Positions 1 to 32,000 of a stretch of DNA of 32,000 nucleotides are shown piece after piece; within the stretch, counting starts at the first letter, position 1; the number at the start of each line of letters is the position of its first letter. The stretch comes from Edaphobacter aggregans (GTDB lineage: Bacteria; Acidobacteriota; Terriglobia; Terriglobales; Acidobacteriaceae). A model generated the notes under the pieces. The model saw nothing but the letters and a program-made list of their open reading frames with translations, made no database searches and was not told the origin of the DNA. The position numbers and the translations under genes were made by a program. The DNA lies in the NCBI RefSeq assembly GCF_003945235.1, contig NZ_RSDW01000001.1, positions 5,250,001 through 5,282,000 of the forward strand, written 5' to 3'.

Positions 1-2
1 TC

Positions 3-1079
3 CTCTCCTCCAAAGGAACGAGCAAAAAGAAAACCGGGGCCGAAGCTGCCAAGCCGAACCTTGGGCGAGTCGTGGGAACAGCTGCCCCGGGGGACTTGAT
101 CCCGAGCGACAAGGTCAAACCGTCTTCGGATGACGCGAAGAGAGGAGGGACAGTCGACGCGGCCGACATCGAGAGGACGAAGGCGCCAAAGATCAATCAG
201 ACGCAAGCCAGCAGCACACTGGGGGTTCCTAACGGCAACAAGCGGCTCAACCAGGTGGAAAAGTTTGACGAACCCGATACGACACCTAACGGGCAGTCGA
301 AGTGGACACCGCCTCCATATTCCGGTGGCCAGAGTGAACAGCAAGTGCTGAAGAAAGAAGAGGACGCACTGAGCAAACCGTCACTCGTCTTCATAGCCCA
401 TAACCAAGGCAACTCTGGGTTGCGATCCGGGACGCAAAGCGAACAACAACAGGTCGGCAATCTGGGCTTGTCTCCTGGATATCATGTCGCAGCGCGGTTG
501 GAGTCCATGGCGACGACGGCGGTACATGCACCTGTGACCGCGGTGGTCGAATACAACTACGAACGGGACGGAGCAGTGCTTATTCCAGCGGGCAGCCGTG
601 TCGTCGGCAAGATCTCGCAAGCGGACCCATCGGGTCTCGTGAACATCACGTTCTCGTCAATTGAATTTCCCGCAGGAGAGAGGGTCGCGATCGATGCCGT
701 CGCCGCAGATATGAGCCTGCAAGCTGTTAAAGGGACCGTTACCGGAAAGCAGGCTGGCAGGAGCATGCTGGTGCGCTCGCTTGCAGGTATCGGCGAGACG
801 GCCGCGATGATTGTTGGCGCTCCGAGCGCAAATGGCGCCGTCAGCGAGAACGATCTTCTACGAATGCGCGTAGCGGACAATATCGGGAATGCCGGTGATG
901 AACAGATCATGCGGATGATGACAATGCAGCACATAGTGGTCAGCGTGTCTGCCGGGACCGAGATCTACGTCATCTTCGAAAAGTCGCAGCAGGCGAATGC
1001 GGCCGGCGCGGAGAAGACGGTTCACGCTCCTCATCTCGACACTACCGCGTTCGATTCGAGCGCCCCGGCACAACCGTAG
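3..1079 (+). CDS. virB10: VirB10/TrbI-family T4SS core protein, 5'-truncated by the window edge
   Basis: Frame 3 is open from the first base of the window, with no stop before the listed Met at 72. The N-terminal part is a Pro/Gln/Ser-rich linker. The C-terminal ~200 aa read like the TrbI/VirB10 barrel (GYHVAARLESMATTAVHAPVTAVVEYNYERDGAVLIPAGSRVVGKI ... SAGTEIYVIFEKS). Confidence 0.8.
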   Translation, partial: LSSKGTSKKKTGAEAAKPNLGRVVGTAAPGDLIPSDKVKPSSDDAKRGGTVDAADIERTKAPKINQTQASSTLGVPNGNKRLNQVEKFDEPDTTPNGQSKWTPPPYSGGQSEQQVLKKEEDALSKPSLVFIAHNQGNSGLRSGTQSEQQQVGNLGLSPGYHVAARLESMATTAVHAPVTAVVEYNYERDGAVLIPAGSRVVGKISQADPSGLVNITFSSIEFPAGERVAIDAVAADMSLQAVKGTVTGKQAGRSMLVRSLAGIGETAAMIVGAPSANGAVSENDLLRMRVADNIGNAGDEQIMRMMTMQHIVVSVSAGTEIYVIFEKSQQANAAGAEKTVHAPHLDTTAFDSSAPAQP

Positions 1080-1106
1080 AAAGATACGCCAGTACGTATC
1101 CATAGG

Positions 1107-1139
1107 TGCGGCCTGATCACTGGGCCGCATTGCTTTGTG
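1107..1139 (+). terminator. Candidate intrinsic terminator after virB10
   Basis: Perfect 7-bp GC-rich stem TGCGGCC (1107-1113) / GGCCGCA (1123-1129) with a 9-nt loop. It is followed by the T-rich tail TTGCTTTGTG and lies 28 nt after the virB10 stop. Confidence 0.5.
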
Positions 1140-1210
1140 CCCCCGACTGCATTGATCCGCCCGAGCCAAGTCATAGTAAAAGCGAGCAGCACGCGCCAAA
1201 CGGTGAATGG

Positions 1211-1401
1211 AGAAAAAACGCGTACTTCACTTTTGTGACGGAAGTGAGACGACGGCTAAGGACCGGCTGCCGACCGGCCAAAGTCATAAGAGAAAAAGTG
1301 TGTACTTTACTTTTGTAATCGAGCGTGCTCCGCGAGCAGCCAATGAGCCCTGGTTCCGATAGTGCAAAAAGAGAAAAAACGTGTACTTCACTTTTATAAC
1401 G
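1211..1401. repeat. Three direct copies of a ~30-bp imperfectly palindromic motif with 80-81 bp spacing
   Basis: Copy 1, 1211-1240: AGAAAAAACGCGTACTTCACTTTTGTGACG. Copy 2, 1291-1320: AGAAAAAGTGTGTACTTTACTTTTGTAATC. Copy 3, 1372-1401: AGAAAAAACGTGTACTTCACTTTTATAACG. Spacers are unrelated. Each core has AAAA(N)GTG / CACTTTT half-sites around a central GTAC. Copies 1 and 2 also have GCCAAA 8-10 nt (copy 2, copy 1) upstream of the core. Confidence 0.85.
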
Positions 1402-1664
1402 GCGCGCCGAAGATCTGAAGCGACAAAACAGAGGTAAGAGGGCGCGGGACGAGAGGAGGTACAGGCCAGGTAGGGATTGTGAACGGTTGGGTCGAATCCC
1501 ACGAGAGCCCCCGTCGGATTTGATCGGTTCACGCGGGGCCCAGTTGTCGTTGCATCATCCATCCATGTCTAAATTCTAGCGAAACAGAGCTTCCATTCGA
1601 TTGAGCAAAAAGTAAAGTCATGCGACTTTCCTGTTCGACGGCACCCCGTCAAGGAGGCAAGTCC

Positions 1665-2045
1665 ATGATCAAGTCGTTTATGCGAGCCGTGCGTGCCGCG
1701 CAGAAAGATCTGCAGGCGCTCATCCTCATCACCTTCATCGGAGCCGCTCTGTTAGCCCCCGCTGCCACCGTTGCTCAAAACCTCGGCACCACACCCGCCA
1801 CCGGCCAGGCAGTCCAGGGTCAGACCGCCTCACAGCCTGAAGGCGCATTTCTTAATCTCGTGAATTGGGTGTGCAACGTGATCTGCCCGGTGGGCGCTGG
1901 CGTCGCTGTTGTCGCCACTGTTTTGCAGTGGCGGAGCGGCCGCAGCTGGCTGCCATCGGCAATGACTGCAGGAGGTCTGATCTGCGTATCAGGCATCCTG
2001 CGGCTCATCGAGTACTTCATCTCACAAGGTCAGGCGATAGGTTGA
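1665..2045 (+). CDS. virB2: VirB2/TrbC-like pilin precursor (long leader plus one pilin module)
   Basis: The ATG at 1665 follows AAGGAGG (1651-1657); the listed start at 1620 lacks an RBS. The product has a basic N-terminus and a hydrophobic leader ending in an AxA-like site (PAATVAQ). Two hydrophobic helices follow (FLNLVNWVCNVICPVGAGVAVVATVL ... MTAGGLICVSGILRLIEYFISQG). Size and position match a T4SS pilin. Confidence 0.7.
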   Translation: MIKSFMRAVRAAQKDLQALILITFIGAALLAPAATVAQNLGTTPATGQAVQGQTASQPEGAFLNLVNWVCNVICPVGAGVAVVATVLQWRSGRSWLPSAMTAGGLICVSGILRLIEYFISQGQAIG

Positions 2046-2052
2046 GGCACAC

Positions 2053-2739
2053 ATGCAGACACCGCTGGTCTTCAGAGCGATTCTTGGTCTCCTGATGGAT
2101 TTGGCCATTCCGGCAGCGCTAGGCGCGTTTGTCATGGCTGGGATGCGACTCCGTTCCGAAGGCGGGATGAACTTTGAGGCCAGTGGTGGCTTTCTTAAAT
2201 GGCTCTTCTGGGGGTGTTTGCTAATCAGCCTTCCCGGAGTAAGTCTTTGGCTCAGTAATGAAGGCGTTCCTGGAGCATCGCAACTCACGATTGCCGGTGC
2301 CACTGGAGCTCCGTATACCCAGGGCGTCGAGAGAGTCACTAATGATTTCGTCAATAACTTTTTGCTAGCGCACCTGGTCCCGGTCGTCGCTGCGTCTCTC
2401 GTTTTCAAAGCGATCCTTGATCTAAGTCAGGGATATAGCCCACTGGCGTCGATCATCGCTGCCCTGTTTCTTCTGGGGGTCCAAGGCATTTACAACCTGG
2501 CGACAGGTAGCTGGATGCAGAGCGGTGATCAATATGGTGTGACCGACATGCTCATGCAGGCATTTGGTTATGCAGCAAATCGAATTAGTCCGATCGTCGG
2601 CGGCCTCGCGCTGTCCGGTGCGATTGTGAACTACGTGCGCCATCGCCCCTGGGGAGGTCTGGTGGCGAGCGGCCTTGGCTTCTTGAGTGTGACTGGAATC
2701 TGGGCGTTAGTAACTCATTTCGCAGGAGTCAATCTATAA
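2053..2739 (+). CDS. Polytopic membrane protein built from two or three diverged VirB2-like modules
   Basis: GAGG lies 5 nt upstream of the ATG. The C-terminal segment GYAANRISPIVGGLALSGAIVNYVRHRPWGGLVASGLGFLSVTGIWALVTHFAG aligns by eye with the pilin module NWVCNVICPVGAGVAVVATVLQWRSGRSWLPSAMTAGGLICVSGILRLIEYFISQG. The middle segment VTNDFVNNFLLAHLVPVVAASLVFKAILDLSQGY resembles LTNWVGNAVMPILAALLLAMGIYKYSRGY. At 228 aa it is about three ~76-aa modules. Confidence 0.55.
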   Translation: MQTPLVFRAILGLLMDLAIPAALGAFVMAGMRLRSEGGMNFEASGGFLKWLFWGCLLISLPGVSLWLSNEGVPGASQLTIAGATGAPYTQGVERVTNDFVNNFLLAHLVPVVAASLVFKAILDLSQGYSPLASIIAALFLLGVQGIYNLATGSWMQSGDQYGVTDMLMQAFGYAANRISPIVGGLALSGAIVNYVRHRPWGGLVASGLGFLSVTGIWALVTHFAGVNL

Positions 2740-2950
2740 AGCGAATAGTGGCATGTCTATTGGTCGCGGCTGGAATCGGCAGTGTTGGATATTGCGCGGA
2801 AATGGCGCTCGTAGCGGTGGTGACTTCGCGCTTTGACATAACAACCGACATGTCGGACGTTATCCCTGACTTAATCCCGGACTGGCATTTGAAAGCTTCG
2901 CATTTTCATAAACCCTGATTTGGATCTTGTTCTGAAATGGAGAACCGACC

Positions 2951-3205
2951 ATGAGAACGCGGGAACTGTTTCTACAGAGCCTCCTTTTTACGAGCAGTTG
3001 TCTGATGCTGCTCTTCCTTCTGTCCATCGCGGTTCATTTTCCGGTAGGTCGAGTGCTCTTCGCCGTCCTTATAGCGGTGATTTGTTTGGCTGCGGAGTGC
3101 TTTGCGCTATTTAAGCTGGGCCAGTTTCTTTGGCGATGGAGCAGCAAAGCGGCGATCGCTTTGCTACGGATTCTCCACCCGGGCCAGTCGCCTGCCACCC
3201 TTTGA
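2951..3205 (+). CDS. Small hypothetical membrane protein (two predicted TM helices)
   Basis: GGAG lies 8 nt upstream of the ATG. It has two long hydrophobic stretches and no recognisable family. Confidence 0.35.
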   Translation: MRTRELFLQSLLFTSSCLMLLFLLSIAVHFPVGRVLFAVLIAVICLAAECFALFKLGQFLWRWSSKAAIALLRILHPGQSPATL

Positions 3206-3249
3206 CAGAGAACAAGAACTGAAGCATATATGAGCGCGTGAGGCTAAGC

Positions 3250-3708
3250 ATGAACAGCGGATCCTTCGACGGTGGTCTCCTCAATCTCACCAACTGGGTT
3301 GGCAACGCGGTGATGCCCATTCTCGCCGCGCTGTTACTGGCGATGGGCATCTACAAATACTCACGTGGCTACCAGATCGATCCCTATATCGGTGGAACCA
3401 TGGCCGCACTTTCTGTCTCCGGGCTCCTGCGGCTGGCCGAAGTCTTCGCGAGCCAGGGACAGGGAGCAACGCAATATTGGTCGGCGATTCTTAGTCTCGC
3501 CAATTGGGTAGGAAACGTGATTCTGCCCGTCTACGGCGGGATCGAGATTGTACGGGCTGTGCTGGGGGTGGGAGGGTTTTTCGAGAGACTCAATATTGGT
3601 GACGACTGGGTTCGGCATTTTATCGCCGGCGGAGCATGCCTCTGTGTCTCTGGATTGATGAGGTTGATGGAACACTTCATCGCAGCCGGTACAAGTGGGG
3701 TGGCGTAA
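3250..3708 (+). CDS. Tandem-duplicated VirB2-like pilin (two modules in one polypeptide, no obvious signal peptide)
   Basis: The ATG at 3250 follows GAGG by 6 nt. The N half is LLNLTNWVGNAVMPILAALLLAMGIYKYS...GGTMAALSVSGLLRLAEVFASQG. The C half is ILSLANWVGNVILPVYGGIEIVRAVLGV...FIAGGACLCVSGLMRLMEHFIAAG. Both match the module of the 1665 gene. The gene sits immediately upstream of virB3-virB4, the canonical virB2 position. Confidence 0.7.
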   Translation: MNSGSFDGGLLNLTNWVGNAVMPILAALLLAMGIYKYSRGYQIDPYIGGTMAALSVSGLLRLAEVFASQGQGATQYWSAILSLANWVGNVILPVYGGIEIVRAVLGVGGFFERLNIGDDWVRHFIAGGACLCVSGLMRLMEHFIAAGTSGVA

Positions 3709-4049
3709 TGGCACTGAGACTGAGTCCGGTTTCGCGCAACCTGCACGCCAAGGTCACTCTGCTGGGCCTCGAGCTCGAAGACATGCTGTTTCTTGCGATG
3801 GCGTGCGCGATCGCCATGCTGGTTGGGCAATTCTTCTTCTCTGACCGTTACATGTTTTTTCTGCCGATGAACTGGTTCCTGATGCTCATGGTCCTCGTCC
3901 TCGGGGTGCCCAGTCTGATGTTGTTCAAGTATGGGAAACCTCGCGGGTATCTGCTCGACCTGGTGCTCTATTACGGACAAGCGCGCAGCTACTGTGCGCT
4001 GGCCCGCGACACGAAACTTACCAACAGCTTCCTCAAGGAGAACGAATAA
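3708..4049 (+). CDS. virB3: VirB3/TrbD-like small inner-membrane T4SS protein
   Basis: TAATG overlap with the upstream stop. The product is ~113 aa, with a conserved-looking N-terminus (RNLHAKVTLLGLELEDMLFL) followed by two hydrophobic helices. It lies directly upstream of virB4 and overlaps it by 1 nt, the established VirB3-VirB4 synteny. Confidence 0.65.
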   Translation: MALRLSPVSRNLHAKVTLLGLELEDMLFLAMACAIAMLVGQFFFSDRYMFFLPMNWFLMLMVLVLGVPSLMLFKYGKPRGYLLDLVLYYGQARSYCALARDTKLTNSFLKENE

Positions 4050-6802
4050 TGCCCAGGACGACTGCCCAGCATGAGCGCTCCCTCGAAGACCCCGCCGTCT
4101 GCGAACTGCTGAAGATTCGCGACTTTCTCGACAACGTCATGGTTCGCACCGATGGCTGCTACGTCGCCGGCTTTCGCGTGCAAGGCGCAGTAACCTATTT
4201 CTCCGATGACGATGGACGGAATGAGGCGAAAGGCGTCGTTGAATCCTTGCTCCGCGCGATGCCGGAGCAGAGCATGCGTGTGCAATTTCGCTACGAGGTG
4301 GTGGAGAGCCTGAATGGGTTGCTCGATCAGTATCGCGACGCCACGCGATCGGAGACGCCTGAGGCCAGGATTCTCGACGATCGGAGACTTGCGGCATGGG
4401 AGGAGAAAGAAAGGCTGGGCGCCTACTTGTCGCGGATATCCGGTGTGTATTTGATCTGGGATCCGGTGAAGCATAAGCGGGCGATGATCGCCAGCGGCGG
4501 GCCTCAGAGCAAGGATGACCGAAGGCAGGCTGGTGGGAGTTTCACGCTGTCTGTCGGAAAGGCAATTCAGAAGACCAAGAAAGAGCACCTGGACACTCTT
4601 GCCGAGTTTGAGTCGATCATCTCTGGTATTGAGTCGGCGATGAAGAGTGGAGGGCTCGGGCCGGAAAGAATGACCCACGGAGAGATATTTCTGGAGATCA
4701 AGCGCGCATTCAATCCGATGGACCCTGACCTCACACCGCTGAAGGAGAATATCGCTGAGACGCGCGAAATCTCCGCTCGCGAGAGGCTGGCACCGGGGAA
4801 CATCCTGGGGCAAACAGAAACCTATCTCAACATTGATGGGATGCTGTGGACGTTTATCAGCCTCAAGACGCCGCCAGATGGGACCTACCCCGGCATTCTG
4901 CGGGAGTTGATGACGATAGGTTTTCCGATCGTGATCTCGACCCAGGTAGTCGTCCCCGACCAGCGGGTGGTGCTGGATAAATACAAGAAGAAGTTTCGCA
5001 AGATGCAGGCGGCACAAAAGGACTCTAAAGGCAATCTGCGTGTAGACGTCACCGCGCAGGTCGCAACGCAGGAGCTGATACAGATCCAGCAGGAGATTAT
5101 TGCGTCGTCGGTCAAGACCGCGCGAGTGAGCGTAGTCGTTGGAGTGCATACCTCTGCCCCGGCATGGTCTGCTCAACAGTATGAGACGGCGGAGAGAGAG
5201 TTAGCCCATCGCCGACAGCAGATATTGCACGTAGTCGCTCGCATGAACGGAGCTCGCGGGTTTTCGGAGTCATTGGCGACTCGCAGGTTGTTCTTTTCGA
5301 CTCTGCCCGGGCTTGCCGAAGATGACCGCCGTGATCACGATTTGTTGACGCCCCATGCAGCAGATCTCCTGCCGGTCGAGTTGCCTTGGGCCGGAACTAC
5401 GAGGTCGCCTCTGATGCTGTTCGAAACACCCTACCGGCAACTGCTGCCATTTTCGCCGTTTGATCCGAATCTCGAAAATGCTAATGCGATCGTTGCGGCA
5501 ACTTCGGGTACAGGCAAAAGCGTACACGTTGGCAAGATGCTGCTAACGTGCGCGCGACAGGATGTTCAGGTGTCGATCATCGAACGCGGCGATAGCTACT
5601 ATCATCCCGTAACGTTCATGGGCGGCCAGATGATCACTATGTCGCTCGACAGTGAACAGACGATCAATCCGTTTGATCTTGAACCCGGTCAGGTGGAACC
5701 GTCGAACGATCATCTGGCATTTCTGAAGAACCTGACCCGCTTCATGATCGGTGACAGCGGCGAAGGCGACACGGATCTTCTCGACAATCTCATCATGAAC
5801 GCGATTCGCAAGACCTACGCCAGGGCGCAGATGCGCATTGACAATCCTATTCCGCTCTATAGCGACCTCTATGACGAACTGCAGAACTATTACGACGAAG
5901 ACAAGAATCCACGGGTGAACGAGGCTGCGCGAATTGCAGCGGCAAAGATGCGGGCGTGGGTTAACAACGGGATGTATGCACGTCTCTTCGATCGGCCGAC
6001 CACCATCGATATGTCGACGCCGTGGCTCTACTTCAACGTTGAACAACTCAAAGACGATCCGAAGCTCGAAGTCGCCATGAGCTTGCTGATTGCGTACACC
6101 ACCACGAAGCGTGCCCAGGGAAGAGCCAACAAGCGGTGCATCACCGTTCTCGATGAGTGCTGGGCCCTGTTGCAATCGCCAAGTCTCGCGCCGGTTGTCG
6201 TGCAGCTCTTCAGGACAGCCAGGAAACGCAATGCCTGTGTGTGGGGAATATCGCAGGCGGTTGAAGATTTTACCGGGACGCCGGACAAACCAAACGAATT
6301 CGGCGCCGCGATCCTTGCCACCACGGCTGTAAAGATGATCGGGCGACAGAAGGGAAATTACGACGTCTTACGTCAGTTTCTGCACTTGAACGAGACAACT
6401 CTCAATCGAGTGAAGAGTCTGGGGATGACGGAGAAGGGTAAGAAGAGCGAGTTTCTGATTGTGATCGGTGAAAAGGCGGAGACGACGCACAGCCTGTACA
6501 TCGTTCCCACACCGCTCGAATACTGGCTCCTCACAACCTATCCGCGTGAGCGTTGGTACCGGCAGTGGTGGCTTGCTACTAATCCTCATCTAAGCCTGGT
6601 CGAACGCTACGAGGAACTTGCGAACAAGTTTCCCCACGGTCTCTCCGAGCTGCCGGAGCTTCCCGAGGAACGGTCCGGCGAAGTGAGCCGGCTGGGCGAC
6701 CATGCACCCGTGGATACCGGCAAGCGAAGCCCGACGCCGAATGGCGGTGCCACGCGAAACGAAATGCCCGAGTGGTTTGTCCTCGAAGGAGCGACGGTAT
6801 GA
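4049..6802 (+). CDS. virB4: VirB4/TrbE-family T4SS ATPase
   Basis: AAGGAG RBS upstream. Walker A is AATSGTGKS and Walker B is CITVLDECWALL, followed by VWGISQAVEDF. Length (917 aa) and position are typical of VirB4. Confidence 0.93.
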   Translation: MPRTTAQHERSLEDPAVCELLKIRDFLDNVMVRTDGCYVAGFRVQGAVTYFSDDDGRNEAKGVVESLLRAMPEQSMRVQFRYEVVESLNGLLDQYRDATRSETPEARILDDRRLAAWEEKERLGAYLSRISGVYLIWDPVKHKRAMIASGGPQSKDDRRQAGGSFTLSVGKAIQKTKKEHLDTLAEFESIISGIESAMKSGGLGPERMTHGEIFLEIKRAFNPMDPDLTPLKENIAETREISARERLAPGNILGQTETYLNIDGMLWTFISLKTPPDGTYPGILRELMTIGFPIVISTQVVVPDQRVVLDKYKKKFRKMQAAQKDSKGNLRVDVTAQVATQELIQIQQEIIASSVKTARVSVVVGVHTSAPAWSAQQYETAERELAHRRQQILHVVARMNGARGFSESLATRRLFFSTLPGLAEDDRRDHDLLTPHAADLLPVELPWAGTTRSPLMLFETPYRQLLPFSPFDPNLENANAIVAATSGTGKSVHVGKMLLTCARQDVQVSIIERGDSYYHPVTFMGGQMITMSLDSEQTINPFDLEPGQVEPSNDHLAFLKNLTRFMIGDSGEGDTDLLDNLIMNAIRKTYARAQMRIDNPIPLYSDLYDELQNYYDEDKNPRVNEAARIAAAKMRAWVNNGMYARLFDRPTTIDMSTPWLYFNVEQLKDDPKLEVAMSLLIAYTTTKRAQGRANKRCITVLDECWALLQSPSLAPVVVQLFRTARKRNACVWGISQAVEDFTGTPDKPNEFGAAILATTAVKMIGRQKGNYDVLRQFLHLNETTLNRVKSLGMTEKGKKSEFLIVIGEKAETTHSLYIVPTPLEYWLLTTYPRERWYRQWWLATNPHLSLVERYEELANKFPHGLSELPELPEERSGEVSRLGDHAPVDTGKRSPTPNGGATRNEMPEWFVLEGATV

Positions 6803-7560
6803 AAGCCAAAGCAATGTCCATGGGCGCGAGCATGCTTGTGATGGTTCTGCTCCTCTTTCCGACTGGTGCGTATGCGCAGCTGGGGGGCATCTTTTCCGCG
6901 ATTTTGAGCACGATCACCGGCCCGATAGGCGGAGCACTCACGGACATCAACCAGATTCGCAGCTCGATCCTGAAGACAGAGCAACAAGTACTGTGGCCCG
7001 TCACATTGATCGCCCAGGCACAGAACTATATCTCGACGATTAAGGCCAGTTATCGCGGATGGATGAACCAGGTGTACACACTACCCGTAAATAGCGCGAA
7101 CCTGCAGATGCCTAAATCTCTGGAGTCCACCTTTCTTAGCGGGCAGATCGGGCAGATCGGAGGTTTCAGTCAGAGCTACACGTCGACCTATGGTCTACAG
7201 CCGGCCACCGGGGTCGCTCCCCAGCTCAATCTGCAGATGATGGATATTGAGGATGCCGTCGCAAAAGATGCGACGGTGCAATCGATGGCCGCCGATCAGG
7301 CAACCATGACGATGCTCCAGACAGCGCAGAGGATCGAGGATGAGGCCCAAACAACGGCGCCAGGTACGGCAGCCATGGTCGCCGCCGAGGCGAGGACCGC
7401 TGAGTTAGCGAGCCTGGCCATGCAGCACAAGCTGTTGGCCTACCAGCTGCGTGAGGCGGCGATACAACTGGGCCATCGCGGGTCCATTCTCAAGCAATCA
7501 ACTTCCAACACGCAGAACCTGAATCAACAGATTCTCAATCATCTTGGAGGCGGCCAATGA
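6799..7560 (+). CDS. VirB5/TrbJ-like secreted T4SS protein, paralog 1
   Basis: ATGA overlap with the virB4 stop. Signal peptide MKAKAMSMGASMLVMVLLLFPTGAYAQ. The mature part is Gln/Ala-rich and helical, ~250 aa, sitting between virB4 and virB6. Confidence 0.6.
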   Translation: MKAKAMSMGASMLVMVLLLFPTGAYAQLGGIFSAILSTITGPIGGALTDINQIRSSILKTEQQVLWPVTLIAQAQNYISTIKASYRGWMNQVYTLPVNSANLQMPKSLESTFLSGQIGQIGGFSQSYTSTYGLQPATGVAPQLNLQMMDIEDAVAKDATVQSMAADQATMTMLQTAQRIEDEAQTTAPGTAAMVAAEARTAELASLAMQHKLLAYQLREAAIQLGHRGSILKQSTSNTQNLNQQILNHLGGGQ

Positions 7561-8363
7561 AAACACGGCAGTTGTTTGTTCACAAACCTTTCGTGCGCCG
7601 GTTGGCCCTCAGCGGGGCCGGAGTATTGATCGTGAGTGCTGTTGCTGTGCAGCCCGCGCACTCACAGTTTGGCGTTGACATCGCGGCCATTCTCGCCGGG
7701 CTCAAGGAGATCAACAGCACTCTGAGCAGCGCCGTCGCCTCACCACTGAAAGCAATCGATCAGGTGGAACAGCAGGAGCAGCAGTTCCAACAGAACGTAC
7801 TTTATCCAATATCGGCTATAAACAGCGCCAAGCAGATGGTGACTGGGTTTACGGCCTCATTTACCAGCTTCCGTCAGCTGGGCACACTGAACATCTCAAG
7901 TGCTACGCTGCCGAACCCACAGCAGCTCGAACAACAAATGCTCTCCGGCAATCCCAACAACATCGCCGCGATCAACAGTGCTTACCAAAAGGTCTTTGCC
8001 CCGCTTCCGGCGCAGACGGCAATGCCACAAAATGTCGCATACCAAGTCGACATGGGGGATGCGCAGGCGCAGGACGCGATCAAGAAAGCAATCGAACTCG
8101 ATGCTTTTGCGGAGCGGGAGATGGAAGTTGCGCAGAAACTGAACGAGCAGATCGCTGCGTCGGCCCCGGGAACAGCACCGATCCTTGATGCCGAGGCGTC
8201 AGCGTGGGTTATACAGGCAAATGCCTACACGCAGATGGGGATGGCAGAGCTATTGCGTGTGAATAGCGCAAACCTATCGAACCGAAGCGGGGAGCTCAAA
8301 GACTCGACGACGCAGATGCAGAACCTGAATCAAAGGATCCTACAGGTTCTTACCCCTCGATGA
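7557..8363 (+). CDS. VirB5/TrbJ-like secreted T4SS protein, paralog 2
   Basis: ATGA overlap with the upstream gene. Signal peptide ends in AHSQ. Shared blocks with paralog 1: QNVLYPISAINSAKQ vs QQVLWPVTLIAQAQN, SAPGTAPILDAEA vs TAPGTAAMVAAEA, TQMQNLNQRILQVL vs TQNLNQQILNHL. Confidence 0.6.
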   Translation: MKTRQLFVHKPFVRRLALSGAGVLIVSAVAVQPAHSQFGVDIAAILAGLKEINSTLSSAVASPLKAIDQVEQQEQQFQQNVLYPISAINSAKQMVTGFTASFTSFRQLGTLNISSATLPNPQQLEQQMLSGNPNNIAAINSAYQKVFAPLPAQTAMPQNVAYQVDMGDAQAQDAIKKAIELDAFAEREMEVAQKLNEQIAASAPGTAPILDAEASAWVIQANAYTQMGMAELLRVNSANLSNRSGELKDSTTQMQNLNQRILQVLTPR

Positions 8364-8375
8364 CTGGAGCGTGCG

Positions 8376-9449
8376 ATGCAGCCCGGGATATTTGAATTTC
8401 AATCGATGCTCACGTCGGTCGTCAATGGGATCAACGGGAGCTTGCTGGCGTCGATACAGAGTGTTGCATATGTACTGATGACCATATGCCTTGTCCTTGG
8501 CATCTATGAAGCCTATGTAAGGGGCGGTGATGTTCGATCCTTAGCGGGGACGTTTTTGAAGTATGCAGTCGCGGCCTTCGTGATCGGCTACTGGCCGAAT
8601 TTCTTCTCTGATCTATTCACTGGATTTAATCAGATCGCTAACACCATCGACAGCAGTTTCGGAGCTCATGATTTGGCTACGAGTTGGGAGGCACAACTGC
8701 GAGACCTCTTCCAAGCTAATGGCTACAACAAGATATTCACATCAATTCCATGGACGCCATCAGCCCTGCTTACACTTTTGGAGATCATGCTTGCCTACGT
8801 CATTTATCCAGTTGCAGTTCAAATCTTTGCTCTGATCTATACATTCTGGGGATCATGCCTCTTTGCGATGGGGCCATTCGTGATCGCTCTGGCGCCGAGT
8901 TCGATGATCAACTCGCTTACAAAGTATTACGCGTTGAATCTTGGCGTATGGAATGCCTGGTCAATCATCTACGGCGTTTTTGGATGTTTGATTACTGCCA
9001 TTCACGCCAACGATGTTGATGCAATCCTAGCAGGCAATTTGGGTAGCTTCGGTTTTGGAGACGCTACTTTTGGATCTCTCGATGGTGGCATAGAGATGAT
9101 TGGGTTGATCAGCATTATCTACGCCATCTGCATTCTCTTGATTCCGATGGTGGCGGCCTTCATCCTTCGCGGGCAGTTTTCGGCCGTCGGTGCGGGCCTG
9201 GCCATGGCCGCTTCCAGAGTGGCGAATGGCGGAATTAGCGGAGCGAGGGCAGGCGCGGCGCTCGGGCCAGTGGGTGCGCTTGGAGGAGCAGCAGTTGGAG
9301 CAGGCCTGGGAATTATGGGCATCGGCAGCAATGCGCTGTTTGCGTCAGGGACGACAGGCGGTGGCGGTGGACAGGGTGGAAGTGGCGGCGGGACTTACAG
9401 CACTCCACCACCGAACACGCCAGCGCCGAACAATCCGACCAGAGGGTAA
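8376..9449 (+). CDS. virB6: VirB6/TrbL-like polytopic inner-membrane T4SS protein
   Basis: GGAG lies 6 nt upstream of the ATG. It has multiple TM helices, a Trp-containing central region, and a Gly-rich then Pro-rich C-terminal tail (GGGGGQGGSGGGTYSTPPPNTPAPNNP) as seen in TrbL proteins. It occupies the position after virB5. Confidence 0.7.
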   Translation: MQPGIFEFQSMLTSVVNGINGSLLASIQSVAYVLMTICLVLGIYEAYVRGGDVRSLAGTFLKYAVAAFVIGYWPNFFSDLFTGFNQIANTIDSSFGAHDLATSWEAQLRDLFQANGYNKIFTSIPWTPSALLTLLEIMLAYVIYPVAVQIFALIYTFWGSCLFAMGPFVIALAPSSMINSLTKYYALNLGVWNAWSIIYGVFGCLITAIHANDVDAILAGNLGSFGFGDATFGSLDGGIEMIGLISIIYAICILLIPMVAAFILRGQFSAVGAGLAMAASRVANGGISGARAGAALGPVGALGGAAVGAGLGIMGIGSNALFASGTTGGGGGQGGSGGGTYSTPPPNTPAPNNPTRG

Positions 9450-9467
9450 CGAGAGGAGAGGGAGGAT

Positions 9468-10253
9468 ATGACGATGAGAGCCAGGAGCAAGGTCAAAAAT
9501 GAAACGCCCAGGTTCTATGAGATGGATGGTGCGCTGAGAGCGTATTCCAACCGAAGCATTGTGATCGCCGGGGTGATGGGTGTGGTGTCGTTAGTCGCTG
9601 TCGTCGGCTTTCTATTCGTGCGCATGGAGCCCCCGACCGTGATTAGGGTGAACAGTCAGGGTGAGGCGAGTGTCATCACCCCGTATCGAGCGGCGAAGGC
9701 ACGCTTCTTGCCCTCCGCGCTTGCTGCGAACTCGTCGAATGCTGCTCCAGACGAATACGAGAAAGAAGCCTTCATCAAGAGCTTTCTGGTTCGCTATCTC
9801 GACTACGACCCACACACGCTCTCGCAGAACTGGGCTGATGCGATGAACAAGATGACGACGAACCTGCGGCGCAGCGCCCTTACAACTATGGAGAAGAACG
9901 ATACCGTAGGGAAACTCGAAGAGGAGCAGGGAAGCTCGACCTTCAAACTGAGCCACATCGAACAGAGCAAGGATGACCCGCTGACCTACACAGCATTTGG
10001 TGTGAGGACGGTTCGCAGCATGAACAATGAGCACGAACTCATCAACCAACTGGTCGAGGAATACCACATCCGGCTAATCAACATTGAGCGGTCTGCGGAC
10101 AATCCCGGTGGATTGCTCATCGGCGAGTACTGGTCAAAGCAGATCCAGGGGGAAAAGCGGGATGCAGTCCTCGCCGACAGTACCCTGGGCGGCAGTGCGG
10201 GTAGAGGTAGTGCCTTGCAGCCCGGCATCTCGGATGGAGGAATCAACCAATGA
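9468..10253 (+). CDS. virB8: VirB8/TrbF-like bitopic T4SS protein
   Basis: A purine-rich RBS (GAGAGGAGAGGGAGG) precedes it; an alternative ATG lies at 9474. The N-terminal cytoplasmic segment is followed by a single TM (IVIAGVMGVVSLVAVVGFLFV). The periplasmic domain has VirB8-like features (EKEAFIKSFLVRYLDYD ... NPGGLLIGEYW). Confidence 0.7.
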   Translation: MTMRARSKVKNETPRFYEMDGALRAYSNRSIVIAGVMGVVSLVAVVGFLFVRMEPPTVIRVNSQGEASVITPYRAAKARFLPSALAANSSNAAPDEYEKEAFIKSFLVRYLDYDPHTLSQNWADAMNKMTTNLRRSALTTMEKNDTVGKLEEEQGSSTFKLSHIEQSKDDPLTYTAFGVRTVRSMNNEHELINQLVEEYHIRLINIERSADNPGGLLIGEYWSKQIQGEKRDAVLADSTLGGSAGRGSALQPGISDGGINQ

Positions 10254-10552
10254 ATAGTGAAGCGCGAGTGATGTCGATGTCGCCGGTTCCGGCCAGCGAG
10301 GAGAAGCGGCGGGGGCGGAAGCCGAGCGAAGCGAAGGACAAGGGCCCTTTGATCTTGTTTTTTCTCGCCGAAGGAAGACCGACCAGCGAGCAGATAGTGC
10401 TTAAGGAAAAGTTCGGTTCGGAAGGCGCCGTGATGGTCGAGGCGTTCAAGCGTGGCGAACCCTACTATCGCATCGAAGTGTGGCAGTCACACGCAGTAGT
10501 CAACGATGGAGTTGTAGCAATCGAGAAAGAGCCGGTGAAAATGCAGACCTAA
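10250..10552 (+). CDS. Small hypothetical protein (basic N-terminus)
   Basis: ATGA overlap with the virB8 stop suggests translational coupling. No family recognised, and the true start could be an internal Met. Confidence 0.4.
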   Translation: MNSEARVMSMSPVPASEEKRRGRKPSEAKDKGPLILFFLAEGRPTSEQIVLKEKFGSEGAVMVEAFKRGEPYYRIEVWQSHAVVNDGVVAIEKEPVKMQT

Positions 10553-10651
10553 CACCACCGAGCGGACGAGTTCAGAAAAACCAATCGATAAGTAATGCTT
10601 GCCGATCTGGTTCTCTGAGCCACCTTGCGGGCCTATTCGCAGGGATTCGTT

Positions 10652-10728
10652 CCGCTAACCGGCATGGAAGCCTGGTTAGTTCCCCTCAACAAGCTCGGGA
10701 AAGACCAGGTCAAGCCGGCTTTTAGCGG
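10652..10728 (+). promoter_or_regulatory. 77-nt interrupted hairpin (23 bp paired) in the leader of the polymerase-like gene
   Basis: Four helices are nested. CCGCTAA (10652-58) pairs with TTAGCGG (10722-28). CCGGC (10659-63) pairs with GCCGG (10714-18). CCTGGT (10671-76) pairs with ACCAGG (10704-09). TTCCC (10680-84) pairs with GGGAA (10697-10701). The apical loop is 12 nt. The element ends 44 nt before the ATG at 10773. Confidence 0.6.
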
Positions 10729-10772
10729 ATTGGCATGGTTTCTTCCTGTGCCCAAGCACACGGAGAACTCAC

Positions 10773-13202
10773 ATGCATAGTTATGAAGGAAATCGAATCG
10801 TGATGATCGACATCGATACCAACGGGCGGACGGAAGAGCGCATACCTGGAACCGGTCAGGAATCGTGGCTCGACACAACGCTCCTGGGTGCGATGTATCC
10901 CAATATCCACGTGGCGCTGGTCAGTGTTCCTACCGAACCTCTCGATGATTTCGAAGAGGCTAACGTGGCGAACGCGATGACCGCTGTGTCACACAATGGC
11001 ATTGCCTACAAAATGGTCGGAGCATCAGGATCGGCCAAAAACGGCAAATACTACTACTGTGACGCTGCACATGAGCCTTTGATCGCCAGACGCTTCCAGC
11101 AATGGCCCGAGGCGGCAATCACGTACTTCGGGATCCTGGTGTCCGGCTGCAAAGTCGTACGTAAGGAACCGGAGGCTCGCGTGTCGGTGGTCAGGGATCT
11201 TGAACTTGGAACGAACGATTGCCGCGGCTGGATACGGAGAAGTCTCTTCAGGAAGCTCGCGCTTCCGGAAGGACGTTTCTACCAATTCCGGCTGGCATTC
11301 GGGGAGACCCAAGCGAAAGGCAGCTTCAAAGTCATGGCTGACGACGTTGCCGACGCTCTTGGCGTAGACATCATCGTTCCGGAGAGTTCGATCAAACCCA
11401 GTATGAAGATGCCGTCCGTCCTGGCCAGTTTCGTTGGCCTGGGCTCGCGCACCTTCAAGAGCGAGATCGTTCTGGGAATCCGTGAAATCTCGCGGCCTCT
11501 TCAGTTCGAATCAAGCTATACCGTACTGCAACATGCACCGGTGGAGTCGATCGAGACCGAGATCGTTCCGCAGGCCGTGGAGATGATCGAAACGGTCAAA
11601 ACGGCTTGGAGGGAAGGGAATCACCGCAAGGTGGTTGAGCTCATTGGGCAGGAGGTCCGCCAGAATGACAACTCAGAGGGCGAAGAGTTCCAAAGGGTTG
11701 TCGAAGCGGCGCTCCTGGCTGATGGTTCGGGCGAGATTACACGCCATCCCTACATCCATACGCAGCTCAGTCGTCTGATGGCGAGATGGGCCTACAAGCT
11801 GATGACCGGTGGAGGCATCGAACTACCCGCGTTCGCGCTGGCAGACGATGGCTACCTGGTTCTTCAGAGTGGCAAGGTCCTGTCGCGCGCTGACTGGATG
11901 CCGCTGCGCGCAGCCATTACAACCGTTCCGTCTCAATCAGGCCTATGTGTGCGCTACCCCGTACGCATGAAGGAAGACCTGCTCCCACTTGAGCATCTCA
12001 AAGGGGAAAGGTTGACGGACCACCTGATTGAGAAGCATGGACTCCATCCTGACGTTGCAGCTATGGTTGTGAATGAGCAATTGACGCTTGAAGGGACCTA
12101 TACACTTCATTCGGAGACCGCTAAACGCAATGGCGGTGATTACGACTTTGACTGGGTGTGTGTCATCGATGCAACGCGGTTCCCACGTTTCGTGGAAAGC
12201 CGTTTTCGTATGGATCGCGAACACGAGGTCACGAAGACGAAGGCTGGTAGAGCCAAGTCTCCGTGGTTTTCCCTCGAATTCGTTGCTCTCAAGTCGCGTG
12301 GGAATCAGATCGGCGTCATTACCGACCTGATGAGTTCCTGCGTCGCCAGCGGCCGAGACGACTTGCTCTATGAGCTGGTCGGCGAGTTGCAGCTGGAGAT
12401 CGATTCGCTCAAACACAATACGAATGCCGATCGGAGCAAACTGCGAGGAATCCGTCAGCAGGTTCTTCCGGCGCCCTGGCTTGCTTTGAAAGAGGCCAAG
12501 GCGATCAACGCTCAGGACTTACCACTCTCGCTCGAGATTCTGCCGACGGATCGTATCGGTCGGCTCTACAACATTCTTCGTAAACATATCGAAGAACTGA
12601 TGGAGAAGCCGTTCCCGATCGAGCAGTTCCGCGGCCTGATCACGGGCAACACCGTATCCAACGTCATGTTTGAAGAAGCACGCCTGATCAACACCGTGTA
12701 TGCAGCTGGACACGGCATGATTCAGGGAAAACTCACCCAGGAGAAGAAGGCACATGATCAGGCGACTGTACGAGTGGCCGAGGCCATCCGGTCAGGAAAC
12801 CGGCAGGGTATCGCCGCAGAAAGACGGGCATTCGCAAAAGCGAAGGCTCGTTATCGCCGCGCTCAAGAGCAAGCCCGGGAGACCTCCGCTACCTTGCAGT
12901 CGATCGTTCGTAGTTGGGGCGACGGCAAGGAAATGTACCGGGTGGGCTGGTGCCAGGCGCTCCACACGGTGGTCTCTCGCGGTAAAGGGATGGGATCGAT
13001 TCTGTTCCATGCCTTTCCCCAGGAGGTCGTTGATTCGATTGCAGCCCGCACCGGCGGAATTCGTACGCAAGTCGCGCCTTCCGGAAGAGGAGTGCGTGTT
13101 GCGGTTGAGGGCGACTGCTTGTTCTCTGTTCGTCCGGGCAGGAAGGAGTTCCTGCTTCGGCTGGACCGGGGAGCGAACCGAATCGTTGGGACCGCAAGTT
13201 AA
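10773..13202 (+). CDS. Large protein with an ordered motif series resembling eukaryote-type RNA-dependent RNA polymerases (QDE-1/RDR family, double-psi beta-barrel; DxDxD catalytic loop GGDYDFD)
   Basis: GGAG lies 7 nt upstream of the ATG. Motifs occur in the same order as recalled RDR motifs. TNDCRGWIRRSLFRKL resembles SDGIGKIS..LA. RFYQFRLAFGETQAKGSFKV resembles SAFQIRYGGYKGVV. IIVPESSIKPSMKM resembles LR.SM.KF. IELPAFALADDGYLVLQSGKV resembles RIPV...GV.DE.G.L..GQV. CVRYPVRMKEDLLPLEHL resembles KNP..HPGD.R.LEAV. AKRNGGDYDFDWVCVID resembles SGGDLDGD.YFV.WD. The family assignment is from memory, not from a search. Confidence 0.6.
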   Translation: MHSYEGNRIVMIDIDTNGRTEERIPGTGQESWLDTTLLGAMYPNIHVALVSVPTEPLDDFEEANVANAMTAVSHNGIAYKMVGASGSAKNGKYYYCDAAHEPLIARRFQQWPEAAITYFGILVSGCKVVRKEPEARVSVVRDLELGTNDCRGWIRRSLFRKLALPEGRFYQFRLAFGETQAKGSFKVMADDVADALGVDIIVPESSIKPSMKMPSVLASFVGLGSRTFKSEIVLGIREISRPLQFESSYTVLQHAPVESIETEIVPQAVEMIETVKTAWREGNHRKVVELIGQEVRQNDNSEGEEFQRVVEAALLADGSGEITRHPYIHTQLSRLMARWAYKLMTGGGIELPAFALADDGYLVLQSGKVLSRADWMPLRAAITTVPSQSGLCVRYPVRMKEDLLPLEHLKGERLTDHLIEKHGLHPDVAAMVVNEQLTLEGTYTLHSETAKRNGGDYDFDWVCVIDATRFPRFVESRFRMDREHEVTKTKAGRAKSPWFSLEFVALKSRGNQIGVITDLMSSCVASGRDDLLYELVGELQLEIDSLKHNTNADRSKLRGIRQQVLPAPWLALKEAKAINAQDLPLSLEILPTDRIGRLYNILRKHIEELMEKPFPIEQFRGLITGNTVSNVMFEEARLINTVYAAGHGMIQGKLTQEKKAHDQATVRVAEAIRSGNRQGIAAERRAFAKAKARYRRAQEQARETSATLQSIVRSWGDGKEMYRVGWCQALHTVVSRGKGMGSILFHAFPQEVVDSIAARTGGIRTQVAPSGRGVRVAVEGDCLFSVRPGRKEFLLRLDRGANRIVGTAS

Positions 13203-13334
13203 CTCGTCGGCGCGCTTTAGGGTTCGTCGACAAACAACTGAATAGCCAACCGCCTGGTGGACCAGCAGCCGAATCGTCTGTCCCCCAGGGCAAACATTCG
13301 CCTGCTGCCTGTCCGGGAAGAATGGAGTGATCGG

Positions 13335-13559
13335 ATGCGATTCCTGAATTGGCGCAGAACGAATGGCGGAGTGCGAGTATCCGTCAGGATCCAGCGCACG
13401 CCACAGCAGTGGCTCTTCCAATGGGTAACCATCGGCAAGCGCCGTTACTCGAAACGCGAACTACTTGATATCGAAATGCGAGTCAGGAAGTTCGTAAACC
13501 CAAGGGTCCAGGTTCCCCCTCGAACCCTGGAGACCGAAGCTCACACCATCGTGGTGTGA
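13335..13559 (+). CDS. Small hypothetical basic protein (contains RRYSKRELL motif)
   Basis: The ATG at 13335 follows GGAG by 7 nt; an upstream GTG at 13257 is the alternative start. The 9-aa motif is shared with the ORF at 24390 using different codons, which argues that this frame is translated. Confidence 0.4.
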   Translation: MRFLNWRRTNGGVRVSVRIQRTPQQWLFQWVTIGKRRYSKRELLDIEMRVRKFVNPRVQVPPRTLETEAHTIVV

Positions 13560-13572
13560 ATACAACCTGTGC

Positions 13573-13602
13573 GAAGAGGATGGCCTTCAAGGCATCCTCT
13601 TC
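13573..13602 (+). other. Strong inverted repeat between the small ORF and virB9
   Basis: GAAGAGGATGGCCTT / AAGGCATCCTCTTC gives ~12-14 bp of pairing with one bulged G. There is no downstream T-tract. It lies 14 nt after the stop at 13559 and ends 8 nt before the virB9 RBS (AAGGAGAG, 13611-13618). Confidence 0.6.
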
Positions 13603-13625
13603 CCAGATTCAAGGAGAGCGCCGTC

Positions 13626-14501
13626 ATGCTCATTCAGAAAAATGTTATTGTGCTTAGCATTCTGGGCGGGAGCATGGCGTTTGCCCAGAACATCGTTCAC
13701 CAGCCCGTCAACCCTAACGGCGTTACCCCGGTTCACACGTCGCTCGATCACATCAGCATCCTCCAACTCCCCGAAAAGATCACTCGCGTTGCAGCGGGAA
13801 GCGATGCGATGCAGATCGAATGGCACGATAACAGTGTCTTCATCAAGCCTCTGAAGCAGGGGCAGGCGACCAATCTCATGGTTTGGACCGAGCACCAGTT
13901 CTCAACCTATGAGCTGGAGGCACCAGGTGACGTTCACAGCATGTCCTTTGTCATTGATGAAACAGCAGCCCTGGGTGCTCAAAGCAGTGGGCATTCCGTG
14001 GCAGCAGCGGCTGCAACTCCGTCGCCCCAGGAGATCCAGCGAATAACAGATTCTTCCATCGGGTCTACGCTGCTCGAGGTCACACCGGTCGTCGCTCGCG
14101 GAGTGCGTCCCGTCAAAGACCATGTCAGTGTTCTCATCAAGGAAGTGGTTCGCGACAAGAATTCTCTCTATGTACGGTTTGCCGTCAGCAATACCGGATC
14201 GCATCCATACCGAATTGTCTCGCCCAATGTCTTCACGATCGTTCCAACGAAAAACGCCGAGCTTCTCGCTGGATTGAAGAATCTTCAGATCCCGGAACAG
14301 GGCACCTATCAATTTCAGTCCGGTGAGACCATACAGGTCACGGTGAGGGGTACGGCACTTCCCGAGAAAGATGTGCAACCAGGCGCAACGGTCGAAGGAG
14401 TATTGGCTCTTGAGCCTGCCGACGTGCAAAAGGCCGGGGTGTACGAATTCATCTTCGGGAATGACGGGACCCATCGCATTCTGGCCACGGCGGTGCTCTG
14501 A
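13626..14501 (+). CDS. virB9: VirB9/TrbG/CagX-like periplasmic/outer-membrane T4SS core protein
   Basis: The ATG at 13626 follows AAGGAGAG. Signal peptide MLIQKNVIVLSILGGSMAFAQ. The N-domain matches the recalled VirB9 pattern (TSLDHISILQLPEKITRVAAGSDAMQIEWHDNSVFIKPLKQGQATNLMVWTEHQFSTYELE). The C-terminus is a beta-rich domain. Confidence 0.7.
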   Translation: MLIQKNVIVLSILGGSMAFAQNIVHQPVNPNGVTPVHTSLDHISILQLPEKITRVAAGSDAMQIEWHDNSVFIKPLKQGQATNLMVWTEHQFSTYELEAPGDVHSMSFVIDETAALGAQSSGHSVAAAAATPSPQEIQRITDSSIGSTLLEVTPVVARGVRPVKDHVSVLIKEVVRDKNSLYVRFAVSNTGSHPYRIVSPNVFTIVPTKNAELLAGLKNLQIPEQGTYQFQSGETIQVTVRGTALPEKDVQPGATVEGVLALEPADVQKAGVYEFIFGNDGTHRILATAVL

Positions 14502-14731
14502 TGGCAGAGCTCGAATATCTCTCTCTTGAGGAGGCGCATGCGCGCCTCCTCGTTGCTTATGGCCGAGCTGGCGATGGCGAGTTCCTGGAGACGTTGCGCC
14601 GTCCATTGACTAATCCGATCGCGCAGCGCGATGACAAGGGCAGGCGGAAGATCCACCCTCTTCTTATTGTCGCCGGGATTCTCCTGGCACTCGCCGGCGC
14701 GGCCATGACCTTCTTCAGTTTTCAAAGCTGA
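14501..14731 (+). CDS. Small hypothetical protein with a C-terminal TM helix
   Basis: TGATG overlap with the virB9 stop. The C-terminus IHPLLIVAGILLALAGAAMTFF is hydrophobic. No family recognised. Confidence 0.4.
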   Translation: MAELEYLSLEEAHARLLVAYGRAGDGEFLETLRRPLTNPIAQRDDKGRRKIHPLLIVAGILLALAGAAMTFFSFQS

Positions 14732-14752
14732 ACGAACCGATCGGAGCCTCCC

Positions 14753-16492
14753 TTGATACGTGAAGACTCATATCGCCGACACAACGATGCGCAGGATGCC
14801 GTCCTGCTGGCCTGGGTGCTGATCCTTGGGATCTTTGGCATTCTCTATTTCCTCGCCTATGACCGGCTGCATGTGCGGGCAGGCCAGCTGGTCGAATTCA
14901 CTATCTATCCCTTACTGGTCGCAATCTTCCTGTGGGAGCTATTGCGATACAAGGCGACGAAGAGGAACGAAATGGAGGCGACATGGCCTCGTCCGGTTCC
15001 GCATGTCCCACGCTATAAGGAAGACCAGTATCTGAAGGAAGCCTGCAAGCGATCCTCAGTCCTGCTCGGTTACGACATTTTTGGTGAGCCCTTCTATTGG
15101 AGCGATGACACACGCACCATGCAGTCGAATGCTTTTGGCATGACAGGCGCCGGCAAGACCAACCTTCTCGAAACAGTTACCGAACAGGACATCATGCGCG
15201 GTGTCCCTATCATCTTCATCGATGGCAAAGGTGACAAGAAGCTGCTGGCCGAACTGCTTCCTTCAATCGAAGCCGCGGGTCGCATGCAGGACCTACGTGT
15301 GATTGACCCACTGCGGCCGGAGATATCGGCGCGCTACAACCCGTTTTGGGCCCCTGAAGGCAACGCGGAGGAGCACGTTGGCTTTGTCTTCGAGTCCTTC
15401 AACATGGAGAAGGACTTCTTTGAAGGTCACCAGCGCGTCTACCTCGAGAACATCGCGAGGGTATTGCACTACTCCGGCAAGCGCTTCAATTTCCACGATG
15501 TTCTGGTCTGTGCATACGACCAGGCACTGCTCAAAACGCAGATGAGAGTGGCCCTCGACCGTGTTGCGGCCGATTCAAAGATCAGCCGACAGCAGAAGTT
15601 GACGCTGACCATGAGCGTGCGCAACCTGCTCGAATCCTTCGAGGACAAAGAACGGGTCTCGAAGATCCAGGGTTTGATCAACGAAATGATGACGTTCATG
15701 GGCGACGACATGGCCATGATTACCGGGCCCTACGACGAGCTGCTTTCGTTGGACGATGTGATCGACAAAAGACTCATTCTATTCATGAGCTTAAATGTCA
15801 ACGTGAATGAACGGGCAGTGACGGCGCTGGGTCGGATGCTGCTTCAGAATCTGCAATTGATGATCGGCAGACGCTATTCCCGCGCCGAGGAAGGCGAGCA
15901 CCAGCCATTCGTGAGCGTCATTATGGACGAGTTCAGCCCGTTCGCCTACGAGAACTTCGCACACATTTTGCAGACGGCCCGGGGGGCGAACGTCGCCTTT
16001 CTATTCGCTCTCCAAAGCGCACCGCAGCTTCTCCAGGTGGGACGAGGCTTCCGCAATGACGTTGCCAGCGCACCCAATACAACCTTCATGTTGCGTACCA
16101 AGGACGAAGAGACAGCCCAATACTTCCTGAAAGCGAGCGCGCGGGTACGACAGATGCGCCGCAGTATGCGGGTTCAGAAGAAGGGTGTCTTCAACCCTGA
16201 GTTCGAGGAAGGGACCGAAGGAAGCCAGACGGAGATTAAGGACACCCTGGCCCAGGACGAGCACATCAAGAAGATGCCGGTCGGCCAGATGGAAATACTC
16301 ATGACCGATCCGTTTCGCGGCACGATCCATAAGCACTTGCATATTAAGAAGGCTTGCGGCCATTGGCTCTCTCAAGTGCCGATGAACGTGTATCCCAAAC
16401 TCGACAGCGTGGGAGCTGATTCTCATGGGCTCAACCTCAGTTTTCCGGTTCCGGATCTCGAGGAGAAGAGGCAGCGGAGGCGGAGAAAATGA
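14753..16492 (+). CDS. virD4: Type IV coupling protein (VirD4/TraD/TraG-like ATPase)
   Basis: Two N-terminal TM helices. Walker A is FGMTGAGKT and Walker B is FVSVIMDEFSPF, followed by ANVAFLFALQS. The start is a TTG at 14753, 6 nt after GGAG, and this start is uncertain. Confidence 0.8.
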   Translation: MIREDSYRRHNDAQDAVLLAWVLILGIFGILYFLAYDRLHVRAGQLVEFTIYPLLVAIFLWELLRYKATKRNEMEATWPRPVPHVPRYKEDQYLKEACKRSSVLLGYDIFGEPFYWSDDTRTMQSNAFGMTGAGKTNLLETVTEQDIMRGVPIIFIDGKGDKKLLAELLPSIEAAGRMQDLRVIDPLRPEISARYNPFWAPEGNAEEHVGFVFESFNMEKDFFEGHQRVYLENIARVLHYSGKRFNFHDVLVCAYDQALLKTQMRVALDRVAADSKISRQQKLTLTMSVRNLLESFEDKERVSKIQGLINEMMTFMGDDMAMITGPYDELLSLDDVIDKRLILFMSLNVNVNERAVTALGRMLLQNLQLMIGRRYSRAEEGEHQPFVSVIMDEFSPFAYENFAHILQTARGANVAFLFALQSAPQLLQVGRGFRNDVASAPNTTFMLRTKDEETAQYFLKASARVRQMRRSMRVQKKGVFNPEFEEGTEGSQTEIKDTLAQDEHIKKMPVGQMEILMTDPFRGTIHKHLHIKKACGHWLSQVPMNVYPKLDSVGADSHGLNLSFPVPDLEEKRQRRRRK

Positions 16493-17310
16493 AACCTTGT
16501 GGAGTCCCTGTTTTAGTTCTGCTGTTCTCGATGGGAGCTGCCAGTGGGCAACAAACGCAGCCGCGGGCTACGCAATCAACAACAAACCCGCAGGCACCAT
16601 CGAGCCGTAGTTCCTATGATCCGATGGCTCGTGGAAAGGGTACCCTTCAGCCCAAAGGGATCGTCGAAACAACTCTTGCCGGGATCAATCCGCAGGATAA
16701 GGACTATGGAAGTGTCGTCGCGGATTGGCGCAAAGAGGTGTTCGACACCGCCGTCAATCGCATTTACCTGTGGAGCATCTTCGTCCTTTGCCTGGTCCTG
16801 AGCGTGTCACTTCTCGGCAATGTGTGGCTCCTTCGGCAACGCCAACGGCGACTCGCCATATCAGCCAACATTGTCGTTCAACTATTCAACGCCTATGTCG
16901 GATCGCGCGCCAAGTCTCTCGAAGTGATTGGCAAGTACAACGCACTGGTTGAGCGTTACAACCGATTGAACGATGACATGAACACTGCGACATCAGAGCA
17001 GGCCAGCGAGAGTGACGACAAAGCTCAGCATAAGGTCGACTATAACCGCGCGAAGCAGGATAAGGGGACAGCGCAACGCGGGACGCCTTCAATGGCAACA
17101 TCACCCGCTGCACCGAAAGTTGATGCCGATGGGAACCTGTCAGAGTTTGAAGCGCTCCGGTCTCAGCTGCAGGAGTACGAGACAAAACTTCAGCGCAAGG
17201 ATGCGCAGCTTCAGGCCAAAGACAACCAGATCACCAATCTGCGCGGGCGTCTGACCCGTGCTCATGACAGTTTGGAAGGCGAGCGGCTGCAGAAATCCGA
17301 GGCGAAATAG
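16489..17310 (+). CDS. Hypothetical membrane-anchored coiled-coil protein
   Basis: ATGA overlap with the coupling-protein stop. It has a signal-like N-terminus, a Q/S/T/P-rich linker and one TM (IYLWSIFVLCLVLSVSLLGNVWLL). The C-terminus is a heptad-like charged helix (EFEALRSQLQEYETKLQRKDAQLQAKDNQITNLRGRL). Confidence 0.55.
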   Translation: MKPCGVPVLVLLFSMGAASGQQTQPRATQSTTNPQAPSSRSSYDPMARGKGTLQPKGIVETTLAGINPQDKDYGSVVADWRKEVFDTAVNRIYLWSIFVLCLVLSVSLLGNVWLLRQRQRRLAISANIVVQLFNAYVGSRAKSLEVIGKYNALVERYNRLNDDMNTATSEQASESDDKAQHKVDYNRAKQDKGTAQRGTPSMATSPAAPKVDADGNLSEFEALRSQLQEYETKLQRKDAQLQAKDNQITNLRGRLTRAHDSLEGERLQKSEAK

Positions 17311-17708
17311 GATGGTAGTTCACTGCGCAAGTTTCGGCTCGTTGTGGTGGCTCAGGCCGGGGAACAATGCTTCAGACCTGCTGCGATTCTCATCCCACGC
17401 TGCCGTATTCAACACGACGGGTTTCGTTTCTGGTTCTCGAGAACGCCGCTTGTGGCACATAGCAGGCGTAATTCGAATCAACCTGGGAATGCATAGCAAC
17501 ACAGCCGACCCGCGGCGCCTTTCGGCAACTAGTTACGAATGCGATGGACTGGAACGCCGTGGCGAGTGGAATCGATTGCTGCTGGGACGCAGGTTAGGCC
17601 AGACCGTCGAGGCGGAGAAGATCATCCACTGCACGCGCAGCAGCGTGATTGGCAGGATAGATTTCGATTCCTCATGGCACTGCAATGGGATTCAGGTGCT
17701 CGCAGCTA

Positions 17709-17759
17709 GCGCACTCCGGGGTGAGCAGGAGACGCTGCTTTTCGCAGCACCCGGTGCGC
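17709..17759 (+). promoter_or_regulatory. 51-nt composite imperfect palindrome with mutually exclusive inner hairpins, upstream of the replication-relaxation gene
   Basis: Outer arms are GCGCA (17709-13) / TGCGC (17755-59) and CCGGG (17716-20) / CCCGG (17750-54). Inside, AGCAG (17724-28) / CTGCT (17735-39) competes with GCTGC (17734-38) / GCAGC (17744-48). The element ends 34 nt before the ATG at 17794. Confidence 0.5.
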
Positions 17760-17793
17760 AATTACAAACGGACGCAGGAGACTGGGAGGTCCT

Positions 17794-18669
17794 ATGGGAC
17801 GGTTTAGCGAAGCGATGATCGAAGAATATGAAGGTCAGGTGACGGGCGCCAGTTCGCGGACGACGTACATTCGTTACAGCCAGGAGCGCGATCTCCCGAT
17901 GCTCCTCGCAATCCGAAATGCTACTTTCATGAGCCACGGGCAGCTGTTTGAGCAACTCGTCGCCACGGGAAGCGAAGTATCTCGGCGTGCCTGCAACTGG
18001 AGAATTCAGCGCCTGGTCCAAGCTGGCGTGGTCTCGAAGATGCCGCCACAGCTTCCATACTGTGGCCCCGTTTATACGATTAGCCGGAGCGGTCTGGCGT
18101 GTCTCGAGTCCTGCGGACATGGGTTGATCAGTCTCACATCGGAGTCAAAGTCGCTGGCAAATCCAGCCCAGATTCAGCATTACCTGGAATTGGGAGAGAT
18201 CCAGGCTGCATTTCGGAGGACGAAAATGCTGAAAGAATGGACCGGGGATCTGGAAATACGGTCCATCAATCAGTCGATCGATTTGCCTCTTGCCAAGGAT
18301 TACGACGCAATCGCCGAATTGGAATATGACAATTTTCGGTACCGAATTGCCCTAGAATACGAGCGATCTCTCAAGGCGTCGACACGCTATCAGGAGATCG
18401 TGGCGGCGATCGAGGATGAAGATCAGGTACAACTGCTGGTCTATATGACCTCTTCCATCGACCTTCTCTACCAACTCAAGGCAGAGTTTGAAGAGCAGAG
18501 GTTTCCGATAGTTCTGGTTCCTGCGCGCAGCTTTTGCATGAGCCCGCTGGCGGCGCGCATGTATTCGACCCGCAGTTTAGGAGGCCAGAAAGCAACGATC
18601 GAAGATGTTCTCGGCGCAATTCCCCGGCGAAAGAGAGTGCCTCCCGGTGAGCAGTTCGATCACGAGTGA
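17794..18669 (+). CDS. Replication-relaxation-family-like protein (N-terminal winged-helix, C-terminal nuclease-like core)
   Basis: A GGGAGG RBS precedes it. The N-terminus resembles a wHTH (FMSHGQLFEQLVATGSEVSRRACNWRIQRLVQAGVV). It is followed by HYLELGEIQAAF ... KDYDAIAELEYDNFRYRIALEYERSLK. That resembles the recalled H...PDa...alExD/E pattern of PF13814-type proteins. Assignment is from memory. Confidence 0.5.
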   Translation: MGRFSEAMIEEYEGQVTGASSRTTYIRYSQERDLPMLLAIRNATFMSHGQLFEQLVATGSEVSRRACNWRIQRLVQAGVVSKMPPQLPYCGPVYTISRSGLACLESCGHGLISLTSESKSLANPAQIQHYLELGEIQAAFRRTKMLKEWTGDLEIRSINQSIDLPLAKDYDAIAELEYDNFRYRIALEYERSLKASTRYQEIVAAIEDEDQVQLLVYMTSSIDLLYQLKAEFEEQRFPIVLVPARSFCMSPLAARMYSTRSLGGQKATIEDVLGAIPRRKRVPPGEQFDHE

Positions 18670-19154
18670 TTCGCTGCGGGCCGCAATCCGAGGATGATTC
18701 TGAGTTATTTACTTCCGCAGATTAGCGTAGGTACCTGCCCAATTAGACCGTGCGTTCACCGAGCCAACTTCCAATTTCAGTCCTAATAGTGGTCATTGCT
18801 GTTGATCTGGAGCAGCTGTGAGAAGCATGCCTGGGTAGTGCCTGATCAGTACCTCAGTACTGCCCACTTCCGTCTCCCTGCCTTCCGGCGCCATACCCGC
18901 CGAGTACCCGCAAACTCTGCAACTAATTGATGATAAAGACGCTATTTCTGACTATCCCCTAAAAACAGCCCGTTTGGGGTAGCGTAATTTTTTGGTAGCC
19001 GACCAAAGCCTCAATTCCTCGAAGCCTTCCTGCTCAGGACTCAATGAGTTACTCGTCTCGCTATCGCCAACTGAGAATGGAATGGCCAATTGTCCGACAA
19101 GGCGACTATTCGGCCAAGTGACGCTATGTGCGTTTCAGAAGGCTAACTTGGGCA

Positions 19155-19451
19155 TCAAGCCGCGCTGATCTCAACAACTTTCTCATCTCTCAGCTTCTTG
19201 ATGTCGCGCATCGGCGGCTGGCCAAAGAATCGGCTGTATTCTCGATTGAACTGACTGACGCTTTCGTATCCGACCTCAAAGGCCACAGTCGACGCGTCCA
19301 ATCCATCGACAAGCATTTTTCCGCGCGCCTTAGAATCAAAGCCGCAGCCATTCTTCCAGACTCGGAAGATTTCTAGCACATCGAGAGAGATCACACCGAA
19401 TCGAAGCAAGTTCGAAGAACAGCTGCTCACCGGATATCCCTGCGCCTGCAA
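19155..19451 (-). CDS. Short AraC/XylS-type HTH protein; DNA-binding domain only, possibly a truncated remnant
   Basis: The C-terminal signature VAFEVGYESVSQFNREYSRFFGQPPMRD is a typical AraC second HTH. A first-HTH-like stretch lies upstream. There is no N-terminal sensor domain and no good RBS. Confidence 0.5.
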   Translation of the reverse strand: MQAQGYPVSSCSSNLLRFGVISLDVLEIFRVWKNGCGFDSKARGKMLVDGLDASTVAFEVGYESVSQFNREYSRFFGQPPMRDIKKLRDEKVVEISAA

Positions 19452-19653
19452 GCTGGATGATCTCAGAGTCGTACGATTTTGCTCTTTGAGATTGCATGCT
19501 CAAAGATCGTCGGATTCGAAGTCAGTCCTGTGACGAAAAGTCACGAGCTTTGGCGGGTTTGTGGCAAGAAAAGCAAGCTGCCTCGTTGAAAGGTTTGCCA
19601 TCTGTAAATTGAGCGAATCCCCAGCCGCCGGTCGCGGCGTACTTTTCGGAATC

Positions 19654-20727
19654 TCAATGACTACGACGTGGATGCCATGGCACGACATCCTTCTGTTCTT
19701 CCTTCGAGTAGGGCTCACCAAAATATGGGAACTCGGAACGGATTCGATTGCGATCAGGGGCAGCGCCGTCCTGGATGGGCCTGTTTGTCGCTAATGAAAG
19801 CATCACATCCTGAACATCATCACCCAGTGGCCTGCCATTGAATCTCGCGACATCAAATGCAGCTGCTGTTCCCAATTCGTAGGGCAAGGTGGTCGGGCAT
19901 AGTCGAGAGACCATTTGCTTTCCGTATTCTTCCGGTTTCACGGCAGATCCTGCATAAGTAGTCATCTTCTGGGTATAGTCTGCGATGTATCCCGAGAATA
20001 AAGCGATGTCATCTGATGGCACCGATTTGTTGAAGGTCTCTTTCACCTCCTGATTGGCGGGATCGTTAAGAAAGAGATGTGTGATCATCGGCAGGCCCCA
20101 GCGTGACACCTGCATCTCGGGGGCATGGCCGTAAAGTGACACCGTGGCCCAGGCGTGGACCGTTCCCTTGCCGATCAGAAGGTTTGGAACTTCGAGGACA
20201 ATCGCAGTGATATTGCGATTGTTGAAGAAGTTCTGACGGCTGCGCAGGAACGCATCGCCGTCATACCTGTGTTCGTCGTAGAAGGCCTTCTGAAGATTTT
20301 GCATTGCGACAGCGTCGGCGGCGAACAGATCGGGAGCGATTCCGACGAAGGCTCGAATACCAGACTTGCTATGGACCGTGCCCGTATCGCCTTCTATTAG
20401 CAAATCGCCCTTGTCCCCGGCGATAGCCTCACCAGTAGCTCTACGGACCTGAAACTTCTGAACATGGACATGCTCGTCCACGTTCACATGTCTCGGTTCG
20501 TTGAACCTGAACTTGAAGACAACGTCTTCGCGAGCGTCACCAGTGAGATCCAGGCGGAAGGCATACAAACCCTCAATGTGAAGGGTATCCGGTGCAGAAA
20601 GGACAACATCAGGATTGACCGTCATCGCCATCACCGTTGTATCGGGAGCACCCTGAAACAGATAGAAATCACCCACGTTCAGGCTTGGATCCTCTTTCGC
20701 AAGTTTGGTGTCGAAATGATGGGACAT
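19654..20727 (-). CDS. DUF4331-family-like protein
   Basis: GAGAGG lies 5 nt upstream of the ATG. The N-terminus MSHHFDTKLAKEDPSLNVGDFYLF matches the recalled DUF4331 signature (SxHxD...DP..DI.D.Y.F). Confidence 0.55.
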   Translation of the reverse strand: MSHHFDTKLAKEDPSLNVGDFYLFQGAPDTTVMAMTVNPDVVLSAPDTLHIEGLYAFRLDLTGDAREDVVFKFRFNEPRHVNVDEHVHVQKFQVRRATGEAIAGDKGDLLIEGDTGTVHSKSGIRAFVGIAPDLFAADAVAMQNLQKAFYDEHRYDGDAFLRSRQNFFNNRNITAIVLEVPNLLIGKGTVHAWATVSLYGHAPEMQVSRWGLPMITHLFLNDPANQEVKETFNKSVPSDDIALFSGYIADYTQKMTTYAGSAVKPEEYGKQMVSRLCPTTLPYELGTAAAFDVARFNGRPLGDDVQDVMLSLATNRPIQDGAAPDRNRIRSEFPYFGEPYSKEEQKDVVPWHPRRSH

Positions 20728-20748
20728 ACGTTCCTCTCTTCCAATGCG

Positions 20749-21588
20749 TTATTGATGCATATCCGTGTCAACGTCGTCCGTCTGCCCGAACGAAGGGAGG
20801 TAGCGGCCGAAGTTCAATTCGAAGTCGCTCCGAACGCCGTAACCGATATTACGAATCTTGGCACGGCGTGCCTGCGCACTGGGCAAGGCCAACAGTGGAA
20901 AGAACAGGTCGATGCTCGACTGAAGCTCGGCCGCTGTCGGCGTGCCGAACCGATTGACCTGGGCCTTCGCCGCGGCCAGCGTTTCGCGGTCGAAGGAGGC
21001 CAGACGCCGGCCGAGCGCATCGACAAACGAGTCGAGGTCGCCATCGTCCAGCGTGCGGTTCACCCAGCCATAGCGCTCGGCGATATCGGCATCGAAATCG
21101 TCGCCGCTAAGCACGATCTCAAGTGCGCGCGAGCGGCCAACTATGCGCGGGAGCCATTCCAGCGCTCCGCCGCCCGGGACCAGTCCGACGCCAACCTCGG
21201 GGTTGCCGAACACGGCGCTTTGCCGGCTGGCGAAGCGCATGTCGCAGGCCAGCACGAACTCGTTACCGATGCCGCGCGTGCGGCCGCGAATCTTGGCGAT
21301 GCTCACGACTGGCACGGACGAGAGGCGCAGCACAAAGTCGCGCCAAAGGCCCAGCACCTCTGGCCGTTCAGCCGCCTTGGCTACGTCGAGATGGGCGACG
21401 AAAAAATCCGGATTCGCCGACTGGAACACTACGACCTTCACGGACGGGTCCGCCTCAAGGTCGGTCATTAGCGCTCCCAATTCGACGATCGTTGTGGGAA
21501 CAAACATGTTGATCGGGGGGTTGTTGAAGGTGATCGTACACAGACCCGGATAGGTGCGGTCGGTGTTGAACTGCGAGGGGTCAGGCAT
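20749..21588 (-). CDS. Enoyl-CoA hydratase/isomerase (crotonase) family protein
   Basis: AGGAG RBS upstream. Crotonase-fold motifs are present: ITFNNPPINMF, VVVFQSANPDFFVAHLD, GRTRGIGNEFVLACDMRFAS, FGNPEVGVGLVPGGG. Confidence 0.8.
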   Translation of the reverse strand: MPDPSQFNTDRTYPGLCTITFNNPPINMFVPTTIVELGALMTDLEADPSVKVVVFQSANPDFFVAHLDVAKAAERPEVLGLWRDFVLRLSSVPVVSIAKIRGRTRGIGNEFVLACDMRFASRQSAVFGNPEVGVGLVPGGGALEWLPRIVGRSRALEIVLSGDDFDADIAERYGWVNRTLDDGDLDSFVDALGRRLASFDRETLAAAKAQVNRFGTPTAAELQSSIDLFFPLLALPSAQARRAKIRNIGYGVRSDFELNFGRYLPSFGQTDDVDTDMHQ

Positions 21589-21631
21589 GGTGCATCTCCT
21601 ACGTTGCCGGTATAGATCCCGCCTTCTTCAG

Positions 21632-22393
21632 CTAACCGGCGACGAACTGCTGCCCGCCGTCGATGTCGTAGGTCGCGCCGGTGAGGGCTGTGTTGGTCAT
21701 GATGTGTACGGCGAGCGCGGCGACGTCGGCCGGCAAGACGACGCGCCGGATGGGAAGCGTGGCGCGAAGCTGATTGCGGCGGTTGTCGAGCTCATCGCCG
21801 AGGAGCGATGCCGACAACGGTGTATCGACAAAGCCGGCGGCGATAAGGTTGACTCGGACAGGCGCGAGTTCGAGCGCGAGGCTGGCGGTGAGAGCAGGGA
21901 GCGCAGCGGTGACTGTCGGCACGATCCCCATTCCGCTGCCTTGGCGGCGTCCACCGGTGCCGCCCATGAACAGGAGCGTGCCTCCGGGTCTTACCTTGTG
22001 CGCGGCGCTGCGGGCGACCTGGAGCATTTGCAAGAGGTGCGTGTCGAGGCCGCGGCGCGCCTGCTCCATGTCCATGTCGAGAAGGCGCCCGTAATGCGGC
22101 TGTCCGGCTGTCACCATCACATGATCGATCGTGCCGGGCAGGCCACCGAAGAATCGTTCGATCGCAGCAGGATCGTTGGCGTCGAAGGCCGCTGTACTCA
22201 GCGGTTCGAGCTCACCAGCGGCGAGCTCGAGGCGTTCGGGATTCCGGGCGGTGAGGATCAGCGTGGCCCCCTCAGCGCGTGCTCGCCTGGCCGTTTCGAG
22301 CCCAATGCCCGCGCTGCCGCCGACTACAACGACAGTCTGCCCGAGGAGTTCCGGTTCACGCCGGACGGGAACGGTGGTTGTTGCAGTGCTCAT
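21632..22393 (-). CDS. Short-chain dehydrogenase/reductase (SDR) family oxidoreductase
   Basis: I chose the ATG at 22393 (MSTATT...) because GGAGG lies 4 nt upstream of it. The Rossmann motif is VVVVGGSAGIG. The C-terminal IDGG is typical of SDRs. Confidence 0.8.
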   Translation of the reverse strand: MSTATTTVPVRREPELLGQTVVVVGGSAGIGLETARRARAEGATLILTARNPERLELAAGELEPLSTAAFDANDPAAIERFFGGLPGTIDHVMVTAGQPHYGRLLDMDMEQARRGLDTHLLQMLQVARSAAHKVRPGGTLLFMGGTGGRRQGSGMGIVPTVTAALPALTASLALELAPVRVNLIAAGFVDTPLSASLLGDELDNRRNQLRATLPIRRVVLPADVAALAVHIMTNTALTGATYDIDGGQQFVAG

Positions 22394-22463
22394 GATTCCT
22401 CCAGGAACCCGCGATCGAGAGCATCGACGTCCCACCGGGCGATGTCAGCCTCGGTGTGGTCGT

Positions 22464-23150
22464 TTATTGGGGTAACTCCTTGCCAGACTGCTCCGCGATC
22501 ATGTACGCGGCGTACCAGTCTGGCCAGTCCTCGTCGCGATGCCCAAGGAGTTTCTCGTGCTCGCCGTGGGCGGCCTCTGCACGCCGAAACGCGCTCGCCA
22601 GATCGTTCGCCGATGCGAAGGTGGTCGCCGTGTCGTCGATGCGGCCAGGAAGCCGCGTCGTGATTTCCTGGAACAGCCAGCCGTTCCCGTCCGGATCGCG
22701 GAACGAGGCGAATGATCGATAGCTGCCATGCGCTGGATCCGGACCGCTGACTCGGATCCGTCCGAACAGGTAGGGCTCGTCCGTGCCAGCGTAGACGTCG
22801 CCGGCACCATGAAACACCTCGCTGATCTCGACGCCGCGACGAAGCAAATTGTTGCGGGCGGCCTCAATGTCGGAGACGATCAGATAAAGACCCTGAGTGG
22901 AGCCTGGAGCCGCCGCGGTGACGTTCTTGCCGAAGATGACTGAGCACCCAGAGCCAGGCGGCGTTAATTGAATCACGCGATAGTCCTTACCGTTGTCATA
23001 GTCCGCGTCGAGTCGCCACCCGAGCCTCGCATAGAATTCCTTCGCACGGTCGACATCCGAGACGGGGATAACGACGATTTCGAACTTCATGTCGGCGCTC
23101 GCCTGGCTCGTGGCGTCGCTAACCTGGACTTCCGACGTCGCATTTGCCAT
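22464..23150 (-). CDS. VOC (glyoxalase/bleomycin-resistance/dioxygenase) family protein
   Basis: The ATG at 23150 follows AAGGAGGAG. Paired beta-alpha-beta-beta-beta module features are present (FEIVVIPVSDVDRAKEFYARLGW ... ASFRDPDGNGWLFQE). Confidence 0.7.
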   Translation of the reverse strand: MANATSEVQVSDATSQASADMKFEIVVIPVSDVDRAKEFYARLGWRLDADYDNGKDYRVIQLTPPGSGCSVIFGKNVTAAAPGSTQGLYLIVSDIEAARNNLLRRGVEISEVFHGAGDVYAGTDEPYLFGRIRVSGPDPAHGSYRSFASFRDPDGNGWLFQEITTRLPGRIDDTATTFASANDLASAFRRAEAAHGEHEKLLGHRDEDWPDWYAAYMIAEQSGKELPQ

Positions 23151-24031
23151 GTTCTCCTCCTTTGGTTCAACCGAATCGAAAGCCATAGTTGTTGAAGGCT
23201 AGCGTCAGCCAATAGAATCACTCACTCCTAAGGCCTGACGTTCAATACCTTTGCGAAGAGAAGCCTCGCCGGCCTGTTCTGAACCTCTAGGGTTCAAGGG
23301 CAGCTTGGAGGGGCTCCCACGGAATGCCTTGTTTTGCTGAAGAGGTCTATTCGCTTCCCTTTAGCGGAACCGCGAATCATATTCCTGATTTCACTTTGCT
23401 TGGGGCCCTGTAGTTTGTGAGTGACTTTATGCGACGAGCACGGGAGGGCGAATGCGCAAAATTATATACCTGCGATGCTAGGGAAATCTGCCAGGTCACT
23501 ATTGATTAGACGAAGATATCGGTCGTTGCCTTGGCAGGAACTCGGTATTGACTCTAATGCTCGGCTCTATTCATTAACAAGAATATTCGTTACGCTCGAA
23601 CGGCGCGGACACTAGGGAATTGTCGATTTTGGGTAACAGCGCAGTACACTCATTCCTTTCACATGGCCGATAAACCGGCTATCCGGACAACTGATTGCTC
23701 CAATTGATTCGCTACGCCTTTCTCAATGAGCGCATAATCTCCAATTCTCTTACTAAACGGTGTGCGATCCCGAGATTTTCCAGATTTCTGAGTTTTGGGG
23801 CGGATTACGGACAAGCCGGAAACTGCACCAGCCTAATTCGAAGGCGATCTGGCGGGTTGGGAACGACCTAAGGGAATTGCGCGGTTGCGCCGCTTTTTTG
23901 GCCCAAACCGAAAATTGCTCAACGAGTTCTACCACCCGAATTATGAAGGAATACGAAGCAGCTTTCAGCGACGGCGGCACAAGTGTAGCCTTCGTAGAAA
24001 ACCACTGAATTCAACTGAATAGAGGTGCATC

Positions 24032-24232
24032 ATGGTTTCCCCCAGTCTGTCTCTCCGCGAGCGGCTTATCGTCGCTGGACTGTTGCGCCCAGCGGATCCG
24101 TATGAGAAATCCGCGGCTCATCAGAGATTTTCCATTTACCTCCAGAACATGGCGCGTACAGGCATTTGTATCCGTTCAAGCTTGGACACCCAGATGACCC
24201 TTGCAGTATTGGAACGTTGGTACATGCTCTAA
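24032..24232 (+). CDS. Small hypothetical ORF (weak)
   Basis: GAGG lies 6 nt upstream of the ATG. It is the only RBS-supported ORF I found in the 23.2-24.4 kb gap, and no family is recognised. Confidence 0.25.
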   Translation: MVSPSLSLRERLIVAGLLRPADPYEKSAAHQRFSIYLQNMARTGICIRSSLDTQMTLAVLERWYML

Positions 24233-24389
24233 GCCCTAGCTTTGAAGCTTGCGTGTCTGTATACGACGACGGTCTCGCTACCGTCGATCGCGACGCATAG
24301 CTCATCACAGCAGTTCGCTCTTTCATCCTGGCCTCCGCCCACGCGGGGGCTTTGTCATTTCTGTAGCACCCACCTCCAAGGAAAAGGTC

Positions 24390-24866
24390 ATGTCGAATCG
24401 TTATCGTCGCTATTCGAAGCGCGAGCTGCTAGGCAGCTTGTATGTGGACTATGTCATGTCCGTCACCGACCTTGGGCTTGCGCCCAAAACAAATCGCTGG
24501 GACGTGCTTCGCGCCTTCCTGAACGTGGGCGAGGCGCGTGCTGAGCGACTGGTTGAGGAGAGCGGAGGGTTTCTCCTGCTTCAAAGTATCCCGGGCCGTC
24601 CCAACACTGGAGCGATTTACGCCTACATCGAGCGGCTGCAGGCCTTTTTCTGGCTTCGTTTTGAGCAGAAGGAGGACACGCTGAATGGTGAGGACTTCCA
24701 ACATGCCTTGCGCATTCACCACCTAGTGAGATTCGTAAGGTGTACCCCCGGCAATTCCCATCGTCGTCATCGTCGCAACCGAAAAGCTCGTCCCGCCGAA
24801 AAGGGAGCCGATTCCATAGCGGCTCACTTTTCGGCTCAAGATGTCTCACTTGTGGCGGTGCTCTAA
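24390..24866 (+). CDS. Hypothetical protein (N-terminal RRYSKRELL motif)
   Basis: The ATG at 24390 follows AAGGAAAAGG. The upstream extension to 24249 is Arg/Ser-rich junk. The motif is shared with the ORF at 13335. Confidence 0.5.
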   Translation: MSNRYRRYSKRELLGSLYVDYVMSVTDLGLAPKTNRWDVLRAFLNVGEARAERLVEESGGFLLLQSIPGRPNTGAIYAYIERLQAFFWLRFEQKEDTLNGEDFQHALRIHHLVRFVRCTPGNSHRRHRRNRKARPAEKGADSIAAHFSAQDVSLVAVL

Positions 24867-24950
24867 CAAAATCAGCAGATTCTGGTTCATTTGACCGAGT
24901 TTCAGAACCGGGGTACAACTACACAACTTTGAAGGAACGGAGGACGAACC

Positions 24951-25958
24951 ATGTCGTCATTGGAGACTTCAGTGTGGAAACCACCTCGCCCGCGCGCGGA
25001 AATATTGCCAGCGACTGTTGAGCAAGCGGCGGAATATATGACGTGGTTCGTCAATCGACGGGCCTACACCCGGCAAACCGATCGGTCGGATGAAAAGTCG
25101 GGAAAGTACTTCTTCTACCAGGCGCGGGATCGTCAGACAAAAGAGCGGCTGGCGCTCGACGAGCAGGTTGTGCAGAAGCACCTGGCTGGAGAACAAACCA
25201 TCGGGCTCTATGCCATCAACCCCATGACGCAATGCTCAAAATGGGTCGCGATCGACGCCGATTACGAGGGCGCCTACCGCGATCTGCGGACCCTCAAATG
25301 GGAGCTTGAACAGGATGGAGTTCACGCCATCGTGGAGATGTCCCGCCGGGGTGCGCACCTGTGGATTCTCTGCGCCGAGCCCCTGCCGGCAAGACTTTGC
25401 CGTATCTATATATATAACCTCGCCCTCCGGCTGGATGTTCCTATCAAAGGGGCATTCAAGCAGGTGGACGGGATCGAGGTCTTTCCCCGCCAGGACGAAT
25501 TGGGAGCTGACGAGTTTGGGAATGCGATACGAGCTCCCCTTGGCATCCATCGAGCCAACATGCACCGCTATTGGTTTGAGGATGCTGCAAGCGGTCTCGG
25601 GGAACAACTCGAATACCTCCGTTCGGTAAAGCGCCTCACCGGGTCGGAACTTGAGAGCTTTACTGATGGCCTGTCGATTCCCGAATCGGTCACCAGCCGG
25701 CCGGTGATCGAGCGCCCGCAGTATGACACCAGCCAGGGCGGCTTTCAGATCCTGCAGCATGTCAAGGTTCGAGCCAAGCGGAGCGGCAACTACTGGGCGC
25801 AATGCCCGTCCTGCGCCAGCCAGGGCCGGGACCGGGCGATGGACAATCTAGCCATTTCGATTGCAGACCCTCGCTATTACAAATGCTGGGCCGGATGCAC
25901 CCGGGAGATGATCCGCGAGGCGTTGGGTCAGCCCATCCCCATACGCAGACACCGATAA
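24951..25958 (+). CDS. Archaeo-eukaryotic primase (AEP) superfamily primase-polymerase with a C-terminal zinc ribbon
   Basis: GGAGG lies 7 nt upstream of the ATG. AEP motifs are present: HLAGEQTIGLYAINP, WVAIDADYEG (DxD), EMSRRGAHLWIL (sGxGxH) and EVFPRQDELGADEFGNAIRAPLGIH. The C-terminus is CPSCASQGRDRAMDNLAISIADPRYYKCWAGC. Confidence 0.75.
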   Translation: MSSLETSVWKPPRPRAEILPATVEQAAEYMTWFVNRRAYTRQTDRSDEKSGKYFFYQARDRQTKERLALDEQVVQKHLAGEQTIGLYAINPMTQCSKWVAIDADYEGAYRDLRTLKWELEQDGVHAIVEMSRRGAHLWILCAEPLPARLCRIYIYNLALRLDVPIKGAFKQVDGIEVFPRQDELGADEFGNAIRAPLGIHRANMHRYWFEDAASGLGEQLEYLRSVKRLTGSELESFTDGLSIPESVTSRPVIERPQYDTSQGGFQILQHVKVRAKRSGNYWAQCPSCASQGRDRAMDNLAISIADPRYYKCWAGCTREMIREALGQPIPIRRHR

Positions 25959-25972
25959 CAAGAGGAGGGAGC

Positions 25973-26602
25973 GTGAAAGACAGTCGGCTTACAACCATGG
26001 CACGCCGCGGGCTCACTTTTCCTGCAGAGACCCGAGAGCAGATTCGAAAGACAGGGATCCGCTGCCGACCGCAACTTGAGATCGTTTACCAGCAACGTGC
26101 CAATGAATGGAAGTTGCGGGGCGAGGAATCAGGCGGTGCGGTTGCGGACCTTGGTCACTATGTTGGGTTCGTCGGCAGGGAAGGCCAGACGTTGCCCTGG
26201 CTGCAGCGAGTGCAGAACTTCATTCCGAACGGTGTCCACGCTGTTGTGGTCGACGCAACACTGATTCGAGTGGAGATGTTTCGCTACGAGCAAACGTACG
26301 ACTTATTGATCACGTGTCACTCGCTCGATGGTGCGGAGCGAAAGCGCCCCGAATTGAGGAGCCAAATTTTATTTCTGGGCCGTAATGGCACGCTCGAAAC
26401 GGAGCTGTGGGGCAAAGACGCAGCGTTTCGTGGTGGCGCCATGCCCCACTTTTTTACGCGAAGCGGCGAACAAGGGCTCCCGGGTGGGCCTTGGATCGAG
26501 GTTACCCTCAAGATCACCGAAGCAGTCTGCTGCACCGGATGCCGCCATTGTCATCTGCTGGAAGCGGGGACACCAAGACACGCGCTTGAGGTGCCAGCAT
26601 GA
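25973..26602 (+). CDS. Hypothetical protein with a C-terminal Cys/His cluster (CCTGCRHCH)
   Basis: The GTG at 25973 follows GGAGGGA; an ATG at 25997 is the alternative. The listed start at 25802 would overlap the primase gene by ~150 nt. No family recognised. Confidence 0.5.
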   Translation: MKDSRLTTMARRGLTFPAETREQIRKTGIRCRPQLEIVYQQRANEWKLRGEESGGAVADLGHYVGFVGREGQTLPWLQRVQNFIPNGVHAVVVDATLIRVEMFRYEQTYDLLITCHSLDGAERKRPELRSQILFLGRNGTLETELWGKDAAFRGGAMPHFFTRSGEQGLPGGPWIEVTLKITEAVCCTGCRHCHLLEAGTPRHALEVPA

Positions 26603-26838
26603 TGGCGCTGACGGCGGCGTCACTTAGCGCCGATTGGTGGCCTCTCGAACGGATGCTAGGCTCACCTCGTTGTGTTGATTTCATGTTCATGGGACGCGCC
26701 GAACAGATTCATCTGTACAAACACAGAGACACGAGACGGTATCTCAACATCGCTCTGGACGGGACATGCTTTCGCTACTCGGCTCACGGCTATGAGCCGA
26801 TCGGGCTGGAGGAGGCGATCGAGCACGTCTTCCATTGA
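26599..26838 (+). CDS. Small hypothetical protein
   Basis: ATGATG/TGA overlap with the upstream gene. The sequence IHLYKHRDTRRYLNIALDG looks like a conserved small-protein core, but I cannot name a family. Confidence 0.45.
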   Translation: MMALTAASLSADWWPLERMLGSPRCVDFMFMGRAEQIHLYKHRDTRRYLNIALDGTCFRYSAHGYEPIGLEEAIEHVFH

Positions 26839-26895
26839 GGATCGGTAAAGCTTCACGCCGGAACGACAAAGGCGTGGGAATAGGAGAAAGCAATC

Positions 26896-27354
26896 ATGGC
26901 AAAGAGTGTCAATAAGGTAATCCTGCTCGGAAACGTCGGGAAGGACCCCGAAATCAGATCGACGACGGGCGGTACGCTCGTCGCAAGCCTGTCTTTGGCA
27001 ACCAGCGAACGGTACAAGGATAAAGGTGGCGAGTGGCAGGAGCGCACGGAGTGGCACAACCTTGTGAGTTATGCGCGGGGAGCCGAGATTCTTCGTGACT
27101 GCGTGAAGAAGGGAGCCAAACTCTTCGTTGAGGGACGCATCACGACGCGCTCCTGGGACGACAAGGAAACTGGCAAGAAAGCCTATCGAACCGAGATCGT
27201 CGTCAGTGAGATCAGCTTGTTGTCGCCGGCGGATGGATCCAATGGCCGTCCCGCGAGCAGCGGTCGTGCCTCGAAGAATGGGACAAACCGGACCAGCGAA
27301 CCCGAAAACGACTTCGGGGGCGTCGGTATTACGGACGACGACATTCCATTTTGA
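26896..27354 (+). CDS. ssb: Single-stranded DNA-binding protein
   Basis: AGGAG RBS upstream. The OB-fold N-terminus is canonical (VNKVILLGNVGKDPEIRSTTGGTLVASLSLATSERYKDKGGEWQERTEWHNLV). A Gly/Ser/Pro-rich linker follows. The acidic tip ends in DDDIPF. Confidence 0.95.
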   Translation: MAKSVNKVILLGNVGKDPEIRSTTGGTLVASLSLATSERYKDKGGEWQERTEWHNLVSYARGAEILRDCVKKGAKLFVEGRITTRSWDDKETGKKAYRTEIVVSEISLLSPADGSNGRPASSGRASKNGTNRTSEPENDFGGVGITDDDIPF

Positions 27355-27487
27355 AAATGGTTCGAGTGCCGCTCAGTCTCTCTCTGATGCGGGTACTGCT
27401 TCGGCTTAGCCAAAGTACAAACCCGCTCACACTTCTACGGAATCGCCACGCGCGATTCTCTTCAAACTTCTGACAAGAAGGTGAATC

Positions 27488-28399
27488 ATGGAAACAAATA
27501 CGCAAGAGATTGCTGACGTGTTGCTGCGTCTCCAGGAGCCATTCGACCCAGATGAGGTCAAATGGCTTGTGGCCGCTACGTCCAGAGACGGCCGCAAAGG
27601 TCGTGTCACTCCGTATGCCAATCCCCGTGCTTACACGGACAGGCTGAACGACGTTCTCACTGCGAGTGGATGGACCCGGCAATACGCAATCCACACCATT
27701 TCGCCTGTAACCAGGCTCAAGAAAGACAAGGCGATTCAGACGGGAAAGGTGCTGGTGACTTGCACCGTGACAATCGCTGGCATCGGGAGCCACAGCGGCA
27801 GCGGCGAGGAGTGGGCCGATGACGAGAACGCAATGACCAGCGCGGAGGCTCAGGCCTTCAAACGTGCGTGCTCGTGCTTCGGACTCGGCCGGTACTTCTA
27901 CAACTTTGCCGAGATGTGGGTTGATCTGAACGAGAATAAGCAGCCCACGAGGGTTCCAAGCCTACCAGCCTGGGCGCTTCCGAAGAACCGAGCGTCGGCA
28001 CCGCAGCAGAATGCAAGCGGGAAGCCGGAGCAGCGGCCAAGATCCTCCTCGGCTCTTGTAAAGGGTCCTCTTGATGCCAGCGTCACCGCAAAGATCGAGG
28101 GGCATCGCCAGGAACTTGGCCAGGCTCTCTATCAGAGCATTCTGACGATGGTTGCGCAGGTGCGTTCCGCTCGCGATATCCCCATCCAGCACCTACAACA
28201 GAGCGTGCTGAACTGGATGGAGAGCGCCACACGGGGAATGGCTCAAGTACGGAAGATTGCAGCCGAGATCCCGGAGACAACGTTCTACTCCATACTCGAT
28301 CGTCACGGTGTCCAGTCTCTTGCCGAGGTGCCAAATTTTGGTGTTCTCAAGAGGCTGGTAGACGAGGTGCAGGCCGCTCCGCACGAGTCGGCGGCCTGA
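27488..28399 (+). CDS. Rad52/Rad22-type single-strand annealing protein with a long C-terminal extension
   Basis: The N-terminal ~150 aa match recalled Rad52-family blocks: FDPDEVKW..., VTPYANPRAYTDRLNDVLTASGW, and SAEAQAFKRACSCFGLGRYFYNF. The remaining ~150 aa have no recognised family. Confidence 0.7.
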   Translation: METNTQEIADVLLRLQEPFDPDEVKWLVAATSRDGRKGRVTPYANPRAYTDRLNDVLTASGWTRQYAIHTISPVTRLKKDKAIQTGKVLVTCTVTIAGIGSHSGSGEEWADDENAMTSAEAQAFKRACSCFGLGRYFYNFAEMWVDLNENKQPTRVPSLPAWALPKNRASAPQQNASGKPEQRPRSSSALVKGPLDASVTAKIEGHRQELGQALYQSILTMVAQVRSARDIPIQHLQQSVLNWMESATRGMAQVRKIAAEIPETTFYSILDRHGVQSLAEVPNFGVLKRLVDEVQAAPHESAA

Positions 28400-28422
28400 C
28401 ACGGTGTAATTAGCAAGCCGAG

Positions 28423-28452
28423 GGGATGCGATACATCGCATCCCTTTTTCTT
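28423..28452 (+). terminator. Rho-independent terminator after the Rad52-like gene
   Basis: Perfect 9-bp stem GGGATGCGA (28423-31) / TCGCATCCC (28436-44) with loop TACA. It is followed directly by TTTTTCTT and lies 24 nt after the stop at 28399. Confidence 0.8.
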
Positions 28453-28467
28453 GTTCTGAGGTCAGCC

Positions 28468-28710
28468 ATGAAATTCATCCAGTGCTCGATGTGCAGGCGG
28501 GCAGCGGCCTGGGTGATCGACAAAGAAGTGTTTTGTGAGGGCCACAAAGAACTCGTCATCGAGACCTTCGGAGTCGATCACTTTTCGATCCATCGACTCA
28601 CGAACGAAGATGACGCGTTCGCTATCGGTGGCCGCTTCCTAAAACCGAAACCCATAGGAAAAGTGGCGACAACGCCTCTTGGAGGTGCCGCTCGATGCCG
28701 AAAGTCGTAG
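28468..28710 (+). CDS. Small hypothetical Cys-containing protein
   Basis: The ATG at 28468 follows GAGG. The listed start at 28426 lies inside the terminator stem and was rejected. It carries CSMC ... C.GH, a possible zinc-binding site. Confidence 0.4.
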   Translation: MKFIQCSMCRRAAAWVIDKEVFCEGHKELVIETFGVDHFSIHRLTNEDDAFAIGGRFLKPKPIGKVATTPLGGAARCRKS

Positions 28711-28928
28711 AAATCCGCACGGAGCCTGCGATCTGCAGTATTCCGCTGCCCCAGGCAATCTATTGCGAAACTTGCAACACGATCTCGAACTCACGAGCTT
28801 ATCGCTGCGGTGTTTGCGGGAGTGAAGCGGTTCCGCGGGTAGAACCGATCCTCAACCCCGAGCCTAATCTTCCGAGCCGAGCTTCACTCTCTATTCGATT
28901 CTCTCTACTCCACGCGGTCGGAGCTTAG
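28695..28928 (+). CDS. Small zinc-ribbon protein
   Basis: GGAGG lies 9 nt upstream of the ATG. It has two CxxC pairs (CETC ... CGVC). It overlaps the upstream ORF by 16 nt. Confidence 0.45.
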   Translation: MPKVVEIRTEPAICSIPLPQAIYCETCNTISNSRAYRCGVCGSEAVPRVEPILNPEPNLPSRASLSIRFSLLHAVGA

Positions 28929-28976
28929 CCGGCGAGCGTCAACCGACAACTCACGTCAACTTGCGAGGGTGCATCT

Positions 28977-29183
28977 ATGCCTCTATATGCCCGTTCACGT
29001 CCAGGTACCAAGCCGTCCTTCTGGCGCGGTTATCACAACGCTCAATTCAAAGTTGCCTCGTCTTGCATGAGGTCAGTTGCTTCCGGAGTCGTGCGCGAAG
29101 CCAGCATTCAGGAATTGATTGCTGATTTCGAGAAAAGGAAGACACCGGCTGCTGCTCATTTTGTGAGCATCGCTAGCCGCTAA
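28977..29183 (+). CDS. Small hypothetical ORF (weak)
   Basis: GAGGG lies 7 nt upstream of the ATG. No family recognised. Confidence 0.3.
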   Translation: MPLYARSRPGTKPSFWRGYHNAQFKVASSCMRSVASGVVREASIQELIADFEKRKTPAAAHFVSIASR

Positions 29184-29207
29184 CGGTGGCCGTCCAAACT
29201 CTGCGGT

Positions 29208-29237
29208 GAGATCAGGGATCCTGCTCTTCCTGATCTC
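29208..29237. terminator. Hairpin between convergent genes (possible bidirectional terminator; no U-tract)
   Basis: Perfect 9-bp inverted repeat GAGATCAGG (29208-16) / CCTGATCTC (29229-37) with a 12-nt loop. It lies 5 nt beyond the SRAP stop codon (29243-45, minus strand) and 24 nt after the + strand ORF ending at 29183. Confidence 0.45.
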
Positions 29238-29242
29238 AACCT

Positions 29243-29962
29243 CTATAAAGGAGCGTCATCGAAGAGGCTCGGTTCTTTTGGCGTCGTCGATTGTTCCTCG
29301 AGGAGTTCGGGAGAATCATTGCGAACATTTCCAATTCGTTTGTCGACTTCCCACGCTGTCATCTGGTCGGCTTCATATGGTCGAAGCAGGTCCATAGGTA
29401 TTTGCGAGGAGTCAACGTCAAGCCAGCGGCTGTAGTCACGCTCGGGAAGAATCACCGGCATCCGGTTGTGTAGTGGTTCGACGACCGCGTTCGGATCGGT
29501 GGTAATGACGGTAAAAGTGAGCAGTTCTGCACCTGCAGCCTTATCGTGCCAACGTTCCGATAAACCCGCGAAGCCATATGGCTCACCAGATTTCAATGCG
29601 ATAGCAAAGGGTTTCTTGGTCTTGGCATCGATCTTTTGCCATTCCAGGAAGGCGTCGGCCGGAACCAGACATCGCCTTCTCTTGAATGCTTCGCGGAATG
29701 AGGGAGCGGTTGCGACCGTCTCGGCCTTGGCATTGATGGTTGAGAGGCCGATTTGCGGGCCTTTCGCCCAGTATGGGATAAGACCCCAACGCATCATCAC
29801 GATCTCGCGCTCGCGAGTATCGCGATTGAGGCGGACGATGGGCTGAAAGGTTTGCGGTGCTACGTTCCACGAAGGACCGAAGTCAGGCACGGACGGACCA
29901 TAGACATGGAAGTGCTCCGCGATGCGTTGCTTATCGGAGCGTCTGACGTAGCGGCCACACAT
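29243..29962 (-). CDS. SOS response-associated peptidase (SRAP/YedK family) abasic-site processing protein
   Basis: The invariant N-terminus MCGRY is present, along with NVAPQ, MRWGLIPYWAK, PADAFLEW and LHNRMPVIL. Confidence 0.9.
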   Translation of the reverse strand: MCGRYVRRSDKQRIAEHFHVYGPSVPDFGPSWNVAPQTFQPIVRLNRDTREREIVMMRWGLIPYWAKGPQIGLSTINAKAETVATAPSFREAFKRRRCLVPADAFLEWQKIDAKTKKPFAIALKSGEPYGFAGLSERWHDKAAGAELLTFTVITTDPNAVVEPLHNRMPVILPERDYSRWLDVDSSQIPMDLLRPYEADQMTAWEVDKRIGNVRNDSPELLEEQSTTPKEPSLFDDAPL

Positions 29963-30337
29963 GAGGACAGTTTAGCGTGTGAGTGTCTGAACCGGATCAG
30001 TTTGACCGAGAGTGAACTCCGTGGAATAACACATTCAGTCGATGCGGGGGGATGCATTGGTGTCCACAACTCTATTTCCCGGTGGATGGTCGGGAACCAT
30101 TCCCTAGTCCGACAACATCCGGATAGCCCGTGACTCGGCCCGCAATCAGAACCGCCGCAAGCGAGACGATCGCGGGCGCTCTCAGGACTGACGTAAGAAC
30201 TTGAATGTTGCCCTGCGCACAGTCATTTGATCTAGATCGATCTGGCGAATCGAAGGCCATAGAAGTGCCCGCGACTCACCTGGATCACGCCTGCTCGGAA
30301 TTATCGGGCGAAAAGAAGGATTCAGAAGTCTTCAGGA

Positions 30338-30862
30338 TTATCGTCTGAATCTCCCGGCGAGGGCCGAGTACATCGTGCCGCCAAACAGCGAGGGCCGTGT
30401 CGCCAATCTCTCCACGCGCTCCACTCCTGCCTCGCTGAAGAGTTGGCGGAGTCTTTCGAAGCCGACCGGATATGGTCCCCATCTATTCGGCCTGGGTCGT
30501 TCATACTCCACGATCAAAAAGCAATCTGCCACAGACACAAGCCTTCTCAGCAATGCCTGCTGCTCTTGAATGAAGTGCAGTGTATTTGCCATGAGAATTC
30601 CGTCGACCGGTGGGAGACGGAGGCTTGAGCTCTGCAGATCCCCAACGATCTTACGAATCTCCACTCCATCGTGCTGGTCTGGAATTCCCTCCAGAGTTCT
30701 CCGGTCCAAATCGACTGCATAGATCGTGCTGCCGGGAGCCAGTAACTGAGCCAGAGCCACCGTGAATGTTCCGCTTCCTGAACCAAGATCACACCATGAT
30801 TGAGGTCGCGCCCATTCAATGAGTGGGGTACGAATGAGCGCCGTAGCCTCAGTGATCTTCAT
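30338..30862 (-). CDS. Class I SAM-dependent methyltransferase
   Basis: Motif I is WCDLGSGSGTFTVALAQ. An acidic residue ends beta-2 (IYAVDLD). Motif IV-like DGILMANTLHF is present. Substrate unknown. Confidence 0.75.
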   Translation of the reverse strand: MKITEATALIRTPLIEWARPQSWCDLGSGSGTFTVALAQLLAPGSTIYAVDLDRRTLEGIPDQHDGVEIRKIVGDLQSSSLRLPPVDGILMANTLHFIQEQQALLRRLVSVADCFLIVEYERPRPNRWGPYPVGFERLRQLFSEAGVERVERLATRPSLFGGTMYSALAGRFRR

Positions 30863-31055
30863 CTATTGACGGTACTTCAATAGGCGGGGTACCCGGCGTG
30901 GGCGGGAGGTGTGCCTCAATAAGTGAATTGGCGATTTCGCGTCGATTGAGAACAGACAACACCGGCGATCTCCCGTACGTTTGATTTTGTTCGACACTTT
31001 TTTAGGCTTAGGGGACAACTGAGACTCAGTTGGTAATAGCAGAGGGGCAACTGCC

Positions 31056-32000
31056 TTAGTTGTCCAGCAACCCCGTCTTCTTCACAATTTCGGTAAAGCG
31101 CGGGTCGCTGCGCATCGGGTCGAAGATGGGGTCGAGTCTCATAAAGTAGGTTCTGGTGTTCCAGTTCACATTGGCGGCCAAGTCAAGCTCGGCCAGTCCG
31201 GCATCGTGATCACCGATGAGGTATCGCGCGACCGCCGAGTGAGGATTGACCATCGAGGGGTTGGCGTTCAATATCTTGCGGGCCTCCGTGAAGTTGCCCT
31301 CGCGCGCGTAAATCAAGGCTTGGATTGCCGGACTCATCAGACCACTCTTTCGGTAAGCGTCTTCGGCTTCACGAAAGTGACCGGTCTCCACGAGGTCTTT
31401 GGCTAGCGTGAGGTAGCTGGGCAGATGGTTGGGTTCGAGTTCGAGAGCCCGCTGCACAATCACGAGCGACTCGTCGAACCGGTGTGTCACATAGAGGATG
31501 GCGGCGTAGTAGCGCAAGCAGTAGACGGCGACGGGGTTGTTTTCTGCCATCTCTCGGCTGATACGAACGGCCTCATCGCCACGGCCTTTTTCGGTAAGGA
31601 GGAGAGCCAGATAGGTTGTGGCGTAAGGATTGTTGCTATCAAGCTCGATAGCCCGGCGCAGCGCGATCTCTCCCTCGTTCCAGCGGCGGGCCTGCATAAG
31701 TGAGTGACCGAGAGCCGTATACGCCTCTGACGAGGAGGGGTCGAGACTTACTGCCTTCTGAGAGTAGGCGAGTGCTTTCGCAGAGTTTTCCTTGTTGCCG
31801 CTTCCCTGTATGCCTCCAAACACACCATCAACGCCCCAAGCCTCGCCGAGAATGCCGTATGCAGCTGCAAAGTTAGGGTCGAGCTGGATCGCATGCTCGA
31901 GGTGAGGGATCGCCTTGCCGGGTTGTTCCTGGCCGATGAAGAATCGGCCGCGAAGATATTCGTCATGAGCCTCGGGATTGATGCGGCTCTCCAATTTGAG
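31056..32000 (-). CDS. Tetratricopeptide-repeat protein, N-terminus beyond the window edge
   Basis: The frame stays open to base 32000, and the listed first residue is a TTG codon. The protein has repeated 34-aa A/Y/L-patterned units (AIQLDPNFAAAYGILGEAW, AVSLDPSSSEAYTALGHSL, AIELDSNNPYATTYLALLL, ALELEPNHLPSYLTLAKDL). Confidence 0.8.
   Translation of the reverse strand, partial: LKLESRINPEAHDEYLRGRFFIGQEQPGKAIPHLEHAIQLDPNFAAAYGILGEAWGVDGVFGGIQGSGNKENSAKALAYSQKAVSLDPSSSEAYTALGHSLMQARRWNEGEIALRRAIELDSNNPYATTYLALLLTEKGRGDEAVRISREMAENNPVAVYCLRYYAAILYVTHRFDESLVIVQRALELEPNHLPSYLTLAKDLVETGHFREAEDAYRKSGLMSPAIQALIYAREGNFTEARKILNANPSMVNPHSAVARYLIGDHDAGLAELDLAANVNWNTRTYFMRLDPIFDPMRSDPRFTEIVKKTGLLDN

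Follow-up and report, generated by a model that had tools for sequence, protein, structure and literature searches.

A conserved one-two-two set of helical-hairpin modules in three genes filling the pilin slot of a putative conjugative type IV secretion system of Terriglobia

Introduction

An open mechanistic question about type IV secretion systems (T4SSs) is how pilins of the VirB2 type are released from the inner membrane and how filament growth is nucleated at the VirB3/VirB4/VirB6 base. Canonical virB2 is closely followed by virB3, the maturation of TrbC and VirB2 involves several cleavages, and solved VirB2-type pili have both termini on one face, the outer one. MPF_T systems share virB2-virB3-virB4 as their conserved core order (PMC3548315). 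Some loci hold several genes in this place: Patescibacteria have 2-11 pilin genes, the Bartonella Trw system has TrwL copies and Anaplasma has virB2 paralogues, arrays which are interpreted as surface or antigenic variation. Other loci are described with pairs of small membrane proteins at this position, namely Tfc9/Tfc10 of MPF_G, IceB2 and Orf67001 of ICEclc, and TraQ/TraR of MPF_I.

Here we describe three genes, called A, B and C, in a 32,000-nucleotide stretch of Edaphobacter aggregans (contig NZ_RSDW01000001.1, positions 5,250,001 to 5,282,000; hereafter the window). The locus appears to be a divergent conjugative T4SS of the chromosomal elements of Terriglobia (Acidobacteriota). An earlier, sequence-only reading of this DNA had seen in the three genes an expansion of a VirB2-type pilin module that included covalent tandem fusions.

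Results

Gene order and neighbouring genes

Genes A (1665-2045), B (2053-2739) and C (3250-3708) are + strand open reading frames. A Shine-Dalgarno-like motif accompanies each, and public databases label all three proteins "hypothetical". They fill the virB2/trbC slot of a Trb-ordered T4SS with the order SLT, VirB9-like, VirB10-like, A, B, C, VirB3-like, VirB4, two VirB5-like secreted paralogues, VirB6-like, VirB8-like, VirB9-like and T4CP. The stop and start codons of the C, VirB3-like and VirB4 genes overlap. The VirB3-like gene (3708..4049, + strand; 113 aa with two adjacent hydrophobic segments) starts within the stop of C (TAATG), and its own stop overlaps the start of the gene for a VirB4/TraC-type ATPase (4049..6802, + strand), which matches Pfam P-loop_TraG (1.8e-23) and the NCBIfam models TraC-F-type (9e-55) and VirB4_CagE (1.8e-44). 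The VirB3-like protein is named from its position and size only, its top family match being TIGR03750 at E 0.012, and its gene is kept in 78 of 81 sources (80 related loci and the window). The order A-B-(orf84)-C-VirB3-like-VirB4, which places the trio immediately upstream of virB3/virB4, was seen in the window and in 69 of the 80 loci.

Between B and C lies orf84 (2951..3205, + strand), which encodes a small protein whose single long hydrophobic stretch (residues 6-57) we read as two helices. It has a homologue in 47 of the 81 sources, and the divergent locus L152 has a 96-aa gene at the equivalent place, while B directly abuts C in far loci that lack orf84. Its comparison with the modules described below (hhalign E 0.09-0.9) indicates that it is unrelated to them. 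A further frame, orf56 (2748-2918), was rejected as a gene, being present besides the window in only five very close loci. The VirB6-like candidate is a polytopic protein of 357 aa with a glycine-rich tail, encoded at 8376-9449 between the two VirB5-like paralogues and the VirB8-like gene; it occupies the trbL position and matched no profile. With this separate candidate in place, and with no Pfam or NCBIfam match for B, we rejected B as the VirB6/TrbL equivalent. Rfam and tRNA scans of the window gave no matches.

A repeated helix-loop-helix module

A, B and C share a module of about 65 aa that forms a helix-loop-helix. The sequence-only reading had counted a single copy in A, two in C and two or more in B, and BLASTP, HMM and hhalign comparisons agree on this. 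By BLASTP, the single A module aligns with each half of C (E 9e-18 and 3e-11), and B aligns with C over two consecutive modules (E 4e-6). An HMM built from the window copies in A and C alone (A, C1 and C2) matches B twice among 12,956 ORFs (i-E 4e-4 and 5e-5), and hhalign comparisons among the family profiles A, C1, C2, B2 and B3 give E values of 1e-22 to 5e-6 at probabilities of 87-99%. The B N-terminus, orf84 and the VirB3-like protein, which are two-helix membrane families of the same loci, served as negative controls and gave E 0.06-0.9 at probabilities below 4%. Because these controls failed to match, the repeat is specific and not an effect of hydrophobic composition. No ORF of the window other than A, B and C bears the module.

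Identity between modules ranges from 12 to 51%. A, C1 and C2 are 37-41% identical among themselves and retain the same conserved positions (NW.GN, P and SG..RL.E), and the motif SGxxRLxE common to these three is lost in B. Helix 2 is amphipathic with an invariant Arg and Glu. The expected two helices per module were found in the AF2 models of B and C, which show one helix-loop-helix for each, and hydropathy and charge analysis agrees. By the latter analysis, basic residues sit in the intra-hairpin loops, which is consistent with periplasmic termini. The loop is short and basic in the modules, with the exceptions of C2, where it is longer and acidic, and B2, where it has no basic residue.

Gene A

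Gene A encodes 126 aa, a leader followed by one module, and is the only one of the three to have a leader. The earlier description of A as leader-bearing agrees with a long signal peptide-like segment of 37 aa (1665..1775, + strand), in which a basic n-region and a hydrophobic core precede an AxA-like boundary between TVA and Q, the putative cleavage site. This leader is poorly conserved (13% identity in far loci), and conservation begins exactly at an invariant QNLG that follows a small residue (A, G or S). The predicted mature protein of 89 aa (1776..2045, + strand) starts with a hydrophilic N-extension of 23 aa (QNLG...QPEG) and continues into the module (aa 58-124, nt 1836-2036, + strand; module HMM i-E 1.6e-25), which matches C1 at E 2.5e-20 and C2 at E 6e-22 by hhalign. 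Gly-Arg in its loop is invariant. The N-extension keeps 77% identity even in far loci, and dN/dS of A is 0.11. Such an N-terminus is unusually conserved for the surface-exposed end of a pilin and counts against a pilin reading of A.

Gene C

The 152 aa of C (+ strand) consist of two tandem modules. Module 1 covers aa 1-74 (3250..3471, + strand; HMM i-E 1.8e-24; AF2 helices 6-38 and 44-68), and module 2 covers aa 75-152 and ends with the stop codon (3472..3708, + strand; HMM i-E 1.9e-24; AF2 helices 73-108 and 119-149). The previously noted leaderless protein at the virB2 position is indeed C, which has no signal peptide and directly precedes the VirB3-like and VirB4 genes. Its second loop is conserved (RLNIGDDW.RH), and the linker between its modules, SQGQGAT, resembles the C-terminal tail of A, SQGQAIG.

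An alternative is that the fusions themselves polymerise. A heteropolymeric pilus would be built from A, C and possibly B, with the fused proteins entering the helical lattice as preformed dimers or trimers of neighbouring protomers that are joined at their surface-exposed termini. The close kinship of A, C1 and C2 fits such a pilus, as do a C linker that is essentially the A tail joined to the next module and the outward-facing termini of solved VirB2-type pili. However, C and B have no leader, the C2 loop is 10 residues longer, acidic and highly conserved where pilins have a short basic loop, and B has lost the R/E motif. We consider a heteropolymer rather unlikely.

The linker also bears on whether C and B could be polyprotein precursors, cut between modules into single hairpin pilins by, e.g., signal peptidase or a TraF-like maturase. 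In the window, VFA followed by SQ after helix 2 of C1 resembles the TVA-QN site of A, and maturation in several steps would have its precedent in TrbC and VirB2. Across the C family, however, the putative -3/-1 positions are not conserved as small residues (EAFVGT, EVITQQ, ETMTQQ), and what is conserved in the linker is its short, fixed form and not a processing site. A search for an S26/TraF-type peptidase that might act as maturase came up empty in the window and over the 4 kb upstream of A in locus L024. Processing into monomers is thus a very improbable fate for B and C.

Gene B

Gene B encodes 228 aa with two clear modules behind an N-terminal hairpin. Module 2 (aa 93-159; 2329..2529, + strand; AF2 helices 87-125 and 131-150) matches A, C1, C2 and B3 at hhalign E 1e-7 to 5e-6, and module 3, which ends with the stop codon (aa 160-228; 2530..2739, + strand; AF2 helices 162-195 and 201-224), matches A at E 2.5e-14 and C1 at 1.4e-12. 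The N-terminal hairpin and an exposed loop take up aa 1-92 (2053..2328, + strand; AF2 helices 5-36 and 46-69). Against the modules this hairpin stays below 4% hhalign probability, and in two divergent B proteins the same region gives weak module matches (a search of 8 sequences; i-E 5e-4 and 3e-3). These matches are suggestive only, and the hairpin is possibly a degenerate third module. Of the five to six copies originally counted, five are therefore homologous modules, while the sixth, B residues 1-92, is at best a degenerate copy.

Conservation of the fused genes

The survey of related elements found the 1-2-2 pattern of modules in 69 of 80 related Terriglobia loci, and the divergent metagenome loci L152 and L155 show it as well. 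Among the matches listed, 56 of 120 C homologues are exactly 152 aa long, and B homologues measure 226-228 aa. dN/dS values for A, B and C lie between 0.04 and 0.11, i.e., the genes are under strong purifying selection, which also acts across the module junctions. The fusions could in principle be artefacts of assembly, frameshift or gene calling that join separate single-module genes, and split ORFs do occur in three of the 80 loci (L030, L044 and L066). Yet fused proteins of identical length turn up in hundreds of independent assemblies, 69 of 80 species-level genomes share the pattern, and selection spans the junctions, so that the probability of an artefact is close to nil. The tandem fusions are genuine, conserved genes.

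A search of 1.84 billion representatives with the module profile returned 508 at E<=1e-3, which makes the family very narrow. The best 150 of these 508 are without exception members of the A, B and C families, whole or in fragments, and none forms a bridge to annotated pilins.

Relationship to known pilins

The label "VirB2-type" given to the module earlier did not hold up in profile comparison. TrbC/VirB2 (PF04956) showed no match at E<=1 for full-length A, B and C, and none at E<=10 in 18 A-family members, 26 diverse modules and 7 family consensus sequences. The top match to T4SS_pilin (PF18895) reached 16.4 bits (E 0.0098), below the Pfam gathering score of 26.6 bits; such sub-threshold matches came from only 6 of the 18 A-family members, level with spurious ones to E1-E2_ATPase, 7TMR-DISM and MerC, and C modules, B modules and consensus sequences gave none. 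In all, no pilin family rose above noise when the full proteins, the 18 A-family members, the 26 modules and the consensus sequences were scanned with Pfam, NCBIfam and PHROGs.

For profile-profile comparison we used a VirB2 profile of 44 real Agrobacterium-type VirB2 sequences, built from 61 metagenome loci, and a TrbC profile of 10 plasmid TrbC sequences. While VirB2 and TrbC found each other as positive control (probability 77%, E 2e-5), the modules gave E 0.011-0.46 against VirB2 and E 0.05-0.3 against TrbC, each at a probability below 4%. Kinship with VirB3/TrbD is not supported either, as the VirB3-like family compared with every module gave E 0.08-0.9. When the 12,956 ORFs of the loci were searched with the VirB2 HMM, the A family ranked at the top at E 0.4-5, a ranking we discount as pilin evidence since VirB3-like ORFs score alike; the TrbC HMM showed no enrichment among the same ORFs. 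Foldseek searches of PDB with the whole models of C (pLDDT 76) and B (pLDDT 67) returned nothing below E 0.4, sequence-profile searches of PDB with the C-family and A-family alignments gave spurious matches only, and a scan of viral contigs found no TrbC relatives.

Homology of the module to TrbC/VirB2 is thus below detection at the sequence level, and kinship may still exist, since undetected similarity does not prove unrelatedness. These results are what would be expected if A, B and C were not pilins at all and formed a lineage-specific inner-membrane family, e.g., a channel or stator component, a VirB3/VirB4 stabiliser or an entry exclusion protein, in a T4SS that is pilus-less or uses an unrecognised pilin. 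The narrowness of the family and the invariant charged residues of the amphipathic helix 2 point the same way. On the other side, the slot, size, hairpin topology and long, putatively cleavable leader of A all fit VirB2, and the window genes scanned with Pfam or NCBIfam include no other VirB2 candidate. Moreover, conjugative pilin families are mutually undetectable by sequence, and CONJScan has a separate profile for each MPF class. A non-pilin family is unlikely on balance, but it deserves to be taken seriously.

Discussion

The reading we tentatively favour, at slightly less than even odds, is that A, B and C are a paralogous trio in the virB2/trbC slot, in which A is an exported pilin and B and C are uncleaved inner-membrane pseudo-oligomers that nucleate the base of a filament or channel. 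Gene order, size, topology and the putative leader of A fit a pilin role, and it is from this context that we infer that A is exported and cleaved, what the membrane topology is, that the trio has a pilin function and how the work is divided between A and B/C. All three proteins would be built from one ancestral helix-loop-helix membrane hairpin. A would carry a long Sec-type leader at synthesis. Cleavage, most probably behind Ala37, would leave the 89-aa protein starting with QNLG, and of the three proteins A is the best candidate for the pilin that polymerises. B, with three hairpins and six helices, and C, with two hairpins and four helices, might have arisen by internal duplication of a leaderless unit. 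They would be inserted uncleaved with both ends periplasmic, and most likely remain in the inner membrane as pilin-like pseudo-oligomers. Together with VirB3, VirB4 and the VirB6-like protein, they could form the site which collects A subunits and nucleates the filament or channel base. This platform role is proposed because B and C have no leader, a fixed fused length and coupled genes, and for no other reason. The coupling of C to the VirB3-like gene is itself weak evidence, since canonical virB2 also adjoins virB3.

A more specific form of the pseudo-oligomer model is a long shot: B and C, as lasting components of the inner-membrane machine, would with one A supply five homologous hairpins (1+2+2) and could so pre-form one layer of a five-start VirB2-type pilus, a genetically encoded template on which free A would polymerise. 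If true, this five-hairpin template would be a natural "fused pilin" answer to pilus nucleation, and no T4SS has been described with one.

This T4SS lineage has fixed, across more than 200 species-level genomes, one leader-bearing hairpin together with its covalently fused relatives of two and three hairpins in the pilin slot. The trio thus draws attention to a conjugation-system family that is widespread in soil Acidobacteria but lacks annotation. Should the family be related to pilins, it would serve as a natural experiment in which the fused units constrain the possible contacts between subunits. If the module is unrelated to pilins, it defines a new family of T4SS inner-membrane components.

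Comparison with known systems

The closest counterparts are the TrbC/VirB2 pilins (PF04956), as in IncP TrbC and Agrobacterium VirB2. The likeness lies in a gene directly upstream of virB3- and virB4-like genes within a Trb-like order, in a small protein with two hydrophobic helices and a short Gly-Arg loop, and in a long putative leader at the N-terminus (37 aa in A) whose last, small residue precedes Gln. In contrast to these pilins, A, B and C show no detectable profile, profile-profile or fold similarity to them, there are three genes instead of one, two of which encode leaderless covalent tandem repeats (4 and 6 helices), and mature A bears a highly conserved 23-aa hydrophilic N-extension.

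The paired proteins of MPF_G and MPF_I resemble the trio in that more than one small hydrophobic protein is encoded between the outer-membrane-complex genes and virB3/virB4, and in that they too are assigned from weak similarity and context. However, A, B and C did not match the MPF_G models TIGR03745 and TIGR03758 of NCBIfam at E<=1, and internal tandem repeats are not described for these pairs in the sources consulted. Covalent fusion had been called unusual for T4SS pilins, and this agrees with the literature searched, which holds no report of covalently fused units.

As in the VirB2 paralogue arrays, several diverged pilin-slot paralogues adjoin virB4, and copy identity is low (about 25% on average in Patescibacteria, compared with 12-51% between modules here). 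However, the arrays consist of separate single-unit genes, each leader-bearing and variable in number. Here only A is a single-unit, leader-bearing gene, while in 69 of 80 loci B and C each join several units in one ORF. Unlike the arrays, the A/B/C trio has a fixed number and order, encodes fused polytopic proteins and is under strong purifying selection throughout. The 1-2-2 arrangement is a conserved and previously undescribed occupancy of the pilin slot.

Gene layout and operon context

Three neighbouring membrane-protein genes, A (1665-2045, 126 aa), B (2053-2739, 228 aa) and C (3250-3708, 152 aa), lie on the plus strand between a TrbI/VirB10-like gene (72-1079; Pfam E 7e-8) and the gene of a VirB4/TraC-type ATPase (4049-6802), and each has a Shine-Dalgarno-like motif. 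C is directly followed by a VirB3-like gene (3708-4049, 113 aa); the C stop and the VirB3-like start share bases (TAATG), and the VirB3-like stop likewise overlaps the start of VirB4. The order upstream of A comes from the related locus L024, where an SLT transglycosylase gene precedes a VirB9/CagX-like and a VirB10-like gene. A, B, C, the VirB3-like gene and VirB4 come next, and then the genes of two secreted helical paralogues, of a polytopic protein (357 aa, glycine-rich tail) and of a VirB8-like protein. Unknown genes, one of them encoding 809 aa, separate these from another VirB9/CagX-like gene, after which a coupling protein and a Replic_Relax protein are encoded. The arrangement is that of the Trb/VirB core, where virB2 stands immediately 5' of virB3 and virB4 (PMC3548315), and the A-B-C trio therefore fills the pilin slot. 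Scanning the window genes with Pfam or NCBIfam gave no other pilin candidate. B was also considered as a VirB6 equivalent, which was ruled out by a separate candidate in the trbL position.

Between the VirB10-like gene and gene A lie 585 nt, which hold three direct repeats of ~38 nt (1208-1406) with the core GTACTTYACTTTT and an A-rich run 5' of the core, spaced 80 and 81 nt from start to start. Elsewhere, the core was found upstream of gene A in the five closest loci only (L001-L005). The repeats are possibly operator or regulator sites for an A-B-C-virB3-virB4 transcription unit. Between B and C lies orf84 (2951-3205), a hydrophobic ORF of 84 aa unrelated to the module described below, with one long hydrophobic stretch (residues 6-57). 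It is kept in 47 of 81 sources (80 loci and the window), has a 96-aa counterpart in the divergent locus L152, and is missing where B and C abut.

Further along the operon, two adjacent secreted, helical, Gln-rich paralogues (6772-7560 and 7557-8363; 31% identical, E 2e-27), neither with a Pfam match, occupy the trbJ/virB5 position as a second duplicated component. The soluble 809-aa protein (10773-13202), located between the VirB8-like and VirB9-like genes, had no Pfam or PHROGs match and no meaningful PDB sequence match (E > 0.6). There are apparently two CagX/VirB9-like genes, one 5' of the VirB10-like gene (1529-2509 in L024) and one before the coupling protein (13569-14501 in the window).

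A recurrent helix-loop-helix module

The sequence-only reading described a pilin module recurring once in A, twice in C and at least twice in B, and BLASTP, HMM and hhalign comparisons with negative controls agree on this recurrence. The module of A, a unit of ~65 aa, matched both halves of C (C1 and C2) in BLASTP (E 9e-18 and 3e-11), and B matched C over two successive modules (E 4e-6). An HMM built from the A, C1 and C2 sequences of the window alone gave two matches in B in the first round (i-E 4e-4 and 5e-5; 12,956 ORFs). Families were compared across 80 related loci from species-representative genomes, where hhalign joined A, C1, C2 and modules 2 and 3 of B (B2 and B3) at E 1e-22 to 5e-6 (probability 87-99%). 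Three further two-helix membrane segments or families of these loci, namely residues 1-92 of B, orf84 and the VirB3-like protein, served as controls and reached only E 0.06-0.9 and probabilities <4% against every module. Because the controls give no comparable score, the signal reflects specific homology and not hydrophobic composition.

This gives five homologous modules: A has one, and B and C have two each. In the AlphaFold model, the N-terminus of B forms a sixth helix-loop-helix (helices 5-36 and 46-69). As its weak matches to the module are limited to two divergent B proteins, residues 1-92 are only possibly a degenerate copy. The expected hairpins were seen in the models of both C (four helices, pLDDT 76) and B (three hairpins, pLDDT 67).

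Helix 1 of the module contains the sequence (L/F)LNL.NWVGN as well as a Pro that is nearly invariant. The loop is short in A and C1 (SGRS or KYSRGY), B3 (RHRPW) and B2 (DLSQGYSP), and longer and acidic in C2 (RLNIGDDW.RH). In A, C1 and C2, helix 2 closes with SG..RL.E.F, whose Arg and Glu are lost in B. The charge distribution fits periplasmic N- and C-termini with cytoplasmic loops within the hairpins. The linker of C, SQGQGAT, is essentially the C-terminal tail of A (SQGQAIG) joined to the next module, which suggests that C arose when an A-like unit without a leader was duplicated head to tail.

Conservation and distribution of the fused genes

The fusions in B and C are true genes. C has 277 database homologues, and 56 of the 120 listed are exactly 152 aa long, at identities from 95% down to 49%; homologues of B measure 226-228 aa and those of A 125-126 aa. 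Consecutive plus-strand ORFs with the 1-2-2 module pattern were found in 69/80 loci (70 with the window), and the loci departing from it are contig ends or isolated split ORFs. The divergent metagenome loci L152 and L155 also keep the order A, B, optional small gene, C, VirB3-like, VirB4. Against close relatives, dN/dS was 0.11 for A, 0.04 for B and 0.06 for C. Fixed lengths, recurrence and low dN/dS all speak against sequencing or frameshift artefacts, an explanation with practically negligible probability.

The genome collection holds 207 such places, and nearly all of the loci derive from Terriglobia/Acidobacteriota MAGs. Contigs of hundreds of kilobases to megabases carry many of them, which suggests integrative conjugative elements. 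Downstream of the transfer region, accessory genes encode a TOTE conflict-system-type archaeo-eukaryotic primase domain (24951-25958, E 2e-27), a Rad52/22-family protein (27488-28399, E 5e-10) and an SRAP/SOS-response peptidase (29243-29962, E 1e-68). At 21000-23000, G+C is 64% versus ~56% elsewhere, with enoyl-CoA hydratase and glyoxalase-family genes on the minus strand; this stretch could be cargo, host DNA or an element boundary. A tRNA scan of the window was negative.

Relationship to VirB2/TrbC pilins

The label VirB2-type was supported by none of the sequence or fold tests run (Pfam, hhalign, PDB, Foldseek). Pfam PF04956 was absent from full-length A, B and C at E<=1, and from 18 A-family members, 26 diverse modules and 7 family consensus sequences at E<=10. 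PF18895 (T4SS_pilin) matched 6/18 A-family members at 10-16 bits (cutoff 26.6 bits), and did not match C, B or the consensus sequences. Since E1-E2_ATPase, 7TMR-DISM and MerC scored at the same level in that scan, this sub-cutoff match, gone in the consensus sequences, was treated as noise. NCBIfam and PHROGs scans gave nothing relevant, and PDB profile and Foldseek searches were empty.

For direct profile comparison, a VirB2 profile was built from 44 distinct Agrobacterium-type sequences taken from 61 metagenome loci, and a TrbC profile from 10 diverse annotated plasmid proteins. While these two, as the positive control, recognized each other in hhalign (probability 77%, E 2e-5), the acidobacterial modules reached probabilities of <=1% against TrbC and <4% against VirB2. 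The best VirB2 alignment places the module Pro and loop Gly-Arg on the GP and FGR of VirB2, at a score barely above the controls. Among all ORFs of the loci, the VirB2 HMM ranked the A-family on top, but at E 0.4-5 and beside VirB3-like ORFs, and this was not counted as evidence for A. Thus, the repeat and fusions of the sequence-only reading hold, and its VirB2/TrbC homology does not find support.

A module-profile search of 1.84 billion representatives matched only 508 proteins at E<=1e-3, so the family is narrow, and public records call A, B and C 'hypothetical'. That the trio is a lineage-specific membrane family other than pilins is nevertheless rather unlikely in our judgement; pilin identity and function are both inferences, the former drawn from the slot, the size and the hairpin topology together with the leader of A.

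Possible division of labour between A, B and C

A begins with a 37-aa leader (basic n-region, hydrophobic core, boundary TVA|QNLG) that is nearly unconserved among relatives (13% identity in far loci). Conservation starts exactly at the invariant QNLG, right after a small residue, and the obvious prediction from sequence is removal of the leader by signal peptidase. The predicted mature A of 89 aa would open with 23 hydrophilic residues, QNLG..P....AVQGQ.AAQPEG (residues 38-60; 1776-1844). This is the best-conserved segment of the trio, at 77% identity in far loci versus 52% for the A module, and such conservation is unexpected for an exposed pilin terminus. In the more divergent relative L155 this motif is missing.

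We tentatively favour, at somewhat less than even confidence, a scheme in which A would be the exported, leader-cleaved, polymerising subunit. B (six helices) and C (four helices) would be uncleaved derivatives that remain in the inner membrane, where they would act at the assembly site together with VirB3, VirB4 and the VirB6-like protein. This division of labour is favoured by the leader being present in A only, the fixed fused lengths of B and C, the divergent loops in C2 and B, and the loss of the R/E motif in B. The overlap of C, VirB3-like and VirB4 genes adds weakly to this, because canonical virB2 also closely precedes virB3. A heteropolymeric pilus incorporating the fused units is an improbable alternative. 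Processing of B and C into monomers is very improbable, as the residues at the junctions show no conserved peptidase site, and no TraF-type peptidase was found in the window or, in L024, in the 4 kb preceding A.

Comparison with known systems

By context, and not by demonstrated homology, we assign A-B-C as a paralogue expansion of the pilin slot. Multiple VirB2 paralogues, each a gene of its own, are known from Patescibacteria (2-11 genes per array), from Bartonella (Trw system) and from Anaplasma. CONJScan contains a pair of VirB2-type profiles for MPF_G and another pair for MPF_I. In the literature searched we found no account of pilin-slot units fused covalently in tandem, which does not prove that they are absent. 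The A-B-C arrangement, conserved and so far undescribed, could have a bearing on pilus nucleation. In contrast to VirB2 paralogue arrays, its copy number and order are fixed, its units are fused as polytopic proteins, the fused copies B and C have no leader, and all three genes are under strong purifying selection.

Follow-up and report, generated by a model that had tools for sequence, protein, structure and literature searches.

A two-barrel polymerase of the RdRP type behind a structured leader RNA in the type IV secretion operon of an integrative conjugative element of Acidobacteriota

The type IV secretion system (T4SS) gene cluster on a stretch of 32,000 nucleotides from Edaphobacter aggregans (NZ_RSDW01000001.1:5250001-5282000; the whole stretch is called the window here) contains a gene for a single-chain polymerase with two double-psi barrels (DPBB). 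This T4SS-embedded enzyme is best placed among the known RdRP-like polymerases of bacterial selfish elements. Its carrier is a widespread integrative conjugative element (ICE) of soil Acidobacteriota (Terriglobia), and the type of polymerase that eukaryotes use in RNA silencing is here a fixed gene of a DNA-transfer operon. New here is a structured leader which ends in a hairpin sequestering the Shine-Dalgarno (SD) sequence. To our knowledge, no characterised conjugation system has an RdRP-type polymerase.

The genes of the element referred to below are the following, with positions in the window:

72..1079, + strand: TrbI/VirB10-like T4SS gene (PF03743, E 7e-8)
4049..6802, + strand: VirB4/TraC-type T4SS ATPase (PF19044 1.8e-23, PF12846, PF11130)
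9468..10253, + strand: VirB8-like T4SS gene, upstream of the polymerase gene (PF04335, E 1.5e-4, below the gathering score; syntenic in 74 of 80 loci)
10250..10552, + strand: conserved 100-aa ORF directly 5' of the leader (detected in 53 of 80 loci)
10773..13202, + strand: two-barrel (RdRP-type) single-chain polymerase gene (ORF and translation, 809 aa, ATG start; AlphaFold (AF2) model; Foldseek)
13257..13559, + strand: very basic 100-aa ORF directly 3' of the polymerase gene (tblastn, 26 of 80 loci, the closer ones only)
13569..14501, + strand: CagX/VirB9-like T4SS gene, downstream of the polymerase gene (PF03524, E 1e-6; syntenic in 73 of 80 loci)
14753..16492, + strand: type IV coupling protein (T4CP), VirD4/TraG-like (PF02534, PF12696, PF10412)
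17794..18669, + strand: Replication-relaxation family protein, candidate DNA-processing protein (PF13814, E 1.5e-4, weak; syntenic in 62 of 80 loci)
24951..25958, + strand: AEP/PrimPol-type primase-polymerase (PF22548 AEP-TOTE 2.3e-27; PADLOC PrimPol 7e-21)
26896-27354, + strand: SSB (PF00436, 8.8e-32)
27488-28399, + strand: Rad52-family annealing protein (PF04098, 5e-10)

The earlier note had put the polymerase gene between virB8 and virB9. Its T4SS neighbours are as described, but the gene does not adjoin them directly: it is preceded by a 100-aa ORF, which overlaps the stop codon of the virB8-like gene by 4 nt, and by a gap of 220 nt, and it is followed by a further 100-aa ORF. Neither of the two ORFs matches a family. 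The SSB and the Rad52-family protein (26896..28399) form the ssDNA-handling module of the element, which also encodes SRAP, another ssDNA-handling protein. An AEP/PrimPol gene was found within 10 kb in 42 of 80 loci and is also present in the remote locus L090.

At least 1504 homologs of the polymerase were found, forming 781 clusters at 50 % identity, and at least 459 species-representative genomes, nearly all of them Terriglobia, encode it. The linkage to conjugation genes expected from the single locus proved to be strict. Wherever the flanks allow a statement, the polymerase resides in a T4SS gene cluster (80 of 80 inspected loci), as do four remote metagenomic homologs, and the order VirB8, small ORF, polymerase, VirB9, T4CP is kept in all 80 loci with sufficient flank. 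The arrangement recurs at 32–35 % identity; in L085, whose homolog is 32 % identical, a VirB8-like gene lies upstream, and CagX is found downstream in both L085 and L090. The polymerase gene is under purifying selection and its product (45–50 % identity) is as conserved as VirB8 (44 %), compared with 52–55 % for VirB4/T4CP and 28–30 % for VirB9. Distant homologs reside on cyanobacterial plasmids and integrase-bounded elements, where they are accompanied not by T4SS genes but by defence-type or nuclease genes (Hachiman HamA, TIR, PD-(D/E)XK, SNF2); other contexts of this distant branch comprise a serine recombinase as well as an integrase with PD-(D/E)XK and PolA.

The ORF 10773..13202 on the + strand was borne out by its translation into a product of 809 aa, in which three parts can be delimited:

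10773..11177, + strand: N-terminal module, aa 1-135, like the N-terminal part of cellular RdRPs (separate AF2 model, pLDDT 77)
11190..11492, + strand: first catalytic barrel, beta-subunit-like, approximate boundaries (invariant columns, PF05183 alignment of the distant relative P0263)
11821..12170, + strand: second catalytic barrel, beta'-subunit-like, approximate boundaries (invariant columns, PF05183 alignments of the distant relatives P0258 and P0252)

All of the RdRP-like peptides that had been quoted for the protein occur in the translation in the expected linear order, namely TNDCRGWIRRSLFRKL (aa 147-162), YQFRLAFGETQAKGSFKV (aa 170-187), SIKPSMKM (aa 205-212), LADDGYLVLQSGKV (aa 356-369), VRYPVRMKEDLLPLEHL (aa 393-409) and NGGDYDFDWVCVID (aa 453-466), as well as the C-terminal Arg-rich stretch RPGRKEFLLRLDRGANR (aa 787-803). 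Judged by the alignments, these motifs are far beyond chance. Conservation was assessed in two alignments, A1 with 24 homologs down to 48 % identity and A2 with 18 homologs down to 25 %. The invariant residues in A2 are T147-x-D149, Q171-x-R173, K182-G183 and P203-x-S205-x-x-K208 in the first barrel and R394-x-P396 (nt 11952-11960) and the metal-binding G455-D456-x-D458-x-D460 in the second, with the D-x-D-x-D at nt 12138-12152; T-x-D, Q-x-R...K-G, R-x-P and G-D-x-D-x-D do not vary in either alignment. The aspartates, whose conservation the earlier note had named as a check, are present in 134 of 134 full-length homologs, as G-G-D-x-D-x-D in 133 and as C-G-D-G-D-G-D in one. In QDE-1 the universal residues of two-barrel enzymes, eight in all, include D709, R738, K743, R962 and P964 (PMC2919709). 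D149, R173, K182, R394 and P396 follow the same order, the equivalence being based on motif order and on the HMM alignments of relatives, and together with D456/458/460 all eight are matched in order and invariant down to 25 % identity. On sequence and model, the two DPBB domains, the D-x-D-x-D and the other five universal residues thus put the protein into the two-barrel superfamily.

The AF2 model (pLDDT 81, pTM 0.75) bears out the assignment to the RdRP/DPBB fold. Its best Foldseek matches in the PDB are cellular RdRPs, i.e. RDR2 of maize and Arabidopsis and QDE-1, over nearly the whole chain (alignments of about 860–950 columns); the top entries 7w82, 5fsw_A, 7rqs and 7eu1_M have E-values of 2.5e-13 to 4.6e-11 with prob 1.0 and TMq 0.47–0.49. 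The Thermus-phage RNAPs gp64/gp62 (1e-7) and gp96 (1e-5) come next, isolated DPBB domains appear further down the list, and the beta' subunit of multisubunit RNAP reaches merely E > 0.2. In BFVD the best matches are phage proteins named RNA-dependent RNA polymerase (3.7e-14), P23-45 gp64 and proteins of crAss-like phages. When the N-terminal module is searched alone, ZmRDR2 is on top (7w88, E 0.03, prob 0.93, TMq 0.51), followed by 7w82 and QDE-1 (2j7n_B); these matches of a modelled module are weak, yet they are to the same proteins as those of the full-length chain.

The profile search gave a divided answer to the proposed membership in PF05183. The window protein itself matches no Pfam family even at E <= 10 and does not reach the gathering threshold of PF05183, its closer homologs have no Pfam family in the precomputed annotation, and no direct match was found in Pfam, NCBIfam, PHROGs, PADLOC or the PDB sequences. 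However, the A1 family profile reaches the distant branch P0241-P0268 with E-values of 1e-42 to 1e-47, and 7 of 18 distant family members match PF05183, one of them above the gathering score of 23.8 bits (P0263 with 31.5 bits; P0252 attains 23.6 bits). The alignments join aa 69-327 of P0263 to positions 50-335 of PF05183, aa 407-431 of P0258, which contain GDFDGD, to positions 434-457 and aa 341-493 of P0252 to positions 382-539. Homology to PF05183 is thus demonstrable as a transitive link, via intermediate sequences and the modelled structure.

RdRP-like and YonO-like polymerases of selfish elements have reportedly been described by Iyer, Koonin and Aravind in 2003, by Ruprich-Robert and Thuriaux in 2010 and by Iyer and Aravind in 2012. 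In the passages of this literature drawn upon here, such two-barrel enzymes of selfish elements, cyanobacterial plasmids and Firmicute phages are encoded by mobile elements in DNase-, RNase H- or phage-associated contexts, and a role as primase is proposed for them (PMC3417536, PMC2919709, PMC7824862). The present family belongs to the same superfamily branch and its distant members occur in just such contexts; those passages mention neither a clade from Acidobacteriota nor a structured leader, nor a polymerase gene with a syntenic core position among T4SS genes. With QDE-1 and RDR2 (PF05183) the enzyme shares the single chain, the two double-psi barrels and the same ordered eight active-site residues including [DG]-D-[YF]-D-x-D, but it is only 11–14 % identical to them, bacterial, about 810 aa long and encoded in a T4SS operon with a regulatory leader upstream and without RNAi partners. 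The phage RNAPs P23-45 gp64 (non-virion) and gp96 (tail-fused virion), phi14:2 gp66 and SPbeta YonO have the same fold (1e-7 to 1e-5) and are likewise encoded by mobile elements. They are, however, promoter-specific dsDNA transcriptases, whereas the present polymerase is structurally nearer to the RdRPs and resides in a conjugative element; its T4SS/ICE context, the lack of a tblastn or PHROGs match and a similarity at the level of the fold only set it apart from YonO-like or phage-encoded enzymes.

The non-coding gap of 220 nt upstream of the polymerase gene is a conserved, covarying structured element of the sense strand, about 160–210 nt long and always immediately 5' of the polymerase gene. 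It consists of three parts:

10560..10658, + strand: leader domain 1, three-way junction (MFE, covariation, CM R1)
10658..10718, + strand: leader domain 2, CCGGC...GCCGG around CCUGGU...ACCAGG (MFE structure)
10740..10768, + strand: Shine-Dalgarno-sequestering hairpin (predicted pairing probability)

Domain 1 is built of P1 (about 10561-10569 with 10647-10656), the long hairpin P2 (10570-10620) and the hairpin P3 (10623-10644), and a conserved linker CU(A/G)ACC follows the junction. The MFE of the leader is −71.3 kcal/mol, with a z-score of −5.6 on the + strand versus −3.2 on the − strand, and many of its G-U pairs are valid on the + strand only. In the leader alignments 94.5 % (A5) and 98.1 % (A8) of the cells are paired, versus 28–51 % for slid controls, with 30–51 % for those of A5; the covariation score was exceeded by 2 of 500 shuffles for A5 and by none of 500 for A8, and CG/UA/UG and AU/GC/GU are among the compensatory pairs. 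With CM R1 each locus yields one copy and no more, on the + strand (E 1e-13 to 1e-24), and the architecture of domain 1 was independently recovered in the 45–55 % clade, again with compensatory pairs. The CUGGC/GCCAG helix of domain 2 is kept in the distant clade; its innermost stem, whose register shifts between clades, is less certain. In the hairpin at the end, the anti-SD UUCUUCC (10740-10746) is predicted to pair with the SD sequence GGAG (10762-10765) of the polymerase gene. For GGAG the predicted pairing probability amounts to 1.0 in the window and averages 0.96 over 54 loci with both leader types, where the predicted partner is always an upstream anti-SD of the CUCC type; the remote loci L084-L086 show equivalent pairs. 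The leader is predicted to be cis-regulatory, with an expression platform that would occlude the ribosome-binding site. Translational riboswitches and autoregulatory leaders resemble it: in them, too, a conserved multi-helix domain of the sense strand precedes a hairpin that sequesters the SD sequence, directly before the regulated ORF; in contrast to them, it lies inside an operon instead of at the 5' end and belongs to no Rfam family (no match at the gathering score or at E <= 10).

As a tentative explanation of the whole, to which we give a little less than an even chance on the strength of sequences and models, the polymerase would be a catalytically competent core part of the transfer module, gated at the level of translation, that makes RNA on the ssDNA intermediate. 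It would be a fixed, vertically co-evolving component of the ICE transfer (T4SS) module, its gene being transcribed along with the mating-pair-formation genes while the structured leader gates translation separately by hiding the SD sequence. During transfer it would take single-stranded nucleic acid, most plausibly the ssDNA transfer intermediate, as template and synthesise RNA de novo and independently of a promoter, and the product would serve as primer for the complementary strand and/or as the earliest transcripts of an element that is not yet double-stranded. Primases encoded in transfer regions, such as Sog of ColIb-P9 and TraC of RP4, are translocated with the T-strand and prime the incoming ssDNA. 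The polymerase likewise lies in a conjugative transfer region and would solve the same RNA-priming problem, but Sog and TraC are of the DnaG/TOPRIM type and lack its double-psi barrels, so that it could be at most a non-homologous functional analogue; it would also be analogous to the RNA polymerases of the same fold that phages deliver with their DNA. Strong ssDNA-templated de novo RNA synthesis is known from QDE-1 (PMC9508822), and a role in priming has earlier been suggested for the RdRP-like enzymes that selfish elements encode (PMC3417536), in keeping with the scheme. What we infer in it is that the template is ssDNA and not RNA or dsDNA, the use of the product, the site of action in donor or recipient and the passage of the polymerase through the T4SS. 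A conventional primase candidate of the AEP/PrimPol type is already present on the element, so the need for another enzyme that primes is not evident.

A more far-reaching version, which we consider doubtful, lets the polymerase pass the T4SS together with the single strand, or directly behind it, and make RNA on the ssDNA in the recipient. It would be synthesised alongside the mating apparatus, with translational repression lifted at transfer, and the leader RNA would sense a transfer-linked signal or the enzyme itself. By this RNA synthesis the complementary strand would be primed and/or the first genes for establishment expressed, with no need for the primase and RNAP of the host. In conjugation the enzyme would then correspond to the two-barrel RNAPs packaged in the virions of crAss-like and P23-45-like phages. 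These are made late and enter the next cell with the DNA (P23-45 gp96, crAss gp66; PMC10770324), a logic that also suits a polymerase expressed alongside the transfer machinery. If true, conjugation proteins would include a class not known before, and the ssDNA/ssRNA-copying lineage that is the presumed source of the eukaryotic RNAi RdRPs would have a living bacterial context. The Arg-rich C-terminus, which the earlier note had likened to a T4SS signal, is not supported as such: the net charge of the last 30 residues averages −0.14 over 134 homologs and is −1 to −3 in the largest clade, a positively charged C-terminus being clade-specific, and in the AF2 model the C-terminus belongs to a folded beta module. 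The polymerase showed no secretion signal of another kind either, but translocation may take place without a signal of the Arg-rich type. The translocation of Sog and TraC is demonstrated, whereas the putative C-terminal signal of the polymerase is not conserved.

Among the competing explanations, the least unlikely is an element-specific transcriptase. It would act from its own promoters on dsDNA, be it in the donor or, once the second strand has been made, in the new host, and transcribe genes for transfer or establishment without the RNAP and sigma factors of the host, like YonO or P23-45 gp64. The biochemically characterised prokaryotic single-chain two-barrel enzymes (YonO, P23-45 gp64/gp96, crAss gp66) are all promoter-specific DNA-dependent RNAPs and not primases (PMC5467207; PMC10770324), and Foldseek also matches gp64/gp62 and gp96. 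In addition, sigma-70-like promoters are scarce in the 19.7-kb transfer region (3 versus 8.6 expected from shuffles), and the gap immediately ahead of the long T4SS operon holds three direct repeats of 38 nt. However, the cellular RdRPs match better than the phage transcriptases by about six orders of magnitude in Foldseek E-value, and a transcriber of the T4SS operon is not expected in its middle behind an SD-sequestering leader. The 38-nt repeat is confined to one site and to the closest relatives, and no promoter-like motif was found to recur upstream of several operons, a negative result of little weight; tblastn of the polymerase against 50,697 phage records gave no match.

The conserved structured RNA beside the polymerase gene leaves room for an RNA-templated role, in which the enzyme would act on this RNA or on element transcripts, producing dsRNA or antisense RNA or extending leader-derived RNA at its 3' end, and thereby regulate transfer, entry exclusion or conflict between elements as a bacterial counterpart of the eukaryotic RdRPs. 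The closest structures, RDR2 and QDE-1, copy RNA, the Pfam family reached is that of the RdRPs, and the covarying leader, in its constant place 5' of the gene, together with the polymerase resembles pairings of a polymerase with an ncRNA, as in retrons. We nevertheless regard this role as improbable: a classical SD-sequestering hairpin at the start codon is most simply a cis-regulatory leader, family searches of the proteins encoded in the window revealed neither Argonaute nor a Dicer-like RNase III, no PADLOC defence model matches the polymerase, and RNA-mediated systems of the eukaryotic RdRP type are not known in bacteria (PMC2919709). Slightly less probable still is an anti-defence, exclusion or other accessory function outside transfer and establishment that hitch-hikes in the T4SS operon; it would agree with the defence-type and nuclease genes next to the distant homologs and with the association with selfish elements noted before (PMC3417536). 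Cargo is normally variable, yet the position of the polymerase is invariant in every examined locus over 32–95 % identity, its sequence is conserved like the core T4SS proteins, and the element has its variable cargo in another place (19654-23186). The missing direct database matches could finally point to a subunit without catalytic activity that has a structural or scaffolding part in the secretion machine, or to an annotation artefact, a very remote prospect that is already disfavoured: the polymerase has neither a signal peptide nor a TM segment, in contrast to the neighbouring gene products, the eight universal catalytic residues are invariant throughout the family, and the confident fold is accompanied by at least 1504 full-length homologs.

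The gene that the earlier note had placed at 10773-13202 on the plus strand is a real open reading frame with an ATG start and 809 codons, and every peptide quoted from it is found in the translation in the claimed order. Family searches of the window proteins show that it is surrounded by a T4SS/conjugation cluster on the same strand. The location "between virB8 and virB9" holds for the cluster but not for the immediate neighbours: upstream lies a 100-aa ORF, separated from the gene by a gap of 220 nt, and downstream a basic 100-aa ORF:

72-1079, plus strand: TrbI/VirB10-like protein
4049-6802, plus strand: VirB4/TraC-type ATPase
9468-10253, plus strand: VirB8-like protein (weak Pfam match)
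10250-10552, plus strand: 100-aa ORF 5' of the leader, 4-nt overlap with the virB8-like stop codon, no family match
leader part 1, plus strand: three-way junction P1-P3 (predicted fold)
leader part 2, plus strand: conserved CU(A/G)ACC linker, then a second domain of nested hairpins (predicted fold)
10773-13202, plus strand: polymerase
13257-13559, plus strand: 100-aa ORF 3' of the polymerase gene, extremely basic and R/K-rich, no family match
13569-14501, plus strand: CagX/VirB9-like protein
14753-16492, plus strand: VirD4/TraG-type coupling protein (T4CP)
17794-18669, plus strand: Replic_Relax protein
24951-25958: AEP-TOTE/PrimPol-type primase-polymerase, within a second conserved module (24951-29962)
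remainder of the module 24951-29962: overlapping 266-aa ORF, SSB and Rad52-family annealase, with SRAP (abasic-site/ssDNA) on the opposite strand

The upstream 100-aa ORF is detectable down to about 28% identity and the downstream one diverges fast; either of the two, which bracket the leader and the polymerase gene, could be a partner of the polymerase. In contrast to its VirB6-, VirB8- and VirB9-like neighbours the polymerase has no signal peptide and no membrane segment, and it is a cytoplasmic protein.

On its own, the window protein has no match in Pfam (including PF05183), NCBIfam, PHROGs, PADLOC or the PDB sequences. Family profiles from two protein alignments (24 homologs; 18 homologs down to 25% identity) gave nothing in the same kinds of sequence libraries, or only chance-level matches (SSL10; the sigma-70 non-conserved region, E 0.017). 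The latter is a marginal family-profile match between residues 184-270 of the sigma-70 fragment 1sig_A and polymerase residues ~604-689 (window ~12582-12840), a region which in the predicted structure is part of a long helical hairpin (H630-718), and is probably due to compositional or coiled-coil bias. Homologs of the polymerase form at least 1504 clusters at 90% identity, all annotated as "hypothetical" and devoid of Pfam domains; an exhaustive profile search collected 781 clusters at 50% identity, of which 224 reach E <= 1e-30. Since direct sequence searches are blind to the polymerase, structure prediction and distant members were needed for the family link.

An AlphaFold2 model based on 24 homologs (mean pLDDT 81.2, pTM 0.75) has as its best Foldseek matches in the PDB maize RDR2, Thielavia QDE-1 and Arabidopsis RDR2 (E 2.5e-13 to 4.6e-11, probability 1.0; TM about 0.49 on the query, 860-950 aligned columns), in agreement with the RdRP/QDE-1-like fold proposed from the motifs. 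These are followed by the single-subunit RNAPs of Thermus phages (P32 gp64, P74 gp62) at about 1e-7 and by P23-45 gp96, a tail-fused virion RNAP, at 1e-5, whereas all remaining PDB matches, including multisubunit RNAP beta' and isolated double-psi barrels, have E > 0.07. Among predicted viral structures, phage proteins annotated as RNA-dependent RNA polymerase rank at the top (3.7e-14, 3.5e-11), together with P23-45 gp64 and proteins of crAss-like phages. When residues 1-135 are modelled alone, RDR2 and QDE-1 again come out best, albeit weakly (E 0.03, probability 0.93, TM 0.51), so that the resemblance to cellular RdRPs extends beyond the barrels. Furthermore, the family profile detects a distant branch of about 25% identity (P0241, P0244, P0252, P0256, P0258, P0263 and others) with E 1e-42 to 1e-47, and 7 of 18 tested members match PF05183 on their own (P0263 with 31.5 bits at a gathering score of 23.8, E 1e-7; P0252 with 23.6 bits). 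The HMM alignments extend over both barrels and take in the G-D-F-D-G-D stretch, and this sequence bridge confirms the structural RdRP call. The Pfam check proposed in the earlier note thus fails for the window protein itself, which stays below the threshold, but succeeds through its family members and the structure. Judged from the alignments and the predicted model, the polymerase shares its ancestry with the RdRP/QDE-1 branch of two-barrel polymerases and would work in a like manner; as modelled, it is structurally nearer to eukaryotic RDR2/QDE-1 than to the phage transcriptases.

Only 24 columns are invariant among 18 sequences with 25-65% identity to the window protein, among them T147, D149, Q171, R173, K182-G183, P203, S205, K208, R394, P396, G455, D456, D458 and D460. 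Ruprich-Robert and Thuriaux listed eight residues common to all two-barrel polymerases, which in QDE-1 are D709, R738, K743, R962, P964 and D1007/D1009/D1011 (PMC2919709). By motif order and HMM alignments, D149, R173, K182, R394, P396 and D456/458/460 correspond to this list in kind and order. The conservation expected for D-x-D-x-D is borne out, with G-G-D-x-D-x-D in 133 of 134 full-length homologs and C-G-D-G-D-G-D in the remaining one. Several distant members carry D-Y-D-G-D, identical to QDE-1, which together with the near-universal motif argues against a degenerate, purely structural protein. An intact active site of the RdRP two-barrel type is accordingly predicted from the sequence.

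Scanning GTDB with one genome for each species gave at least 459 loci. Among the best 80 of these, 78 stem from Acidobacteriota, mostly Terriglobia (Acidobacteriaceae, Granulicella, Edaphobacter, Terracidiphilus, Silvibacterium; further Ca. Angelobacter, Ca. Sulfotelmatobacter and Ca. Acidoferrum). The other two, L020 and L078, are labelled as Acetobacteraceae and Ca. Dormibacterota MAGs and carry elements typical of Terriglobia clades; their labels reflect either binning errors or real transfer between phyla. Many loci are internal to contigs of 0.3-4.8 Mb, which points to an integrated element and not a plasmid, and it appears to be among the commonest ICEs of Terriglobia.

According to tblastn with the window proteins, the 80 loci share a single gene order wherever the flank suffices: VirB4, three ORFs, VirB8, small ORF, polymerase, (small ORF), VirB9, T4CP, coiled-coil protein, ORF and Replic_Relax, with the AEP primase a few kb downstream in 42 of them. 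Where these loci diverge most, identity is 45-50% for the polymerase, about 44% for VirB8, 52-55% for VirB4 and T4CP and 28-30% for VirB9. As its identity is comparable to that of the T4SS proteins, the polymerase evolves like a core component of the machine and not like cargo. Remote metagenomic homologs keep the linkage as well: P0143 (32%) lies in the order VirB8, ORF, polymerase, CagX, P0139 (35%) has T4CP downstream, and P0146 (33%) is followed by AEP-TOTE, CagX and T4CP. The claimed link to conjugation genes is thus preserved in the inspected loci and beyond, and the data show an obligatory association and co-evolution of the polymerase with the conjugative T4SS module.

On the branch of about 25% identity the T4SS linkage is not kept. 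A serine recombinase adjoins P0263 (L081 138-3490), and P0258 from Calditrichia (L087 7427-18237) lies in an integrase-bounded element with DUF5131, DUF932, a PD-(D/E)XK nuclease, a family-A DNA polymerase and an SNF2 helicase. In 13 cyanobacterial plasmids, homologs of 22-30% identity are found amid methylase, helicase and defence genes; on two large ones (L091, L092) the neighbours are a Rho-N-domain protein, an N6-methylase, a DEAD-box helicase, a TIR protein and Hachiman. Such contexts are already on record for bacterial RdRP-like proteins (PMC3417536; PMC2919709; PMC7824862). No homolog was found by tblastn in phage records. A search with VirB4 for a sister T4SS without polymerase among annotated plasmids gave best matches of only 24-26% identity on polymerase-free plasmids, too remote to date the acquisition of the polymerase.

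The 220-nt gap 5' of the polymerase gene (10553-10772) exceeds the flanking genes in conservation: its mean column identity is 76% across loci with polymerases of 63-95% identity. In the best 80 loci the leader is situated about 170-260 nt 5' of the polymerase start. The stretch 10560-10720 has a folding energy of -71.3 kcal/mol on the plus strand (z = -5.6 against dinucleotide shuffles; minus strand z = -3.2). In an alignment of 12 leaders 94.5% of pair cells are canonical, compared with 30-51% when the partners are slid, and four pairs show double changes. A covariance model finds one copy per locus on the plus strand at the same position in all clades of at least 63% identity (E 1e-13 to 1e-24); five more distant loci give weak matches there as well. 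Because a joint MAFFT alignment misaligned the helices, the two leader clades were handled as independent data sets. The 45-55% clade differs in helix sequence, whereas its linker is invariant; on its own (29 sequences) this clade gives the same architecture, with 98.1% of cells paired as against 28-43% when slid and a covariation score reached by 0 of 500 shuffles. Its compensatory series include CG 14/UA 11/UG 4 and AU 11/GC 9/GU 8. The many G-U pairs and the A-U to G-U to G-C transitions are valid on the sense strand only. The model omits the innermost stem of domain 2, whose register shifts between clades, and an RNAalifold pairing (111-119/130-138, 3' half of the leader alignment) was dropped for the MFE-supported nesting of CCGGC/GCCGG and CCUGGU/ACCAGG.

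Downstream of both domains an anti-SD UUCUUCC (10740-10746) is predicted to pair with the polymerase GGAG (10762-10765), with a mean SD pairing probability of 0.96 over 54 loci of both leader types; analogous pairs are visible in three remote loci (L084-L086) with gaps of 330-540 nt. The simplest reading would be a cis-regulatory leader, riboswitch-like or responsive to protein or RNA and possibly autoregulatory. The predicted pairing suggests that translation of the polymerase is gated separately from that of the T4SS genes: the leader would hold the polymerase untranslated while its neighbours are expressed. An oriT, a single-strand origin or an ssDNA promoter ranks below an mRNA leader, since the element abuts the SD/anti-SD hairpin in mid-operon and evolves on the sense strand via G-U intermediates. 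Rfam holds no match at the gathering score or at E <= 10, and the leader is a candidate for a new class of regulatory RNA.

Beyond the transfer genes follow opposite-strand cargo (about 5 kb) and then AEP/PrimPol, SSB, Rad52-family annealase and SRAP; in the remote locus L090, AEP-TOTE adjoins the polymerase. The element is rich in genes for ssDNA handling.

Single-stranded DNA delivered by conjugation needs to be primed and expressed, and the transfer regions of some plasmids contain primase genes whose products are passed on to the recipient. The favoured reading, to which we give somewhat less than an even chance, is that the polymerase makes RNA on the single-stranded transfer intermediate; the latter would serve as template, and the RNA would prime DNA synthesis and/or give first transcription. 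QDE-1, one of the closest structural relatives, has strong de novo RNA synthesis on ssDNA and RNA (PMC9508822), and for the RdRP-like enzymes found in selfish elements a role as primase has been proposed (PMC3417536). An element-specific transcriptase of dsDNA, of the YonO/gp64 kind, is unlikely but has to be taken seriously: this is the behaviour of all characterised prokaryotic relatives, and the element already possesses an AEP primase. However, the predicted structure is RdRP-like and not gp64-like, the gene lies in mid-operon, and no element-specific promoter is repeated 5' of several operons in the window, where three 38-nt copies at one site are the sole notable repeat (sigma-70 and terminator scans were at or below chance).

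Phages whose polymerase has this fold carry the enzyme in the particle and deliver it into the cell along with their DNA (PMC10770324). A T4SS-delivered polymerase acting on the incoming ssDNA would be of high interest if true and is rather doubtful. Translocation is pure hypothesis. Its one sequence argument, the Arg-rich C-terminal signal suggested in the earlier note, fails: this signal is not conserved, and the tail is acidic in the largest clade and belongs to a folded beta module. The leader is a possible template or partner RNA, and a truly RNA-templated function with this adjacent structured RNA is improbable; an accessory function in conflict is quite improbable. A dead structural protein is scarcely credible in view of the metal motif kept in 134/134 full-length homologs.

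RdRP-like polymerases of bacterial selfish elements are already known from computational work, and of the bacterial proteins it was stated that their "biological role remains an enigma" (PMC2919709). The polymerase differs from YonO-like phage enzymes in sequence and context and is not homologous to conjugative primases. The literature searched, outside which lies the most relevant prior analysis (Iyer & Aravind 2012), holds no RdRP-like clade fixed within a T4SS operon and no report of the abundance of this clade in Terriglobia, of its structural closeness to eukaryotic RDRs or of a conserved SD-sequestering leader. The enigmatic proteins thereby gain a concrete and abundant genetic context, in an element that spans hundreds of soil Acidobacteriota species, and the nearness to RDR2/QDE-1 over phage transcriptases has a bearing on the origin of the RNAi polymerases. 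Priming and expression of the incoming strand are understood for few plasmids, which use host RNAP on ssDNA promoters or transferred DnaG-type primases; an RdRP-type polymerase fixed in a transfer operon would be a third solution. To our knowledge, Terriglobia are dominant soil bacteria whose characterised mobile genetics is almost nil.

The three 38-nt direct repeats (1208-1245, 1288-1325 and 1369-1406; spacing 80-81 nt) have the core GTGTACTTCACTTTTGTAAC, preceded by AGAGAAAAAA, and lie in the 540-nt gap from the TrbI-like gene to the long T4SS operon. The closest relative, L032, has the triple array and L002 one copy; the core was not found in more distant loci with up to 4 mismatches. Possible roles are those of iteron-like operator sites, of tandem promoters or of an oriT component. 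Between the VirB9-like and coupling-protein genes a strong GC-rich 11-bp hairpin (TGAGGAGGCGCATGCGCGCCTCCTCG) at 14527-14552 on the plus strand, within a possible 76-aa ORF (14501-14731) and with a weak T tract, may be an attenuator or processing site. The cargo block (19654-23186, minus strand) encodes a DUF4331 protein, an enoyl-CoA hydratase and a glyoxalase-family protein. It lies between the transfer and the replication/recombination modules, is absent there in most related loci, and has a locally raised G+C content (0.64 at 21-23 kb compared with ~0.55).
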